64,000 nt of DNA from Minisyncoccota bacterium (GCA_041661795.1 JBAZTS010000003.1:3939-67938), one strand, 5' to 3'. Shown: positions 1-64,000, numbered from the stretch's first letter. The notes: generated by a model from the letters alone, not told the origin. A program made the numbers and translations.

Positions 1-1
1 G

Positions 2-1996
2 GCCCTAGCTATTTTACTGATTTTAGCCGAATTTAAAACAGCAGGTAGAGCCGGAGGAGCTATATTTAATTTTCTCTTTGGACTGTTTGGTTGGGGATAT
101 TCGCTTTTGCCATTAACTTTTTTGGGTATCAGCGCCAGTTTTATTTTTAATCGCAAAGAATCTAAGATTTACAAAACAACTTTCTGGGGAGCGATTATTT
201 TTCTTTTTTCTTCTTTGGGATTTATTGATGTCGTTTTTAATCAAAAAGGAGGAAGTTTAGGAAATATAGCCGGATATCTTAAAAATTGGTTTGGCGATAT
301 AGCTTGGGGGATTATTGCATTTATAATTGCCATTATTGGAATTATTTTAATTTCTGACCAACCCATAATATTTAGAAAAAAAGATAAAAACGAAGAAGAA
401 ATTGAGATTGAAGAAGTGAATATTAAAATAGCCAAAAATCAAGAAGTTTTAACAAGCAATAAGGAAGAGAACAGAGAAGAAGAACAGGAAGAAAAAGAAA
501 CAAAAATTAATATTCCAATTTTTGGAAAAAAGAACGGACAAGAAAAAGGAGTTGTGAAAAAGTTTTCCGATTATAAAGCTCCGCCCATGGAACTTTTAAG
601 ATCGTCTCTGGAGAAACCGGGGGCCGGGGATTTAAGAGCTAATGCCAATATTATCAAAAGAACATTAGAAGGATTTGGAATTCCCGTGGAAATGGGAGAG
701 ATAAATATAGGCCCTAAAGTTACCCGCTACACTTTGCGTCCGGCAGAGGGAATAAAATTATCAAGAATTACCGCCTTAAATCAAGATCTTTCCCTGGCTC
801 TATCGGCCCATCCGATAAGGATTGAAGCCCCGATTCCAGGAAAACCCTATGTTGGAATAGAGGTTCCCAACAAAAGCGCCGCCGTGGTACGACTTGGAAA
901 TCTTATTTCTTATCCTGAATTTGCGGGAAGTGGAATTTTAGGATTCTGTTTAGGAAGAGATGTCACGGGAGAACCTATTTTTGCAAATATAGAAAAAATG
1001 CCTCACTTACTCGTGGCAGGAGCGACAGGGTCAGGAAAATCAATAACCCTACATTCAATATTAATATCACTTCTTTACAAAAATTCACCACAAACATTAA
1101 AACTACTTTTAATCGACCCAAAAAGAGTAGAACTTTCGGTTTACAACGGCCTTCCTCATTTAATTTCCCCGGTAATCACTCAAGGGAAAAAGGCCTTGGG
1201 GGTTTTTAGATGGGCTTTGGCCGAAATGGACAAAAGATATGAAACTTTACTTAAAGCCGGAGCTAGAGATATTCAAAGCTACAATAAAAAAAACGAACAA
1301 GATGCCTTGCCTTATATAATTATAGTGGTTGATGAAATGGCGGATCTCATGACTTCTTATGGACGAGATGTGGAAAATGCAATCGTTCGTTTAGCTCAAA
1401 TGGCTAGAGCCACCGGAATTCATTTAATTCTTTCCACTCAAAGACCGTCAGTTGAAGTAATTACCGGTCTTATCAAAGCTAACATTACCTCAAGAGTTGC
1501 TTTACAGGTTGCTAGTCAAATTGATTCAAGAACAATTTTAGATACCGGCGGCGCAGAAAAACTCCTAGGTGGAGGAGATTTATTATTTGTATCGGCGGAA
1601 CTTTCTAAACCAAGAAGAATTCAGGGTTCATACATTTCAGAAGAAGAGATAAAAAAAGTCACCGACTTTATCAAAGATAATAACGAAGATTATACAAGCG
1701 ACGAAGAAGTTTCTTTTAGTCAAGAAAACTTGGAAAATGGGACCGGACAAGAAGGTGGCCGAGGAAAAGATATGTTTGAAGAGTTTGAAGAAAATCAGGA
1801 TGATGATGAGCTTTTACAAGAAGCCATGGAAACCGTAAAACAAGCCAAAAAGGCATCTGCTTCTCTACTCCAGAGACGTCTTAAGGTTGGCTATGCCAGA
1901 GCAGCTCGACTTCTGGATATTATGGAAGACAAGGGTATAATAGGCCCAGGAGACGGCGCCAAACCAAGAGAAGTATATATCTCAAAAGAAGAATAG
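2..1996 (+). CDS. ftsK: DNA translocase FtsK/SpoIIIE (5'-partial: frame is open to the window edge; the ORF-track start at 107 is a TTG)
   Basis: Walker A GATGSGKS, Walker B VVDEMADLM, C-terminal gamma winged-helix (LLQRRLKVGYARAARLLDIMEDKGII). The upstream in-frame hydrophobic segment is continuous with an N-terminal membrane domain. Confidence 0.85.
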   Translation, partial: ALAILLILAEFKTAGRAGGAIFNFLFGLFGWGYSLLPLTFLGISASFIFNRKESKIYKTTFWGAIIFLFSSLGFIDVVFNQKGGSLGNIAGYLKNWFGDIAWGIIAFIIAIIGIILISDQPIIFRKKDKNEEEIEIEEVNIKIAKNQEVLTSNKEENREEEQEEKETKINIPIFGKKNGQEKGVVKKFSDYKAPPMELLRSSLEKPGAGDLRANANIIKRTLEGFGIPVEMGEINIGPKVTRYTLRPAEGIKLSRITALNQDLSLALSAHPIRIEAPIPGKPYVGIEVPNKSAAVVRLGNLISYPEFAGSGILGFCLGRDVTGEPIFANIEKMPHLLVAGATGSGKSITLHSILISLLYKNSPQTLKLLLIDPKRVELSVYNGLPHLISPVITQGKKALGVFRWALAEMDKRYETLLKAGARDIQSYNKKNEQDALPYIIIVVDEMADLMTSYGRDVENAIVRLAQMARATGIHLILSTQRPSVEVITGLIKANITSRVALQVASQIDSRTILDTGGAEKLLGGGDLLFVSAELSKPRRIQGSYISEEEIKKVTDFIKDNNEDYTSDEEVSFSQENLENGTGQEGGRGKDMFEEFEENQDDDELLQEAMETVKQAKKASASLLQRRLKVGYARAARLLDIMEDKGIIGPGDGAKPREVYISKEE

Positions 1997-2013
1997 TTTG
2001 TATATAATAACCC

Positions 2014-2667
2014 ATGGAAATAAAAAGCTTACGAGAGATAATAAAAGGAGGAATTAAAGCCAAAGGAATAACTCCTCAAAAATTGACGGAGCTAACCGAT
2101 ATCGCCCCTATTTACATAAAATCTTTATTGGAGGGAAATCTTGAAAATATGCCCGCCCTTCCTTATGTTAGGGGTTATATGGAAAAAATTGCCGATGTGT
2201 TGGATTTGGATTTTAGAGAAATTTGGGAACAATACAGAAAAGAAACAGAAATCAAAAAATCTGGAGAAAAGGACCTGCTTCCTAATAACCGTTATGCGAC
2301 AAAACCGATAAATAAAAAAAGTATTTTTTGGATAGTTTTGGTTTTAGTGGTTGTTTCTTTATTAATACCACAGATATCAAGTTTTTTAGGATCTCCTTAT
2401 ATTGAAGTAACTTCACCAAAAGAAAATAATATTATCGTGGAGCAAAACACTTATTTATTGAGAGGCAAAGTGAGTAATTCTCGCGACAAAGTGACTATCG
2501 GCGATGAAGAAATAGTTGTTTTCCCAGATGGAACTTTTGAAAAAGAGGTTTTATTAAATGATAAGATAAACACATTTGAATTCAGAGCTAAAAGATTTTT
2601 AGGAAAAACTTCCTTGGTCTCAAGAATAATTATTTATCAACCACTAGAAATCACCCCAATATTATAA
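2014..2667 (+). CDS. RodZ-like HTH domain membrane protein
   Basis: N-terminal HTH with the LPYVRGYMEKIA motif typical of RodZ, a single TM helix, and an extracytoplasmic C-terminal domain. Confidence 0.5.
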   Translation: MEIKSLREIIKGGIKAKGITPQKLTELTDIAPIYIKSLLEGNLENMPALPYVRGYMEKIADVLDLDFREIWEQYRKETEIKKSGEKDLLPNNRYATKPINKKSIFWIVLVLVVVSLLIPQISSFLGSPYIEVTSPKENNIIVEQNTYLLRGKVSNSRDKVTIGDEEIVVFPDGTFEKEVLLNDKINTFEFRAKRFLGKTSLVSRIIIYQPLEITPIL

Positions 2668-2697
2668 AAATTATTATTAAACTTTTATTAAAATAAA

Positions 2698-3729
2698 ATG
2701 ACTAAACCAGAAAAAAAAGAAAAGGATAAATCAGGAGAACTAGATGACCTAATTGAATCGCTCCAAAGTAAATTTGGAGAGGGTTCAGTGATGAAATTGG
2801 ACGACAGAAGAAAAGCAATGAAAGTTGAAGTTGTCCCCACCGGGTCTTTCTCTTTAGATTTAGCTTTAGGAGTTGGCGGTCTTCCCAAGGGAAGGATTGT
2901 GGAAATTTTTGGTCCTGAGATGTCTGGAAAAACCACCCTGGCTTTATCGATTATTGCCCAATCTCAAAAAAGAGGAGGAAGATGCGCATTTATTGATGCC
3001 GAACATGCTTTAGATCCAGAATATGCCAAAAGAATCGGAGTTAAAACATCAGAGCTATTAATATCACAACCCGACAGCGGAGAAGAGGCGTTACAAATTT
3101 TAGAAAATATGGTCCATTCCGGACTTATAGAAATAGCCGTGATTGACTCGGTGGCCGCTTTAACACCAAGGGCTGAAATTGAGGGAGAAATAGGAGATCA
3201 GCACATTGGCCTTCAGGCCAGATTAATGTCTCAGGCATTAAGAAAACTAACTTCCATAGCTTCCAAAGCCGGCACAACTATAATTTTTATAAACCAGATA
3301 AGATCTCAAATAGGAACCGTTATGTGGGGGAATCCAGAAACAACTCCTGGAGGAAGAGCTTTAAAGTTTTATGCTTCGGTAAGAATTGATGTTAGAAGAA
3401 TAGCCCAGATTAAAAAGGGTGAGGAAGTAATCGGAAACAGAACTAAAGCCAAAGTGGTTAAAAATAAAGTAGCCGCTCCTTTTAGGTTTGCCGAGTTTGA
3501 TATCTTATATGGACAGGGAATTTCTTATGAAAATGACATAATCGCCACCGCGTTAAAACAAGGAGTGGTCACTAAATCTGGAAATACTTATTCTTTCAAT
3601 GGAGAAAAATTGGGAGTAGGAATGGAAGGAACTGGACAAAAATTAAAAGAAGACCAAAAACTCTTAAAAGATATAGAAAATCGGCTTAAAACGGCAATAG
3701 AATCAGCGATAATAGAACCAGGAGAATAA
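2698..3729 (+). CDS. recA: Recombinase RecA
   Basis: [13 protein letters not shown]-loop, and the [14 protein letters not shown] and LIFINQIR motifs; size is canonical. Confidence 0.95.
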
Positions 3730-3753
3730 TTTTAAACTAATCAACGGTTATTA

Positions 3754-4722
3754 CTAGTTGTTAGTTAGCTTACTTTGTATATAATCCCTAATAGCGGTGT
3801 AGTTTTCAAATCCAGCCGATGGAATTAGAGCTGAAACGTAAGTAGTTGTAGCTCCAAATTGCAGTGGAATATTTTCTGTTTTTAAAAGTTTGGTGGAAAA
3901 ATCAAGAACCACACTTTCTAAAGTTATATTATCTAAAGAACTATCAAATATATAAGGGGTTATTTTTGACACATCTATACTGGAATTTTTAAGAACCTGC
4001 GAACTAAAAACAAAAGTTTTAACGAATTCTGACTTTTTATCTTTGTCTAAGTTTTTAAATTTCTCCAAAAGACCCTTAATTATTTCCTGTTGGTTTTTTT
4101 CTCTAAAAAAATCACCTTCTTTGTTGTAGCGATTCCTAATAAGCCAAATTGCATATTCCCCATCAAGATGATGAGCTCCTTTTTCTAATGTAAAACCACT
4201 TACCCAGTCAACCGCCGCTTCGTTTAGAACAACGTCTACGCCCCCAAGAAAATCAATGGCTTTAGAAACGGTGTTTAAATCAATAATCACAAATCCATCC
4301 GGATTTAATCCCGTAATCGTTTTCATTTTATCCAACACTTGAGGAATCTTTTTTTTGTAAATCACCTCGTTAATCTTGAACTGTTCTTTTCCATCGGCAA
4401 TCCAAAGGTCTCTTGGTATGGAAATTAGATAGGCCTTTTGGCTATCTGGATTATAATGGGCCAACATAATAGTGTCGGATAATTCCCCGGCATTATATTC
4501 CAGTCCTGGTTTTCCAAAAATCAAAACCGTTATTGGTTGTGTTTTAAAAATATTTTTAAAAAAATCAGAAACGTCTTGAATTCCTAAAGTACTTCTATCC
4601 TCGTCTCCCCAAGAAAGATTTCTTGAGGGTAATTTAAAAATAAGATTATAAACAAGGAACAGAAGAATAATGGCACCAACAACAAAGAGAGCGGTTTTAA
4701 GTAAAAATTTAATGATTGGCAT
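3754..4722 (-). CDS. LytR-CpsA-Psr (LCP) family cell-envelope phosphotransferase
   Basis: N-terminal TM anchor. LCP core: FGKPGLEYNAGELSDTIMLAHYNPDSQKAYLISIPRDLW. Confidence 0.7.
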   Translation of the reverse strand: MPIIKFLLKTALFVVGAIILLFLVYNLIFKLPSRNLSWGDEDRSTLGIQDVSDFFKNIFKTQPITVLIFGKPGLEYNAGELSDTIMLAHYNPDSQKAYLISIPRDLWIADGKEQFKINEVIYKKKIPQVLDKMKTITGLNPDGFVIIDLNTVSKAIDFLGGVDVVLNEAAVDWVSGFTLEKGAHHLDGEYAIWLIRNRYNKEGDFFREKNQQEIIKGLLEKFKNLDKDKKSEFVKTFVFSSQVLKNSSIDVSKITPYIFDSSLDNITLESVVLDFSTKLLKTENIPLQFGATTTYVSALIPSAGFENYTAIRDYIQSKLTNN

Positions 4723-5561
4723 TATTTATTTAGAGTATAAAAATTTTTAAACAGACAAGCCACTAAAATTGGCCCCGTTCCTCCCGGAGTGGGAGTAAAA
4801 AAAGAAAGAAAATCATCGCCATTTTCATTTAAAGATTCAATATCAAAATCTCCTCCCATTTTACCCGTTTTTTCATTTATTCCGTATCCAAAGTCAATAA
4901 CCGCTGATCCTTTTTTGAGCATACTAGTTTTAACCAATCCTGCTTTTCCTGTTCCCAGGACAACTAGATCGGCGTTTTTTAAAGAATCTAAATTACATCC
5001 TTCTGACATGGAGCAAACTTCAGGAACTTCTTCTAAAAACCAATTAGTGACCGGGCGACCAACTAAAAACCCCTGCCCTAAAACCGCTACCTCTCTAAAA
5101 GAATTTCTTTTTAAGTTTAAACTTTTTAACACCTCATCTATAACCGCAACCGTAGGAGGTAAAACAATAGATCTGTTGTGATAAAAAGCCCCAACAGCTC
5201 TTTCTGACATCGCCTCTATGTCTTTTTGAGAAGGAATAACATTGATCGCATAGAAGGGGTTTAGAGTATTAGGAAGAGGAAGTTGTAAAATAGCTCCCCC
5301 GCATTGGCTGGACAAAACCACCTGTCTTATTTTTTCCCTTAAATCATCGTTGGAAATATTTTCATCGTATTGATACAAACGAAAATCCACCCCAAGCTCT
5401 TTGGCTATTTTTTCTTTTTGAGCGATAAAACTGACGGAAGCCGGATCTTTTCCAACCAAAAACACCGCCAAAAATTTTTTGGGTACTGTTTTTGTTTTAA
5501 GCTCGTCTAAAATATTTTTAGCTATTTGTTTTCCATCTATTTTAATCATATTTTTTGACAA
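4722..5561 (-). CDS. folD: Bifunctional methylene-THF dehydrogenase/cyclohydrolase FolD
   Basis: LVGKDPAS, ILQLPLP, DLVVLGTGKAGLV and TPTPGGTGPI motifs. Confidence 0.85.
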   Translation of the reverse strand: MSKNMIKIDGKQIAKNILDELKTKTVPKKFLAVFLVGKDPASVSFIAQKEKIAKELGVDFRLYQYDENISNDDLREKIRQVVLSSQCGGAILQLPLPNTLNPFYAINVIPSQKDIEAMSERAVGAFYHNRSIVLPPTVAVIDEVLKSLNLKRNSFREVAVLGQGFLVGRPVTNWFLEEVPEVCSMSEGCNLDSLKNADLVVLGTGKAGLVKTSMLKKGSAVIDFGYGINEKTGKMGGDFDIESLNENGDDFLSFFTPTPGGTGPILVACLFKNFYTLNK

Positions 5562-6792
5562 CCAAAATATTGTGTAATTCTTTAGCTAATTTCTTCATAT
5601 CTTTTTCTTTCATTCCTCTTGAGGTAACTGCATAAGTTCCGATTCGTATGGCTGATGGCTTAAAGGGAGAGGTGTCTCCAAAAATTGTGTTGCGGTTGGC
5701 TAAAATTCCATTTTTTTCCAGCATTTTTTCCGCCTCAAACCCGTTTATACCTAAACCAGATACATCTATCAGGAACATGTGACAATCAGTTCCTCCACCA
5801 ACTATATCCCAGCCCAAGGCTGGTCCGCCTCGGGCGGAAAACCCTAATTTTTTCATTTCATCACAAAGAGTTTTAGCGTTTTTTACAACTTGCTTATAGT
5901 AATTTTTGTTTTTCGTCGTAAGCAAAAGTCCATGGGCAATGGCGGCAATTGTGTTGTTATGAGGTCCGCCTTGGAGACCGGGGAATATCGCTTTATCAAC
6001 TAATATTGGTAAATCAATATTTTCTTTTTTTATATAAATTAAAGCTGCTCTCGGACCAAAAAGTGATTTATGAGTTGTAGTCATAACAAAATCAGAATAT
6101 TTAAAAGGAGACGGGTAAAATCCGGCTGAAATTAATCCGGCATAGTGAGAAATATCAGCCAGATGATAAGCCCCTACTTTTTTGGCAATTTCTCCTATCT
6201 TTTTGAAGTTTATTTTTTTAGGATAGGCCGAGGCCCCAGAGACAATAATTTTGGGCTTATGTTTTTTTGCTAATTTTTCTAATTCTTTATAATCAATGTC
6301 ATAATTTTTATCAACGCCGTAATGAACAACGTTAAAAAGTTTTCCAGTAAAACTAACTTTGGAACCATGAGAAAGGTGTCCTCCGGCGGTCAAATCCATA
6401 GAAAGGATTGTTTCGCCTGGTTTTAGAACAGAAAGATAAATAGCCAAGTTAGCAATAGCTCCCGAATAGGCCTGGACATTCACATGCCATTTGTTTTTAT
6501 CTAATTTAAATACCTTTAAGGCCCTATCTTTAGCCAACTCTTCTATTTTGTCATAGTAAACATTCCCAGGATAATATCTTTTTCCGGAATATCCTTCCGA
6601 GTATTTATTGGTCAATTCCGACCCAAGCAACTCCAAAACACCTTGGGGAGCCAAATTTTCTGAAGCAATTAAATCAATGTCTTCTTTTTGTCTTTTTACT
6701 TCCTTGTCAGCTAGGTCAAAAAGAGTTTTGTCTGTCTTTTTTAACTTTTTAAGCATTAAACAATAATAATCCAAAAAGACCGCTTTGAGCAA
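5542..6792 (-). CDS. glyA: Serine hydroxymethyltransferase
   Basis: PLP-lysine region TTTHKSLFGPRAAL, conserved N-terminal SENLAP. Adjacent to folD (one-carbon unit pair). Confidence 0.9.
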   Translation of the reverse strand: MLKAVFLDYYCLMLKKLKKTDKTLFDLADKEVKRQKEDIDLIASENLAPQGVLELLGSELTNKYSEGYSGKRYYPGNVYYDKIEELAKDRALKVFKLDKNKWHVNVQAYSGAIANLAIYLSVLKPGETILSMDLTAGGHLSHGSKVSFTGKLFNVVHYGVDKNYDIDYKELEKLAKKHKPKIIVSGASAYPKKINFKKIGEIAKKVGAYHLADISHYAGLISAGFYPSPFKYSDFVMTTTHKSLFGPRAALIYIKKENIDLPILVDKAIFPGLQGGPHNNTIAAIAHGLLLTTKNKNYYKQVVKNAKTLCDEMKKLGFSARGGPALGWDIVGGGTDCHMFLIDVSGLGINGFEAEKMLEKNGILANRNTIFGDTSPFKPSAIRIGTYAVTSRGMKEKDMKKLAKELHNILVVKKYD

Positions 6793-6824
6793 GCTGGTTT
6801 GTTAAAATATTAAAATAACAAAAT

Positions 6825-8024
6825 TTAATTAAAATATTCCAGCTGGACATTATCTACCCATAAAGTTCCTTCCTCTCCGTCGTTTCCAAATAAATACAAA
6901 GAAGCGTCATGATTGTCCACTTCCCAATCGGAAGTAACTGTAAATTCATGGGTAATCTTTTCCCAGTCCTTTTTATTTGGAATGGTTTTACTAACAATGG
7001 CCGTGTCAAAAACATAGGCGCCTTGAGAGTTGGACCAGTGATAAATTCCAAATCTGGCGGTTTTGTTTTTATTATCAACTTTAGCCATAAATTTTACCCT
7101 AACAGCCGTGCCCGGCTTCCAACTATGAGTTAGTCCAAGATTTTGCCATGTTTGATAAATTTCTTGGAGACGATGAGGATATCCGTATTGAGTATTTTTG
7201 TCTATAAATTCTATACAAGGAGAATTTCCTATGCCACAAGGGTCAAAAACATGCCCATGATATCCAACCGAAGGACTAGGAACAGAGGGATTGTATCCGA
7301 AAGAAAATCCTCTACTTGGCTTGTGATCACCGTTCAAATTAACATCCCATCCAGGATTATATGATTCCGAAATGTGATTGATGTTTGTATTATCTACTAT
7401 GTTTCCGGAAATATCATCTTTAAAATCGTCGCTTTTTTCTTCATAGGAATAATCATCGTCTCCATCATCGGTTGATGTTTTATCTTTATCTCCGCCTAGG
7501 GTATATTCGTTACTCTCAAGGTTATTGGCAGCAACATAGAAATTGTTACTGTCGTCTACCGAATAAAGATAGTAGCTCTCGGAAGCGACGTCATTAACCG
7601 GATCGGTTGGTAAAATATTTATGGATATTGAGCCGGCCAATTTGGTGAAATCAACAGGCACCCATCCGGTTCCATCAACATTAAAAATATCTTCCTGAGA
7701 TATACAACGGTAAGACCATCCTAATGGAAGCTCGGGAAGATTTAGATTGTCGCAAGTAGGCGAAGAATCTGGAATTGAAGGATAAACGGTGTTGGGACTT
7801 CCCATAAGAACCGCCTGAGGACTAAATTTGGCTTTAGCAAGGTTAATTTCCAAGTTTTTAACATCCGATATTCTTTTAACATCCCGAGATTCGGCTAAAA
7901 ATTCGGCTGGATTGATAACAAATATTGCCGCTCCTCCCAAAAAAACCAATATTCCCATCACCACCAAAAGCTCTACAAGAGTTGTTGATTTCTTTTCTTT
8001 ATCTTCCTTGTTAGAATCTTTCAT
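6825..8024 (-). CDS. Large type IV pilin-like / pseudopilin protein
   Basis: N-terminal class-III-like signal: basic stretch, then TLVELLVVMGILVFL with Glu at +5. An acidic low-complexity stretch lies mid-protein and a large C-terminal domain follows. The -1 residue is Ser rather than Gly, so processing is uncertain. Confidence 0.45.
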   Translation of the reverse strand: MKDSNKEDKEKKSTTLVELLVVMGILVFLGGAAIFVINPAEFLAESRDVKRISDVKNLEINLAKAKFSPQAVLMGSPNTVYPSIPDSSPTCDNLNLPELPLGWSYRCISQEDIFNVDGTGWVPVDFTKLAGSISINILPTDPVNDVASESYYLYSVDDSNNFYVAANNLESNEYTLGGDKDKTSTDDGDDDYSYEEKSDDFKDDISGNIVDNTNINHISESYNPGWDVNLNGDHKPSRGFSFGYNPSVPSPSVGYHGHVFDPCGIGNSPCIEFIDKNTQYGYPHRLQEIYQTWQNLGLTHSWKPGTAVRVKFMAKVDNKNKTARFGIYHWSNSQGAYVFDTAIVSKTIPNKKDWEKITHEFTVTSDWEVDNHDASLYLFGNDGEEGTLWVDNVQLEYFN

Positions 8025-8031
8025 TTTTTAA

Positions 8032-8808
8032 TTATATCACACCAAACAAGTCGGTGGTATTTTTGAAAATTATTTTTTCTGTTTCTTCTAATGACATATT
8101 TTTTATCACAGAGATTGATTCCAAAACTTCTCCGACAAAAGACGGTTCGTTTCTTTCTTTGCGATGAGACAAAGGTGAAACGAATGGAGCGTCAGTTTCA
8201 ATTAATATATTTTCAATAGGAATATATTTTATAACTTCATCAAACTGACGGTTATAAGTAATTAATCCTCCAAATGTAAAAGAAAATCCCAAATTTAGAG
8301 CTTTTTTTGCCTCCTCTATCCCACCAGTGAAAAAATGAAAGATTCCAGCGTTTTTTAATAAAAAATCTTTATGATTTTCCAAAATTTCAAATGTTCCTGG
8401 GAAGGCCTCCCGACAATGAATAACTAATGGCTTTTTAATTTGGTCTGATAATTTTATGTGTTTTATAAAAAGTTCTTCCTGTATCACTCGATTATTTCTA
8501 TCCTCCTCCCTATAAAAATCCATCCCACACTCACCTATGCCAACAACCTTGTCATCGGCAGCCAGTTTTCCTATTTCATCAAATTTATCCAAATCCTTTT
8601 TGGCGTCAGTGGGATGGAGACCAACCGTAGCCCAAATTCCATCGTATTTATGCGCCAAATTAACCGCTTCTTGTGATGATTTCAAATCGGCTCCGGCATT
8701 TATCATTCCGATTTCTTTATCTAAGGCTCTTTTTATAACCCCTTCTCTATCTTTGTCATATTGCTCAAACTGAACGTGAGTATGGGCGTCTATTATTTTT
8801 AAATTCAT
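8032..8808 (-). CDS. tatD: TatD family metal-dependent hydrolase/DNase
   Basis: IDAHTHV N-terminal motif. Conserved metG-tatD adjacency. Confidence 0.8.
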   Translation of the reverse strand: MNLKIIDAHTHVQFEQYDKDREGVIKRALDKEIGMINAGADLKSSQEAVNLAHKYDGIWATVGLHPTDAKKDLDKFDEIGKLAADDKVVGIGECGMDFYREEDRNNRVIQEELFIKHIKLSDQIKKPLVIHCREAFPGTFEILENHKDFLLKNAGIFHFFTGGIEEAKKALNLGFSFTFGGLITYNRQFDEVIKYIPIENILIETDAPFVSPLSHRKERNEPSFVGEVLESISVIKNMSLEETEKIIFKNTTDLFGVI

Positions 8809-8813
8809 AATTA

Positions 8814-10280
8814 TTATTCCAATCGCGGAAATAAATTGGCTGCTTTTTTAACTTTGATAAATTTTCCTTTCAGAGAAACGCTTGAGGTAATCTTTTTGGA
8901 TGTATCCGGAAGAAAGGGGCCGACCAAAACCCCGATTGCGTTAAGAAGTATAAGTAGATTAAACAAAGTTTTTTCGTTTTTGATATTTCCATTTTCCTCA
9001 CTCCAGGGTTTTTGTTCGTTAACATAAGAATCGCCAACGGAAATCAGCGACCATATTTCTGATAAAGCATCATTAAACATAAAACCATCAAGCTGTTTGT
9101 CTATATTTTGCTGAACGGCTTTTATTCTCTGTTCTATAGAAAGTTCCATCAAAGAAAAATTATTGGGTATCTTTTTAAATTTTTCCGCCAGACCCAGAAC
9201 TCTTGCATAAAAATTACCAAGACCCTTAGCTAAATCCGAGTTGTATCTTTCCACAAATCTTTTTTGTGAATAATCCCCATCGTCAAAAGGAGAAATTTCT
9301 CTTAAAAAGTAATACCTAACGGGATCGGTTCCAAATTTATCAACTAAATCATTTGGTAGGATAACATTACCAAGGGATTTGGATATCTTTTGTCCTTCAA
9401 TGTTTATAAAACCGTGAATAAAAAGTTTTTGGGGTAATGGAAGTTTGGCCGAAATTAACATGGCCGGCCAGATAGCAACGTGAAACTTGGCCACGTCTTT
9501 TCCTAAAACCTGAACATCCGCCGGCCACCATTTTTCAAACTCTTTTTCGTCTCTACCATAACCAATAGCTGATATATAATTAGTTAAGGCATCAGCCCAA
9601 ACATATATAACTTGAGAGTCGTCTCCTGGAACTCTTATCCCCCAAGAAAGTTTTTCTTTGGGGCGAGAGAAGCTGACATCCTCCAACCCTTTGTCTATCA
9701 AGGAAAGAATTTCATTGGCCTTGCTTTGAGGAATAACTTTCATTTCGCCGCTTTCTATCTTACTTTTAATCGTTTTTCCGTAAGCAGAAAGACGAAAAAA
9801 ATAATTTTCTTCTTCAACCAACTCGGGTTCTTTTTGATGGATAATACACTTTCCTTCTTCTATGTCTTTGTCTGTTAAAAAGGTTTCGCACCCAGAACAG
9901 TAAAGCCCGCGATAAGTCCTTTTATAAATATCCTTGGCTTCTTCCAATTGTTTCCACATTTTAAAAACTCCGGGCCAATGTCTTTTTTTATCGGTTGTTC
10001 TGATAAAACCATCCCAAGAAAGGTTTAGTGTTTTTTTAAAATCCTTAGTAATTTTGCTAATTTTATCAACTAATTTTTTGGGGCTGATTTTTTCTTCCAA
10101 GGCCTTTTTTTGAATTTTAGTTCCATGCTCATCAGAACCGGTCAAAAAAAAGACCTCTTTGCCGTTGGCTCTGGCGTGCCTGGCTAAAACATCTGCTTGG
10201 ATAAATTCCAAAGTATTACCTATATGAGGAACACTGCTCATATAAGGTATGGTTGTTGTTATATAAAATTTTTCCCGCAT
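8814..10280 (-). CDS. metG: Methionine--tRNA ligase
   Basis: HIGN (PHIGNTLEF) and KISKS (KISKSLGN) class I signature motifs. CxxC zinc knuckle. Confidence 0.9.
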   Translation of the reverse strand: MREKFYITTTIPYMSSVPHIGNTLEFIQADVLARHARANGKEVFFLTGSDEHGTKIQKKALEEKISPKKLVDKISKITKDFKKTLNLSWDGFIRTTDKKRHWPGVFKMWKQLEEAKDIYKRTYRGLYCSGCETFLTDKDIEEGKCIIHQKEPELVEEENYFFRLSAYGKTIKSKIESGEMKVIPQSKANEILSLIDKGLEDVSFSRPKEKLSWGIRVPGDDSQVIYVWADALTNYISAIGYGRDEKEFEKWWPADVQVLGKDVAKFHVAIWPAMLISAKLPLPQKLFIHGFINIEGQKISKSLGNVILPNDLVDKFGTDPVRYYFLREISPFDDGDYSQKRFVERYNSDLAKGLGNFYARVLGLAEKFKKIPNNFSLMELSIEQRIKAVQQNIDKQLDGFMFNDALSEIWSLISVGDSYVNEQKPWSEENGNIKNEKTLFNLLILLNAIGVLVGPFLPDTSKKITSSVSLKGKFIKVKKAANLFPRLE

Positions 10281-10293
10281 AAATCGTGGGCCG

Positions 10294-11307
10294 TCAGCTG
10301 TTGTTTGTTAATTTCTTGCGCTCTGCCCAATCTTCAACTATTTCTTGCAAGATGATTGTAACAGGAACAGCTAAGATTATTCCCGACAAGCCAGCTATTG
10401 CTCCACCCGCCAACATGGCAACAACAATTAAAACTGGATCTGTACCTATGGCTTTACTCATAACAAATGGAACCAAAGCATGATTTTCTATTTGCTGAAT
10501 AATTGTGAAGATAATCAAAACCAAGAAAGCGGTACTTAAAGATTGAGGAATAGTCACCAAAAAAGCAACGATTCCCACAGTAATTGGTCCAACATAAGGA
10601 ACGAGTTCCAAAATAGCGGCCAAAACCGCCAGCACTAAAGCATATTCAACCCCTAAAACAAGCAAGCTGATAAAAACCATAAATCCAACAAAAAAACTGA
10701 TAACCAATTGACCGCTAAGCCATTTAGCTAATTTTTTTCTGGTTCTCAAATAAAGATCAATGGCATAATTTTCTTTGCTTAATGGAAAAACCGCTTTTAT
10801 AAATCTCTCCACTCCATCTCGGCTTAAAGCCAAATAAAAAGACAAAACCAAAACCACAGAAAAGAAAAGGGCGTTTTCAAGAAGAGAGGAAACAAGATTA
10901 AATCCACTACTCCCTCCGTAGAAAATTCCATCAATAAAACTCTCCAAGTTATTTCCTGCCTGAGAAACCAAATCTCCCGAACCCAAAAAATCCAAAAGCG
11001 GAATTTTAAGAGTGTTAATATTATTAAGGAAATATTTAAGTTGGATAAGAGCCACCGGAACTAATGTATAAAGGAGCAAAGCCATTAAGGCGACCCCTAT
11101 TATAAATATAGAAAGAACACTCAAAAGCCGGGGAATCTTTTTTCTTTCAAGATAAGAAACGGGCTCATGGATGGCCGATGAAATGATTATAGCCAAAAGC
11201 AAAATAACCAAAACATCTCTAATATAAAACAGAGCTACAGCCAAAATAAACATCATAAAAATTTTCCAGAGCGAACCCCAGGAAATGTCAAATGCTTGCT
11301 TTTCCAT
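10294..11307 (-). CDS. AI-2E family (UPF0118/PerM) membrane transporter
   Basis: Eight predicted TM helices and a UPF0118-like layout with C-terminal GxxGxxxxxP. Confidence 0.6.
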   Translation of the reverse strand: MEKQAFDISWGSLWKIFMMFILAVALFYIRDVLVILLLAIIISSAIHEPVSYLERKKIPRLLSVLSIFIIGVALMALLLYTLVPVALIQLKYFLNNINTLKIPLLDFLGSGDLVSQAGNNLESFIDGIFYGGSSGFNLVSSLLENALFFSVVLVLSFYLALSRDGVERFIKAVFPLSKENYAIDLYLRTRKKLAKWLSGQLVISFFVGFMVFISLLVLGVEYALVLAVLAAILELVPYVGPITVGIVAFLVTIPQSLSTAFLVLIIFTIIQQIENHALVPFVMSKAIGTDPVLIVVAMLAGGAIAGLSGIILAVPVTIILQEIVEDWAERKKLTNNS

Positions 11308-11349
11308 TAAGCTAAATATACTACAAAAAGATCAAAATTTAAAAGGGAA

Positions 11350-12621
11350 TCAAATCCTAAGAAGCTTTTTAAAGTCGGATTCTTTTTTGTATGGTCCGAT
11401 AACAGCCAAGTTTAATCCCTTGTTTTGAAACACCTGTTTGGCAACCTCCATAACGTCCTTTTTGGAAACTAATTGAAGTTTTTTTATTATTTCTTGAGAT
11501 GAATTAATTTTTCCCAAAATTGTTTCTTGTTCCCCGTAGAAAAAAGCCAAATCGCTTGACGTCTCCAAAGAAAGCATTAAATTTCCAATATAATGGTCTT
11601 TGGCTCTTATTAATTCTTTATCGTTAATTCCATTTTTTAATATTTCTCTTAGTTCATCCAATATCGCCTTTATCGCAATAAATGTTTTTTGGTGATTGAC
11701 GCCGGCAAATATTTCCAAATAGCCATGTGTTTTAAAAAGAGATGGCGATGAGCCCACATAATAAGCCGCCCCCAATTCCTCTCTTACTTTTTGAAACAAA
11801 CGAGAACTCATTCCGCCCCCTAAAATTTCAGAGAGTAGAGCAAGCGGATACTTTTTTGGAGAATTAAGGGCAAACGACTTTAGCCCAAAAATAAAATGGG
11901 TTTGGTCTAAATCTTTTTTAACTATGCTTAATAAGGGACTATTTTGTTTTTCTAAAACATTTTTTGAAATAATTCTTTTGCCCTTGTCTAAATTAGAAAA
12001 ATATTTATCCACCATCTGTCTGGCCTTTTTAGTGTCAATTCTTCCGGCAATAACAACAATCGTCTTTGAACCGTGATAGTGAGAGGAACGATATTTTATA
12101 AAATCGTTTTGAGATATTATTCTTATGTTTTCTTTGGGTCCCGCGATACTCCATCCGGCCGGTTGATTGCCATACATTAATTTATCTAATTCTTCAGAGA
12201 CCTTGGCGCGAGGCTGGTCCTCATACATATTTATCTCTTCTATAATCACCCCCTTCTCTTTTTCTATTTCTTTCTTATTAAAAACGGGGTTTAGGTACAT
12301 ATCAGCCAAAATATCAAAAACTTTGTCCATTTTATTATAAGCCACCTTGGCCCAGTAACCAGTTAAATCTCTGGATGTAAAAGCGTTACTTAGCGCTCCA
12401 AGACCAGCCAATTCACTGGCGATATCCATTGGAGTTGGTCTTTTTTTGGTTCCCTTAAAACACATATGTTCTAAAAAATGCGAGATGCCGTTGTTTTTTT
12501 GGTTTTCATAAGCAGCTCCGGCTTCAACAAAAATCCCCACAGTAACCGAGGGACTTTCTTTTTGTGGTATAACCAACAACCTCAACCCGTTTTTAAAGGT
12601 ATGTTTTATAAAATTAGCCAT
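11350..12621 (-). CDS. M16 family zinc peptidase (insulinase-like)
   Basis: Inverted zinc motif HFLEHMCF(KGT) near the N-terminus. Size is typical. Confidence 0.75.
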   Translation of the reverse strand: MANFIKHTFKNGLRLLVIPQKESPSVTVGIFVEAGAAYENQKNNGISHFLEHMCFKGTKKRPTPMDIASELAGLGALSNAFTSRDLTGYWAKVAYNKMDKVFDILADMYLNPVFNKKEIEKEKGVIIEEINMYEDQPRAKVSEELDKLMYGNQPAGWSIAGPKENIRIISQNDFIKYRSSHYHGSKTIVVIAGRIDTKKARQMVDKYFSNLDKGKRIISKNVLEKQNSPLLSIVKKDLDQTHFIFGLKSFALNSPKKYPLALLSEILGGGMSSRLFQKVREELGAAYYVGSSPSLFKTHGYLEIFAGVNHQKTFIAIKAILDELREILKNGINDKELIRAKDHYIGNLMLSLETSSDLAFFYGEQETILGKINSSQEIIKKLQLVSKKDVMEVAKQVFQNKGLNLAVIGPYKKESDFKKLLRI

Positions 12622-12630
12622 AATAAAAAT

Positions 12631-13929
12631 TTATTTTAATTTTTCTTTGAGAAAACTTTCTAATTCATCCACGGCTATTCTTTCCTGTTTGGTAGTATTT
12701 CTATCTCTGACTGTAACCGTGTCGTCTTCTAATGTTTGAAAATCAATAGTAAAACAATAAGGAGTTCCAATCTCATCTTGAGAGTAATAACGTTTGCCAA
12801 TATTGCCTCTGGCATCCCATGCAATTAGACCTAAATTTTCTTTTTTCAGATTTTCAAATATGTCACGCGCTTTTTCTACCAATTCTGGTTTATTAGCCAA
12901 TAATGGAAATACAGCGGATTTATAAGGAGCCACTTTAGGATTTAATTTAAGAACAATTCTGTCGCCATCTTCTTCGTAGGCATCAATAATAAGAAAAAGG
13001 AATGTTCTATCAACTCCGCCTGATGTCTCAACAATCCAAGGAATATATTTTTCTTTTGTCTCTTGATCTGTATAATTCAGATCTTTCCCTGAGAATTCTG
13101 AGTGTCTTGATAAATCCCAATCACTGCGCCAGTGTATTCCTTCCATTTCTTTATTACCAAAAGGAGATTTTAGATATTCTATATCAAATGCTTTCTTGGC
13201 ATAGTGAGCTAATTTTTCGTGCTCGTAAAATCCGAGATTATCTGGGTGGGTAAATAGATTTTTATACCAATTCATTCTTTCTTGTTTCCAATAATCAAAC
13301 CATTTTTCCATTTCATCTGGGTGAGTAAACCACTGTAAATCCCATTGTTCAAATTCTCTTTGTCTGTAAAGAAAATTGCCGGGAGTTATCTCATTTCTGA
13401 AAGCCTTTCCAATCTGACAGATACCAAAAGGGACTTTTAGACGAGACGAGTCAACAACGTTTTGGAAATCCAAATAAATTGTCTGACAAGCTTCTCCTCG
13501 CAAATAAGCTCCCATTTTTTCTCCCTCGATAATACCAAGCTCAGTGGGAACTAAAATATTAAAATTTTTAGGGTCAGTTAACCCTCCTCCGCAATCGGGA
13601 CAAATGCCACCCTCAATGTCGTCTGCTTTAAAACGATGGTGGCAACTTTTGCATTCCACCAACGGGTCCACAAAGCTTTTTAAATGACCACTGGCTTCCC
13701 ATACTTTTGGATGAGTAATAATAGCTCCGTCTATTCCAACAATATTTTCGTGTTCAATAGTCATCGAACCCCACCAGAGACGTTTTAGATTATTTTTCAT
13801 CTCAACGCCCAGCGGGCCAAAATCATAAAAACCTTGAAGTCCCCCGTAAATTTCAGAACCGGGGAACACAAAACCTCTTCTTTTGCACAGAGAAACTATT
13901 TTTTCCATTAAATTGTCTTTTTCTGACAT
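12631..13929 (-). CDS. glyQS: Glycine--tRNA ligase (dimeric class II type)
   Basis: N-terminus RRGFVFPGSEIYGG, class II motifs, and Cys cluster CKSCHHRF...CPDCG. Confidence 0.85.
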   Translation of the reverse strand: MSEKDNLMEKIVSLCKRRGFVFPGSEIYGGLQGFYDFGPLGVEMKNNLKRLWWGSMTIEHENIVGIDGAIITHPKVWEASGHLKSFVDPLVECKSCHHRFKADDIEGGICPDCGGGLTDPKNFNILVPTELGIIEGEKMGAYLRGEACQTIYLDFQNVVDSSRLKVPFGICQIGKAFRNEITPGNFLYRQREFEQWDLQWFTHPDEMEKWFDYWKQERMNWYKNLFTHPDNLGFYEHEKLAHYAKKAFDIEYLKSPFGNKEMEGIHWRSDWDLSRHSEFSGKDLNYTDQETKEKYIPWIVETSGGVDRTFLFLIIDAYEEDGDRIVLKLNPKVAPYKSAVFPLLANKPELVEKARDIFENLKKENLGLIAWDARGNIGKRYYSQDEIGTPYCFTIDFQTLEDDTVTVRDRNTTKQERIAVDELESFLKEKLK

Positions 13930-13952
13930 GTTTTTTATTAATCAGTTTAAGT

Positions 13953-15830
13953 TTATGGGGCAACTCTGTCAAACTTGGGTGGCAAAAGAGCGTCGCTCAA
14001 ATTTCTTGAATCTATTTCCCTGGAGGATAGATTTATGTTTCTTTTTATAAATTCATCAAACCCGGAAAGATTGGCTTGAGAGATTATACCAAAGCTCTGG
14101 TCAGTCTGAGTTGAAGAAGGAATAACCTCAACCTGGAAAATTGCCTCCGGTCCCGGTTCTATTACACCTTTATTGGCTTGAATATTAGGAATATCCCAAA
14201 CGATTTCCTGAGTTCTTGAATTGTAAAAAGGAACCGTGGATATATTTGATTTAACTTTCCCGGTCCAGCCAACTCCCGTTCCCAAAGAAGCTTTTATTTT
14301 TATTCCGCTAAAATCCGATGCCAAGGTTTTTAAGTTCCAATGAATCGTATATTGGGTCGGATTCCCTACTTTAGGAGGCAACGACCCGTTGTTTGTAATA
14401 TCTGAAGACGGTTCATCAAAATACACTTTTTGTGAAAAATCTAATTTACCCGATATTTTATATTCCGATTCGCTTACACCCAAAGTTTTTGAAGCTATCA
14501 CGTTTGCTGGAACCGTAGGAGAAGATATTTCTCCAAAAACTTTGATGGTAAAATTTTTGTCTGATAATTTTGAAATTGGAAATTGGTCCTTTATTTTTAT
14601 ATTAAAAGAAGCCGACCCAGAGGCTTTAGTGTTGAGTTCTTTTAAAATTGGCAGATTGGTGGCTGTCCAGGTTATTGATCTGTCGGCGTCGTTGAAATAC
14701 CCGGAACTATCTATAGAAGAAAAATCAAACATTTCTCCCTTGGGACGAACAACTAAAATGACATCCGACAAGGTCTCATTAGAATTATTGGAAAAGTTTA
14801 CCAGAAATCCGGCATTGGCTCCCGGACTTACAAAACCATTTTCATTAGAGAGAGATATCTGAATATTAAGAAGGGAGGGACTAATAGATAGAGAAACGGA
14901 CTGAGAGCCAACGTCATAATAACCAAAGTCCGTTTTTACCTGAGCCAAGGCCTCTATGTTTAAAAAAGAATATTCTTTTCCTATTATTATTCCCGAAAGA
15001 ATAATAACTCCTTTGGTTTTTGGATTGATATTTAATATTTTAATAGAAGAATTTTCCAGAGTCGGTTCTGAATTGCTAAGCTTAAACTCTTGAGGAAGTT
15101 TAAAATTAATAATGGTTTCTGGCAAAATTTCATCACTAATGTTTTGATATTCAAGCGACATTTCAAAATCCTCACCGTTAAAAACCTTCTCGGGAGCATT
15201 TAAATCTAAATTTATGACCGAATCCCTAACCAGCACCTCAAAAGATGTTTTTTTATCAAAACGACTGGCAAAAGCCGACCCTTCGTAAGTGTAAGATATA
15301 GAAGCATTAATTTGATAGGTTTTAGGAAAAGACCCAGTAGCTATCAACTTAAATTCATCTTTAATTATCTGTCCGGGAGTGATTATCCCCCTATCTTGGG
15401 TTGTTATCTTCTTATTTCGGTCTTCATAAAAATAGATTCCGTCAGGCAAAGACAAAGAGAGTTTGGAATCAATCAGTTTTTTTGTGGAAAGATTTTCAAA
15501 ATTTAAAGAAACGGAAAATGGGGACCCTACTAAAACCTCCTTGGGACCAGAGGTCTCTAAAGAAACGTCTTTGGTGGTAAAATATTGGAAAAGATAATAA
15601 CCGGCTATTCCAGTCAAAACTAAAAGAACCGTCACAAGAAATATGATAAAAAGTTTTGCCGGACCTATTGATTTTGGGCTTTTGTTTTTAATTTTTTCTT
15701 CACCGTTCTGCCAAGGATTTTCCACCCTCAAATCAACCTTTTCTTGATTTTTGCTTTTTTTAGAACCGCCCCCGATTCTTTCTTCTTTTTTTTGCCCGTA
15801 AAGTTCTCTTTCTAAATCTTCTAAACTCAT
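13953..15830 (-). CDS. Hypothetical large membrane-anchored extracellular protein
   Basis: Basic N-terminus, one TM helix (LFIIFLVTVLLVLTGIAGYYLF), then about 540 aa of Ser/Asn-rich, beta-rich sequence. Overlaps recO by 4 bp (likely operon). Confidence 0.5.
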   Translation of the reverse strand: MSLEDLERELYGQKKEERIGGGSKKSKNQEKVDLRVENPWQNGEEKIKNKSPKSIGPAKLFIIFLVTVLLVLTGIAGYYLFQYFTTKDVSLETSGPKEVLVGSPFSVSLNFENLSTKKLIDSKLSLSLPDGIYFYEDRNKKITTQDRGIITPGQIIKDEFKLIATGSFPKTYQINASISYTYEGSAFASRFDKKTSFEVLVRDSVINLDLNAPEKVFNGEDFEMSLEYQNISDEILPETIINFKLPQEFKLSNSEPTLENSSIKILNINPKTKGVIILSGIIIGKEYSFLNIEALAQVKTDFGYYDVGSQSVSLSISPSLLNIQISLSNENGFVSPGANAGFLVNFSNNSNETLSDVILVVRPKGEMFDFSSIDSSGYFNDADRSITWTATNLPILKELNTKASGSASFNIKIKDQFPISKLSDKNFTIKVFGEISSPTVPANVIASKTLGVSESEYKISGKLDFSQKVYFDEPSSDITNNGSLPPKVGNPTQYTIHWNLKTLASDFSGIKIKASLGTGVGWTGKVKSNISTVPFYNSRTQEIVWDIPNIQANKGVIEPGPEAIFQVEVIPSSTQTDQSFGIISQANLSGFDEFIKRNINLSSREIDSRNLSDALLPPKFDRVAP

Positions 15831-16372
15831 GTCAATAATATTACTTTATCTTGAGGTATTTTCAAAGAGTGCTCTTTGCATAAAAAAATATGATCGTGTT
15901 TATGAAATGAAAAAATGTCTTTGGAGTGGCAGGAAAAGCACTCTCCTTCTTTTGGATCAAACCCCAGCACCAAGAGAAGAGCTCTTGTCACTTCTGAATA
16001 TTCAAACTTTTTCCCCATTATCCCAACCATAAAAGCCCAGAGCTTTCTATCGGTTTGAAGCTCAAAAGCCATAGAGTCAATAAGGCCAAGAATAGGAAGC
16101 ATATCAAATCTCTTTTCTGGCCAAGACAAATCTTCATCTCTAACGCAGTCAATAATAGAAAACCCGTCCCTTGGACCGGCTAATTTTATCAAGCGGACTT
16201 TTATGAAATTGAGGGGTTGGATATGAGCCGAGAGTTTTGATTTTATTTTCCTGATACTTTTGGCCCTGGCCACAATTTTGCCATAATCCTGGGTAAACAA
16301 AGAGATGAGTCCATCAACTTCGTTTATGTCTCTACGTCCCAAGACCAATGCTCTAGTGTAAAACTCCTTCAT
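15827..16372 (-). CDS. recO: DNA repair protein RecO (short form)
   Basis: N-terminal OB-fold (ALVLGRRDINEVDGLISLFTQDYGKI) and C-terminal Cys4 zinc motif (CFSCHSK...CKEH). Confidence 0.65.
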   Translation of the reverse strand: MKEFYTRALVLGRRDINEVDGLISLFTQDYGKIVARAKSIRKIKSKLSAHIQPLNFIKVRLIKLAGPRDGFSIIDCVRDEDLSWPEKRFDMLPILGLIDSMAFELQTDRKLWAFMVGIMGKKFEYSEVTRALLLVLGFDPKEGECFSCHSKDIFSFHKHDHIFLCKEHSLKIPQDKVILLT

Positions 16373-16452
16373 TAATCAATAATAACCCATTTAGGCATCA
16401 AAAAGCCAAAAACTTTGAAATGCGCCCCTTCTTGAACTTCTACTGCCCGGGC

Positions 16453-16480
16453 TTGACTTCTATAAAAGAGGGAGTATAAT
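16453..16480 (+). promoter_or_regulatory. Near-consensus sigma-70 promoter (TTGACT-N16-TATAAT)
   Basis: TTGACT at 16453-16458 and TATAAT at 16475-16480, about 50 bp upstream of the 3D-domain gene. Confidence 0.55.
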
Positions 16481-16531
16481 AGTAGGAATCGTGCAGAGAG
16501 CGCGATTTTTTAATGTAAAAACAACAAAAAT

Positions 16532-17059
16532 ATGGCTAAATATATAGTAATAATGGCTCTAATAACATCTTCCCTCTCAACTTCATTGGTTGGCGCTAAG
16601 TTGTTTTCAATGGAAAAAGAGGTGGGTAAGGAGGTTATTTCTGGGTTTAGCGCTAAGGCCTTGGCTCAGGGCATTGTAATACCCCAAGATAGCAACGACA
16701 CCGTTGCTTTTGAGGATTCAGTCAGAGAGAGACCCACTGCTAACTTTGTGGAAGAATATGAGAATGGCAGTTCATTGGTGGTTTGGGCTACCGGATATTC
16801 AAGTGAACCCGAACAAACCGACGATACTCCTTTTATCACAGCTTCTGGATCAACCGTAAGAGATGGGGTGGCCGCCGCTAACTTCCTTCCTATGGGAACA
16901 AGATTTAGAGTGCCGGAGATTTATAAAAACAAAATTTTTACCGTGGAAGATAGAATGAATTCAAGGTTTGGCAACCAGCAAATAGTGGACATCTGGTTTG
17001 AAGACACAAATGACGCTCATGAATTTGGAAGAAAGATTGTAGCAATTGAACTTCTTTAA
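16532..17059 (+). CDS. 3D-domain protein (MltA/RlpA-like fold, secreted)
   Basis: Signal peptide. C-terminal 3D domain with conserved Asp residues (FTVEDRMNSRFGNQQIVDIWFEDTNDAHEFG). Confidence 0.65.
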   Translation: MAKYIVIMALITSSLSTSLVGAKLFSMEKEVGKEVISGFSAKALAQGIVIPQDSNDTVAFEDSVRERPTANFVEEYENGSSLVVWATGYSSEPEQTDDTPFITASGSTVRDGVAAANFLPMGTRFRVPEIYKNKIFTVEDRMNSRFGNQQIVDIWFEDTNDAHEFGRKIVAIELL

Positions 17060-17063
17060 TAAT

Positions 17064-17093
17064 AAAAACCCCCGGATAATGCGGGGGTTTTTA
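17064..17093. terminator. Bidirectional rho-independent terminator
   Basis: AAAAACCCCCGGATAATGCGGGGGTTTTTATTT: GC stem with an A-run on one side and a T-run on the other. Sits between the convergent 3D-domain gene and pnp. Confidence 0.8.
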
Positions 17094-17114
17094 TTTAATT
17101 TACTTGATTAAAAA

Positions 17115-19250
17115 CTATTGGTTGGCACCCAACGCTTTTATAGATAACCCAACTTTTCCATTTTCTTCTACTTTGATTATTTTGGCCTTAACTCGGTCGC
17201 CTAATTTAACCACATCGGTTACTTTTTGAACAAATCCGTTTTTAAGTTCCGAAACATGTATCATTCCGTCTTTCCCTCCTCCTAGATCCAAAATTGCTCC
17301 AAAATCCAATATTTTTATAATCTCTCCTTCTATAACTTCCCCCACTTCAAACTCGTGAGTCATGCTTTTTATAAAGTCACTGGCTTTTTGAGCTTTTTCA
17401 AGAGAATCAGCCGAGACAAATACTTTCCCGGAATCATCAATGTCGATTGATTGGAGTTTAAAATCTTCAATCATCCCATTTATCATTTTCCCTCCGGGTC
17501 CTATAACCATTCCTATCTGATAGGGCTTAACGTTGACGGTTAAAATAATAGGAGCATATGCGGAAAGTTCTTTTTTGGGTTCTGCTATTGTTTTTTCTAT
17601 TAAATCCAAAATCTGATATCTGGCTTTCTGGGCCTGAACAAGAGTTTTGGAAAAAATCTCACTGTTAATGCCCTCTATTTTTACATCCATTTGAACGGCG
17701 GTTATTCCACTTCTAGTGCCGGCAACTTTCAAATCCATGTCTCCATAATGGTCTTCTGGGCCTTGAATATCGGTAAGAATTTTAAACTCTTCACTTTGAT
17801 TTTTTGGGTCGTATCCTTGGTGAGTAACAAGACCCATGGCAATTCCTGCCACCGGTTTTCTTATCGGTACCCCGGCATCCATCAAAGATAAAGTAGCCGA
17901 ACAAGCCGAAGCCATAGAAGAAGAACCGTTAGATGAAAGAATTTCTGAGACAACTCGAATTGTGTAAGGAAATTCTTCTTGAGAAGGAATTACCGATCTT
18001 AGCGCTTTCTCCGCTAACGCTCCGTGGCCTATTTCCCTTCTTCCCGGCATTCCCAATTTCCCTATTTCTCCAGTTGAGTAAGGAGGAAAGTTGTAATGAA
18101 GCATAAATCTTCTTTTTACCAATCCTTCCATGGTTTCTGTCATCTGTTCCGATCCGGGAGCAGCCAAAGTAGTCACTGCTAAACTTTGCGTTTCGCCTCT
18201 CATAAAAAGAGCCGAACCGTGAAGACGTTTAAAAAGTCCGACATAAGCCAAAAGAGGCCTAATCTCATCTAGCTTTCTACCGTCAGGTCTTTTTTCTTGG
18301 GCTAAAATATTTTTGTGAACTATCTCGTTGATTAAATCCTCCCAAACGGACTCAACTAATTCTAAGTTTTCCATTTGAAGAGATTTTAAATGTTCGAAAA
18401 GTTCTTCTTTGACGGCAGAGATGGAATTATTTCTTTCCGCTCTGTTTTCTATATAAAGAGCTCCTTCCAATTTTTCTTTAACAAAAGATTTAACAGCTTC
18501 CTCAAGTTGTTTGTCGGTTTGTAAAAGAACAACCTCCGTTTTTGGCTTGCTAACTTCTTTTATTATTTCTTTTTGAAAAGAGATAAGTTTTTTTATTTCT
18601 TCAAATCCGGCAACAAAACTTTCTTCAACATCTTTTTCAGAAGCGTCTTTCCCTCCAAGTTCTATCATGTTAATTCTTTTTTCAGTTCCCGAATAAAATG
18701 CTTCAAAACCCCCAACCTCTTCCAAGGCCGGAGTGATTTGACTGTTAAGAGGGCTAAAAATAAACCCGTCTTTATTTTTTATTACCCTCACTCCAGCCAC
18801 AGGGCCATCCCAAGGAATATCAGACATTCCTAATACTAATGAAGAAGCGACTAAAGCCAGAAAATCCGGGTCGTTTTCTTCATCATAAGAAAGAACCGTA
18901 ACGACAATTTGAACATCTCTTCTTAGGCGATGATCAAATAAAGGTCTAATACTCCTATCTATCAACCTTCCCGAAAGAACCGCCGGGTCCGAAGGTCTTC
19001 CTTCTCTTCTTATAAATCTACTGCCAATAATTTTTCCCGCGGCATAAAATCTTTCCTCGTAATCCACCGAGAGAGGAAAATAATCAGTTTTTTTATCTTC
19101 TTTTCCCATAACCGCCGTTACTAAAACCGAAGTATCTCCGTATTGTCCGATAACCGAGGCGTTGGCCTGGCCGGCAATATCAGAAATTATAAACTTAAGC
19201 TCTCTTCCAAAAAAAGGAAGAGAAAACTCTTTTTTGTTTTGTATATTCAT
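17115..19250 (-). CDS. pnp: Polynucleotide phosphorylase
   Basis: Two RNase PH domains, then KH and a C-terminal S1 domain (GEVIEGEIIKILDFGAILDLGGGKDGMIHVSEL). 711 aa. Confidence 0.95.
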   Translation of the reverse strand: MNIQNKKEFSLPFFGRELKFIISDIAGQANASVIGQYGDTSVLVTAVMGKEDKKTDYFPLSVDYEERFYAAGKIIGSRFIRREGRPSDPAVLSGRLIDRSIRPLFDHRLRRDVQIVVTVLSYDEENDPDFLALVASSLVLGMSDIPWDGPVAGVRVIKNKDGFIFSPLNSQITPALEEVGGFEAFYSGTEKRINMIELGGKDASEKDVEESFVAGFEEIKKLISFQKEIIKEVSKPKTEVVLLQTDKQLEEAVKSFVKEKLEGALYIENRAERNNSISAVKEELFEHLKSLQMENLELVESVWEDLINEIVHKNILAQEKRPDGRKLDEIRPLLAYVGLFKRLHGSALFMRGETQSLAVTTLAAPGSEQMTETMEGLVKRRFMLHYNFPPYSTGEIGKLGMPGRREIGHGALAEKALRSVIPSQEEFPYTIRVVSEILSSNGSSSMASACSATLSLMDAGVPIRKPVAGIAMGLVTHQGYDPKNQSEEFKILTDIQGPEDHYGDMDLKVAGTRSGITAVQMDVKIEGINSEIFSKTLVQAQKARYQILDLIEKTIAEPKKELSAYAPIILTVNVKPYQIGMVIGPGGKMINGMIEDFKLQSIDIDDSGKVFVSADSLEKAQKASDFIKSMTHEFEVGEVIEGEIIKILDFGAILDLGGGKDGMIHVSELKNGFVQKVTDVVKLGDRVKAKIIKVEENGKVGLSIKALGANQ

Positions 19251-19356
19251 TTTTTTTAAATCTCAAACCCCAAGCACCAAATTCTAAATAAATTTAAAAT
19301 CTTAAATTTCAAACTTGTTTAGATTTTAGTATTCGGAATCTGAAAACTTTATTTAA

Positions 19357-19914
19357 TTATTTAATATTTTTTGACCTTAATAATATTTTTTGATTTTTGT
19401 CCAAATCAATGTAAACATCAGCCACTTCTTTTAACTTGGCCGAAGTGCTTCTTCCAAAAGAAACCACCTCAACTTGTCGTCCAAGTCCCCATTTTAAGTA
19501 TTCGACCAAAGGACAAAAGTCGCCATCTCCAGTGACAAGGACAATAACGTCTAAAAACGACGCCATTCTAACGGCATCTACCGCCATACCAACATCCCAG
19601 TCGGCTTTTTTGGCTCCACCGGCAAAAATTTGTAAATCTTTAATTCGTAAGTCCATTCCTCCTTTTTCCAAAGCGTCAAAAAAAGTCGCCTCCGGAGTTT
19701 TTGGGGCGAACCTCGCTCCTTCGGAGCGGGCGCTTTCACCTAAAGAAGTGTCGCTTTTAACCACATACCCTATGGCTCTTATTAACTGTCTTTGGCCAAC
19801 AATATATTTTAACAACTGACCAAAATTAACCCTGGAACTATAGAGGTGTTTAGCCGAATGGTAGAGGTTCTGTATATCAACAAAAACTCCAACTCTCTGA
19901 TCTTTATATTGCAT
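19357..19914 (-). CDS. NYN/LabA-like (DUF88) domain protein
   Basis: VGVFVDIQNLYH ... VIVLVTGDGDFCPLVEYL: PIN-like NYN motifs. Inserted between rpsO and pnp. Confidence 0.65.
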   Translation of the reverse strand: MQYKDQRVGVFVDIQNLYHSAKHLYSSRVNFGQLLKYIVGQRQLIRAIGYVVKSDTSLGESARSEGARFAPKTPEATFFDALEKGGMDLRIKDLQIFAGGAKKADWDVGMAVDAVRMASFLDVIVLVTGDGDFCPLVEYLKWGLGRQVEVVSFGRSTSAKLKEVADVYIDLDKNQKILLRSKNIK

Positions 19915-19915
19915 T

Positions 19916-20182
19916 TTATTTCTTTAACCCCAGTTTTTTTACCACCTTGGCATATGATTTCTCGTCGTTTTTAGCTAAGTAGTCCAAAAGCTTTCTCCTT
20001 TTGGAAACCATCTTCAAAAGGCCCCTTCTGGAAGAATTATCCTTTAAATGACCCTTAAGGTGTTTTGCTAATTCGTCAATCTGTTTTGTTAAAAGTCCAA
20101 CCTGAACCTGGGCCGAACCAGTATCACCATCGTGAACCTGAACTTCTTTTATAACATTTTGTTTTTTTCGTATAGTAAGCAT
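19916..20182 (-). CDS. rpsO: 30S ribosomal protein S15 (start moved to the internal Met, MLTIRKK)
   Basis: 88 aa from the internal Met matches the S15 consensus: HDGDTGSAQVQVGLLT, SRRGLLKMVSKRRKLLDYL. Classic rpsO-pnp neighbourhood. Confidence 0.9.
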   Translation of the reverse strand: MLTIRKKQNVIKEVQVHDGDTGSAQVQVGLLTKQIDELAKHLKGHLKDNSSRRGLLKMVSKRRKLLDYLAKNDEKSYAKVVKKLGLKK

Positions 20183-20229
20183 CAGAGCAATAATACACGA
20201 TTTTTTTGTAATAGTCAATTACTGCCTTT

Positions 20230-20320
20230 CAGAAAAGATTTTGGGACGCGGGTATTTTTCTACTAAAAAATCCCTCTAGTTCAGCCCATCGGCTTCCGCA
20301 TGGTCCCAAAACCTTTTCTG
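20230..20320 (-). promoter_or_regulatory. Imperfect 18-bp inverted repeat with 55-nt spacer in the rpsO 5' leader / xerC divergent region
   Basis: CAGAAAAGATTTTGGGAC (20230-20247) pairs with GTCCCAAAACCTTTTCTG (20303-20320), one mismatch. Confidence 0.4.
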
Positions 20321-20374
20321 AAAATAATAACCAAAACTGTTTTCTAGTGTCGCAAAATAATATATACTAACGTC

Positions 20375-21286
20375 ATGACTGAAATTCAAAAATACGAAAA
20401 AGATTATTTAGATTATCTGGAAATAGAAAAAAACAGGTCGCCAAAAACCATAGAAAACTACAGGCGCTATCTTGATGAGTTTATAAAAGATGAAAAACTG
20501 AAATATTTAAAAGATTTAACCGTAGAAAGCGTCAAAAACTTTCGGCTCTTTTTGTCCAGAAAAGAAAGCGGACAAGATGGGTTTATTAAAAAAAATACCC
20601 AAAGCTATTATGTTATAGCTATTAGAAATTTTCTTAAGTATTTGGCCAGAAACAAAATAAAAACCGAAATATTATCCGAACAAATCGACCTTCCTAAAGT
20701 TTCCCAAAGACAGATAGAAATAATAGAATACGCCGATTTGGAAAGATTTTTAAAGGGTCCGGATGGAAATTCTCTAAAATCCCTTAGAGATAAAGCAATT
20801 TTGGAAACTCTTTTTTCTACCGGACTTCGTGTTTCAGAACTCTGTTCTCTTTCACGATATATTGATTTAAAAAGAGAGGAGATAACGGTTAGAGGAAAGG
20901 GGGATAAATTAAGAGTGGTTTTCCTTTCTCAAAGAGCCAAAGAGGCAATTGAAAAGTATTTAAACAAAAGAGGTGACGCCGACCAAGCGATGTTTGTTAG
21001 TTTAACTAAATCTAAAAATCCAAAGGTTATAGGAAAAATTTTACCAAGAACAGTTCAGCGTCTAGTAAAATTTTATGCCAAAAAAGCGGGAATCTTAGGA
21101 AAAGTAACACCCCATCAACTGCGTCATCAGTTTGCCACGGATCTTTTAATGAACGGGGCCGACATCCGCTCAGTGCAAGCGCTTTTGGGACACGCCAATA
21201 TTTCCACAACTCAAATTTACACTCACGTAACTAATAAAGAGTTAAAAGAAATCCACCACACCTTCCATGCCCGCAGGAGAAAATAA
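20375..21286 (+). CDS. xerC: Tyrosine recombinase XerC/XerD family
   Basis: N-terminal SAM-like core-binding domain. Catalytic region HQLRHQFATDLL ... LLGHANISTTQIYTHV. 303 aa. Confidence 0.8.
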   Translation: MTEIQKYEKDYLDYLEIEKNRSPKTIENYRRYLDEFIKDEKLKYLKDLTVESVKNFRLFLSRKESGQDGFIKKNTQSYYVIAIRNFLKYLARNKIKTEILSEQIDLPKVSQRQIEIIEYADLERFLKGPDGNSLKSLRDKAILETLFSTGLRVSELCSLSRYIDLKREEITVRGKGDKLRVVFLSQRAKEAIEKYLNKRGDADQAMFVSLTKSKNPKVIGKILPRTVQRLVKFYAKKAGILGKVTPHQLRHQFATDLLMNGADIRSVQALLGHANISTTQIYTHVTNKELKEIHHTFHARRRK

Positions 21287-21350
21287 TCGATAAAAATAAA
21301 TACGAATAGAAAAGATGGAGTTAAATAACAAATTTATATAGCAGTGTTTA

Positions 21351-21388
21351 CCTCTCTTATCGGCCGATCGTTCAATAAGAGAGATTAA
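21351..21388. repeat. 38-bp GC-cored hairpin repeat, copy 1
   Basis: CCTCTCTTATCGGCCGATCGTTCAATAAGAGAGATTAA: 9-bp stem CTCTCTTAT/ATAAGAGAG around the CGGCCGATCG loop. Repeated at 22053-22090. Confidence 0.75.
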
Positions 21389-21442
21389 AAACTAGAGTTA
21401 AAAACACAAGCCAAACATAAACCAAAAAGATAAGAATTAGAA

Positions 21443-22021
21443 CTAGGAGATTTGCTCCAAACTCCCGTGTTTGGTTATCTCAAATATTTCCACATAACTC
21501 AACATTTTTAGTCCCCTCAGGTCGTCCAGGAATTCTTCTGGTAATTTTGTTTTTCCTATCCAAACACTTTTTTGGATTAAATTAAAATCAAGATTTTTCA
21601 ATACTACCGACAACCATTTTCTTTTTTTCCTCTCTGCCTCCGGAACATCAAAAGCGACCACAGTTACTCTGTTATTTGGAGGTCCCTTTTTATATTTAGT
21701 TACGGGCAAAGAGATTTTTAATTTTATTCTTAATTTCCCCAACAAGATTTTACCCTTATTGGTTAATCTTAATTTGTCCCGATTTTTACTCTCTATCAAC
21801 CCGTCCCTTTTTAATCTATAAACCAAGTTATAAAATTTTTGCTTTTCTCCTTTTACAGCTTCCGCTTCGGCTTTTTTTGACAAAGTTTTATAATACGCTC
21901 TATCCATATCAGACAAAGAAGCTCCGTAACCAGCCTCAAGAAATGACTCTATTAAAAGTCCTACTGCCGTTACGCCGTTCTTTATTAACTCCAAAGCCTG
22001 TAACATTTTGTCCTCTTTCAT
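21443..22021 (-). CDS. wHTH regulator with C-terminal Cas2/VapD-like domain (PaaX-like architecture)
   Basis: N-terminal winged helix (YNLVYRLKRDGLIES). C-terminal VVAFDVPEAERKKRKWLSVVLKNLDFNLIQKSVWIG resembles the Cas2 core. No CRISPR array present. Confidence 0.4.
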   Translation of the reverse strand: MKEDKMLQALELIKNGVTAVGLLIESFLEAGYGASLSDMDRAYYKTLSKKAEAEAVKGEKQKFYNLVYRLKRDGLIESKNRDKLRLTNKGKILLGKLRIKLKISLPVTKYKKGPPNNRVTVVAFDVPEAERKKRKWLSVVLKNLDFNLIQKSVWIGKTKLPEEFLDDLRGLKMLSYVEIFEITKHGSLEQIS

Positions 22022-22052
22022 ATTTATTACTATTACATTTTTGTTACATTAT

Positions 22053-22090
22053 ACTCTTTTATCGGCCGATCGTCCAATAAGAGAGATTAA
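22053..22090. repeat. 38-bp GC-cored hairpin repeat, copy 2
   Basis: ACTCTTTTATCGGCCGATCGTCCAATAAGAGAGATTAA. Three mismatches to copy 1, same orientation. Confidence 0.75.
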
Positions 22091-22145
22091 GTTATAAGCA
22101 ATGGAATTGAAATTAAAGTCGGGTATTTTCCAAACAAAAATTTAG

Positions 22146-22226
22146 TGGGCAGGGAGGGACTTGAACCCTCAAACCTTGCGGCACTAGCTCCTAAAGCTAG
22201 CGTGTTTACCATTTCACCACCTGCCC
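22146..22226 (-). tRNA. tRNA-Leu (anticodon UAG)
   Basis: Cloverleaf folds on the minus strand: acceptor GGGCAGG/CCTGCCC, anticodon stem CTAGC/GCTAG with loop TTTAGGA, long variable arm, T-arm GAGGG-TTCAAGT-CCCTC. CCA is not encoded. Confidence 0.85.
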
Positions 22227-22306
22227 AGTAGTACTATAGTATTTTAAAATACGGATTTTTTCAATAATAAGAGAAAAAACACTAATAAAATAGCCATTGT
22301 TCCCTA

Positions 22307-22335
22307 TTTACAAACTCTTTGTAATATGCTATTAT
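22307..22335 (+). promoter_or_regulatory. Sigma-70-like promoter TTTACA-N17-TATTAT reading into the GC-rich island
   Basis: Followed by two leader hairpins, CGCCTTTGGAAAAGGCG (22365-22381) and ACCCCCACACCAAT-TCT-ATTGGTGTGGGGGT (22388-22418), before the ATG at 22491. Confidence 0.45.
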
Positions 22336-22490
22336 ATAGGGTAGAACTTATCAAACAACTTTCTCGCCTTTGGAAAAGGCGTGGGATTTACCCCCACACC
22401 AATTCTATTGGTGTGGGGGTTTATAGGGTGCTTTAAATGCAGTTAACAACAACTATCCCCGATTCTAATCGGGGAGGAAGGAAGTGGAAG

Positions 22491-23525
22491 ATGTCGACTT
22501 TGTTGTCCACACTGTTATTTGGTCTGGCTGGAGTGGCATTCCTGCTGTTTGTGGGAATCGCCATCTTCGTCAACGGCTGGAGAAAAGTTCCACCGTATCC
22601 GTTCATGGTCGCGAGGAAGAAGTTTAACCGCTTTATCGAGACGATGACGAACGATACAACAACAGGAGGATCAACTACGCCACGTTTCATTCTGAAGCCA
22701 GGAGGAGACCAGTTGTTTATCCTCTATCCGTGGTTCCAGAGTGGTGTGGTGGTGGATTGCTCTGACAAGAACTTCGACGGATCAGTGGACGGAGTCAGGG
22801 CTCTCAAGAAGACCGCAGAGGGAAAGTATGAGGTTGGATTCGATCTCTCCATTCCCTACGAGATCACGGTCTTCATCGACTCCAAGCGATTCGACAAGTT
22901 CGTCGAAGCATGTGGAGGCATCGAAGGGGACAATGTGACTGATGGACATTTTAAGAAGGTCGAGAAGATCCTCAACGGAATCATCACCGAACAGATGGTT
23001 TCCATCGCCGCGTCCATGAAGTCCACCACTCCAAAACCGGACGGGACAACAGACGAGGGAGTGATCTGGGAGGATTTCTACAAGCGCATCGCTGATATCG
23101 CCGACCAACTCATCCGACAGATCGCAGCCGCTGAGGCGGAAGGCGGCCTTGTGCACGACAGCGAAATCCAGAGCGTCCGGAGTGGCAAGGGGAAACTCCC
23201 GTTGAAGCGACTTGGCATCAAGATCAAGCGCTTCAATTTACAAGAACCCAAGCTTCCCAAGAGCATTTCAGACGCAATAGCAAAGAGGGAAGCCGAGGAG
23301 CGAGAGAAGGACGCGGAGAAGACAGAAATGGACGGAGTGATAGACCGAATCAACGACGCCAAGACAAAGACCGGTCTCTCGCCCGAACGCGCTATGGATC
23401 TTGTTCAGAGTGAGCGTGGCAAGGCACGGCGCATCGTTCACACCATCGATCAACAAGGAAAATCAAGTGGGAGTGGGTCAACTCCCGTCATTGTGATTCA
23501 AGAAACAACCGGAAAGGGGGAGTAA
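22491..23525 (+). CDS. SPFH/band-7 (flotillin-like) membrane protein
   Basis: Strong SD GGAGGAAGG before the ATG at 22491. N-terminal TM, SPFH-like core (ILKPGGDQLFILYPWFQSGVVVDCSD ... YEVGFDLSIPYEI), then a Glu/Ala-rich coiled-coil tail (AKREAEEREKDAEK). Confidence 0.5.
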   Translation: MSTLLSTLLFGLAGVAFLLFVGIAIFVNGWRKVPPYPFMVARKKFNRFIETMTNDTTTGGSTTPRFILKPGGDQLFILYPWFQSGVVVDCSDKNFDGSVDGVRALKKTAEGKYEVGFDLSIPYEITVFIDSKRFDKFVEACGGIEGDNVTDGHFKKVEKILNGIITEQMVSIAASMKSTTPKPDGTTDEGVIWEDFYKRIADIADQLIRQIAAAEAEGGLVHDSEIQSVRSGKGKLPLKRLGIKIKRFNLQEPKLPKSISDAIAKREAEEREKDAEKTEMDGVIDRINDAKTKTGLSPERAMDLVQSERGKARRIVHTIDQQGKSSGSGSTPVIVIQETTGKGE

Positions 23526-23526
23526 C

Positions 23527-24003
23527 ATGCCAAACAAGGACTCTCTCGAGAAAGCGTCTCCTCCTTGGACACCAAGAGCCAGAGGATGTTTTCTTTTCAT
23601 TTTCTTGTTTCTGACTGTCGTTGCCATCGCCGTCGTCTCATTCTGGCCCGAAGGCAACGGCGCCAAGACCGTCGAGGCGGTCAGGCAGATCCCAGTGGTC
23701 GCGGAGATCAGTCTGGGACAAACTAAACAAGTCGCAATCCAGCCTGGACACGTAGTAGCAGTTCGCTTCGTTCTCAACCCCGGCGAACCGCCCGGTGAGT
23801 GGGGTTACCGATGGCTTGAGAGAGAGGAAGGGTTGTGCGCAAGTGTGACCCTTTCCTCGGGTTTGGTGCCCCCATTTGTGGATTGCGCCAAGCCCATCAC
23901 CATCGTGCCCCTACCCAAAATCAGGACGACCACCCAAATGATCGTCCACAACACCAGTGAGAAAACAGCCAAACTGGAGTTCTTCCTGACAAGGCCGATT
24001 TAG
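23527..24003 (+). CDS. Small membrane-anchored protein, possible NfeD-like partner of the SPFH protein
   Basis: Single TM (CFLFIFLFLTVVAIAVVSFW) and a beta-rich soluble domain. Coupled to the upstream gene with a 1-bp gap. High GC. Confidence 0.35.
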   Translation: MPNKDSLEKASPPWTPRARGCFLFIFLFLTVVAIAVVSFWPEGNGAKTVEAVRQIPVVAEISLGQTKQVAIQPGHVVAVRFVLNPGEPPGEWGYRWLEREEGLCASVTLSSGLVPPFVDCAKPITIVPLPKIRTTTQMIVHNTSEKTAKLEFFLTRPI

Positions 24004-24030
24004 AGCACCCTAACGAACACAAAAAAAACA

Positions 24031-24068
24031 AAGACCCGACCGCTCACGCGATCGGGCTCTTTTGTTTT
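24031..24068 (+). terminator. Rho-independent terminator with GC-rich stem
   Basis: AAGACCCGACCGCTCACGCGATCGGGCTCTTTTGTTTT. Confidence 0.6.
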
Positions 24069-24084
24069 AACAAAACTTTTATTT

Positions 24085-24483
24085 TTATAAGAGGCCTCCA
24101 GTTCCTTTATTAAGAGATCCTTCAACAAATTTAACAATTCCCCAAGAGAGCAAAGCAACAACTATACCGATAACGGCATAGAGAAGCATACTCTTGGCTT
24201 TTTTGACTTTGGTGTCATCTCCACTGCTGGTAATAAAGTAGAAAGCGGCGATAAGAATAAACAGGACAGCGACTATAAACAGAATTGTATAGACCCACTG
24301 AACTATTTTAGTAAATATCGCTACCGCTCCACTAACAGTTGTTGGAGCTCCCGGATTGTTCACTATATTACAGGGAAGTGCTCCTGGCTGTCCACACGGA
24401 ATCGGAGCCGCAGAAACTAAAGAAGTACTCAAAATCCCAAATAAAGCCAACAAAAGAAGAGAGGAAATTAATTTTTTTGACAT
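24085..24483 (-). CDS. TrbC/VirB2-type T4SS pilin, paralog 1
   Basis: Signal peptide, Cys-containing variable region, then conserved core VQWVYTILFIVAVLFILIAAFYF...KVKKAKSMLLYAVIGIVVAL (two TM helices separated by a short basic loop). Confidence 0.6.
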   Translation of the reverse strand: MSKKLISSLLLLALFGILSTSLVSAAPIPCGQPGALPCNIVNNPGAPTTVSGAVAIFTKIVQWVYTILFIVAVLFILIAAFYFITSSGDDTKVKKAKSMLLYAVIGIVVALLSWGIVKFVEGSLNKGTGGLL

Positions 24484-24544
24484 AATTTATTTTCAATTTT
24501 TACGACCTTTTTACTTTAAATAATTATAACAAATTATTTTAAAA

Positions 24545-24979
24545 TTAGTAGTTACCACCAGATCTCAAGAAGTTGTCTATAATAATAGGAATACCGGCTC
24601 CTAAAATTGCAACAACAATAGCAATAACGGCATATTTTAATTGAGCTCTGGCAATTTTGACTTTAGCGTCATTACTCCCCCCTTGAATAAAGTTATAAGC
24701 GGAAAGCAATATAAAGAGAACAGCAACAATAAAGAATATAGTGTAAATCCAACGAATAATTCCAAAAACAACTTGCTTAGCAGACCAACTTCCGCCCGGC
24801 TGAGCACTCACACTATTAAGACCGGTTATCGGACTTCGTAATTTAGGATCACTCCCAAACGGATTTATAATTTCCTCTCTAGTTGGTGGAGTAGCAACAG
24901 CCGCCAAAACGAAACTATTTATAAAGAAAACATTGATAAACAAAAAGCTTAAAGATACTAAAACAAATTTTTTAATCAT
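24545..24979 (-). CDS. TrbC/VirB2-type T4SS pilin, paralog 2
   Basis: Core IRWIYTIFFIVAVLFILLSAYNF...KVKIARAQLKYAVIAIVVAIL. C-terminal IDNFLRSGGN shared with paralog 3. Confidence 0.6.
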   Translation of the reverse strand: MIKKFVLVSLSFLFINVFFINSFVLAAVATPPTREEIINPFGSDPKLRSPITGLNSVSAQPGGSWSAKQVVFGIIRWIYTIFFIVAVLFILLSAYNFIQGGSNDAKVKIARAQLKYAVIAIVVAILGAGIPIIIDNFLRSGGNY

Positions 24980-24994
24980 TTTTTATTTTTAATT

Positions 24995-25336
24995 TTAATT
25001 TCCCGACCTTAAGAAATTGTCTATAATAGCAGCCACGCCCGTAGAAATTAGAGCTATTACTATAGCAATAACCGCATATTTTAAACGAGCCACTCCTTCT
25101 TTCACTTTCTCTGGCCTACCTTCAGACATCAAAAACGTATAAGCCCCAAGAAGTATGAAAAGAATGGCTAATATGAAAAATATTGTATATGCCCATTTAA
25201 CAGCTTTCAAAAGCAGATTCTGAACACCTTGAAAATCTGTGACTATCGGTTCCAAAACAGGTTGGGCCAATACAGGATAAGATAACAAGGAAAATAAACT
25301 GAGTATTATAATAATGCTAAAAAGTGTTTTTTTCAT
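24995..25336 (-). CDS. TrbC/VirB2-type T4SS pilin, paralog 3
   Basis: Core VKWAYTIFFILAILFILLGAYTF...KVKEGVARLKYAVIAIVIALI...IDNFLRSGN. Confidence 0.6.
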   Translation of the reverse strand: MKKTLFSIIIILSLFSLLSYPVLAQPVLEPIVTDFQGVQNLLLKAVKWAYTIFFILAILFILLGAYTFLMSEGRPEKVKEGVARLKYAVIAIVIALISTGVAAIIDNFLRSGN

Positions 25337-25340
25337 ATAT

Positions 25341-25724
25341 TTATGGATTTGCCGGCTGATTGACTCCCAAAAATTCTTTTAGTAATAACACCAAACTGCT
25401 TGCCACTAATATAACGGCAAATCCTATAACGGCATTATATATAATCTTTTTGCCCTTATCAAACTTGGCCTGATTTCCTCCGGCAGTCAACATATTAAAT
25501 CCGCCAAATAAAACCATAAGAGTAAGAATAGGAACTGAAATTATAATAAGCCAATTAGTGGCTTTAGTTATTAAATCGGAAAAACTTTCCGTACCTAATG
25601 GGTTTTTAAGTTTTATGGACGTTTTGGGTTGCGGATCTGTGGGTCCAACAGGATCGGCAAATACCAACTTTTGAATAGGAAACAAAAAAAGTGCTAAAAA
25701 GATAGAATAAAATAACTTCTTCAT
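25341..25724 (-). CDS. TrbC/VirB2-type T4SS pilin, paralog 4 (diverged)
   Basis: Signal peptide and the same two-TM architecture (WLIIISVPILTLMVLFGGFNML...KFDKGKKIIYNAVIGFAVIL). Confidence 0.5.
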   Translation of the reverse strand: MKKLFYSIFLALFLFPIQKLVFADPVGPTDPQPKTSIKLKNPLGTESFSDLITKATNWLIIISVPILTLMVLFGGFNMLTAGGNQAKFDKGKKIIYNAVIGFAVILVASSLVLLLKEFLGVNQPANP

Positions 25725-25755
25725 AATTAAATTATAACAACATTATTTTATAAAA

Positions 25756-26232
25756 CTATCCCTTTATCCCCAGGAGGGTTATAAGAGTGTCCACTATTAA
25801 CCAAGCGGCGAATGTAATCAATAGAGCAATAATTACTCCTTGAGCCATACTCTTTCCTTTGGAAAATTTCCCTTCGTTGCCTTGGGCGGTCATCATCATA
25901 AATCCTCCCACCATTATCCAAATAACTCCCACCGGAACAGCCACACTAAAAACAGCAAACCAGATTATCTTATCAACCATCACCATAAAATGCTTAAAGG
26001 TGCATGGAACTAAAGTTGTTTTGGTTGTTGGGTCTTCGTTTCCACAAGGAACTAATGGAATTTTACCGTTCCTTGATTCGCATTTTATTCCGTCGGGTTC
26101 TTCGCTGTTACATGGAACAACAATAATTGGCGGAGAGTTTGGCTCCTGCGGTTGAGCAGAAACAAAACTCGTTGAAAAAATATTAAACAAGACCAACCCG
26201 AACAAAGTTAAATAAAATATTTTTTTTGGCAT
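25756..26232 (-). CDS. TrbC/VirB2-type T4SS pilin, paralog 5 (Cys-rich N-terminal region)
   Basis: Signal peptide, six Cys in the variable region, and a two-TM core (IIWFAVFSVAVPVGVIWIMVGGFMMM...KFSKGKSMAQGVIIALLITFAAWLIV). Confidence 0.5.
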   Translation of the reverse strand: MPKKIFYLTLFGLVLFNIFSTSFVSAQPQEPNSPPIIVVPCNSEEPDGIKCESRNGKIPLVPCGNEDPTTKTTLVPCTFKHFMVMVDKIIWFAVFSVAVPVGVIWIMVGGFMMMTAQGNEGKFSKGKSMAQGVIIALLITFAAWLIVDTLITLLGIKG

Positions 26233-26236
26233 GTTG

Positions 26237-27544
26237 TTAGAGACTATTTATTTCTTCTTGAGCAAACCTTAATCCCTGTTGTTTTGATATCTTACCAGAA
26301 AGAATGTCTGAAATCATATTTCCTAAAACTTTTTTAGCTCCCATAAAATCACGTCTCTGCCAAGTTTTGGCAATTAACGCTCCTCTTAAAAACGGCCCGT
26401 TTTCTCCGGAAATATTATCTTCTATCAATGATTTTAGAGCAGGCAACTTTCCCGACAAACTCATATATGTCGTAAGCACCGATTCTGTTGTGGTTAGGTG
26501 TTTAACAAAATCCCAAGACGCATAAACTTTAAGAGGAACAAGCTGAGACGAAACAGCAACGCCCCAATAATCCGCCACATTTGATTTTTGAGAGGCGCTG
26601 GCTCCCTTTATCTGAGGAAGATCTATAACTTCAAAATTAAGAAATGGGTTTTTGGCTTTAATTTTTGCAATATCGCTCTGATATCCAATTATCATTCCCA
26701 ACTTTCCCAGAGCAAATTCGCTTATATAATCCCCCAATCCTTCGTTCCAGGTGTAATAAGAATTAATCGGATCGGAAAATTGCATAAAGAAATCAAGTCC
26801 GTTTTGAGCATTAGCGTCAAAATAAACTCCCGACTGATTTTGATTTACAAAAGTTGAACCGGACTGAAACATAAGAGCGGTTAAAACATCGGTAGCCACA
26901 GATATGTTTTTATATGCCCCCAAAGCCGTTGCCGGAAGATTTATTTTTTTGTTGTCGCCAATTTCTCTTATTTTTATAATTAGCTCCGTAAATTCATCCC
27001 AAGTGGTTGGGAGGGATATAATTGATTTTGAATTAAAAATATCTTTGTTATAAAAAAGAGCCAAGGAATCCATATTCAAAGGCAGAGCTAAAACATTTCC
27101 GTTTAAAACAAAATCCTTGGAAACAACGCTGGGAAATAACTTGGAAACAGTTTGGGCTGAAATTATAGTAGATGGAGCGGCCGACATTTTACCCCAGTGC
27201 TCATAAGGCCAGGCGGCAGGAATCATAAAAATATCAGGGCCTCTTTTTTCGGCTAAGGCGTTGAAAAGCTCTTTTTGATAGCTTTCAAGAGAGTCAAATT
27301 CTTTATAAACTACCTCGACATTTTCGTGGATTGCTTTATATGAACTAAGGGCTTGTTCAAAATAACTTGTCTGATCACCAACGCCCCAAAAATCTATTTT
27401 GACCGAATCAGTTGGATAGTTTGGATCGCCCCCGGAGCCGCCACTGTTAAAGATAGGAATAACTCCTAAAACTCCCAAGATAATAATTATTACCAATAGC
27501 AAAACAGCTCCAATAATAATGATCTGGTTTTTTGTAAAAGACAT
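26237..27544 (-). CDS. ABC transporter extracellular solute-binding protein (family 1, sugar-type), membrane anchored
   Basis: N-terminal TM anchor and a MalE-like SBP fold. Directly upstream of the pilin array on the same strand. Confidence 0.6.
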   Translation of the reverse strand: MSFTKNQIIIIGAVLLLVIIIILGVLGVIPIFNSGGSGGDPNYPTDSVKIDFWGVGDQTSYFEQALSSYKAIHENVEVVYKEFDSLESYQKELFNALAEKRGPDIFMIPAAWPYEHWGKMSAAPSTIISAQTVSKLFPSVVSKDFVLNGNVLALPLNMDSLALFYNKDIFNSKSIISLPTTWDEFTELIIKIREIGDNKKINLPATALGAYKNISVATDVLTALMFQSGSTFVNQNQSGVYFDANAQNGLDFFMQFSDPINSYYTWNEGLGDYISEFALGKLGMIIGYQSDIAKIKAKNPFLNFEVIDLPQIKGASASQKSNVADYWGVAVSSQLVPLKVYASWDFVKHLTTTESVLTTYMSLSGKLPALKSLIEDNISGENGPFLRGALIAKTWQRRDFMGAKKVLGNMISDILSGKISKQQGLRFAQEEINSL

Positions 27545-27562
27545 ATTCTGATTATATCACAT

Positions 27563-30022
27563 TTAAAAACAAATTATGGCTACAATTTTGTCGTTATCTT
27601 TTAAACGCATTACCCTAACTCCACTGGTGGCCCTAGCGCTTTGTCTAACATCAGAAATCTTTGTTTTAATAATTTGTCCTTTGGCGGAGAGAACAATTAC
27701 TTCTTCTTCCGCGCTTATTACTTTACAAGCTACCACATTTCCTGTTTTTGGATTAATCTTGGCGGTTTTTATTCCCTGCCCTCCCCTAGATTGAACTTTG
27801 TATTCTTTTAGAGATGTTTGCTTGGCAAAACCATGTTCCATAATAATCAATAATTTTTCACCTTTATTTACAATATCAATTCCAATAACAGAGTCAGCGC
27901 TTTTTAGTTTGATTCCCCTAATACCAGCAGCGGTTCTTCCCATCGGTCTTAGTTGAGATTCTTTAAATCTGATCGCCTGCCCTTTAGCGGTCACTAAAAT
28001 TATTTCATCTTTTCCAAAGGACGGTTTTACCCATTTAAGAAAGTCCCCTTTTTTCAAGTTAATGGCTATAATTCCACTTCTCCTGACGTTAGAAAAATCT
28101 TCTATGGGAACTTTCTTAATTATCCCTTTAGAAGTAGCCATAACTAAATATTTAATATCTTCTGATTTATCGCTGTAAGTAACAATAGCCCCAATTCCTT
28201 CCGAAGGAGGAATATCCAAAAAATTATGGATAATTTTCCCTTTGGCGGTTCTTGAACCAACGGGAATTTCATAGACCTTGGTCTGATAAACTTTTCCGCT
28301 GTCGGTGAAAAAAAGAATATTGTCGTGCGTGTTAGCATATAAAAGATTGGTAAGAAAATCATCCTCTCCAACCTCCGAACCGATAAGCCCCTTTCCTCCC
28401 CTGCCCTGAACTTTAAACGTGTCGGGGTTGATTCTTTTTATATATCCACTAGAAGACAACGTAATTATCGCCTCTTCTTGAGCTATTAAATCTTCGTCCT
28501 TAAATTCGGTTAGTCCCGATTCAATGATTTGAGTTCTTCGTGGGTCGCCATATTTTTCTTTCATCTCTAAAAGCTCTCGCTCTATAACTTCAAGTATCTT
28601 TTTAGGCGAAGACAAAATGGTTTCTAGGTCTTTTATTATCTTTTTCTTTTCTTTGAGCTCGTCTTCAATTTTTTGTCTTTCCAACGAAGCCAAGGTTTGT
28701 AATTTCATTTCTAAAATGGCGGTAGTTTGAACATCGGTAAATTTAAATTTGCTCATTAAATTTTTATGAGCTTCTTCTTTATTTTTAGATTTTTTAATTG
28801 TAGAAATAACCGCATCAATATGGTCTAGGGCCTTGGAAAGACCATCTAAAATATGAGCCCGATCTTTGGCTTTGGTTAAATCAAACTGGGTTCTTCTTTT
28901 TATAACAATTTGTCTGTGTAGAAGATATTGCTCTAATACCTCTTTTAGGGAAAGTAGTTGCGGTTGAATTCCATTAACCAGTCCTATCATATTTAAATGA
29001 AAGTCCTTTTGCAGTTCGGTGTTTTTAAAAAGCTGGTTTAAAAGTTTTTGGGGAGCAACGTCATTTTTTAACTCAACCACAATAGAAAGTCCGTCCTTAT
29101 CGCTTTCATCTCTTAAATCTTTTATTCCTTCTATTTTTTTGTCTCCTACTAATTGAGCAATTTTTTGTATAAGTTCAGATTTGTTTACCTGATAAGGAAT
29201 TTCTGAAATGGAAATATTATATTGACCGGCTTTTCTTTCAACGATTTCGGCTTTAGCTCTACAAGTAATAGACCCTTGGCCGGTTGAATAAATTTCGGCC
29301 ATGTTCTTGGCCCCATGGATTATTCCACCCGTAGGAAAATCTGGTCCCTTGACATGTTTTACCAACTGAACGGTTGAGATTGAGGGATCTTTTATGATAG
29401 CCAGTGTGGCGTCAATAATTTCCCCCAAATTATGTGGAAAAATATTTGTCGCCATACCAACGGCTATACCCATAGAACCATAAATCAGAAGATGAGGAAT
29501 TTTTGAAGGAAGGACCGTGGGCTCGTTTCTGGAAGAATCATAGTTTGGAATAAAATCAACCGTGTCTTTTTCTATATCAATTAAAAGTTCTTCGGCAATT
29601 TTTGAGAGACGACACTCGGTGTATCTCATAGCGGCCGCATTATCTCCATCAACGCTTCCCCAGTTGCCCTGACCATCAATCAACGGATAACGCAAGGAAA
29701 AACCCTGAGCCATTCTTACCATAGCATCATAAACCGAAGAATCACCATGTGGATGGTATCTTCCTAAAACCTCTCCAACAACGTTAGCGGATTTTCTGTA
29801 TTTGGCCGAATGAGTCAGTCCAGAGTCCCACATGGCCCAAAGGATTCTCCTATGAACCGGTTTTAATCCATCTCTAACATCGGGAAGGGCGCGGGTGACA
29901 ATAACCGACATAGCATAATCCAAATAAGAGGTTTCTAATTCTTTGGTTATTTCGGTCTGAACAACTCCTTGTGTCACCTCAATATTTTGATTTTTTTCTT
30001 TCTCCTGTTTGTCTTTTGCCAT
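27563..30022 (-). CDS. gyrA: DNA gyrase subunit A
   Basis: Active-site region AMRYTE(C)RL, GyrA box, [20 protein letters not shown]-terminal beta-pinwheel repeats. 819 aa. Confidence 0.95.
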
Positions 30023-30042
30023 CTTAAATTAACAAAAAAATA

Positions 30043-30324
30043 TTATTTTATTATATTTGAAATATTATCTATTCCGGTTACCATTTTTTCTCTTACTATA
30101 GAAATCCCATTTTTAAATGACCCCCAGAATTCCGAAAAGCTTCCCTCTTGCTCCTTAATAGCGATGTCTTTTTCTCCCAAAGACCTAAACACGGAACCAA
30201 AAATAATTATCCATACCAAAAAAATAAAACCAAATAAAGAAATAACTGTTATAAAAAACCATTTCTTCCTGGTCCCAAAATCTCCGTATCTGACTTTGTT
30301 TATTTTATCTATTAAATCACTCAT
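30043..30324 (-). CDS. Small hypothetical membrane protein
   Basis: 93 aa with one TM helix (FFITVISLFGFIFLVWIIIFG). Between gyrA and the MBL hydrolase gene. Confidence 0.35.
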   Translation of the reverse strand: MSDLIDKINKVRYGDFGTRKKWFFITVISLFGFIFLVWIIIFGSVFRSLGEKDIAIKEQEGSFSEFWGSFKNGISIVREKMVTGIDNISNIIK

Positions 30325-30328
30325 CCTT

Positions 30329-30976
30329 CTAAAATTTTAACTGAACAATTTTTGTCTTTTTTATTTCCTCTAAATCCTTTTTCTTAAAAACAAACTTCTC
30401 TTCACTTTTTAAGACATCGCCGTTAAAATTGGAAATAAAACTTTTAATATCCAACGTTTTTCTTTTTAATCCATCAATTTTATAGAAAGAAGGAATAAAC
30501 ACTTTGGGATTTATTTGCCTGACCAATTTAAGCATAGCATCCTGAGAAACAAAGGGGGTTCCTCCGACTGGTCCTATAACAACATCCACCTCTTCCATAT
30601 TTTCTAACGCTTGAGTGGGTAATTCCTCAGAGAGATGCCCCAACACTCCCAGAGTTATGTCGTCCCACTTAATAACAAAAACAGATTTAAAAAATTTTTC
30701 AGATGATTCTTTGGGCAGGGAAAAACCCTTAATTGAAACTCCCTTAAAATCATACTCGCCCGCCCCTATAACAGAAAAGTCGGCCTGATTATTATCGGTC
30801 GATTGGGGCCAGGGGCTTATGCTTTTTATAAGAATATCTGTTTTGAATCGAGGGGGTGTTATTCCAGAAGAAGCTTCCGGTGGATCCAACAAAACAGAGG
30901 TTTCTCCGTTTTGAATTTTAAAACACCCTTCTCCGTGCCAAGTTATTACCATAACAGAATGTAATTTTATCACCAA
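30329..30976 (-). CDS. MBL-fold metallo-hydrolase
   Basis: N-terminal HGEGCF...LLDPP resembles the start of a metallo-beta-lactamase fold. No full HxHxDH motif was seen. Confidence 0.4.
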   Translation of the reverse strand: MVIKLHSVMVITWHGEGCFKIQNGETSVLLDPPEASSGITPPRFKTDILIKSISPWPQSTDNNQADFSVIGAGEYDFKGVSIKGFSLPKESSEKFFKSVFVIKWDDITLGVLGHLSEELPTQALENMEEVDVVIGPVGGTPFVSQDAMLKLVRQINPKVFIPSFYKIDGLKRKTLDIKSFISNFNGDVLKSEEKFVFKKKDLEEIKKTKIVQLKF

Positions 30977-31194
30977 AAAACTTGCTTTGCAAATGTTTTT
31001 CTAGTATCATTCTTTTTACGCTTTTGGCAAATAAAGCAATTATTATTAAAAAGCCCTGCCCACCAGTGACTGAATGATGTTTTTGGGTAATCCCGTTGTT
31101 CCAAGCACCTTAGATAGGTTTTTACCAAAGAACAGAGCAAGGGTAATGGCAGGCGGGCAAAAATGGTGGTTTGCTATAAAAACCACAAAGTATT

Positions 31195-32328
31195 ATGAAG
31201 ATAAAACCATCAGAAGATTCAAAAAAGAGTAATCCTCTTTTTTATTTATTAAAAAATAACCCAAACTTATTAACGCCGCCAAAGGAAGGAGACACCTTTG
31301 ATGCTGAGCTACTATATAAGGACGAACGCAGAGCCTATTTTGATTTAGAAGGAAAAAGCACTGGAATCGTCTTTGGATTAGAGTTTATTAATGCAAAAGA
31401 CATAATAAAAGGATTGGAAATCGGTCAAAAAACGACTATTACGATTACCAATCCGGAAAATAATGACGGAGAAACAGAAATTTCTTTAGTTAAAGCCCTT
31501 TGGCAACAGAACTGGCAGGAAATAAAGAGGTCTAAAGACGCGTCAGAACCAGTGGTGGTTAAAATATTAGGAGCTAATAGTGGTGGACTGATGGCCGAGC
31601 TTTATGGAATTAAGGCGTTCGTCCCAGTTTCTCAGCTTTCGGCCCAAAATTATCCTCACGTTGAAGATGGTGATAAAAATAAAATCTTAGACGAACTAAA
31701 AAAATTCATAGGAAAAGATATGGAAGTAAAGGTATTGGATTTTAACCCTAAGGCCGATAAATTAATACTTTCAGAAAAAGAACTAACTGGAGAAGGAGTT
31801 AAAAAATCGCTGGAAAATTATAAAATTGGAGATACTGTTGATATTATAGTTTCTGGGGTGGCTGATTTTGGAGTTTTTGTTAAATTTGCCGACGATCTAA
31901 ATATTGAGGGTCTAGTTCACATATCCGAGATAGACCATAAACTCATAGATTCACCAAAGGAAATTGTTAAGGTTAACGATCTACTTAAAGCTAAAATAAT
32001 AGAAATTAAAGACGGCAAGGTCTCTTTGTCCTTCAAGGCCTTAAAACCAAATCCTTGGGATAAGGCGTTGGAATTTTTCAAAGAAGAACAAGAAGTCAAA
32101 GGAACCGTAACAAAGTTTAATCCTTTTGGAGCTTTAATTTTTTTGGGAAACGACTTACAAGGATTAATTCACATCTCCGAATTTTCCGCCCAAGGCGGAT
32201 CCGCCTCTGGCGGAGAAAGTAATATGGAAAAAATGAAAGAGACGATTGAGGTTGGAAAAGAGTACACATTTGTTGTCTCACAATTAAAACCTGACGAGAA
32301 AAGAATTATTCTAAAACTCAAAAAATAA
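31195..32328 (+). CDS. rpsA: S1-domain RNA-binding protein, short ribosomal protein S1 homologue
   Basis: At least three S1 repeats, for example GLVHISEIDHKLIDSPKEIVKVNDLLKAKIIEI and GLIHISEFSA...VGKEYTFVVSQL. Contains an in-frame GGSASGG insertion that matches a palindromic element. Confidence 0.6.
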   Translation: MKIKPSEDSKKSNPLFYLLKNNPNLLTPPKEGDTFDAELLYKDERRAYFDLEGKSTGIVFGLEFINAKDIIKGLEIGQKTTITITNPENNDGETEISLVKALWQQNWQEIKRSKDASEPVVVKILGANSGGLMAELYGIKAFVPVSQLSAQNYPHVEDGDKNKILDELKKFIGKDMEVKVLDFNPKADKLILSEKELTGEGVKKSLENYKIGDTVDIIVSGVADFGVFVKFADDLNIEGLVHISEIDHKLIDSPKEIVKVNDLLKAKIIEIKDGKVSLSFKALKPNPWDKALEFFKEEQEVKGTVTKFNPFGALIFLGNDLQGLIHISEFSAQGGSASGGESNMEKMKETIEVGKEYTFVVSQLKPDEKRIILKLKK

Positions 32329-32353
32329 TAAAACACTTGTGCAGATATATTAC

Positions 32354-32380
32354 AAAACCCGCTTCTGGCGGGTTTTGTTT
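32354..32380 (+). terminator. Rho-independent terminator
   Basis: AAAACCCGCTTCTGGCGGGTTTTGTTT. Confidence 0.75.
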
Positions 32381-32466
32381 AAAATTTGATTTTTATATTT
32401 TCAAATACTATAATTTCTACTCACTTTATACTTTTAAATTTATAATTTATACTTATACACACTGAA

Positions 32467-34320
32467 ATGAAAATCAACAAACCGTCAAATATTTTAAAAA
32501 ATATATTAGTTATCATCCTTGTGATCTTTTCCGTCCTTCTTTTTTTCTCGGCTTTTTATTCTCAGGAAGAAGAGACACAAAGCATAACTTTAAATGATTT
32601 AGTTACTCAAATTAACGGCGGCGGTATAACAAAAATTACCGTTCAAGGAGAGAGTATTTTTGTTGATTTGGTAAGTGGAGAAAAAGCCATAGCCAGAAAA
32701 GAAATGGAGTCGGGTTTATCAGAAACACTAAAAAACCTGGGAGTTGATCCACAAAAAATGTCCACCATCCCATTGGAGATAAAAGATGAGTCGGGTTTTA
32801 AATTGTGGGCCGGTGTTCTCTTACCAACCTTGATTCCAATAATAGTAATTGGCCTATTCTTTTGGTGGACTTTCAGGCAAGCAAAATCAGGGGCTTCACA
32901 GGCATTTAATTTTGGAAAATCAAACCTAAAGCTTTTTTCTCCTTTTAAAGACAGGATTACATTTGCCGATGTGGCTGGCCTCCAAGAATCAAAACAAGAA
33001 TTAATGGAGGTTGTTGATTTTCTAAAAAATCCAAAAAAATATCTGGATTTGGGAGCGGTTATTCCAAGAGGCGTTCTGCTTTTAGGAATGCCAGGAACCG
33101 GAAAGACGCTTTTGGCCAGAGCCGTAGCCGGAGAAGCTGAAGTCCCCTTCTTTCATATCAGCGCCTCTGAATTTGTTGAAATGTTTGTCGGCGTAGGAGC
33201 ATCAAGAACCCGTGACGCTTTTTCAACTGCCAAAAAAGCGGCTCCTTCTATATTATTCATAGATGAAATAGACGCCATCGGAAGAGAACGTGGAGCGGGC
33301 TTAGGAGGAGGACATGACGAAAGAGAGCAAACTTTAAATCAAATACTAGTTGAAATGGATGGATTTGAAAAAGAAAATCAAGTAATAGTACTTGCCGCTA
33401 CCAATAGACCGGACATTTTAGACCCAGCCCTTTTAAGACCGGGGCGTTTTGACAGAAGGGTGATTTTAGATCTTCCCGATTTAAACGACAGAGAACAAAT
33501 ACTTAAAATACACTCAAGAAATAAGGCCTTTTCTAAAGATGTTGATTTGAGAAAAATAGCCACAAGAACTCCGGGTTTTTCGGGAGCGGACCTGGCCAAT
33601 TTAATGAATGAAGGAGCAATACTGGCCGCTAGAAAAAATAAAAAACAAACAGAACAGGAAGATTTATATGAATCCATAGAAAAAGTTTTATTGGGTCCAG
33701 AAAGAAAATCGAGAGTTCTTAATAAAAAAGAAAGAGATATTACCGCCTATCATGAAGCTGGGCATGCTTTGGTCTCGGCCTGTTTAAAAGATGCTGACCC
33801 GGTTCATAAGGTTTCCATAATCGCTCGTGGGCAAGCCGGCGGATACACGTTAAAACTTCCTTTAGAAGACATGCATCTTAAAACCAGAAGACAATTTGTA
33901 GCTGATCTGGCTACTATGTTTGGAGGATACGCCACGGAAAAAATGGTTTTTGGAGACATTAGCACCGGAGCATCCAACGATCTTTCGGTTGCCTCTGATA
34001 TGGCCAGAAAATTGGTGACTAAGTATGGAATGAGTGAAAAATTTGGTCCGATAACTTTTGGGAAAACACAAGAATTGGTTTTTTTGGGAAAAGAAATTTC
34101 AACGGAAAAAAATTATTCGGAAGCTACCGCGCTTGAAATAGACAAAGAAGTGGGGAAATTTATAGAAACGGCCTATTCCTTGGCTAAAAAGATTATCAAA
34201 GACAAAAGAAAGGTTTTAGACATAATAGCCAAAACTCTTATGGATAAAGAAACGATAGAGAAAGATGCGTTTGATGAAATTATAAGAAAATCAAAGATAA
34301 AAAAAATAGAAATAAAATAA
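32467..34320 (+). CDS. ftsH: ATP-dependent zinc metalloprotease FtsH
   Basis: AAA Walker [19 protein letters not shown], second region of homology, and zinc site HEAGHAL. Confidence 0.95.
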
Positions 34321-34332
34321 TCAATTCAACCA

Positions 34333-34367
34333 AAAATGACCCAAGATAAAAATGGGTCATTTTTTTA
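34333..34367 (+). terminator. Rho-independent terminator
   Basis: AAAATGACCCAAGATAAAAATGGGTCATTTTTTT. Confidence 0.75.
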
Positions 34368-34418
34368 TGAAACATTGAAACAATTTTTTTATTGATATAG
34401 AATTTGATAATTAAAATC

Positions 34419-34490
34419 GCGCCTGTAGCTCAGTGGTAGAGCGCTACTCTTATAAAGTAGATGTCGTAGGTTCGATCCCTACCAGGCGCA
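34419..34490 (+). tRNA. tRNA-Ile with anticodon UAU (decodes AUA)
   Basis: 72-nt cloverleaf: acceptor GCGCCTG/CAGGCGC, D-arm GCTC-AGTGGTA-GAGC, perfect anticodon stem CTACT/AGTAG with loop CTTATAA (U33, anticodon TAT, A37), T-arm GTAGG-TTCGATC-CCTAC. Confidence 0.7.
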
Positions 34491-34492
34491 CT

Positions 34493-35110
34493 ATGGATTG
34501 GCTCAATTCATTTATAGATCAATACTCCAATTTTGCTTATCTAATAGTATTCTTGGCAATAATAATCGAAGGAGACGTTTCTCTTCTTTTATTCGGAGCT
34601 TTAAGCAAAGAGCACTACGTCAAATTTTGGGAGGTTTATGTTATAGCCATAGTAGCCGCCGCTATCCACGATATTATATTTTGGAACATCGGCGATCGAA
34701 TCGCTAAATCCAACAGAACAAAATATTTATTTTTTGATTTTATAAAAGCCAAAGCTTTTTTAGAAAGAATGAGGCCCTTGGCTGGAATTTTTATATTTCT
34801 CTCTAAGTTTGCTTGGAATCTTAACAGGGTGGTTCTTGTTTGTGTTGGCTATATAAGGATAGATTTTAAAACATTTGTCAAGTACTCAATACCGGTGGCC
34901 ATTCTTTGGCCGTTAATATTTCTTTCTGTGGGGTATGTATTCGCCGACCAAACTCAGATATTTAAACAGAAGATTGAGATAGCCGGATTATTTATAATTG
35001 GCATTCTTGTTTTGTTGGTTGTGTTTGAATTGAAATTAAAAACAATTTTTAAAAAATATTTTTACGAAGATTCTGGTGTTGAAAAAAATGGCGGTTCTGA
35101 TGTAAAGTAA
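34493..35110 (+). CDS. DedA/VTT-domain family membrane protein
   Basis: The ORF-track start overlaps the tRNA, so the start is moved to the Met at 34493. AYLIVFLAIIIEGDVSLLLFGAL motif and multiple TM helices. Confidence 0.55.
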   Translation: MDWLNSFIDQYSNFAYLIVFLAIIIEGDVSLLLFGALSKEHYVKFWEVYVIAIVAAAIHDIIFWNIGDRIAKSNRTKYLFFDFIKAKAFLERMRPLAGIFIFLSKFAWNLNRVVLVCVGYIRIDFKTFVKYSIPVAILWPLIFLSVGYVFADQTQIFKQKIEIAGLFIIGILVLLVVFELKLKTIFKKYFYEDSGVEKNGGSDVK

Positions 35111-35122
35111 TACTGATTATAT

Positions 35123-35200
35123 GCACTCTTAGCTCAGTTGGCCCTAAAAATTTTATTGTAGTAAAATTTAACGGGTAAATTAGAGCGCTAGTTTATTCCC
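35123..35200 (+). pseudogene. tRNA-like fragment(s): copy of the tRNA-Val 5' end (GCACTCTTAGCTCAGTTGG) with insertion and a degenerate D/anticodon region, bracketed by a 10-bp inverted repeat
   Basis: CTGATTATAT (35113-35122) pairs with ATATAATCAG (35203-35212). Internal sequence matches the tRNA D-arm consensus but cannot form a cloverleaf. Confidence 0.4.
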
Positions 35201-35247
35201 GATTTGTTTCTGATATAATCAGAATTACAAATCGCAATCCTGCTTAT

Positions 35248-35301
35248 GGTGGGCGCATAGCTCAGTTGATTAGAGCGTCCGCCTCATTCACCCCGTTAGA
35301 T
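35248..35301 (+). pseudogene. Truncated tRNA 5' half (Met/Ile-CAU-like, ends at anticodon CAT), forming the left arm of an inverted repeat around tRNA-Val
   Basis: GGGCGCATAGCTCAGTTGATTAGAGCGTCCGCCTCAT has no 3' half. The outer 10-mer GGTGGGCGCA and inner CCCCGTTAGAT are mirrored at 35429-35438 and 35387-35397. Confidence 0.5.
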
Positions 35302-35307
35302 TTATGA

Positions 35308-35379
35308 GGGCACTTAGCTCAGTGGTAGAGCGACTCGTTTACACCGAGTAGGTCGGGGGTTCAATCCCTCCAGTGCCCA
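35308..35379 (+). tRNA. tRNA-Val (anticodon UAC)
   Basis: 72-nt cloverleaf: acceptor GGGCACT/AGTGCCC, anticodon stem ACTCG/CGAGT with loop TTTACAC, T-arm GGGGG-TTCAATC-CCTCC. Confidence 0.85.
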
Positions 35380-35453
35380 CAAAAAAATCTAACGGGGCAA
35401 GCGCAAAAACCCCATGTTTGAGCCCTGGTGCGCCCACCATGCGCGGGACATCG

Positions 35454-35508
35454 AGGAGGTCATAGGTTTCCGCCAGAGGCGGATCCGCCTCTGGCGGACA
35501 ATCCTCCA
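35454..35508. repeat. Long hairpin with a perfect 28-bp GC-rich palindrome centred on GGATCC
   Basis: CCGCCAGAGGCGGATCCGCCTCTGGCGG (35470-35497), flanked by GAGGAGG...CCTCC. The 20-mer GGCGGATCCGCCTCTGGCGG is identical to 32194-32213 inside rpsA. Confidence 0.8.
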
Positions 35509-35556
35509 GCACCCACTAAATAACAACTTTTTAGTGATATTAAAAAAAGCCAGTAT

Positions 35557-35582
35557 TTAAGCCGAAAGTGAGTTTCGGCTTA
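35557..35582. repeat. Perfect 11-bp-stem hairpin TTAAGCCGAAA-GTGAG-TTTCGGCTTAA
   Basis: Seen directly. Nearby T-runs on both strands. Possible terminator or structured element. Confidence 0.4.
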
Positions 35583-35636
35583 AAACCTAGCTTTTTTGAA
35601 AATTACCCATTTTCACCCCCAAAATATGGTTTAAAA

Positions 35637-35776
35637 TGTTTCACGTGAAACAATTTTTTTATTTTAAAGTGGCAAAGATGTGGCAATTCCATTTCCACTT
35701 GGTTTCCACTTTACCACCACACTAATAGTATTAGTGTGGTGGTTTATTTCCACTTTACAATGTTTCACGTGAAACA
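35637..35776. promoter_or_regulatory. Two copies of the perfect 16-bp palindrome TGTTTCACGTGAAACA flanking a TTTCCACTT repeat cluster and a 29-bp hairpin
   Basis: Palindromes at 35637-35652 and 35761-35776. TTTCCACTT at 35693-35701, 35703-35711 and 35747-35755. Hairpin CCACCACACTAATAGTATTAGTGTGGTGG at 35714-35742. TATAAT at 35794-35799 precedes the yraN ATG. Confidence 0.6.
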
Positions 35777-35805
35777 ATTTGTATCATTTTTGGTATAATA
35801 AAGGC

Positions 35806-36246
35806 ATGAATTACAATAAATTAGTTGGATCCACAGGTGAAGGCGTCGCCTGTGGATATCTTATGGAAAAGGGGTATAAAATATTATTTAGGAATTACGC
35901 TACTAAGTTTGGGGAGCTTGATATAATAACTAAATCACCAGATAAAACCTTAGTATTTTGCGAAGTAAAGTCGTTACTTTTAAAGCGGAAAGGAAGTGGC
36001 AATAAAGTGGAAAGTTATCCACAACAAAGTGGCAATAAAGTGGAAAACCTGTGGCAAACCAATTATACACCGGAGGACAATATGTCTGCGTCTAAGATAA
36101 AGAAGTTTAAAAAGATCGCCCAGTGGTACGCAAATCAGAATAATAACCTTATAGACGAATCAGTGGGTTACAGGTTGGACTTAATAGCTGTGGAATTATC
36201 AGATGTAGATGCTCCCATTATAAGACATTATGAGAATATAAGTTAG
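35806..36246 (+). CDS. yraN: YraN/UPF0102 family putative endonuclease with an internal repeat-encoded insertion
   Basis: GEGVACGYLMEKGYKILFRNYATKFGELDIIT...LVFCEVKS matches the YraN core. The insertion GSGNKVESYPQQSGNKVENL is encoded by two copies of AGTGGCAATAAAGTGGAAA around a consensus TTATCCACA. Confidence 0.6.
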   Translation: MNYNKLVGSTGEGVACGYLMEKGYKILFRNYATKFGELDIITKSPDKTLVFCEVKSLLLKRKGSGNKVESYPQQSGNKVENLWQTNYTPEDNMSASKIKKFKKIAQWYANQNNNLIDESVGYRLDLIAVELSDVDAPIIRHYENIS

Positions 36247-36339
36247 TTAAAAGTCAGGGGTCTGGATACTTGACAGAATTGCTTGTGTATATCCTAATAC
36301 TAACTTTATACTTTCTGCTTTATGCCTTATACTTAGCAT

Positions 36340-36876
36340 ATGTCAGGGCATAATAAATGGAGTCAGATAAAAAACAAAAAGGGGGTGACCGACAAAAAAA
36401 GGAGTCAGGTTTTTTCGAAATTACTTAGAGCTATATCTCTTGCCGCTAAACAGAATGACAATCCTCAATATAATTCCAAACTCAAAGCGACGATGGACAA
36501 AGCTAAAGAAAATAACGTACCTCAGGAAAACATAGAAAGGGCTATAAAAAAATCTCAAGAAGTTGAAAATATCGAAAGCTTAATAATAGAATCTTATGGA
36601 CCAGAGGGGGTGGCTCTTTTAATAGAGGCGTCCACAGACAACAGAAATAGAACCATATCAGAAATAAAAAGAATTATATCCGATCACCAAGGCAAGTGGG
36701 CTGATCCGGGAAGTGTAATGTGGGCATTTGAACCAGACACAAACGAGCACGTTTGGAAGGCAAAATTTCCTCAAAAAATATCAGAGGATGGAGAACGGCG
36801 TCTCTTGTCTTTAATGGAGGCCCTAGATGATCACGGCGACGTTGATGAAATTTATACCAATGCTAATTTGGAATAA
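36340..36876 (+). CDS. yebC: YebC/PmpR family DNA-binding regulatory protein (short form)
   Basis: N-terminus MSGHNKWSQIKNKKGVTDKKRSQVFSKL. Conserved yebC-ruvC adjacency. Confidence 0.75.
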   Translation: MSGHNKWSQIKNKKGVTDKKRSQVFSKLLRAISLAAKQNDNPQYNSKLKATMDKAKENNVPQENIERAIKKSQEVENIESLIIESYGPEGVALLIEASTDNRNRTISEIKRIISDHQGKWADPGSVMWAFEPDTNEHVWKAKFPQKISEDGERRLLSLMEALDDHGDVDEIYTNANLE

Positions 36877-36879
36877 TTT

Positions 36880-37371
36880 ATGAAGATTTTAGGGATTGAT
36901 CCTGGAAGCACCAGGGCTGGATATGGTGTTATAGAATTTGATAAAAATCACCAGGTTTTTATTAGTGGTGGAATAATAGATATAAAATCAAAAGACAAAA
37001 ACAATCGTTTGGCAGAACTGGAAAAGGGGATAAATAAGATAATAAAAAAGAATGGACCCGATTTGGTCGGGATAGAAAAGCTCTATTTTGTTAAAAACAT
37101 GAAAACTGCGCTTGAGGTAGCTCAATCAAGGGGTGTTCTAATTCTCTGTTGTGTTAAAGAGAAAATTCCCATTTTAGAATTTACCCCATTAGAAATAAAA
37201 CAGGGGATAACAGGATGGGGAGGAGCTGATAAAAAATCTGTTGAGTTGTGGGTTAAGAAGATATTAAAAATAGAAAACTTAAAGGAGGTAGATGATGTTT
37301 TTGACGCTTTGGCAATAGCTATTGTTACCGGATATTCTTTTTTAAACAATAAATTTCAAAATCAGGGTTAG
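36880..37371 (+). CDS. ruvC: Holliday junction resolvase RuvC
   Basis: MKILGIDPGSTRAGYGVIE start with catalytic Asp. 163 aa. Confidence 0.85.
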   Translation: MKILGIDPGSTRAGYGVIEFDKNHQVFISGGIIDIKSKDKNNRLAELEKGINKIIKKNGPDLVGIEKLYFVKNMKTALEVAQSRGVLILCCVKEKIPILEFTPLEIKQGITGWGGADKKSVELWVKKILKIENLKEVDDVFDALAIAIVTGYSFLNNKFQNQG

Positions 37372-37489
37372 GCATCTTGACTTTAATTATAGAAAAGTTA
37401 TATTTCTATAATTAAAAATTAACCTTCCAAGATTTTATTAAATAAAATCGGGGCGGGCAAAAAGGTCGCTTCTTATTTTAAAAATAAAA

Positions 37490-37699
37490 ATGTTTTTTCA
37501 AGAAACTTTAAATCTAAAAGATTTTCTTCTTTTCAGCGACGACGACATGAGTGATGTAACGGACGACGAAGAAGAGCTTATTGAAGCAGGAGACGAAGAA
37601 GAGGATGAGGAAGAGGACGACGAAGAGGGCGGGGACAAGGACGACAAAGATAAAAAACCAAAAAAACCCGACGTCGTAGATGAATTAGATGAAAATTAA
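37490..37699 (+). CDS. Small highly acidic low-complexity protein (Asp/Glu-rich with Lys-rich tail)
   Basis: 69 aa, DDEEELIEAGDEEEDEEEDDEEGGDKDDKDKKPKK. Coding status uncertain. Confidence 0.25.
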   Translation: MFFQETLNLKDFLLFSDDDMSDVTDDEEELIEAGDEEEDEEEDDEEGGDKDDKDKKPKKPDVVDELDEN

Positions 37700-37755
37700 A
37701 ACAAGAGCCCGTCATTAAATTGGCGGGTTTTTGTTTTTTGGAATACAATATAAGT

Positions 37756-39897
37756 ATGGCTAAAACTAAATCTAAAAAGATCTTTTTATTTTCATTGGTT
37801 GTTGTCTTGGTTGTGGGAATCTTTTTTGTTTATCAATTTATAGACATTATTAGAGGCCTTCCCCACCCGGAAAAAATAACCAATTTTCAACCGACTCAGT
37901 CAACTAAAATTTATGACAGAACCGGAGAGGTTTTGCTTTATGAAATACACGGAGAAGAAAATCGTACGCTAATAAGAGGAGAGGATATGCCTGATTACGC
38001 TAAAAAGGCCACCATAGCCATAGAAGACCAAAACTTTTACAATCACTCGGCTGTTGATATAAAAGCCGTAATAAGGGCTGTTTTTGTGAATATTATAAAG
38101 GCTGATTTAGCCCAAGGAGGATCCACTATAACCCAACAATTAGCTAGAAACGTTTTTTTAACATTGGACAAAAATTTCAAGAGAAAAATAAGAGAGACAA
38201 TATTGGCTTATTGGATTGAAAAAAACTACAACAAGGAAGAAATACTAAACCAATATTTAAACCAGATAAGTTACGGGTCTAATGCTTATGGAATAGAATC
38301 AGCGGCTCAAACTTTTTTAGGGAAAAAAGCCAAGGATTTAACTTTGGCCGAGTCGGCTCTTTTGGCTGGACTGATTCAATCTCCTTCTTATTATTCTCCT
38401 TGGGGCAGTCATTTAGATGAATTATTATCCAGAAAGAATTATGTTCTTGAACAGATGAAAAAATTATCTTTTATAGATGAACAACAATTGGAATCCGCCA
38501 AAAAAGAAGATATAAAGTTTATGCCCCAAAGTATTGGTTCTATAAAAGCCCCTCACTTTGTGATGATGATAAAAGAATATATATCTAATAAATACGGAGA
38601 TGACTTGGTTGAAAACGGAGGATTAAAAGTTGTAACCACCCTTGATTGGAAACAACAAGAGATAGCCCAAAGAGTCGTAAAAGAAGGAGCTCAAAGAAAT
38701 AAAGAACTTTACAAAGGAGAAAATTCTTCTTTGGTTTCACAAGACCCAAAAACAGGACAAATTTTAGCGATGGTTGGCTCGGCTGATTATTTCAATAAAG
38801 AAATTGAGGGAAATTTTAATGTCGCCACCCAAGGGAAAAGACAGCCGGGATCAACGTTTAAACCTTTTGCTTATTTAGCGGCTCTTTATAAAGGATATAC
38901 CCCTGATACAATATTATTTGATGTTCCAACAGAATTTTCTACCAACAAAAATCTTTGTCCGGTAATTGTTGATTTTTCCAATAAAAACACCGCTTGTTTT
39001 CATCCTCAAAATTTTGACGGTCTCTTTAGGGGACCGATTACTTTTAAACAGGGGCTAGCTCAATCCATTAACGTCGCCTCGGTAAAAACGCTCTATCTGG
39101 CGGGCATAGATAACACCTTAGACATAGCTCAAAAAATGGGAATAACCACATTAAGTGATAGATCTAGATATGGATTGTCTTTAGTTTTGGGCGGAGGAGA
39201 GGTAAAACTTATTGATTTAGTTAACGCCTACTCCGTTTTTTCACAAGAGGGGATAAAACACAAACAATCTTTTATTTTAAAAATAGAAAACAACAAAGGG
39301 GAAACTTTGGAAGAATATAAAGATGAACCCGTTCAGGTCATAGAAAATAATTATGCCAGAATAATAAATAATATTTTATCGGATATTAATTTAAGGTCCG
39401 GGCTCTTTCACTCCAGCTTATCTCTAACTGTTTTTGAGGGTTATGACGTAGCTCTAAAAACGGGGACCACAAATGATTATAAAGACGCTTGGGTAATGGG
39501 ATATTCTCCGTTTATAACGGTGGGAGTTTGGGCTGGAAACAATAATAATAAACAAATGCAAGAACAAGGGGGAAGTATTTTAGCCGCCGTCCCTATATGG
39601 AGTAATTTTTTAAAAGAGATTATAAATCAATATCCATCGGAAATATTTAACAGCCCCGAAAGCATAACAAGTAATAAACCAATTTTAAACGGGCAATACA
39701 CTTCGGTCCTGGAGAACAACGGATTTAGCTCACAGCACATTCATGATATTCTCTATTATTTAGATAAAAATAACCCCAACGAAGATTACAATCAACCAAA
39801 TCCCGGGAATGATTCTCAATTTGAAAATTGGGAGGTTCCGGTGCTGGAATGGGCTAAAAATAACGTCCCAAACTTTCTTACTGAATACAATAAATAG
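37756..39897 (+). CDS. Class A penicillin-binding protein (transglycosylase + transpeptidase), PBP1A type
   Basis: Start moved to the MAKTKSKK Met. GT51 motifs (IAIEDQNFYNHSAVD, GGSTITQQLARN). Transpeptidase STFKP, SxN and KTG(T). Confidence 0.85.
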   Translation: MAKTKSKKIFLFSLVVVLVVGIFFVYQFIDIIRGLPHPEKITNFQPTQSTKIYDRTGEVLLYEIHGEENRTLIRGEDMPDYAKKATIAIEDQNFYNHSAVDIKAVIRAVFVNIIKADLAQGGSTITQQLARNVFLTLDKNFKRKIRETILAYWIEKNYNKEEILNQYLNQISYGSNAYGIESAAQTFLGKKAKDLTLAESALLAGLIQSPSYYSPWGSHLDELLSRKNYVLEQMKKLSFIDEQQLESAKKEDIKFMPQSIGSIKAPHFVMMIKEYISNKYGDDLVENGGLKVVTTLDWKQQEIAQRVVKEGAQRNKELYKGENSSLVSQDPKTGQILAMVGSADYFNKEIEGNFNVATQGKRQPGSTFKPFAYLAALYKGYTPDTILFDVPTEFSTNKNLCPVIVDFSNKNTACFHPQNFDGLFRGPITFKQGLAQSINVASVKTLYLAGIDNTLDIAQKMGITTLSDRSRYGLSLVLGGGEVKLIDLVNAYSVFSQEGIKHKQSFILKIENNKGETLEEYKDEPVQVIENNYARIINNILSDINLRSGLFHSSLSLTVFEGYDVALKTGTTNDYKDAWVMGYSPFITVGVWAGNNNNKQMQEQGGSILAAVPIWSNFLKEIINQYPSEIFNSPESITSNKPILNGQYTSVLENNGFSSQHIHDILYYLDKNNPNEDYNQPNPGNDSQFENWEVPVLEWAKNNVPNFLTEYNK

Positions 39898-41019
39898 TTA
39901 AGACGATTTAATAGGCATTACTATGTAAAAATAGGAGTTGTCGTCGGGAGTTTTTATTAAACTAGCTTTATTCTCACCGTTAAATCCAAAAAAGACATTG
40001 GTGGTTTTTATGTTTCTAAAACCGTCCAATAAAAATTTCCAGTTAAAAGTTATTTGAGTTTTTGATCCTTTGATTTTAGCAGGCAATATATATTCGCTCT
40101 CCCCAAAATCATTTGAAGACGAAAGCGCTTTTATATTTTTTAGGCTCTCGTCAACAACAAACCGTATTTCGTTTAACCTATTAGAGAGAGAACTAGTCAG
40201 TTTTAAAGCAGAAATAACGTCGTCTTTGTCAAACAGGCACTCGGTTTCAAAATCATTTGGTATTACTGTTTCGTAATCCGGAAATTTTCCCTCAATTAAT
40301 CTTGAAGATATTCTAACTTGGTCAGTTTTAAACAAAACCTGATTTTCTTCAAAAACCATTTTTATTTTCTCTCCTTTTTTAGATGAAAAAATTCTAATTA
40401 TTTCTTGGACTGTTTTTATTGGAACTATAAAAGATTCATCTTTTTCGTGTTTGGTTTCAATCTTTTTTTCAGAAAAAACTTTTTGAGCCAATCTAAAGCT
40501 ATCAGTGGCCGCTAATTTAAATAACCCATCTTTAAAACTAAATAAAATTCCACCCAGCTCCGGTCTTATGTCAGAAACCTGACAAGCGCAAGAAACGGAA
40601 GAGAGGGAATCTATAAAATAATCTGAATCAAAAATAAAGAAATTATCTTTTTTTTCTTCTGCCTCTGGAATTATAGGAAAGTCGTCTTTGGAGTTGGTTG
40701 AAATTTTGGCCTTAAAATTATCAGTCGCAACTAAAAGATTATTTCCTTTACTTTCCAAACTTATTCTCTCTAAAGATAAATTATTTATAATCTGGGAAAA
40801 AACTAAAAATGGAATAGCCAAAGAACCATCTTTTATTACTTTTGCGGGTATAAAATAACTAATACCTATCTCAAGATCAGTTGAGGATATTTTTAATTTT
40901 CCATCAAACGTTTCAAAAAGAAAATTTTTAAGAACCGGTAAATTAGACGATTCTTTCCTGGCTCCGGAAATAGCGTTCAAACCTTCTTTTATATTATTTT
41001 TTAAAGCAATTATATTCAT
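39898..41019 (-). CDS. dnaN: DNA polymerase III beta sliding clamp
   Basis: Three-domain clamp. N-terminus LKNNIKEGLNAISGARKESSNLPVLKNFLFE. Downstream of dnaA. Confidence 0.85.
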   Translation of the reverse strand: MNIIALKNNIKEGLNAISGARKESSNLPVLKNFLFETFDGKLKISSTDLEIGISYFIPAKVIKDGSLAIPFLVFSQIINNLSLERISLESKGNNLLVATDNFKAKISTNSKDDFPIIPEAEEKKDNFFIFDSDYFIDSLSSVSCACQVSDIRPELGGILFSFKDGLFKLAATDSFRLAQKVFSEKKIETKHEKDESFIVPIKTVQEIIRIFSSKKGEKIKMVFEENQVLFKTDQVRISSRLIEGKFPDYETVIPNDFETECLFDKDDVISALKLTSSLSNRLNEIRFVVDESLKNIKALSSSNDFGESEYILPAKIKGSKTQITFNWKFLLDGFRNIKTTNVFFGFNGENKASLIKTPDDNSYFYIVMPIKSS

Positions 41020-41175
41020 AATAACTATTATATCTTATTAATTAATATAAATAGTAGTAGTAACAGTAGTGTCTGTGGATATGTGGAAAAGCTCATGGTG
41101 GGGCTTATATAATATTGTTTTTAAAACCATCTTATTTAATTAATTGAGTAAAAATTGTTGATAAACTGGGTAAGT
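41020..41175. other. Candidate oriC segment / DUE (dnaA-dnaN intergenic)
   Basis: AT-rich. DnaA-box-like TGTGGATAT (41074-41082) and TGTGGAAAA (41082-41090). Confidence 0.4.
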
Positions 41176-42549
41176 TTAACTAACAGGATTCTTACTTATC
41201 GACTCTTTTATTAGTATTATTTTTTGATTTAATGACTTATCCTTATTCATTTCCCTGCTTATTTTCTCGTAAGAGTGAATAACGGTGGTGTGATCTCTTT
41301 TGCCCATCTTATCCCCAATATCTGGGTAGGACATCCCCAACATATCCCGTAAAAGAAACATGGTTATTTGTCTTGGTAGCACAACCTCTTTTCTTCTGGA
41401 TTTATTAGTTAGGTCGCTTAAGGATAATTCAAAAAATTGAGCCACTGATTTAATAACCTGAAGAGGATTAACGTTTACTATGTTTTGTTGTATTGTCGCA
41501 TTTATTATTTCGTCGGCTGTTTTAGTGTCTATCTCAGCATTTTTAAATTCTTTATAAAAATAGAGTTTATTTATTATTCCTTCTATCTCTCTTATGTTTC
41601 TTTGAATCTTAGAGGCTATAGTATGACAAATTTCGTCGTTTAAAATAAAATTCTTGTCTTGAATTTTATTTTTTATAATAGCTAGCTTCATCTCATAGTC
41701 CGGGTAAGTAATATCAGCTATCATACCACCCTCAAATCTAGATCTTAGGCGTTCTTCGAGTGTTGGTATGGCTGATGGCGGTCTGTCGGAGGAAAGTATT
41801 ATTTGTTTGTTGTTTTGATAAAGGATATTAAAGGTGTGAAAAAATTCTTCCTCACTTCTTTCTTTTCCGCCTATAAATTGGATGTCGTCTATAATTAAAA
41901 CGTCTATGTTGCGGTATTTATTTTTAACATCTTCCATTCTTTTGTTTCTAATAGCCCAAACAACATCGTTAACAAACTTTTCCGAGGGCACATATTTTAC
42001 CCTAATTCTTCCGTGATAATTTTTGATAATTTCATTTCCCAAGGCCTGTATTAAGTGGGTTTTTCCTAGCCCCGTTCCTCCATAAATAAAAAACGGATTA
42101 TATTTCCTGCCAACTTCTTTGGAGATGGCAATTGAAGCAGCATAAGCCATTTCATTTGACGAGCCAACTACAAAATTTTTAAAACTATAACGAGGATGAA
42201 GATTTGTTTCAGGGTCCGTAGAGAATTCAGCGAATCCAACTTGGCCAACTTCGGGAATTGGTTTTTTGGTTTGAGAGAAAATTTTTTCTTCTAGGTTGTC
42301 GTTTAAAACAACGTAATCAATTCTATTAATTCCGCTGTCTATATTTTGTAGCGCCTCTAATATAATTTTATTGTATTTACTTTGAACCCACTCTTTGGAA
42401 AAATTATTATTAACTCCTAAAACAACCAGCCCCACAGAATCGTTTTTTTCCACCAATCGGCTGTTTCTAAACCAGGTTATAAAATTTGGTTTGGATATCT
42501 GTAACTCTATTTCGGCTAGGGCTTTTTCCCAAAGTTTTTTTAAGTCCAT
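41176..42549 (-). CDS. dnaA: Chromosomal replication initiator DnaA
   Basis: AAA+ Walker A GGTGLGKTHL, Walker B/sensor motifs, and a C-terminal DnaA-box-binding HTH (TTVIHSYEKI). Confidence 0.95.
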   Translation of the reverse strand: MDLKKLWEKALAEIELQISKPNFITWFRNSRLVEKNDSVGLVVLGVNNNFSKEWVQSKYNKIILEALQNIDSGINRIDYVVLNDNLEEKIFSQTKKPIPEVGQVGFAEFSTDPETNLHPRYSFKNFVVGSSNEMAYAASIAISKEVGRKYNPFFIYGGTGLGKTHLIQALGNEIIKNYHGRIRVKYVPSEKFVNDVVWAIRNKRMEDVKNKYRNIDVLIIDDIQFIGGKERSEEEFFHTFNILYQNNKQIILSSDRPPSAIPTLEERLRSRFEGGMIADITYPDYEMKLAIIKNKIQDKNFILNDEICHTIASKIQRNIREIEGIINKLYFYKEFKNAEIDTKTADEIINATIQQNIVNVNPLQVIKSVAQFFELSLSDLTNKSRRKEVVLPRQITMFLLRDMLGMSYPDIGDKMGKRDHTTVIHSYEKISREMNKDKSLNQKIILIKESISKNPVS

Positions 42550-42715
42550 GTGTTGTGATGACTAATAATCAAAAAGAGAATAATCTAGTAGACCCATCTT
42601 AGAACAAGAGTATCTTAATTGAAATAGTGGAAAAGTCAAAAACGTTAACAAGCTGTGGATTTCTTTTTGGGTTGGGGGTTTGATATTTATGTATTTTTCT
42701 GTTAGATTGTTTCTT
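42550..42715. other. Candidate oriC segment (divergent dnaA/rpmH intergenic)
   Basis: Classic position between the rpmH operon and dnaA. DnaA-box-like AGTGGAAAAG (42626-42635) and TGTGGATTT (42655-42663). Confidence 0.4.
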
Positions 42716-42850
42716 ATGTCGGTAACTTATCAACCAAAAAAGAGAAAAAGAAGGAAAACCCACGGCTTCTTGAAGAGAATGAGAAAGCCGGGAGGAAGGA
42801 GGGTTATATCCAGAAGAAGAGCCAGAGGGAGAAAAAAACTCACCGTTTAA
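42716..42850 (+). CDS. rpmH: 50S ribosomal protein L34 (below the ORF-track length cut-off)
   Basis: Translates to [44 protein letters not shown] (44 aa), the L34 consensus. Confidence 0.9.
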
Positions 42851-42864
42851 AGGTGGGCGAACAC

Positions 42865-43206
42865 ATGCTGCCTAAAAAATACCGTTTAACAGTTGGTTTT
42901 TTTAAAAACTTAGTCACGGAAAATAAAAAACCAAACAAGATTATTGATGTGGGGATTTTTTCCGCTAAGGTTTATTCTTCTGGTAATAAATTTAGTCGTT
43001 TTGCGGTGGTGATGTCGTCGGCTAATTTCAAAAAGGCAACCGAGAGAAATCGTTTGCGTAGAATGGTTTATGAAATAATCAACAAAAAAGAAATTCATAA
43101 ATTACAAGGTAGAGATTTCGTTTTCTTTCTAAGAAAAAAAATACTAAAAGCTGACTCAAACGAATTAAAGTCTGAAATTTCTAAATCGCTGTCCTCTGTC
43201 ATCTAA
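42865..43206 (+). CDS. rnpA: RNase P protein component
   Basis: MLPKKYRL start and RNRLRRM(VYE) RNR motif. Start moved to the ATG at 42865, preceded by AGGTGG. Confidence 0.8.
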   Translation: MLPKKYRLTVGFFKNLVTENKKPNKIIDVGIFSAKVYSSGNKFSRFAVVMSSANFKKATERNRLRRMVYEIINKKEIHKLQGRDFVFFLRKKILKADSNELKSEISKSLSSVI

Positions 43207-43217
43207 CCTCTATTTTT

Positions 43218-43973
43218 ATGTCATACATCTTTAATGAATTTTTATATAGACCGCTTCTAAATCTTCTTTTTCTTGTCTACAACAACATCTATGCAGACTT
43301 GGGTGTGGCGATTATTATTCTGACGATAATTATACGTTTTGTTTTACTACCTGTTTTTTATAAGAGCGCCAAGGACCAAACGTTGATTCAAAAAATAACC
43401 CCCAAGATAAAAGAGCTCCAAAAGACACATAAAGACGACAAAGAAAGACAGGTAAAGGAAATAATGGCGGTTTATAAAGAGCACAAGGTTAATCCATTTT
43501 CTGGGTTTATTTTAATGATTATCCAACTGCCAATTCTAATAGCGCTTTATTCTGTTTTCTGGAGAGGGTTTTCACCAGAAATACTTTCAAAACTTTATTC
43601 TTTTGTTTCCGCTCCTGATCCGGTTTTACACTCTTTTCTCGGATTGTTTAATCTTTATGAAAAAAATATAGTTTTGGTTTTAATTGCCGCCGTCGCTCAA
43701 TATATTCAGTCAAAACTATTAATGAGCGTAGTTAAAAACAATAAACAATCTGATAAAAACAAGGGAGAAATGAGTGTGGCCGAAAAAGTTTCCAAACAAA
43801 TGGTATTAATTGGTCCCTTTTTAACTTTCGCGATACTCTATTCACTTCCGGCCGCGGTCTCGCTTTATTGGTTGACAACTTCTGTTTTTTCAGTTATTCA
43901 ACAGATAGTAATTAACAAGAAGATAAACAAACAAGATGGAACAGACACAGGAGATATTAAAACGGCTAATTAG
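43218..43973 (+). CDS. yidC: Membrane protein insertase YidC (short Oxa1-like form)
   Basis: Five TM helices, conserved first TM with IRFVLLP. rpmH-rnpA-yidC-jag synteny. Confidence 0.85.
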   Translation: MSYIFNEFLYRPLLNLLFLVYNNIYADLGVAIIILTIIIRFVLLPVFYKSAKDQTLIQKITPKIKELQKTHKDDKERQVKEIMAVYKEHKVNPFSGFILMIIQLPILIALYSVFWRGFSPEILSKLYSFVSAPDPVLHSFLGLFNLYEKNIVLVLIAAVAQYIQSKLLMSVVKNNKQSDKNKGEMSVAEKVSKQMVLIGPFLTFAILYSLPAAVSLYWLTTSVFSVIQQIVINKKINKQDGTDTGDIKTAN

Positions 43974-44367
43974 TTTAATGGGCTTTAATGATTTTTCTAT
44001 TAACTTTTCTCAAGAGTCAAGGCGTTTTTCGGTTTTTATAAACGACGGGCCATTTCTTGACCGCCATCTTTCTCAATTTGTTTCCGATATGGATTTTATT
44101 CTAAAAGGAATAGCTATAAAAAAGGGCTTGGAACTATCGTTTGTTGATATAAATAATTACAGAAAAGAAAGAGAAGAACTTATTATAAAATTAGCCAAGG
44201 CGGCTGCCAGAAAAGTTATAACAGAAAAAAAAGAAGTGGCACTGCCTCCCATGAACGCCTATGAGAGAAGAATTATCCATTCGGAACTGGCTGTTCATCC
44301 GGATATAAAAACAGAAAGCCAAGGAGAAGGAAAGGAAAGAAGGGTGATTATAAAACCCATCGCTTAA
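43936..44367 (+). CDS. jag: Jag/KhpB-like RNA-binding protein (KH + R3H)
   Basis: C-terminal R3H: LPPMNAYERRIIHSELA. Downstream of yidC. Confidence 0.7.
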   Translation: MEQTQEILKRLISLMGFNDFSINFSQESRRFSVFINDGPFLDRHLSQFVSDMDFILKGIAIKKGLELSFVDINNYRKEREELIIKLAKAAARKVITEKKEVALPPMNAYERRIIHSELAVHPDIKTESQGEGKERRVIIKPIA

Positions 44368-46727
44368 TTCATTTCTCCCCATCTCTTTCCTATCTTTACA
44401 CCCACTCTCAAAGGAACGTCTAATTTATAAGAGGATTCCATAATATCCCTTATTTTTTTTATTAAATCACTTTCTTTTTCTTGTCCTAGTAGTTCTTTGT
44501 TAATGTCAAAAATTAATTCGTCGTGGATTGAGAGAATAATTTTTATTTTTTTCAGAAGGTTATTTTTAGAAAGATAATCAAAAACCTTTATCATGGCGAT
44601 TTTTAAAATATCAGCCGCCAAGCTCTGGGTGGGCATATTGGTCGCCTCTCTTTCGGCGCTGGACGATAAAAATTGATTTAAAGAATTTATAGCCGGCAAA
44701 TTTCTGAATCGTCCGTTGATATTAGATGAAATTTCCGTTTCTCTGGTCGTCTCCAGAACCATTTTTTGCCATTCTTTTATAGCAGGGAACTCTTCAAAAT
44801 ATTTTTTTATAAATTCCTTGGCTTGATCGGAAGGAATGTGGGCGGTTTGGGAAAAAGCCCGATATCCCATTCCATAAATCATTCCAAAGTTTAAAGTTTT
44901 TGCCAGTCGTCTTTGTTGAGGCAAAACCTCTTTTGTATTAAATATTTTTTGAGCCGTTAGGGTGTGTATGTCCTCGCCTTTTTTAAACGCTCCTATCATA
45001 TTTTTATCTTGCGAAAGGTGAGCGATGACTCTTAGCTCTATTTGGGAGTAATCAAAAGAAACTAATGAGTTGTTTAAAGAAGGAATAAATATGTTTCTGA
45101 TTTTTTGTGACCATTCCGATTCTTGGGGTATGTTTTGAAGGTTTGGGTTTTGGCAAGAGAGTCGCCCGGTTGCGGCCCCGAGCTGTAAAAAAGTGGGGTG
45201 GATTCTTTTGTCTTCCCCTATTAGTTTTTCAAAAGAATCTAAATAAGTTGTTTTCATTTTGAAAAATTCTCTGTACTCTAAAATCCTTTTAACAACAGGA
45301 TACCCTTCCGATATTTTTTCCAGGGTTTGGGCTGATGTGGATTTTATTTTAAGGCCTTGTTTTTGAAAGTAAGAAAGGAGTTGTTTTGGAGAATTTAAAT
45401 TTATTTCTTCCCCGATTTCTTTTAAGATAATATCTTCTATTTTTTTAACCGAAACGTTTAATTCTTTTTGAACATCTTTTAGTTTTTTTAAATTGATTAA
45501 AACACCACTTTTTTCCATTTGGGATAGAACTTTAACAAGAGGCATTTCAATATTATAAAAAACCTTTTCCAATCCAAGGGTTTTTATTTTTTGAGAAAGC
45601 CAAGCAAAAGATTTATCCAAAAATTCTTCCAAGGGGAGAATTTTTTTAAATATTTTTTCGGATGCGTCTTCCCATCCGTCCGGTTTAACTCCTAAAAGTT
45701 CTAAACCTATCTTAATGTCAAAAATCGGCCCTAATATTTCCTGTTTTTTATATAAATCTTTTAGGTTGTATCCAATTTTTATATCCTCAGAATTTTGTTT
45801 AATAGAACCAAAAACCGACAATTGATTACTTTCAGCTTTCTTTTTTGTCTCTTTCTTCTTAGTATTTTCTCCTAAACCATCAACCCTTTTAATTAAGCTG
45901 GAAAAATCATTTTTATCAAAAAAATTTTTTATATTTTGAGTGTTTGGATTTAATTCTAATTCATTGATGTTTATTTTAACCGGAGCTGATGTAATTATTG
46001 TCGCTAAATCTTTTGAAAGAAGAGCAATTTCTTTGCTTTGGTTTATTCTCTCGTAAGATTTTTCTTTTTGTCCCTCTTTAAAAAAAATATCAAGAGTTTT
46101 GTATTTTCTTAATATTTCAGAGGCGGTTTTGGGTCCAACTCCGGCAACCCCGGGAATATTATCGGAGGCATCGCCTACCAAGGCCTTATAATCAATCATC
46201 TGGGTTGGATGTATGCCATATCTTTCTACAACCGCTCCTTCGTCGTAAACCATCGTTTCCGAGATCCCTTTTTTAAATGTTTCAACTAATATTTTTCCAT
46301 CTTCTACCAACTGAAGAGAATCAAGATCTCCTGTTAAAATAAGAACTTTTATATCTTTTTCTTTTTTAAATTTTATTGCCAGAGTTCCTATAAGATCATC
46401 AGCTTCATATCCGGGAATTTCCAGCCATTTTATTGAAAAACTTTCAAAAAGATCGTGGGCTTTTTTAAGTTGTGGTATTAGTTCGTCGGCTGTTTTGGGT
46501 CTTTGGGCTTTATACTGAGCATATTTTTGCTCTCTGAATGTAGCTTCTGGTCTATCAAAAAGAGCGGCCGCGTATTCTGGTTTTTTTGATTGGATTATCT
46601 TAAGGAGGATATTAGAAACTCCGTACAGAGCTCCTGTCGGCTCGTTCTTCTTGTTAACCAAAGGAGGTACCGCGTGAAAACAGCGATGAATCATAGAGTT
46701 GGCGTCAATAAGTAAGAGAGTTTTCAT
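44364..46727 (-). CDS. polA: DNA polymerase I (5'-3' exonuclease + polymerase; short, 787 aa)
   Basis: N-terminal 5'-nuclease domain (LLLIDANSMIHRCFHA). Pol A motifs (RRLAKTLNFGMIYGMGYRAFSQ; SIHDELIFD). The region between them is too short for a full 3'-5' exonuclease domain. Confidence 0.9.
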   Translation of the reverse strand: MKTLLLIDANSMIHRCFHAVPPLVNKKNEPTGALYGVSNILLKIIQSKKPEYAAALFDRPEATFREQKYAQYKAQRPKTADELIPQLKKAHDLFESFSIKWLEIPGYEADDLIGTLAIKFKKEKDIKVLILTGDLDSLQLVEDGKILVETFKKGISETMVYDEGAVVERYGIHPTQMIDYKALVGDASDNIPGVAGVGPKTASEILRKYKTLDIFFKEGQKEKSYERINQSKEIALLSKDLATIITSAPVKININELELNPNTQNIKNFFDKNDFSSLIKRVDGLGENTKKKETKKKAESNQLSVFGSIKQNSEDIKIGYNLKDLYKKQEILGPIFDIKIGLELLGVKPDGWEDASEKIFKKILPLEEFLDKSFAWLSQKIKTLGLEKVFYNIEMPLVKVLSQMEKSGVLINLKKLKDVQKELNVSVKKIEDIILKEIGEEINLNSPKQLLSYFQKQGLKIKSTSAQTLEKISEGYPVVKRILEYREFFKMKTTYLDSFEKLIGEDKRIHPTFLQLGAATGRLSCQNPNLQNIPQESEWSQKIRNIFIPSLNNSLVSFDYSQIELRVIAHLSQDKNMIGAFKKGEDIHTLTAQKIFNTKEVLPQQRRLAKTLNFGMIYGMGYRAFSQTAHIPSDQAKEFIKKYFEEFPAIKEWQKMVLETTRETEISSNINGRFRNLPAINSLNQFLSSSAEREATNMPTQSLAADILKIAMIKVFDYLSKNNLLKKIKIILSIHDELIFDINKELLGQEKESDLIKKIRDIMESSYKLDVPLRVGVKIGKRWGEMN

Positions 46728-46850
46728 AAAACTAATTTTACCATAAACAAAGAGTTATCCCCATATAAATTATTTTTTTATTGTGATACAATTTTACTAA
46801 CGTCAGCAAAATAAAATTTTGCAACTCAATATTATTAATAAAAAAATAAA

Positions 46851-48020
46851 ATGGAATATAATACAAATCCATCGCAGTTTAATCCTGGAAGAGATAACTC
46901 TCCTCAGGGAAGCGTTCCTCCTCCGCCTCCGGCTCCAGAACAGCAAGTGGGAGTAAGAACTATGAATTCAGATTTAGAGTCGGTTCAACAAACGGGAGGG
47001 GACTCTCCTCAGTCACAAGTTATAAGCGCTCCAGAACTTTCTGCGCTAAGAAATAATCAAGCACCCGCTCAACCTCAATATCAACCACAACCACAACCGC
47101 AACAACCAATCCTGGAAACAATTCCGGCCCCACCTCAATCATTTACTGAAGAATCTTCTCAAGTCGTTGATGTGTCGGAAAAATCTTCAAAATTAAAAAC
47201 TATTATTTTAGTGGTGGTAATTGTTGTTTTGGCGGTAGCTGTTGGGTTTGGTGTCTATTATTTAATTTCTTCTTTAAATAAAACTCCCCAAGCAACCGTT
47301 CCAACACCTCCTATTCAGGAACAAAACATTCCTGTAGTAGAAACTCCAATTCCACAACCAGAAGTTGTGGTTCCTCCTGCCCCAGTTCATGTTTCGGTTA
47401 TATCTAATCCGACAAAAACGGAAACCGTGGCCATTGATTTATCCGGCGATTTTAAATTAGCCATAACTAAACCAGCCGAAGAAAAACTTTTGGTTGGTAG
47501 TGTCAAGGAATTGTTATTTGTTGATGCTCAAAATAATGCGGTTGCTGCGGCCTCTATTTTCGGCAAAATCTATCCTTCTGGAGGAACCCTGCCGTTTTCC
47601 GTGAGTGATGCAACTTACTGGCTTTATGCCGACAAAACAGGTGGAAATAAATTCGGAACTGTTTTTGAAGTTTCTGATTTAACTAGTGCAAAAACATCTT
47701 TAAGTCCAATTTTGGAATCAGCCGATATAGCAAAAACTCTTTTCGTTTCAGACGTTACGGTTCCGGCTAAGCCCGAATTCAAAGACGGACAAGTAGAAGG
47801 TCAAGCCGTTAGATTTTTGGCTTTCAACGCCAAAACCAACGATGTTTTTGAATATGCTTGGATGAGCGTTGCCGGAAAAAATTATTTAGTCATTGCTACG
47901 TCTTATAATCAGATGGTGGATATAATAAAGAGATTAAAAGCAATACCGCAAGTAATTAATCCTCTAATAACTTCTACCTCTACAGCTACTACATCAACTT
48001 CCACTTTGATTAATCCATAA
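46851..48020 (+). CDS. Pro/Gln-rich membrane-anchored hypothetical protein
   Basis: Disordered P/Q-rich N-terminus (PPPPAPEQQ...QPQYQPQPQPQQP), one TM (IILVVVIVVLAVAVGFGVYYLI), and an extracytoplasmic domain. Confidence 0.45.
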   Translation: MEYNTNPSQFNPGRDNSPQGSVPPPPPAPEQQVGVRTMNSDLESVQQTGGDSPQSQVISAPELSALRNNQAPAQPQYQPQPQPQQPILETIPAPPQSFTEESSQVVDVSEKSSKLKTIILVVVIVVLAVAVGFGVYYLISSLNKTPQATVPTPPIQEQNIPVVETPIPQPEVVVPPAPVHVSVISNPTKTETVAIDLSGDFKLAITKPAEEKLLVGSVKELLFVDAQNNAVAAASIFGKIYPSGGTLPFSVSDATYWLYADKTGGNKFGTVFEVSDLTSAKTSLSPILESADIAKTLFVSDVTVPAKPEFKDGQVEGQAVRFLAFNAKTNDVFEYAWMSVAGKNYLVIATSYNQMVDIIKRLKAIPQVINPLITSTSTATTSTSTLINP

Positions 48021-48023
48021 GAC

Positions 48024-48356
48024 ATGAACTTAGAAAAATACAAAGAACAACTCAATAAAGAAAGAGAAGAAATTTTGAGTCAGATGAAGGAAGCAAAAAC
48101 TCCTCCTGATTTTGGCAATGAGCCGGGGCCGGACGACGAAACAGACGAAGCCGAAGAGTATTTTAATCAAACGTCATCTCTGTCTCTTCTTAGAAACAAA
48201 TTGTCTGATATTGACTCCGCTTTAATCAGAATAGAAAAAGGAGAATACGGAAAATGTGAACAGTGTGGAATGGAAATAGAAGAAGATGTTCTGGAAATTT
48301 CTCCCCACTCGCGATTTTGTAAGGATTGCAATAAGTCAAAAATAGTCAGTAAATAA
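48024..48356 (+). CDS. DksA/TraR family C4-type zinc-finger protein
   Basis: Coiled-coil N-terminus and C-terminal CEQCGMEIEEDVL...CKDC. Confidence 0.7.
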   Translation: MNLEKYKEQLNKEREEILSQMKEAKTPPDFGNEPGPDDETDEAEEYFNQTSSLSLLRNKLSDIDSALIRIEKGEYGKCEQCGMEIEEDVLEISPHSRFCKDCNKSKIVSK

Positions 48357-48362
48357 AAAGAA

Positions 48363-48393
48363 ACAGTCCCAACGCGACGTCGGGACTGTTTTT
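48363..48393 (+). terminator. Rho-independent terminator
   Basis: CAGTCCCAACGCGACGTCGGGACTGTTTTTAT. Confidence 0.75.
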
Positions 48394-48402
48394 ATAAAAT
48401 CG

Positions 48403-49935
48403 ATGTCCAAAACGGTATCAAAAATATTTTCTGCCGAGTTGGAGGGAATAAATTCAAGGCCCATAGAAGTGGAGACCGACATTAATGTTGGTTTGGCTTC
48501 GTTTACGATTGTGGGATTGGCCGATAAAGCGGTTTCGGAGGCCAAAGAGAGAGTCTCTTCGGCAATAAAAAATTCAGGGTTAAAACCGCCAAATAAAGAA
48601 AATAGGAAAATCACAGTGAACTTAGCTCCAGCTGATGTAAAAAAGAACGGGTCTCAATATGATTTAGCTATTGCCTTGGGATATCTATTGTCGTCTGGAC
48701 AGATGAGACCGTTTGATTCTTCCAAAAAGATATTTATCGGTGAACTTTCCTTGGACGGAAAATTAAGAAGAGTGGTGGGAGTTTTAAATATAGTCGGAAT
48801 GGCCAAGGACATGGGATTTGAAGAAATTTTTATTCCTAAGGACAATTCTTATGAAGCATCTTTTATAAAGGGAATAAAAATTTATCCGGTAGAAAATCTC
48901 GTTCAAATTATTAGTCATCTTGAAGAAAAGAGTTTTATAGAATTAAGCAAAGAGAGCGAATTTGTCCCGTTGCGGTTTTTAGGTGTAGATATTTCCGAGA
49001 TAAAAGGTCAGGAAAATGCCAAGAGGGCCTTAATGATAGCCGCAGCCGGTGGACATAATATTTTTATGTCCGGGCCTCCTGGGGCTGGAAAAACAATGTT
49101 GGCTCAGTCGCTTGTTTCTGTGTTGCCTCAAATGTCTTTAGAAGAGGCGCTGGAAACAACTAAAATATATAGCGCCGCCGGACTTCTGGAGAAAGACTTA
49201 TTTATTGCTTCTCGACCGTTTCGTTCTCCACATCACAATGCTTCCATGGTGTCGGTAGTTGGCGGAGGACAAAATCCAAGGCCGGGAGAAGTAAGTTTGG
49301 CTCACCGGGGAGTTTTATTTCTTGATGAAATTCCGGAATTCCACAGAGATGTTTTAGAAGCCCTAAGACAACCACTTGAAGATGGTAAGGTGACCATCTC
49401 AAGATCAAGAGGCGTTTTAACTTTGCCTTGTAGGTTTATGATGGTAGCCGCCTCCAATCCTTGTCCTTGCGGATATTTTGGTGACGACAAAAAAGAGTGT
49501 CAGTGTAATCCCTATGAAATTGCCAGGTATCAGAAAAAACTATCAGGACCTCTTTTGGACAGAATTGATATTCATATCTGGGTGGGAAGATTAAATTCAG
49601 AGGATCTGAAAAATCCTATTAATCCCAACGAATCAGAGAGCATAAGAAAAAAAATTTTTGACGCCAGGAACATTCAAAAAGAAAGATTTAATAAATTAAA
49701 TTTGAAAATATTTGCTAACTCGGAACTTTCATCAAAACAAGTTGATAGTATTGTTAAGTTAGAACCGCAGGCAAAAATTTTGTTGGATAAAATGTTTGAT
49801 AAGGCCTACCTTTCGGCCAGGGGATATTTTAAAATCCTAAAAGTAGCTCAAACAATAGCTGACTTAGACGGCTTGGAAATTATTACTCCACAAATAATTT
49901 CAGAGGCGTTCTCATATAGAGCCAGGGTAAGTTAA
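48403..49935 (+). CDS. comM: YifB/ComM family Mg-chelatase-like AAA+ ATPase
   Basis: N-terminal Lon-protease-like/ChlI domain, Walker A GPPGAGKTMLA, and the characteristic C-terminal domain. 510 aa. Confidence 0.85.
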   Translation: MSKTVSKIFSAELEGINSRPIEVETDINVGLASFTIVGLADKAVSEAKERVSSAIKNSGLKPPNKENRKITVNLAPADVKKNGSQYDLAIALGYLLSSGQMRPFDSSKKIFIGELSLDGKLRRVVGVLNIVGMAKDMGFEEIFIPKDNSYEASFIKGIKIYPVENLVQIISHLEEKSFIELSKESEFVPLRFLGVDISEIKGQENAKRALMIAAAGGHNIFMSGPPGAGKTMLAQSLVSVLPQMSLEEALETTKIYSAAGLLEKDLFIASRPFRSPHHNASMVSVVGGGQNPRPGEVSLAHRGVLFLDEIPEFHRDVLEALRQPLEDGKVTISRSRGVLTLPCRFMMVAASNPCPCGYFGDDKKECQCNPYEIARYQKKLSGPLLDRIDIHIWVGRLNSEDLKNPINPNESESIRKKIFDARNIQKERFNKLNLKIFANSELSSKQVDSIVKLEPQAKILLDKMFDKAYLSARGYFKILKVAQTIADLDGLEIITPQIISEAFSYRARVS

Positions 49936-49963
49936 GCGAGTACCGGGCACCGTATGCTGTATA

Positions 49964-50000
49964 CCGCGCAAAAAAGTATTTTGCGTTATTTTTTTATTTG
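49964..50000 (+). terminator. Possible terminator hairpin CGCAAAA-AAGTATT-TTGCG plus T-run
   Basis: Sits between comM and the likely uvrD start at 50017. Stem is weak. Confidence 0.35.
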
Positions 50001-50016
50001 TTGTAATTTATTAGTC

Positions 50017-51804
50017 ATGACTGGCACGTTTGAAGACCTAAACGACAAACAAAAAGAAGCGGTTTTTTTTGGTGATGGCCCTCTCTTAATTGTAGCTGGA
50101 GCCGGATCGGGAAAAACAAAAACTCTGACTTCGCGCTTGGCCTATTTGATTTCGGAAAAAAAGATAAGTCCCGAGAGAATTGTGGCTATTACCTTTACCA
50201 ATAAGGCGGCGGGGGAAATGAAAGAAAGAGTAAGTAAAATACTGTCTTATAATAACAAAAGTCCAAAGGAGCCATTTGTGGGAACGTTCCATTCTTTTGG
50301 CGCCGGCATCTTAAGAAAAGACGGCAATGTTTTTGGAAGAAATAAATATTTTAGTATCTTTGACGGAGACGACAGTGGAAGATTGGTAAAAAATATAATA
50401 AAAAACATAAACTTAGAAAAAAAGCTTCCTTCTCCGCTGTTTTTTATAAAAGAGATTTCAAGAATAAAAAATGAACTATTAAATCCGGAAGATTATTTTT
50501 CAGGAAAAGACGGAGAGATAGTAAAAATGGTTTTTTATGAATATGAAAAGAAATTACAGGAAAACAACGCCTTTGATTTTGATGATTTAATAGAAAAAGT
50601 GGTTAGAATTTTTAAAACTAAACCCCAAATTCTTCTGGAATATCAAAAAAGGTATGACTACATATTGGTTGATGAATATCAGGATATAAACACATCTCAA
50701 TATTGGATGATTAAACTTCTAGTTGAGAGACACAACAACATCAATGTGGTTGGCGACGACTCACAATCCATTTACATGTTTAGATTCTCTGATTTTAGAA
50801 ACTTTCTTAATTTTGAAAGGGATTGGCCGGGAGCTAAAACCGTTTTTCTGGAACAAAATTATCGTTCCACAAAAAATATAATAGAATCATCATCGCGATT
50901 GATTGCCCACAATCTTTCTGGAAATAAGAAAGAACTTTGGACCAAAAATGACGAGGGGTCATTTGTCCAAGTCATAGAGCATGAAGACGAATTTGTTCAG
51001 GCCGATTTTATTGTTGATAAAACCAGGGATTTTTTAAAAAACAATATGAGTGTCGGGATACTTTTTAGGACCAATGCTCAAAGCCGAGCTTTAGAGCAGG
51101 TCTTTGTTGAATATGGAATTGACTACGATTTATTTGGGGCAGTTTCTTTTTACGAAAGAAAAGAAATAAAAGATATTTTAGCGGCTCTAAGATTGGTTTC
51201 CAATCCTTTGGACCAAATAAGTTTTGAGAGGATGGAAAAAAGTTTTGGTAAAAGAGCGGCGGCACAGATAAAAGAAAAGATTTTAGGTGCTTTAGGATTG
51301 AGCCCCTCAGAAACAATAGGACTTTTTATAGAATCGTCTGGACTATTTGAATTGATAAAAAAAGAGTATCCGAATTATCAGGAAAGATATGAAAACATAT
51401 CGGAATTAATTTATTTTGCTCAACAGTTTGATTCTCTGGAAAAATTCTTGGAAAAGATTTCCTTGGCTAGCCCCCTGGAAATGACAAATAAAAGAAGGAA
51501 GAAAAAAAACTATTCGGGAGCCAATTTAATGACGGTGCACCTTTCCAAGGGGCTTGAATTTGACGTGGTTTTTATTTCGGGAGTAAACGAAGGACTTTTG
51601 CCCCACCAGAGATCATTTTTTACATCCGATGAGCTGGAGGAAGAGAGGCGATTAATGTATGTAGCTATGACTAGAGCCAAAAAAGAACTGTTTATAAATT
51701 TTTACGGAGTTCCTTCAAGATTTTTATTTGAATTGCCTCCTGAAAAAACCGCTTTTTCCGGCGACCGTCCGTTAAACGAGGAAGAGAGATTTATAGAGTA
51801 TTAA
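50017..51804 (+). CDS. UvrD/PcrA/Rep family ATP-dependent DNA helicase (short form)
   Basis: Walker A AGAGSGKTKTL and helicase motifs II-VI (VDEYQDIN, YRST). Start moved to the MTGTFEDLNDKQ Met. Confidence 0.8.
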   Translation: MTGTFEDLNDKQKEAVFFGDGPLLIVAGAGSGKTKTLTSRLAYLISEKKISPERIVAITFTNKAAGEMKERVSKILSYNNKSPKEPFVGTFHSFGAGILRKDGNVFGRNKYFSIFDGDDSGRLVKNIIKNINLEKKLPSPLFFIKEISRIKNELLNPEDYFSGKDGEIVKMVFYEYEKKLQENNAFDFDDLIEKVVRIFKTKPQILLEYQKRYDYILVDEYQDINTSQYWMIKLLVERHNNINVVGDDSQSIYMFRFSDFRNFLNFERDWPGAKTVFLEQNYRSTKNIIESSSRLIAHNLSGNKKELWTKNDEGSFVQVIEHEDEFVQADFIVDKTRDFLKNNMSVGILFRTNAQSRALEQVFVEYGIDYDLFGAVSFYERKEIKDILAALRLVSNPLDQISFERMEKSFGKRAAAQIKEKILGALGLSPSETIGLFIESSGLFELIKKEYPNYQERYENISELIYFAQQFDSLEKFLEKISLASPLEMTNKRRKKKNYSGANLMTVHLSKGLEFDVVFISGVNEGLLPHQRSFFTSDELEEERRLMYVAMTRAKKELFINFYGVPSRFLFELPPEKTAFSGDRPLNEEERFIEY

Positions 51805-51807
51805 AGA

Positions 51808-52821
51808 TTATTTTTGTTTATTAATTTTAAAAATAATCAGTCCGGCTTTTCTCTTTTTTATTAAATCATATGCTTTTTGTCCGTTTTCCAGAGTCATTTT
51901 GTGAGTAATAAGCTTTTTTATGTCCGATTGAATTTGTTTAGTTATTTCCATCGCCCTTTTTAGATCTTTAAATGTATAAGCTAAACTTCCTAATATTTTT
52001 ATCTCTCTTGTTATTATTTTTGTGACTGGAATCGGCGCGTCTTTATCATAAACACCCACCAAAATCACAGTGCCGTCTTTTTTAAGAAAAGTGAAAGTCG
52101 ATTTTAAGGCTTTTTGTGATCCGCTAACTTCATAAATAACGTCAAAAAATTTAGACGCGAACTTGTTTTTCGGAAAGATTTTTGGATTTAATATTTTTTT
52201 TGCTAATTTAAGGCGATATCTTGACGGTTCAAAGAGGTATATATTTTTTACTCCAAATATTCTTTTTAGAATCACTCCAATAACAATACCCAGGGGTCCA
52301 CCTCCATATATTCCCACGCAATCATTTTTTTGTGGGACGTGTTTTCTAACGGCATGAATGGCGGTGGCCACCAAATCAGCCATAAAACAAGCAGTTTCCT
52401 CGTTTATTCCTCTTGGTATCTTTTTGGTAATTCTTTCCGGAAAAACAGCGTAATCAGAATGAGTTCCTTTTGCCCCCATGCCAAAAACTTTGAAATTTTT
52501 ACAAAGGTTTTCTTTTTCGTCGTTACACTTTTTGCATTTTCCGCAAAAAAAGAAGTCGTTTCCAAAAACTAAGTCACCAATAGAAAACTTTTTCACGCCA
52601 GCTCCTTTTTTTACTACAACTCCTGACCATGCATGACCCAGTGTTATTTTTTTATTATTATAAACCTTGCTTTTTAGAACTCCCGATATTATATGCAGAT
52701 CGGTTCCACATAGGGCGGAATTTATTATTTTTATAAGCAACTCGCCATTTTTAACGGATGGAATGGGTTGGCTCTCTATTTTAAATTTCTTTTCTAAAAA
52801 ACTGTATATTAAAGCTCTCAT
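51808..52821 (-). CDS. Zinc-dependent medium-chain dehydrogenase (threonine/sorbitol/alcohol dehydrogenase-like)
   Basis: Catalytic zinc GHAWSGVV, structural Cys cluster CGKCKKCNDEKENLC, Rossmann GGGPLGIV. Confidence 0.7.
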   Translation of the reverse strand: MRALIYSFLEKKFKIESQPIPSVKNGELLIKIINSALCGTDLHIISGVLKSKVYNNKKITLGHAWSGVVVKKGAGVKKFSIGDLVFGNDFFFCGKCKKCNDEKENLCKNFKVFGMGAKGTHSDYAVFPERITKKIPRGINEETACFMADLVATAIHAVRKHVPQKNDCVGIYGGGPLGIVIGVILKRIFGVKNIYLFEPSRYRLKLAKKILNPKIFPKNKFASKFFDVIYEVSGSQKALKSTFTFLKKDGTVILVGVYDKDAPIPVTKIITREIKILGSLAYTFKDLKRAMEITKQIQSDIKKLITHKMTLENGQKAYDLIKKRKAGLIIFKINKQK

Positions 52822-52920
52822 TTTAGAGATATTTATAAGTTAAAATATTGGCAATAATATTTTTTATAGCCATAGCTATTAAAAAAGATATTATCAAAAC
52901 ACCAATCAAATTATGTTTTT

Positions 52921-54537
52921 TCATAATCTTATTATCTCGGTCAGCATTAAGAGTATTACAAAAATAATAAAAGAAAAATAAGTCATAAAAACGGGGAGCT
53001 CTTTATAATTTTCTTTGTTTGTGAAGTAAAAATAAAGAATTGCGCAAATTATAGACGGAATTATTAAAAGATAAAAATATTGATTGAAAATTAAAGGTAT
53101 TAATATAAAAGCCAGAGTTCCCATGGCTCCGATTATTTTTTTACCTCTCTCTAATCCGAAAATAACAGGCAATGTCCTTATGTTTTGGTTTTTATCTCCC
53201 TGATAATCTTTTATATCCTTAAAACCCACTCCTAAAGTAAATAAAACAAGAACAGACAGCGATAATTTAACCGGAAAATCGGAAATTAGATTACCGCTAA
53301 TCAATAAAAAACCCGCCATTATAGTTGTTAGATAAGCACAGGCGATAACAAACTGAGAAAGTATGGGATATTTTTTTAGATGGAAAAAGTCGGAAGAGTA
53401 TAGATATCCCAAAGAGGATTTTATTAATATCATAACAAAAAATGCGTATCCAACTATAAAACCATATAAGTACGATAATCCAAGAAATAATTTTGAGGTA
53501 AAATTATTCTCTTCCAAACTTAAAGTTTTAGAAGGAAGAGGACGATTGGTGTTGGAAATAATGTCTATTTTTTCATCCTTTCTGTCGTTATAACTAACTC
53601 CCCATCCCCAACAGAAAATATTACTAAGACATGCGGCCAGGATAAAAAATATTAATTCCCAATTTATGGACACGTATTGATCAACGTTTTTAATTCCCAG
53701 AATTATTCCTATAAACAACAGAATTGTCGTGTTTAAGGTCCTGGTGATTCTAAAATTTTTGATAACTGACCATGTTTTTTTCTTATCGTAAAGATAAAAT
53801 ATTATTCCGGCAAAAAGAGTGGACACAAATAGGTACAACAGAGACATGATGGTGTCGCCTCTTGATAAAATTCCAGACCCTTTTCCGAAAATAAGATTGA
53901 TAATATAAGGGAAATGTCCCATTAGAAACAATCCTAACTGGAGAAGTAAAAATGACCACAATAATTTTGTGACTGATTTGGTTTTGACGTAGGTATACAA
54001 AAGAAGAATAAAAATTAGTATAGCGATTTCTATCCTGATTCCGTAATTAATATAAACCTGTGATAAAGATGTGCTTTCTCCAAAAAACAAAATTCCATTC
54101 GGACCGTGGAGGATATAGTTGAAAAAATATTGGGACATTTCAATTAAATTGTTTGTTCCCGGTGGAATCTGCCGATATGTCATTAAGGTTTGATTTCCTC
54201 CTGTGGCCGCCAAATCAGCTAAAGGGGGGGTGATTATTATGGGAATTAAAAACAATACAAAAAGAATCGTTTTTTTAATGTGGTCTTTTGTAATTAAGTT
54301 TATTATTAAAATAAGCCCAAGAAATGAAGCTAAATAAAACGTGAATGAATGAAGGAAAAAGAACTCAAAGTTTTTTTGAGATAAAAAACTGCCTGATCCG
54401 CTGGAAATACCCTCTAGTATATTTCTTATAATAACAAACGAAGCAAATGTAGCTATCCAGCCCAAAGCAGATACGTATTTAGCTTCAATCACAGTTATTA
54501 CTTTCTCTATAAACGTAATCATTTTGTTCTGTTCCAC
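52921..54537 (-). CDS. UbiA-superfamily prenyltransferase fused to an about 290-aa N-terminal polytopic membrane domain
   Basis: First Asp-rich motif NDRKDEKID (NDxxDxxxD) and second DIKDYQGD (DxxDxxxD) lie in the C-terminal half. About 8 additional TM helices precede them. Confidence 0.6.
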   Translation of the reverse strand: MEQNKMITFIEKVITVIEAKYVSALGWIATFASFVIIRNILEGISSGSGSFLSQKNFEFFFLHSFTFYLASFLGLILIINLITKDHIKKTILFVLFLIPIIITPPLADLAATGGNQTLMTYRQIPPGTNNLIEMSQYFFNYILHGPNGILFFGESTSLSQVYINYGIRIEIAILIFILLLYTYVKTKSVTKLLWSFLLLQLGLFLMGHFPYIINLIFGKGSGILSRGDTIMSLLYLFVSTLFAGIIFYLYDKKKTWSVIKNFRITRTLNTTILLFIGIILGIKNVDQYVSINWELIFFILAACLSNIFCWGWGVSYNDRKDEKIDIISNTNRPLPSKTLSLEENNFTSKLFLGLSYLYGFIVGYAFFVMILIKSSLGYLYSSDFFHLKKYPILSQFVIACAYLTTIMAGFLLISGNLISDFPVKLSLSVLVLFTLGVGFKDIKDYQGDKNQNIRTLPVIFGLERGKKIIGAMGTLAFILIPLIFNQYFYLLIIPSIICAILYFYFTNKENYKELPVFMTYFSFIIFVILLMLTEIIRL

Positions 54538-55628
54538 ATAAAGTAAGCCATTTCTTTAAAAAATAAAAGAGATTCTTTTTGTAGGGCTGGATTGGCTTTT
54601 TCTAAATGTTTTATTGCGATAGATATCTTCCGATCAGCCATTTTTTGACAATAATCAAATGAGCCGGACTCATCTAATATTTTTATAACTCGTTTCATTT
54701 CTTTTGGAGATGTTTTGGTGTTGCCCAATTCTTTTATTAAAAATCCTTTATCTCTTTTATTACAATTATTTAGAGCATAAACAATAGGCAATGTTTTTTT
54801 GCCTTTTTTTATATCTGATCCAATCATTCTTCCCTTCTTACCCCCAATGCCTAAATCTAAAAGGTCGTCTTTTATCTGAAAAATATCAGCTATTTCCTCG
54901 GTATATTTTAAAAGATGGGATTTTTGAGATCTCGTGGTATTTCCCAAAACACAACCCCACTCAATAGCGGTTTTTAAAAGCTGACCAGTTTTATACGAAA
55001 CCATCTTAAAATAATCTTCGTAACTAATAATCTTTTCTTGTTCTTGGTTTAAATCAATAGCTTGTCCGATATTGTCGTATAAAGAAACTTTCTCAAGAAG
55101 TTCTATTCCTTTTAAACGTCTATTTTCCGAAATATTTAATTTGGTAATTAATAACCCACTAAGAGTATGAAGAATTTTTCCGTTTATAAATCCGGCTATT
55201 ACTCCAAAACGAGAAGGTGCGTCATGATAAAGAATTTCCGGTGCCCTTTTTATTATTTTATATTGATGTTTGAAAAAGTTTTCAAGTATTACGTGATTAG
55301 TTGTAACCCCTCTCCTTTCCTTGTCTTCGTCATATATGTCATCGTGTATAAGAGTGTAATTATGGAATAATTCAAAAACCAAAGATGGCTCTATAATTTT
55401 TTTTTCTTCTTTTCCTCCAACGGCTTTATAAGCCATAATAGTTAAGATGGGACGGAGGCGTTTACCTTGTGAGAGGCAGGCGTTTTTTATAAGTTCGTAC
55501 TGTTTTTTTATAAAATGATTTTTACCTTCCGGATAATATTTTAAGTTCTTATTAAAATAAGAATTAAGCGCTCTATTTATTAGGCGTTGATATTTTGATA
55601 GAGTTTGTTCGAATAGAGACTTTCCCAT
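54519..55628 (-). CDS. trans-Polyprenyl diphosphate synthase (isoprenyl diphosphate synthase family)
   Basis: First Asp-rich motif LIHDDIYDED and second QIKDDLLD. Overlaps the UbiA gene by 19 bp (operon). Confidence 0.75.
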   Translation of the reverse strand: MGKSLFEQTLSKYQRLINRALNSYFNKNLKYYPEGKNHFIKKQYELIKNACLSQGKRLRPILTIMAYKAVGGKEEKKIIEPSLVFELFHNYTLIHDDIYDEDKERRGVTTNHVILENFFKHQYKIIKRAPEILYHDAPSRFGVIAGFINGKILHTLSGLLITKLNISENRRLKGIELLEKVSLYDNIGQAIDLNQEQEKIISYEDYFKMVSYKTGQLLKTAIEWGCVLGNTTRSQKSHLLKYTEEIADIFQIKDDLLDLGIGGKKGRMIGSDIKKGKKTLPIVYALNNCNKRDKGFLIKELGNTKTSPKEMKRVIKILDESGSFDYCQKMADRKISIAIKHLEKANPALQKESLLFFKEMAYFMWNRTK

Positions 55629-55661
55629 TATTATTAATTATACCACTTTTAATCCAATTTT

Positions 55662-56495
55662 ATGAGACAAAAATTAGGACAGCATTTTTTAAAGAATAAA
55701 GAAGTTTTGGAAAACATTGCCGACTCTCTTGAATTAAAAAAAGGCGACGTTGTTATAGAAATAGGTCCGGGGCACGGGGAATTAACGCAATATTTGCTTA
55801 ATGCTGGCGTTACTATTATTGCCATAGAGAAAGATGAGAGTATGGTGGAATATTTATGTAATAAATTCGAAGCACGAAGCACAAAACTCGAAACAAGCAC
55901 AAAATCCAAAATTCAAAACAATGAGTTAAATTTAATTAATGGGGACGCCCTCAAAATACTCCCTGTTTTGAATACGGTATACGACATACGGCATACGAAA
56001 TACAAAATTGTTGGCAATATTCCCTACTACATAACTGGGCATCTGTTAAGAATTATTAGCGAGTTAAAAAACAAACCCAAATTAACTGTTTTACTTATAC
56101 AAAAAGAAGTGGCGCAAAGAATTTGCGCAAAATCTCCACAAATGAATTTATTATCTGCTAGTGTGCAATTTTGGGCGGAACCCAAAATAATACAAAATGT
56201 GACTAGGGGAAATTTTAATCCTCCTCCAGACGTTGATTCGGCTATTGTTTTGTTAAAAACAAAATCACTGATTAACACGGATAAAAATAACACACGGATT
56301 GATACAGATATATACTATGGTTTTATAAGAAAAATTTTTAAGCAACCCAGAAAAACGGTTTTGAATAATTTAATTAGTGGTGGATATAAGAAAGATGAGG
56401 TTTTGGGGTGGTTTAAAAATAACAAAATAAAGGAGAATTGCCGACCGCAGGATTTTGATGTGAATATGCTGATAAAAATGGCTTTAGAGCTTTAA
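55662..56495 (+). CDS. ksgA: 16S rRNA (adenine1518/1519-N6)-dimethyltransferase KsgA/RsmA with a repeat-derived in-frame insertion
   Basis: GQHFL, SAM site EIGPGHGELT, NGDAL and VGNIPY motifs. Insertion KFEARSTKLETSTKSKIQNNE is encoded by the AAATTCGAAGCACGAAGCAC repeat at 55863-55882. Confidence 0.8.
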   Translation: MRQKLGQHFLKNKEVLENIADSLELKKGDVVIEIGPGHGELTQYLLNAGVTIIAIEKDESMVEYLCNKFEARSTKLETSTKSKIQNNELNLINGDALKILPVLNTVYDIRHTKYKIVGNIPYYITGHLLRIISELKNKPKLTVLLIQKEVAQRICAKSPQMNLLSASVQFWAEPKIIQNVTRGNFNPPPDVDSAIVLLKTKSLINTDKNNTRIDTDIYYGFIRKIFKQPRKTVLNNLISGGYKKDEVLGWFKNNKIKENCRPQDFDVNMLIKMALEL

Positions 56496-56576
56496 TTTTG
56501 AATATAGTGTTGTATAATAAACAAGCGATGCCGAAGGGGAATTACCAGTCCCTCAATTTGCTTTAGAAAACACAAA

Positions 56577-57407
56577 ATGCAAACTTTAAACTTTAAAAAT
56601 CCGTTTGTTATTTTTGGAATTATTGTGATTATCTTTGTTGGTTATTGGATACTCGGAGGATTAACTCCAGATAAAATTATAAATCTTTCTAAAGATAGTG
56701 CTGACGTAGTTAAAAGTAATAATTCTCAACAATTGGGAGATTTGAGCTGGGTAGAAAATCCAAACGATGTCGCAAAAGATTTGTCTCAGACGTCGCTGGA
56801 AAATTTAACCAGCAAACTATCAGAAAACATATCTTCGGAATTTCTGTCTCAAGTAGATTTTTCTCAAGCATCATCTTCTCCTAAGAACTTAATAGATCAA
56901 TTAAACGGAGCAGATTTGAATGATCCTAAAACACTTTCTTTTTTAAAAAATAACCCACTTGGGTTTTTATATAGCATACCCGACAAGAGTATTAAAATTT
57001 CTTCTGATAACTCATCTCAAAAAGCAGTTGAATACATTTTTAGTTATACAAGCATCATGTCTGAAGTTGCTGGTCAAAAATCACAAGACCCGCAAGACCT
57101 TCTGGAAGAAATTACCTCTGTTATTGAAAGCCAGGACCAAGGAGAAATGTCTCAAATGGCGTTTAATTTAAATAAGGGATTTGATAGAATAATACAATTA
57201 GAAGTTCCTTCGGGTTTAGTTGAATTACATAAACAAAACTTAATGATATTCAAAAATTCAGCGATTGTTTTTGGGGCGTTGGCTTATAAGGATAACGACC
57301 CGTTAAAGGCGTATCTTGCGGCCATGAATGGTTCTGACCTTATTATAAAAGAAACCGACAAAGCCGATTTATTATTTAAGGAGGCATCTAAAAAATATTC
57401 CTTATAA
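56577..57407 (+). CDS. Hypothetical membrane-anchored protein
   Basis: N-terminal TM (FVIFGIIVIIFVGYWILG) and a hydrophilic Ser/Asp-rich domain. Upstream of T4SS-like genes. Confidence 0.45.
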   Translation: MQTLNFKNPFVIFGIIVIIFVGYWILGGLTPDKIINLSKDSADVVKSNNSQQLGDLSWVENPNDVAKDLSQTSLENLTSKLSENISSEFLSQVDFSQASSSPKNLIDQLNGADLNDPKTLSFLKNNPLGFLYSIPDKSIKISSDNSSQKAVEYIFSYTSIMSEVAGQKSQDPQDLLEEITSVIESQDQGEMSQMAFNLNKGFDRIIQLEVPSGLVELHKQNLMIFKNSAIVFGALAYKDNDPLKAYLAAMNGSDLIIKETDKADLLFKEASKKYSL

Positions 57408-57413
57408 AAATTT

Positions 57414-59003
57414 ATGGTAAGCGTTTTTAAAAAAATATTGATAGTGGTAGTGCTTTTTTCTTTTGTTTTAAATGCCTCTGGGGTTGCTTCGTTTTTTACG
57501 GTCAAAAAAGCGCAAGCGGCTTGGCCTGTCAGCGAACTGCTCTCTCTGCCGACTTTTATTCAGATAATGAAAGACCTTGCGCAATGGATTAAAACTGAAT
57601 TGCTAAAAGCCCTAAGAGACGCCGTTGTTAAATCTATTATAGCCAAAATACAAAATGATATAATCCAACAAGTAACTGGTGGTAATGGAGGGGATAGCAG
57701 TTTTGTCTCTGATTGGGGCTCTTACCTAAAGGATGATATTATTAATTCTACTTTTAGTGAGTTTAACGATATTTTAGCCAATGATACTGGAATTGATTTG
57801 TGCGTTCCTTTTGCTCAGCAGTTCTTGTCGTTGCGGTTAAATGCTTTAACTGCCAGTTATGGAGTTGGTCAGGACTATCTTGGTCTTCCGGTTAGATGTA
57901 CTTTTGACCAATTTAAATACAATTTGGAATATACTTATGATTTTATAACAAAAGGAGGATGGGCTTCTTATGACGCCCTCTTCTCTCCAGATATTAATCC
58001 CTATTGGATATCTTGGCAGGTTGAAGATAAATTCGCTCAACGTGTTGCTGAACAAAAAGATGCAAAAAAATCTGAGGCCGAAAGCTCGGGAGGATTTTTA
58101 GGAACAAAAGAGTGTAAGATGTATGGTCCTAAAACAGAACAACAAATAAGAGATGAGTGTACCGATGACGTTATAAATGGAACCGCACAAGGAGAAGCCG
58201 GAGAAGCTTTTAAAAGTTGTTTGGGGTATCTTACTCAACAAAACTGTAAAGAGTGGGGGATTCTTACTCCGGGACAAGCAGTTTCGGAAGCTGTAACAAA
58301 AGCGATTGGTTCTGATTTTGAATATGCAGAAAACGTTCAAAGTGCCATATCGGCTATAATAAATGTTTTAGTGTCAAAAGCTCTAAGTGAAGGACTTCAA
58401 AGTGCTTCAGGAGGAACAACCGTTAATAGAGAACCCGGAGATTTAGATGGTACAGGATTTGAGGATTATGAAGGCGAAACATACAGGCAAGACCTGGAAG
58501 ATGCTAACAGGGATTATGATGACATAATTTATTATATTACTAACGACCTAGGGCCGATTGTTTCTACGGTTTTAGCTTTTGCGCACGACATGGCCGGAGA
58601 CGGAACGGATTTGGAAAGTTGTCCGAATAGTAGAATAAGTGTTGATGATGGAAGCGGAACAAAAAAAATATATACCGCGGCAGAAATTATTGATTTGCTA
58701 AATGGATTTGATTTGAATAATTCCAGCTCAGCTACTTCGCGAGCCCTGACTCAAGCCAGAGCCAATCAAATTGAAGTTTCGAATTTATTAGACCAAGACA
58801 ATCCGAGTAGTAATGACGTTAATAAGGTGGTTAATAAGTTGTCTAATTTTGTCAGGACATATCAGCCATTTTACATTGACGTTCAGCTGGTTAATAGTGG
58901 TGGTGACGGAGAATTAGTAACTCTGGTTTGGAATATTTACAACGCTCTAAGGGCGTTTAACAACGAAGACGGTAATGATAAGAATAATTTTGTCTGTAGA
59001 TAA
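57414..59003 (+). CDS. Hypothetical secreted/membrane-anchored protein (Cys-containing, acidic)
   Basis: N-terminal signal/anchor (ILIVVVLFSFVLNASGVASF) and 529 aa with several Cys pairs. Co-directional with the VirB6-like gene, with a 3-bp gap. Confidence 0.45.
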   Translation: MVSVFKKILIVVVLFSFVLNASGVASFFTVKKAQAAWPVSELLSLPTFIQIMKDLAQWIKTELLKALRDAVVKSIIAKIQNDIIQQVTGGNGGDSSFVSDWGSYLKDDIINSTFSEFNDILANDTGIDLCVPFAQQFLSLRLNALTASYGVGQDYLGLPVRCTFDQFKYNLEYTYDFITKGGWASYDALFSPDINPYWISWQVEDKFAQRVAEQKDAKKSEAESSGGFLGTKECKMYGPKTEQQIRDECTDDVINGTAQGEAGEAFKSCLGYLTQQNCKEWGILTPGQAVSEAVTKAIGSDFEYAENVQSAISAIINVLVSKALSEGLQSASGGTTVNREPGDLDGTGFEDYEGETYRQDLEDANRDYDDIIYYITNDLGPIVSTVLAFAHDMAGDGTDLESCPNSRISVDDGSGTKKIYTAAEIIDLLNGFDLNNSSSATSRALTQARANQIEVSNLLDQDNPSSNDVNKVVNKLSNFVRTYQPFYIDVQLVNSGGDGELVTLVWNIYNALRAFNNEDGNDKNNFVCR

Positions 59004-59006
59004 AAA

Positions 59007-61355
59007 ATGAATTATTTTAGAGGAAATAAAAAGACTTTAATAAAATCATTATTGATGTTGGTTTTAGTTGTAACTCTGTTTGGGTTTTTTAATCAAGAAG
59101 CTCAAGCGGGTATTTTAAGTAGTTTTATAGATTTTTCGGGGTCTGTTTTGATAAAAATTATATTGTTTGTTTTTGGTTTAATTCAATGGTTGGTAGGAGT
59201 TGTATTCATTAAATTTGGGGCCATGCTTGTCAACTTTGCAATGTACATTAATAAAGGATTGTTAACAGATTTAAACGATACTCACTTTGTCATAATTGGA
59301 TGGAAAGTTTTTAGAGATTTGGCAAATTTAGGGTTTACTTTGGGAATAATAATAATTGCCGTTTCCATTATTCTTAGATTTAAAAGTTATGGCTCTCAAA
59401 AAGTTCTTACAAATCTTATAGTGGCGGCTCTTTTAATAAATTTTAGCTTAGTTATTGCCGGTTCAATAATAAAAACATCAGATGTTTTTTCGAACTTCTT
59501 CTTAAAATATATTGATGCTTCTGGAACTAGTAACTGGTCAGCTAGAATTACCGGTATGTTTAGAATGCAGGGAGTTGTTATTTCTAAAGATCCGTCAGCG
59601 CGACCAGTTTGCGATGCTGAAAATGATGAAAAAATTAAAGAAGCTTGTGAGCAACAAAAGAAAGATGGGACAATAACAGATGTTGATGCCTGTATTAAAA
59701 ATGTTACGGATAGTATGTGTAAATTTGACTCTGTTATACCAGATAATACGGATTTAGCAAACATCAAAGAAGATAGCGCGCTTTCGGCTAGTTTTTATAC
59801 TTTGGCCGGTCTTTTAATATCTATAGTGGTAGGTGTTTTTATCGGATTAACGCTTTTGGCGTTAGCTTTTATGCTTCTTTTAAGATATTTTAATCTCGCT
59901 TTTCTTTTAATGGTATCGCCTCTTGTTTGGGTTCTTTGGGTATTTCCTTATACCAAACAATATTGGAAAAAATGGTGGGATAGTTTTATAAAATGGGTTT
60001 TATTTGCTCCGATAACGCTGTTCTTTGTATATTTAACATTAATTTTCCTTTCTAAAAGTAGCGGTGGTTTTGGAGGGCAGGCGAATGAAGTGGCTACTGG
60101 TTCTGGAACAAGTATAGCCGGTATTGGTTTTGCAGATATGATGATTCCCTTTATGGCTGGGGCATTGCTTTTAGCTGGATTAAAAATCTCTCAAACGATG
60201 GGATTTGCTGGAGCCGGATTTGTTTTGAAGCAGTCCTCAAAATTGCAAAATTGGGCAAAAACAAAAGCTCGAAGAGGAGCGGCAAGAGCTGGAAGAAGGG
60301 CTTTAGGAGAGAGGACCAGAAATGTAGCAAATAAAATTGGTTCTAGTAAATGGGCTAATAGATTGACTTTAGGAGGAGCAAGTAAGCTCGCTGAAGTAAC
60401 AACCAAAGGCAGGGCTACCTTAGAAAAAAAATCTCAAGAATTTATTGATGAAAAAGTTAAACATTATGAGACCATAAAAGATTCCAAACAATTAGCCGCT
60501 CTTCTCCCAACAATGAACAAAGAAGAAAGAATGGCGGCGTTAGAGGTTTTGTCTAAAAGAGGAGACATGAAAGAAACTCAAGGATTACTTGGAATGGATC
60601 AAGTAATAGAATCGGTTGAAACCGCTAATACAATTGGTCGTGGTAAGTCGGCGTCTGATACTCAGAAATCTTTTGGAATGAGTCTTAATATGATGAAAGC
60701 TATGAAAAGTAGCGATGGAAAGCACGAGGGAAAAACATATGAGGAACACGCTAAGGAATTTTACGGAAATTTTTCATCTGATGATTGGAAAAAATCGGGG
60801 GCTGCAATAGGAAATCATATTTTTAAACCAGTGGACCCAACGACTAAAGAGGTGGTAGATATGCCAGGAATGACAAAAGAACAATCAAATAAGTTTAGGG
60901 AGCAGTATGTGGCTGGTTTGACCGGAGGTTTTGGAGAAGGGATATCTGCTATCGCCCCCAAACTCAAAGGAGAAAGCACGAAAAAAATGCTTGAGGATGT
61001 TGTAGCATCTGTTGCTGGAGATGCGGAAGTAGTAAGTATCAAAGATGCTATAGAAAAAGCGAGTAAAGATATGGATGGTGATAAAGTTATTGAACTTGTG
61101 CGTCAAAGGGATGAGGAGGGAGTGAAGGAAATAAAAATAACTGCCAGTCGTGATGATATATTAAGAGCTATAAGAGAAGGTGATTTGGATAAAGCTGTTA
61201 ATCTTATGAAAAATTCTAAAAATCCCAAACTAATAACTATCGCCTCTAAGATTAACAAGAGTATGGGAGCTGCTATACTGTCTGCTAGTGGAGAAGAAGG
61301 CAAATCAGAAGAGAAGAAACCAGAGGAGAAGAAACCAGAGGAACCTAAGAAATAA
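59007..61355 (+). CDS. VirB6/TrbL-like polytopic T4SS membrane protein with Lys/Glu-rich C-terminal extension
   Basis: Signal/TM, about 8 TM helices with a Cys-containing extracytoplasmic loop, then an about 380-aa hydrophilic tail. Synteny VirB6-like, then VirB3-like, then VirB4 as in Gram-positive conjugation loci. Confidence 0.45.
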   Translation: MNYFRGNKKTLIKSLLMLVLVVTLFGFFNQEAQAGILSSFIDFSGSVLIKIILFVFGLIQWLVGVVFIKFGAMLVNFAMYINKGLLTDLNDTHFVIIGWKVFRDLANLGFTLGIIIIAVSIILRFKSYGSQKVLTNLIVAALLINFSLVIAGSIIKTSDVFSNFFLKYIDASGTSNWSARITGMFRMQGVVISKDPSARPVCDAENDEKIKEACEQQKKDGTITDVDACIKNVTDSMCKFDSVIPDNTDLANIKEDSALSASFYTLAGLLISIVVGVFIGLTLLALAFMLLLRYFNLAFLLMVSPLVWVLWVFPYTKQYWKKWWDSFIKWVLFAPITLFFVYLTLIFLSKSSGGFGGQANEVATGSGTSIAGIGFADMMIPFMAGALLLAGLKISQTMGFAGAGFVLKQSSKLQNWAKTKARRGAARAGRRALGERTRNVANKIGSSKWANRLTLGGASKLAEVTTKGRATLEKKSQEFIDEKVKHYETIKDSKQLAALLPTMNKEERMAALEVLSKRGDMKETQGLLGMDQVIESVETANTIGRGKSASDTQKSFGMSLNMMKAMKSSDGKHEGKTYEEHAKEFYGNFSSDDWKKSGAAIGNHIFKPVDPTTKEVVDMPGMTKEQSNKFREQYVAGLTGGFGEGISAIAPKLKGESTKKMLEDVVASVAGDAEVVSIKDAIEKASKDMDGDKVIELVRQRDEEGVKEIKITASRDDILRAIREGDLDKAVNLMKNSKNPKLITIASKINKSMGAAILSASGEEGKSEEKKPEEKKPEEPKK

Positions 61356-61356
61356 T

Positions 61357-62379
61357 ATGTTGAAGGTTGATAATAAAACGATAAATAAAAGGTGGGATGA
61401 AGCTCCGGACGTTTTAAGAGAGGCGGTATTTTCTCCTGTTTGCAATGATGCCTTAGAAAATGTTTGTGAAGAGTTTCATTTAGTTGAAGAAAAAAGAGTT
61501 ATTTTAAGACGATTAGGATTTTTTGTTTTTTTTGGCTTTATTCATCTTCAGGACTTGTATAAAGAAATAAAAGATAGCTTAGGAATAGATGGACGGCTAG
61601 CTCTGGAAATTTATCAAGAGTTAGATAAAAAAGTATTTTCTCCCTTCCACAAAGAAATAGAGGATAATTATTTGAAATTTAAAATAGGAGTAGTAAGACC
61701 GGAAGATATTGACGAGGCCCCTAAAGCTCAAATTCAAAGAGTAGTTCTTAAAGAACAGGAGCCGAGCGTGGTAGATTTGAAACCGGTGGAAATAATAAAG
61801 GACAGAGGAGAGAGAACAGAGAATAGTGAAGAGAGGGTAGGGACGCAAGAGACGGAACCACCAAGCCCATTAGAGGAGAAAGAGAAGCCCCCTGTTGTTA
61901 TAAAGCCGACCCAGGAAATTAATGAACAGGGTAAAGAGGAAAGGGAAAAAGGTAAAGTAGAAGAAAGAATTATTGTCAAAAAACCAATTGAGTCCATTCC
62001 ACTGACCCCTAAACCTTTACCCCTCACCCTTAGTGATGTTGCTGACTTGGGGCCGGTGATTATTCATAAAAGAGAGGAACCTTCATCTGTTTCTCAAACA
62101 AAAGCTACCAGCGGGTTTAAAATAAATACGTTTGGAGGATTTTTCGGTTCTTTTAAATCGTCCATACCAAGACAACAAGACGCGGTTTCCAAAGCCCAAG
62201 TTCAGACGCCGAGCAATTTTAAAAAAGAAGAAATGAGCGAAGCCGGAAAAGTGCCGGTGGTGGTAAAAAAATACGAAGAACAACCAAAAACAATACACTA
62301 TAGTGGATTTAAAACCGATCTTGGAAAGAAATCAGAAGAAAAAGATAATAGCGAAAAGATAGATTTAAATAAATTATAA
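61357..62379 (+). CDS. Hypothetical protein (Glu/Lys/Pro-rich C-terminus)
   Basis: Start moved to the MLKVDNKT Met immediately after the upstream stop. No recognisable domain. Confidence 0.4.
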   Translation: MLKVDNKTINKRWDEAPDVLREAVFSPVCNDALENVCEEFHLVEEKRVILRRLGFFVFFGFIHLQDLYKEIKDSLGIDGRLALEIYQELDKKVFSPFHKEIEDNYLKFKIGVVRPEDIDEAPKAQIQRVVLKEQEPSVVDLKPVEIIKDRGERTENSEERVGTQETEPPSPLEEKEKPPVVIKPTQEINEQGKEEREKGKVEERIIVKKPIESIPLTPKPLPLTLSDVADLGPVIIHKREEPSSVSQTKATSGFKINTFGGFFGSFKSSIPRQQDAVSKAQVQTPSNFKKEEMSEAGKVPVVVKKYEEQPKTIHYSGFKTDLGKKSEEKDNSEKIDLNKL

Positions 62380-62389
62380 CTATTTATTT

Positions 62390-62497
62390 AAGCACGAAGC
62401 ACTAAATCCGAAATTCGAAACAATATTTAAATTCTAATGTTAAAAATTTTTAAACTCAAACACCGTTTCGGATTTTGATATTAGAATTTCGAATTTT
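62390..62497. repeat. Intergenic repeat block: AAGCACGAAGCAC + AAATCCGAAATTCGAAA, then inverted TTTCGGATTTTGATATTAGAATTTCGAATTT
   Basis: Member of a family also found at 55863-55882, 63068-63106 and (inverted) 63501-63532. Confidence 0.7.
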
Positions 62498-62504
62498 ACT
62501 AATT

Positions 62505-63056
62505 ATGGCTCAATTTGAAGTACCACAATTTATAGATATGGAGCCAAAAATTGTTGGCCCGTTAACGTTAAAACAGTTTGCTTTTATAGCGGCTCCTTTT
62601 TTGATTTCATTCTTTCTATTTTTTGTATTAAACAGATTTGTCTGGTTTATTATGGCTTTTATTTTGGCGGTTTTTGCCATTTTATTTGCCTTTGTAAAAG
62701 TTAGCGGACGGCCTTTTTGGAAAATCTCTCTTTACGCTTTAACGTTTTTCTGGCAACCAAAACTTCTTTTATGGAAGCGGGCTGTTATACAAGAAAGAAT
62801 AGAAATTCCTGCTCCGGTTGCCGTCAAAGCTGTGGCCGAAAAAAGAAGCGCCCTAAAATCAGTTTCATTGGGAGTATCAGGAAAGATTGCGGGAGTGTCA
62901 AAGCTTTGGCAGGATTTAACCACAACCAAAAATCCGATTCCAAAAAGAGAAAAATCTGTTCCTAAAAAAACAATCTCGGATATAAAAGAACAATACATGG
63001 TTTTTAAGAAGATGAGTGGCGAGAGAGAAGTAGCTAAACGAATAGATTACAGGTAG
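62505..63056 (+). CDS. PrgI/VirB3-like small T4SS membrane protein
   Basis: N-terminus FEVPQFIDMEPKIVGPLTLKQFAFIAAPFLISFFLFFVL, then a second TM: VirB3/PrgI-like topology. Start moved to the MAQFEV Met. Confidence 0.45.
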   Translation: MAQFEVPQFIDMEPKIVGPLTLKQFAFIAAPFLISFFLFFVLNRFVWFIMAFILAVFAILFAFVKVSGRPFWKISLYALTFFWQPKLLLWKRAVIQERIEIPAPVAVKAVAEKRSALKSVSLGVSGKIAGVSKLWQDLTTTKNPIPKREKSVPKKTISDIKEQYMVFKKMSGEREVAKRIDYR

Positions 63057-63067
63057 TCTATTCGTTT

Positions 63068-63106
63068 AAATTCGAAGCACGAAGCACGAAATCTGAAACA
63101 AATCAC
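63068..63106. repeat. Repeat AAATTCGAAGCACGAAGCACGAAATCTGAAACAAATCAC
   Basis: Shares a 20-mer with the ksgA copy at 55863-55882. Confidence 0.7.
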
Positions 63107-63107
63107 A

Positions 63108-63473
63108 ATGACAAAAATCCAAAATAATAAGCAATATGATTTAGAAGAGAGAACCTATGAGTTTGCCAAGAACGTTAGGGTATTTATTAAGAAAATCAGA
63201 AGAACAATATCAAACATTGAAGATGGAAAACAAGTCATAAGATCGTCAGGTTCTATGGGAGCTAATTATATAGAAGCCAACGAAGCATTAAGTAAGAAAG
63301 ATTTTATTATGAGAATTAAAATTTCCAGGAAAGAATCTAAAGAAAGTGTTTATTGGCTGACCTTGATAGATGTTGAGGGTGATAAAGATTTAGAAAAAGA
63401 AAGAGAAATTTTAGTAAATGAGGCACAAGAATTGATGTTAATTTTTAGTTCTATTATGAGGAAATCAGTTTAG
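63108..63473 (+). CDS. Four-helix-bundle protein (family often encoded in rRNA intervening sequences / accessory loci)
   Basis: YDLEERTYEFAKNVRVFIKK...GANYIEANEALSKKDFIMRIKISRKESKESVYWLTLI pattern. Confidence 0.55.
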   Translation: MTKIQNNKQYDLEERTYEFAKNVRVFIKKIRRTISNIEDGKQVIRSSGSMGANYIEANEALSKKDFIMRIKISRKESKESVYWLTLIDVEGDKDLEKEREILVNEAQELMLIFSSIMRKSV

Positions 63474-63500
63474 TTATTTTTTATTTATAATTTAGATATT

Positions 63501-63532
63501 ATTTCGAATTTCGATATTCGAATTTCGTGCTT
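63501..63532. repeat. Inverted copy of the TTCGAAA / AAGCACGAA repeat family (ATTTCGAATTTCGATATTCGAATTTCGTGCTT)
   Basis: Immediately upstream of a TATAAT (63542-63547) and the VirB4 start. Confidence 0.65.
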
Positions 63533-63553
63533 AGATTATGGTATAATCTATTT

Positions 63554-64000
63554 ATGAGTGATAAGGTTGTTGAAAAAATTATTTCTCCTCCAAATTCTAC
63601 TCAGAGATTTGTTGATGTAGAGGAGATAAAAAATGGAGTGGTTGTTTTAAAAGGAGGCGCTTTACGAGCCGTAATTATGGTTTCAGGGGTAAATTTTGAA
63701 CTTAAATCCGAAGATGAACAAGATATTATCACATCAACCTACCAAGATTTTTTAAATTCTCTGGATTTTTCTCTCCAAATAGTCATCCATTCAAGAAAGC
63801 TTAATATAGAAAATTACCTCAAAAAGATGGAGGAGATAAGAAATAAAGAATCAAGCGAACTTTTAAGAAATCAGATAGACGAATATGTGTCTTTTATAAG
63901 AAGTTTTGTTAAAGAGAACGAGATTATGACTAAAAACTTTTTTGTCGTAGTTCCTTATGAGGCGGCCGGAGCTGGGGAAATAAAAAAGGGATTCTTTGGA
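63554..64000 (+). CDS. VirB4/TrbE/CagE-like T4SS ATPase, N-terminal domain (3'-partial, runs off the window)
   Basis: Reading by eye, MSDKVVEKIISPPNSTQRFVDVEEIKNGVVVLKGGALRAVIMVSGVNFELKSEDEQDIITSTYQDFLNSLDFSLQIVIHSRKLNIENYLKKM resembles conjugative VirB4/PrgJ-type N-terminal domains (not checked against any alignment). No stop before the window end. Confidence 0.5.
   Translation, partial: MSDKVVEKIISPPNSTQRFVDVEEIKNGVVVLKGGALRAVIMVSGVNFELKSEDEQDIITSTYQDFLNSLDFSLQIVIHSRKLNIENYLKKMEEIRNKESSELLRNQIDEYVSFIRSFVKENEIMTKNFFVVVPYEAAGAGEIKKGFFG

Follow-up and report, generated by a model that had tools for sequence, protein, structure and literature searches.

Organization of the locus

The window (the whole stretch of DNA that was analysed, 64,000 nucleotides long) ends within a gene cluster that continues on a 48-kb contig, L001, which extends it. 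The cluster comprises 12 co-directional genes after ksgA, in the order 276-aa anchored protein, 529-aa Cys-rich protein, VirB6-like protein, 340-aa protein, PrgI/VirB3, TrsD-like protein, VirB4, 169-aa protein, 236-aa protein, VirB2-pilin/peptidase fusion, and 404-aa protein. When we checked the ORFs of the window, all those that a first-pass annotation had listed for this block were found on the plus strand at the coordinates it gave. The ksgA/rsmA gene (RrnaAD, PF00398; 55662 to 56495, plus strand) forms the 5′ border of the cluster and is no part of the machine. It also adjoins the cluster upstream in L002, L004, L006, and L007, and the presence of KsgA near virB4 has been noted in a survey of the Patescibacteria (PMC12102498). 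The genome carries the NCBI annotation Candidatus Paceibacterota.

Next, we looked into the wider surroundings by consulting gene tables and running Pfam scans for the window and a further 9 kb. These are housekeeping surroundings that include rnpA, yidC, and ksgA; dnaA (41176 to 42549) and dnaN lie 15 kb upstream of the cluster, with three DnaA-box-like sites between them. No relaxase or coupling-protein (T4CP) domain was found in any gene scanned over these 73 kb, where the sole FtsK-family protein, at 107 to 1996, has FtsK alpha and gamma domains. Either could be encoded outside this region, since many Patescibacteria encode VirD4 homologues far from virB4 (PMC12102498).

We then compared gene order across genomes, a check that the first-pass annotation had called for. 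The 12-gene order is shared with L002, L006, and L007 and the core order with L009, and because it recurs in four independent, divergent Patescibacteria loci, the ORF block is more than a chance arrangement. Identity to the proteins at the window locus was highest for VirB4 (62 to 88%), followed by the TrsD-like protein (47 to 72%), PrgI (33 to 63%), the 529-aa protein (27 to 43%), and the 276-aa protein (22 to 32%).

The translocon core

The 782-aa protein (59007 to 61355, plus strand) has 7 hydrophobic segments followed by a charged, hydrophilic C-terminal tail of 352 aa that contains 63 K/R and 58 D/E residues. A record of PF19590 TrbL_3 (E ≤ 1e-5 class) exists for precisely this protein, and 24 of the 55 homologues that were detected have one as well. 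In the family including the query, PF04610 TrbL was found in 5 of 56 members and the NCBIfam CD3337/EF1877 mobilome membrane protein in 12 of 56, and other members match the mycoplasma ICE and Bacteroides TraJ models; these matches of the relatives are sub-threshold. Our local Pfam copy gave no match for the query itself, and hhalign found nothing when the protein was compared with a single clostridial VirB6 (the CD1112 sequence). On the basis of the recorded Pfam match and the sub-threshold matches of its relatives, we assign the protein to the VirB6/TrbL-like class, as had been anticipated.

The 183-aa product of the gene at 62505 to 63056 (plus strand) has two hydrophobic segments and matched PF12666 at 34.4 bits, above Pfam's own threshold (gathering score, 27), which bears out its proposed identity as a two-TM, PrgI/VirB3-like protein. 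The start at 62505 is backed by the alignment of its orthologues, in which M1, Q3, F4, P7, and Q8 are invariant (MxQFxxPQ N-terminus).

The ORF that starts at 63554 (plus strand) and runs off the window end at 64000, after 149 codons, had been taken for the N-terminal domain of VirB4. On L001 (10447 to 11115) it ends after 222 aa at a stop codon of its own and is a separate, TrsD-like gene. Its product matched the NCBIfam TrsD/TraD model at 41 bits, gave sub-threshold matches to the N-terminal regions of three VirB4 models, and aligned with residues 30 to 193 of a 797-aa clostridial VirB4 (E value, 4e-7); for the full gene, PF26593 TraC-like is recorded and TraC_F_IV scored 25.4 bits. Extending the contig recovered the full VirB4 ATPase as a separate 583-aa gene beyond the window end (L001, 11561 to 13312). 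The earlier call of a VirB4 at the window end was thus right about the family of the downstream gene, but VirB4 is not encoded here as a single long gene.

The 583-aa protein matched P-loop_TraG (PF19044, 98 bits), AAA_10 (49.6 bits), and DUF87 (30.4 bits), and both Walker motifs can be read in its sequence (A, KSGGGKS; B, LVVDEAW). It is 31% identical over 551 residues to the CD1110-family VirB4 of the clostridial plasmid pCDC3875 (E value, 2e-86) and 29 to 36% identical to CD1110-family VirB4s of Firmicutes and Actinobacteria plasmids. Identity to the best plasmid VirB4s is 28 to 36%, compared with the 62 to 88% to VirB4 of other Patescibacteria loci. Furthermore, residues 234 to 569 resemble the C-terminal domain of Thermoanaerobacter pseudethanolicus VirB4 (PDB 4AG5/4AG6; E value, 1e-46), a likeness that is limited to the ATPase domain and does not bear on the rest of the machine. 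Taken together, the TrsD-like protein and VirB4 are collinear with one full-length VirB4. A VirB4 N-domain encoded as a separate TrsD-like gene is the normal arrangement in Patescibacteria (PMC12102498). Judged by these comparisons, three components make up the translocon: an extended VirB6-like protein, PrgI as the VirB3-like protein, and a VirB4 split over two genes (a TrsD-like N-domain and a Walker A/B ATPase).

We compared this core with the MPF-FATA systems of Firmicutes (CD1110/CD1112 type, Clostridium botulinum pCDC3875; pCF10 Prg/Pcf; pGO1 Trs). In addition to the 31% identity of VirB4, the order VirB6, PrgI, VirB4 is the same as on the C. botulinum plasmid, in agreement with the earlier remark that the order mirrors Gram-positive conjugation loci. 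A separate TrsD-like N-domain occurs in the pGO1 subclass, and both systems are monoderm and lack VirB7, VirB9, and VirB10. However, MPF-FATA conjugation relies on VirD4, a relaxase, and an SLT/CHAP hydrolase and does without pilins, while the locus here has pilins, showed none of those three in our scans, and lies off a mobile element; its VirB6 is also much larger (782 aa, compared with 260 aa). At the cluster, we found no SLT or CHAP domain (VirB1-like hydrolase), although the 321-aa protein described below has a Hedgehog/LAS-type motif, and no VirB8-like or VirB1-like protein was identified at the locus.

The resemblance of VirB4, PrgI, and VirB6 above all to Firmicutes plasmid and ICE conjugation genes, in the same order, raises the question of whether an integrated conjugative element has its transfer module here and mobilises DNA to other cells, and a tyrosine recombinase and a tRNA-Leu are indeed present at 20.4 to 22.2 kb. 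The recombinase is 35 kb off, however, beside an unrelated GC-rich islet; the GC content of the cluster equals the background; and the 73 kb hold no relaxase, T4CP, or replication/partition genes. Moreover, the flanks are the same (ksgA upstream, a histidine kinase downstream) in loci whose orthologues are only 22 to 47% identical outside the ATPase, and these shared housekeeping flanks despite diverged orthologues indicate vertical inheritance. We therefore consider a conjugative element highly improbable.

Pilins and a putative pilin-peptidase fusion

A five-gene array of VirB2-like pilins is encoded on the minus strand at 24085 to 26232, 30.3 kb from position 56577 and on the other side of dnaA/dnaN. 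The proteins (132, 144, 113, 127, and 158 aa) each have a signal peptide and two hydrophobic helices, and their pairwise local identity is 16 to 59%. All five match PF18895 T4SS_pilin, as expected of the distant pilin genes that had been linked to the core, with scores of 44.6, 22.7, 37.0, 45.4, and 21.7 bits, three above and two below the gathering score of 26.6; one also weakly matches TrbC/VirB2. The array fits the "VirB2 arrays" described for Patescibacteria (PMC12102498).

A sixth pilin-domain gene is located inside the core cluster, just past the window end (PF18895, 26.4 bits against the gathering score of 26.6). It encodes the 321-aa protein, in which the VirB2-pilin module is fused to a putative Hedgehog/LAS-type zinc-peptidase-like domain. 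This domain carries the LAS motif H-x6-D...AHIH, with weak profile matches to the Sonic hedgehog N-domain (E value, 0.006) and to M15 peptidases (E values, 0.09 to 0.4). L002 encodes an orthologue with a different C-terminal domain.

Secreted and accessory proteins

The first gene of the cluster (56577 to 57407, plus strand) encodes the 276-aa protein, which has a single N-terminal hydrophobic anchor (residues 11 to 29) and a predicted extracellular body. It had no Pfam, NCBIfam, or PDB match; its positional orthologues, at the identities given above, are those of L002, L006, and L007, and equivalents exist in L004, L008, and L010.

The 529-aa protein (57414 to 59003, plus strand) is predicted to be secreted. 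It has a signal-like N-terminus ending in AQA|AW, where the family conserves an AxA|W cleavage-like site, and 8 Cys residues, 6 of them near-invariant in the family (C130, C162, C234, C278, C403, and C528). In a profile search, the family came to 2306 cluster representatives (50%-identity clusters) with E ≤ 1e-3, of which 960 had E ≤ 1e-10; its gene invariably lies immediately before the VirB6-like one. The AF2 model is all-helical with a mean pLDDT of 74.9, rising above 90 in the C-terminal domain (350 to 517). Foldseek gave no significant PDB or BFVD match, Pfam gave no match, and a PDB sequence profile returned coiled-coil noise only.

Both proteins keep their synteny with the core in all the loci that we examined, which upholds their earlier designation as candidate components. 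The 529-aa family is unannotated; the T4SS itself has already been described (see below) and is thus less new than the first-pass annotation implied.

Between the VirB6-like gene and prgI lies the gene for a 340-aa conserved protein of unassigned role (61357 to 62379, plus strand). The ORF noted there earlier is real, although ATG 61357, and not the overlapping GTG at 61288, is its most likely start. The protein has a conserved N-terminal domain of about 105 aa, a long, low-complexity linker rich in E, K, and P, and a conserved C-terminal "VHYS.FKT" motif; it has no strongly hydrophobic segment and no Pfam or PDB match. Orthologues occupy the same position in L002, L006, L007, and L009 and are 22 to 40% identical. 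The 169-aa and 236-aa proteins gave no sequence match. The 276-, 529-, 169-, 236-, and 404-aa products are another five conserved proteins, either secreted or of the envelope, with no fold assigned.

Inserted genes and a hairpin element

A 121-aa four-helix-bundle protein is encoded at 63108 to 63473, between prgI and trsD, and had been counted as a member of the block. It matched PF05635 23S_rRNA_IVP (40.9 bits) and TIGR02436 (58.9 bits), and its gene is flanked by inverted arms (I3 and I9; L signature at 63073, R signature at 63503) within an IVS-like hairpin element at 63058 to 63536 (plus strand). The gene is missing between prgI and trsD in L002, L006, L007, and L009. Because it is carried by an inserted hairpin element and none of the orthologous loci has it, it is cargo of that element and not a part of the machine. 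The whole element is 72% DNA-identical to one at an unrelated site in a Berkelbacteria MAG. A second inserted gene, PDDEXK_3, lies between the TrsD-like gene and VirB4, and both genes are secondary insertions into the operon.

A related, "empty" hairpin (62386 to 62496), with left and right arms and a short loop, sits in the spacer before prgI, which is unusually long (125 nt, compared with 44, 2, and 24 nt in L002, L006, and L007, respectively). It is related to the copy around the 121-aa gene by inverted (I5 and I10) and direct (D1 to D3) repeats, and its RNA fold has an energy of −20.5 kcal/mol (z = −3.4). In addition, ksgA carries an in-frame copy of the left-arm hairpin repeat at 55862 to 55922, an extra segment, FEARSTKLETSTKS, relative to its orthologues, and a related hairpin is found inside the RNase P RNA gene in L036. 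The arms are 7-nt periodic and recur across many phyla, and "empty" copies, which lack an ORF, greatly outnumber those that carry one.

The ORF-bearing element resembles the 23S rRNA intervening sequences with a PF05635 ORF (Leptospira and Coxiella type) in its length of about 480 nt, its 121-aa PF05635/TIGR02436 ORF, and its terminal inverted repeats able to form a long stem. It differs in sitting in a protein-coding operon and in having arms built of 7-nt units; the 64-kb window has no rRNA gene. PF05635-type intervening sequences are also known from CPR rRNA insertions (PMC11270868).

Given such interruptions, with VirB4 in 222-aa and 583-aa pieces, a PDDEXK_3 gene between them, and an IVS-family gene and an empty hairpin in the operon, one might suppose a decaying remnant whose VirB4 is broken in two ORFs, whose operon was hit by selfish insertions, and whose machine is dead. 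We give this supposition next to no weight. The TrsD/VirB4 split occurs without insertions in all the relatives (L002, L006, L007, and L009) and in most Patescibacteria (PMC12102498), every ORF is intact, and the insertions fall exactly in intergenic spacers. Moreover, VirB4 and TrsD are 88% and 72% identical to those of L002, even though other proteins of the two species diverge by more than 50%.

Relation to the Patescibacteria T4SS

The survey cited above describes a distinct Patescibacteria VirB4 clade with a separate TrsD, pilin arrays, rare relaxases, and dnaA/ksgA neighbourhoods (PMC12102498); the T4SS of Patescibacteria has also been reviewed (PMC12857230). The closest described counterpart, SEML1_0004-0019 of Southlakia epibionticum (Wang 2023; survey, Quiñonero-Coronel 2025), is likewise chromosomal and near the replication origin and ksgA. 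Southlakia and the Patescibacteria clade show the same core order (VirB6-like, PrgI, separate TrsD-like, VirB4), likewise have a divergent array of PF18895 VirB2-like pilins, and have no relaxase or coupling protein in the locus. SEML1_0007, a Hedgehog/DD-peptidase domain protein downstream of VirB4, parallels the 321-aa protein. The locus matches the published Patescibacteria-clade T4SS, a system already described, and the block is the membrane core of this machine, which the ultrasmall Patescibacteria (CPR) have on the chromosome.

There are differences from Southlakia, which was compared by description. The pilin array is 30 kb off, across the origin, whereas that of Southlakia is adjacent; the peptidase-like domain shares the 321-aa protein with a pilin module, whereas that of Southlakia is in a 1113-aa protein; and the accessory set (276, 529, 340, 169, 236, and 404 aa) appears specific to the Paceibacteria-type lineage. 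We saw neither an NTF2/VirB8-like gene nor one for a lysozyme here, and the operon is broken up by two small inserted genes. The known system thus comes here with these two genes and with an unannotated family of secreted partners.

Predicted function

We conclude that the block is probably the 5′ half of a chromosomal, origin-proximal Patescibacteria-type T4SS that derives from monoderm MPF-FATA conjugation machinery and serves contact-dependent exchange with a host. We favor exchange over conjugation because no relaxase or coupling protein is nearby and because housekeeping genes surround the cluster, whose synteny is conserved. VirB4, which PrgI and TrsD would keep at the membrane, would supply the energy to assemble a pilus or channel of VirB2 by way of VirB6, and the LAS-type domain may open the cell wall locally. 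The most likely use, by analogy with Southlakia, would be contact-dependent exchange with the host cell, either exporting proteins or importing host material, in support of an epibiotic lifestyle. In Southlakia, epibiotic growth requires the T4SS and its pilins, and the system is without a coupling protein and a relaxase (PMC10633639).

A link to DNA uptake had also been suggested, in which case the machine would be a competence-type import T4SS, like Helicobacter ComB or archaeal Ced, that takes up host DNA or nucleotides through the pilus. The lack of a nearby relaxase or T4CP is shared with import systems, and Patescibacteria lack nucleotide synthesis (PMC10633639). The conserved upstream neighbours, which encode PolA, a DksA/TraR zinc finger, a ComM-like Mg-chelatase ATPase, and UvrD (plus RecG in L007), leave a DNA-related role possible, and comF, recG, and radA adjoin T4SS genes in the class ABY1 (PMC12102498); these neighbours are, however, ordinary origin-proximal housekeeping genes that may be linked by position only. 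No ComB-specific or Ced-specific component was detected. Furthermore, published genetics do not support the link: transformation of Southlakia needs comEC, and loss of comEC abolishes competence without being lethal, while the T4SS is essential (PMC10633639, PMC12857230), so DNA uptake does not explain the essentiality of the T4SS. We thus regard DNA import as unlikely.

In a machine for contact-dependent exchange, the secreted proteins that evolve fast, and the 529-aa family in particular, would form the distal, host-contacting part. More tentatively, and with some doubt, the 529-aa and 276-aa proteins might be undescribed core extracellular T4SS subunits, a module for pilus-tip or host-membrane contact that replaces VirB5 or an adhesin and whose divergence tracks host-surface specificity.

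A T4SS gene block downstream of ksgA

The reading of the right-hand end of the window as a T4SS-like core was supported, with corrections. All ORFs proposed in the first-pass annotation were found on the + strand, including the one at 63554 that leaves the window, and the block was extended on a 48-kb contig (L001) that encodes the exact 121-aa protein and overlaps the window (window coordinate = L001 + 53107; positions past 64000 are window equivalents). After ksgA, the block begins with ORFs of 276 aa (56577-57407, +), 529 aa (57414-59003, +) and 782 aa (59007-61355, +), for which hydropathy indicated, respectively, one N-terminal anchor, a signal-like N terminus in a protein with 8 Cys, and seven hydrophobic segments followed by a 352-aa tail containing 63 K/R and 58 D/E. 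These are followed by a 340-aa gene (ATG at 61357, running to 62379, +) and prgI (183 aa, 62505-63056, +, two hydrophobic segments), both with starts taken from orthologue alignment, and by the 121-aa ORF (63108-63473, +). Next come a TrsD-like gene of 222 aa with its own stop (63554-64222, +), ending beyond the window, a 129-aa PDDEXK_3 gene of the GxxExxY type (64248-64637, L001 11141-11530; 101 bits) and a VirB4 ATPase gene of 583 aa (64668-66419). The block closes with proteins of 169 aa (66434-66943) and 236 aa (66966-67676), for which there was no evidence of identity, of 321 aa (67718-68683), and of 404 aa (68691-69905), the last with an anchor, a Gly-rich linker and weak beta-propeller matches; on L001, genes for a histidine kinase, Fpg and CTP synthase lie 3' of it. 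Internal spacers are 6, 3 and 1 nt except at repeats or inserted genes, the cluster does not differ from the background in GC content, and a promoter and terminator scan across the cluster gave no excess over shuffled sequences.

The core translocon

PrgI matched PF12666 at 34.4 bits (gathering score 27), in agreement with its proposed PrgI/VirB3-like nature. The ORF leaving the window had been taken for the N-terminal domain of a VirB4: the domain identity held, whereas the gene itself proved to be the separate TrsD-like gene, with the ATPase recovered as a gene of its own. The TrsD-like protein matched the NCBIfam TrsD/TraD model (41 bits) and, below threshold, the N-terminal regions of three further models for VirB4, and it aligned with residues 30-193 of a clostridial VirB4 (E = 4e-7). 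The ATPase matched PF19044 (98 bits), AAA_10 (49.6) and DUF87 (30.4) in Pfam and, in tblastn against plasmids, was 28-36% identical to the "VirB4-like conjugal transfer ATPase, CD1110 family" of Firmicutes and Actinobacteria. By BLASTP it aligned with residues 214-757 of the 797 of VirB4 from Clostridium botulinum pCDC3875 (31% over 551 residues, E = 2e-86), and its only PDB sequence match was the C-domain of Thermoanaerobacter VirB4 (4AG5/4AG6, E = 1e-46). Because the TrsD-like protein and the ATPase match successive regions of clostridial VirB4, the two genes are collinear with one ordinary VirB4.

A PF19590 (TrbL_3) match is on record for the 782-aa protein; among the 55 homologues detected, 24 share it. 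In a local Pfam scan none of the 56 family members, among them the query, matched this model, which is therefore apparently absent from the local Pfam copy. In the same local scan PF04610 (TrbL) was matched by 5 of the 56; the NCBIfam CD3337/EF1877 mobilome membrane protein family was matched by 12 of the 56, and mycoplasma ICE and Bacteroides TraJ models were each matched by single members. We accept the 782-aa protein as probably VirB6-like, as first proposed, with the caveat that the PF19590 record was not reproduced in local Pfam. Comparisons with clostridial proteins (hhalign of the VirB6 family with the CD1112 VirB6, BLASTP of PrgI with PrgI) were negative and, with one-sequence templates, uninformative; a PDB sequence-profile search with the VirB6 family gave compositional noise or nothing. 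The annotated order on pCDC3875 is VirD4, hypothetical, VirB6/TrbL (CD1112), PrgI, hypothetical, VirB4 (CD1110), hypothetical, SLT hydrolase, so the order VirB6-VirB3-VirB4 was correctly likened to Gram-positive conjugation loci.

Pilins and a putative pilin-peptidase fusion on either side of the putative origin

The window, from a genome named "Candidatus Paceibacterota bacterium" at NCBI, is origin-proximal housekeeping DNA. It contains dnaN (39898-41019), dnaA (41176-42549) and, in the spacer between them, three near-consensus DnaA boxes (41074-41164), together with rnpA, yidC, R3H/Jag, PolA, a DksA/TraR zinc-finger protein, a ComM-like ATPase, UvrD, FtsH, a PBP, RuvC, GyrA, RecA, PNPase and tRNA synthetases. 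A pilin array (-) and the T4SS core (+) lie to the left and to the right of the putative origin, each at a distance of about 15 kb, and the cumulative GC-skew minimum lies near 30-32 kb.

The array consists of five ORFs (24085-26232, -), all of which matched PF18895 (T4SS_pilin), three of them above the gathering score and one with an additional weak TrbC/VirB2 match. It is followed by genes for a solute-binding protein and GyrA, with no pilus ATPases, and it lies across the origin from the core. By these domain matches, the five pilins of the first reading are VirB2-type T4SS pilins and not type IV pili. Their pairwise local identity is 16-59%, a divergence resembling that of the "VirB2 arrays" of Patescibacteria (PMC12102498).

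Within the core block, the 321-aa protein combines two parts. One is a VirB2-like module, which scores 26.4 bits with PF18895 (gathering score 26.6); the other is a C-terminal domain that is rich in Cys, carries the motif S-x-H-Y-x-G-x-A-x-D ... A-H-I-H and is not kept in all orthologues. A six-sequence profile of the C-terminal domain matched the N-domains of Sonic, Indian and Desert hedgehog (E = 0.006-0.04) exactly at the zinc-binding H-x6-D segment, and M15 peptidases weakly. Southlakia SEML1_0007 offers a parallel, with its Hedgehog/DD-peptidase domain.

A large family of exported proteins beside VirB6

Relatives of the 529-aa protein numbered only three in a word-based search. When 1.84 billion cluster representatives were searched with a profile, 2306 matched at E <= 1e-3 and 960 at E <= 1e-10. 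The family matched no Pfam or NCBIfam model. Export and disulfides are implied by its conserved AxA|W site together with six cysteines that are nearly invariant. AlphaFold2 (AF2) prediction from a 4-sequence alignment was unusable (pLDDT 46.6); with 121 sequences (mean pLDDT 74.9) the model consisted of helices throughout, apart from two short hairpins, and its C-terminal bundle was confidently predicted; Foldseek of this model against PDB and BFVD returned nothing at E <= 0.001. Sequence profiles against PDB gave nothing beyond coiled-coil noise for the 529-aa protein, and compositional noise or nothing for the 236-, 276- and 340-aa proteins. Because its place beside VirB6 is invariable, the 529-aa protein is, as had been suggested, a strong candidate component of the T4SS. 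In the more distant locus L009 (3-6040, GCA_023244895.1), tandem paralogues of 1212 and 800 aa, both with long N-terminal extensions, precede the VirB6-like gene.

Conservation of the cluster and its flanks

Gene order was compared in contigs encoding five members of the 529-aa family, taken in decreasing similarity. The Patescibacteria loci L002/L003, L006 and L007 share one order: ksgA, ~255-297 aa, a family member, ~740-850 aa, ~335-376 aa, PrgI, TrsD, VirB4, 130-177 aa, ~230-244 aa, 272-343 aa and 375-422 aa. In L006 and L007, where the DNA is long enough, a histidine kinase follows. On the 840-kb contig of L009, two tandem family members precede the same core order, and on three short contigs a 276-like gene lies directly upstream of the family member. 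The gene order first noted in the window is thus kept in its relatives. By BLASTP, nearly all positional equivalents were homologous; the 130-aa gene of L007 in the 169-aa slot gave no match. Identity to the window protein was 62-88% for VirB4, 47-72% for TrsD, 33-63% for PrgI, 27-48% for VirB6, 22-40% for the 340-aa, 24-44% for the 236-aa, 27-43% for the 529-aa and 22-32% for the 276-aa protein; the 404-aa comparison leaves out L002 and L009, where the gene extends past the DNA compared. By these values the cytoplasmic motor is under strong constraint and the exported proteins are fast-evolving. That the block is a decayed remnant, the least probable reading that we weighed, is contradicted by its intact, highly conserved ORFs. 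The four-helix-bundle and PDDEXK_3 genes are in none of the four relatives.

Upstream, the segment at 44364-51804 carries PolA, an unannotated protein of ~390-410 aa, DksA/TraR, a ComM-like Mg-chelatase ATPase and UvrD, before ksgA and the T4SS. The synteny from PolA to UvrD is conserved in L002, L006 and L007, and the conserved DNA-metabolism neighbourhood makes a DNA-related role of the T4SS conceivable. The conserved housekeeping flanks contradict an ICE transfer module, which we regard as highly improbable. No relaxase or coupling-protein domains were seen in the window genes; FtsK (107-1996) has alpha and gamma domains.

Relation to known systems and proposed role

To our knowledge, no T4SS other than that of Patescibacteria is essential to the cell that carries it. 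Its presumed role is the exchange between epibiont and host that sustains a large share of uncultured bacteria. In Southlakia epibionticum, Wang et al. (2023, PMC10633639) found an essential T4SS encoded by SEML1_0004-0019, in which neither a coupling protein nor a relaxase is recognisable; it comprises VirB6-like proteins, PrgI, VirB4, a protein of 293 aa, six PF18895 pilins, a Hedgehog/DD-peptidase protein and a lysozyme/cysteine-protease protein. Quiñonero-Coronel et al. (2025, PMC12102498) found VirB4 in 2,417 of 3,035 surveyed genomes, forming a Patescibacteria clade nested in MPF-FATA, with TrsD as the commonest associated component, PrgI and VirB6 near virB4, 441 VirB2 arrays of 2-11 genes each, rare relaxases and, in Paceibacteria, dnaA, dnaN, rnpA and ksgA as typical neighbours. 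The present locus fits the features of the Patescibacteria T4SS in these two studies; the system is already known, and the locus adds nothing to its definition while providing a clean, fully syntenic parts list of the Paceibacteria type.

The first-pass annotation had linked machines of this kind to DNA uptake and to episymbiosis. A role in DNA import would suit the DNA-metabolism neighbours and the missing relaxase, yet we consider it unlikely in view of Southlakia, where loss of comEC abolishes competence and leaves viability unaffected, so that the essentiality of the T4SS is not due to DNA uptake (2025 review, PMC12857230, which also restates the findings of the two studies). We favour a machine for epibiotic exchange, not conjugation, in which the VirB6 channel and the VirB2 pilus would draw their energy from VirB4, TrsD and PrgI, the wall would be remodelled by a domain of the LAS type and the fast-evolving exported proteins would touch the host. 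The putative pilin-peptidase fusion and the very large, unannotated, secreted 529-aa family are concrete candidates for the host-facing end.

Two insertions in the operon

The 121-aa protein matched PF05635 (40.9 bits) and TIGR02436, "four helix bundle protein" (58.9 bits). It had been listed in the T4SS block; given its absence from relatives and its setting, it is not a component of the machine. Inverted arms (63058-63101 and 63485-63536) enclose the gene in a hairpin element (63058-63536), an ORF-less copy (62386-62496; dG -20.5 kcal/mol, z -3.4) occupies the long spacer before prgI, and a partial left arm (55862-55922) is inserted in the reading frame of ksgA, where it contributes ~15 residues that the orthologues lack. 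Three hairpin copies therefore lie inside 8 kb, and orthologous loci have none. PF05635 ORFs are known in 23S rRNA IVSs and in CPR rRNA-gene insertions (PMC11270868). Our conclusion is that an IVS-type hairpin element inserted into the T4SS operon, with the four-helix-bundle gene as its cargo.

A scan of 185,579 species genomes for AAGCACGAAGCACNAAA gave at least 119 stretches, the chance expectation being ~280 (16 fixed bases in 596 Gb). The matches are not random. Among the matches listed, AAAT[TC]CN stood immediately 5' in 63 of 123 (chance probability 5e-4), several MAGs had 3-6 copies each, and the motif paired with a downstream partner when folded in 69 of 124. Among the same listed matches, TTCGnnnTTCGnnnTTCG lay within 600 nt downstream in 43 of 98 and upstream in 3 of 98, at a spacing of 5-156 nt in 40 and 431-469 nt in 3; a few hairpin copies have gene-sized loops, and the window copy (arm signatures at 63073 and 63503) has a spacing of 430 nt. 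Close relatives of the four-helix-bundle protein (tblastn) lay beside the motif in only 2 of 119 loci listed, so most repeat copies are ORF-less. Each arm is a series of 7-nt units (left, AAnnnCG; right, CGnnnTT), which would form 4-bp CGAA/TTCG helices with 3x3 internal loops between them. The hosts among the matches listed include Planctomycetota, Desulfobacterota, Aminicenantes, Omnitrophota, many CPR lineages and a Nanoarchaeia MAG, and in a Berkelbacteria MAG the whole ORF-bearing element recurs (72% DNA identity), again with an empty copy, around an unrelated gene. Rfam gave no match to the hairpin, and in the literature searched the repeat string did not occur. The sequence "ATGACCAAAAT" after the motif was considered as a general ORF start and rejected. 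In another Patescibacteria locus (L036, 3475-3987) an RNase P RNA gene contains the motif and spans 513 nt, 146 nt more than its 367-nt model, which makes this an IVS-like insertion in a structured RNA that is not rRNA.

The PDDEXK_3 gene lies exactly between trsD and virB4 and is missing from L002, L006, L007 and L009; it is a second lineage-specific insertion. No convincing terminal repeats could be assigned to it; short AT-rich repeats considered as an inverted-repeat element were rejected as low-complexity ACTAAT-type words that also precede another start codon. Such repeats recur at L001 14571-14609. IVS-type hairpin elements thus colonise essential operons, and the 7-nt-periodic arms, conserved across distant phyla, may merit a study of their own; this cross-phylum element and the 529-aa family are the leads worth following.

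Other features of the window

A two-gene islet (22437-24003) encoding an SPFH/Band-7 protein and a 158-aa unknown has 49% GC against a background of ~35% and may be a horizontally acquired insertion. It stands between tRNA-Leu (22145-22226) and the pilin array, and a tyrosine recombinase (20375-21286) and a PaaX_M/Cas2-like protein (21443-22021) are encoded beside it. A tRNA-Ile with anticodon TAT (UAU) is located at 34419-34491; such tRNAs are uncommon in bacteria, where AUA is usually decoded by a lysidine-modified CAU tRNA.
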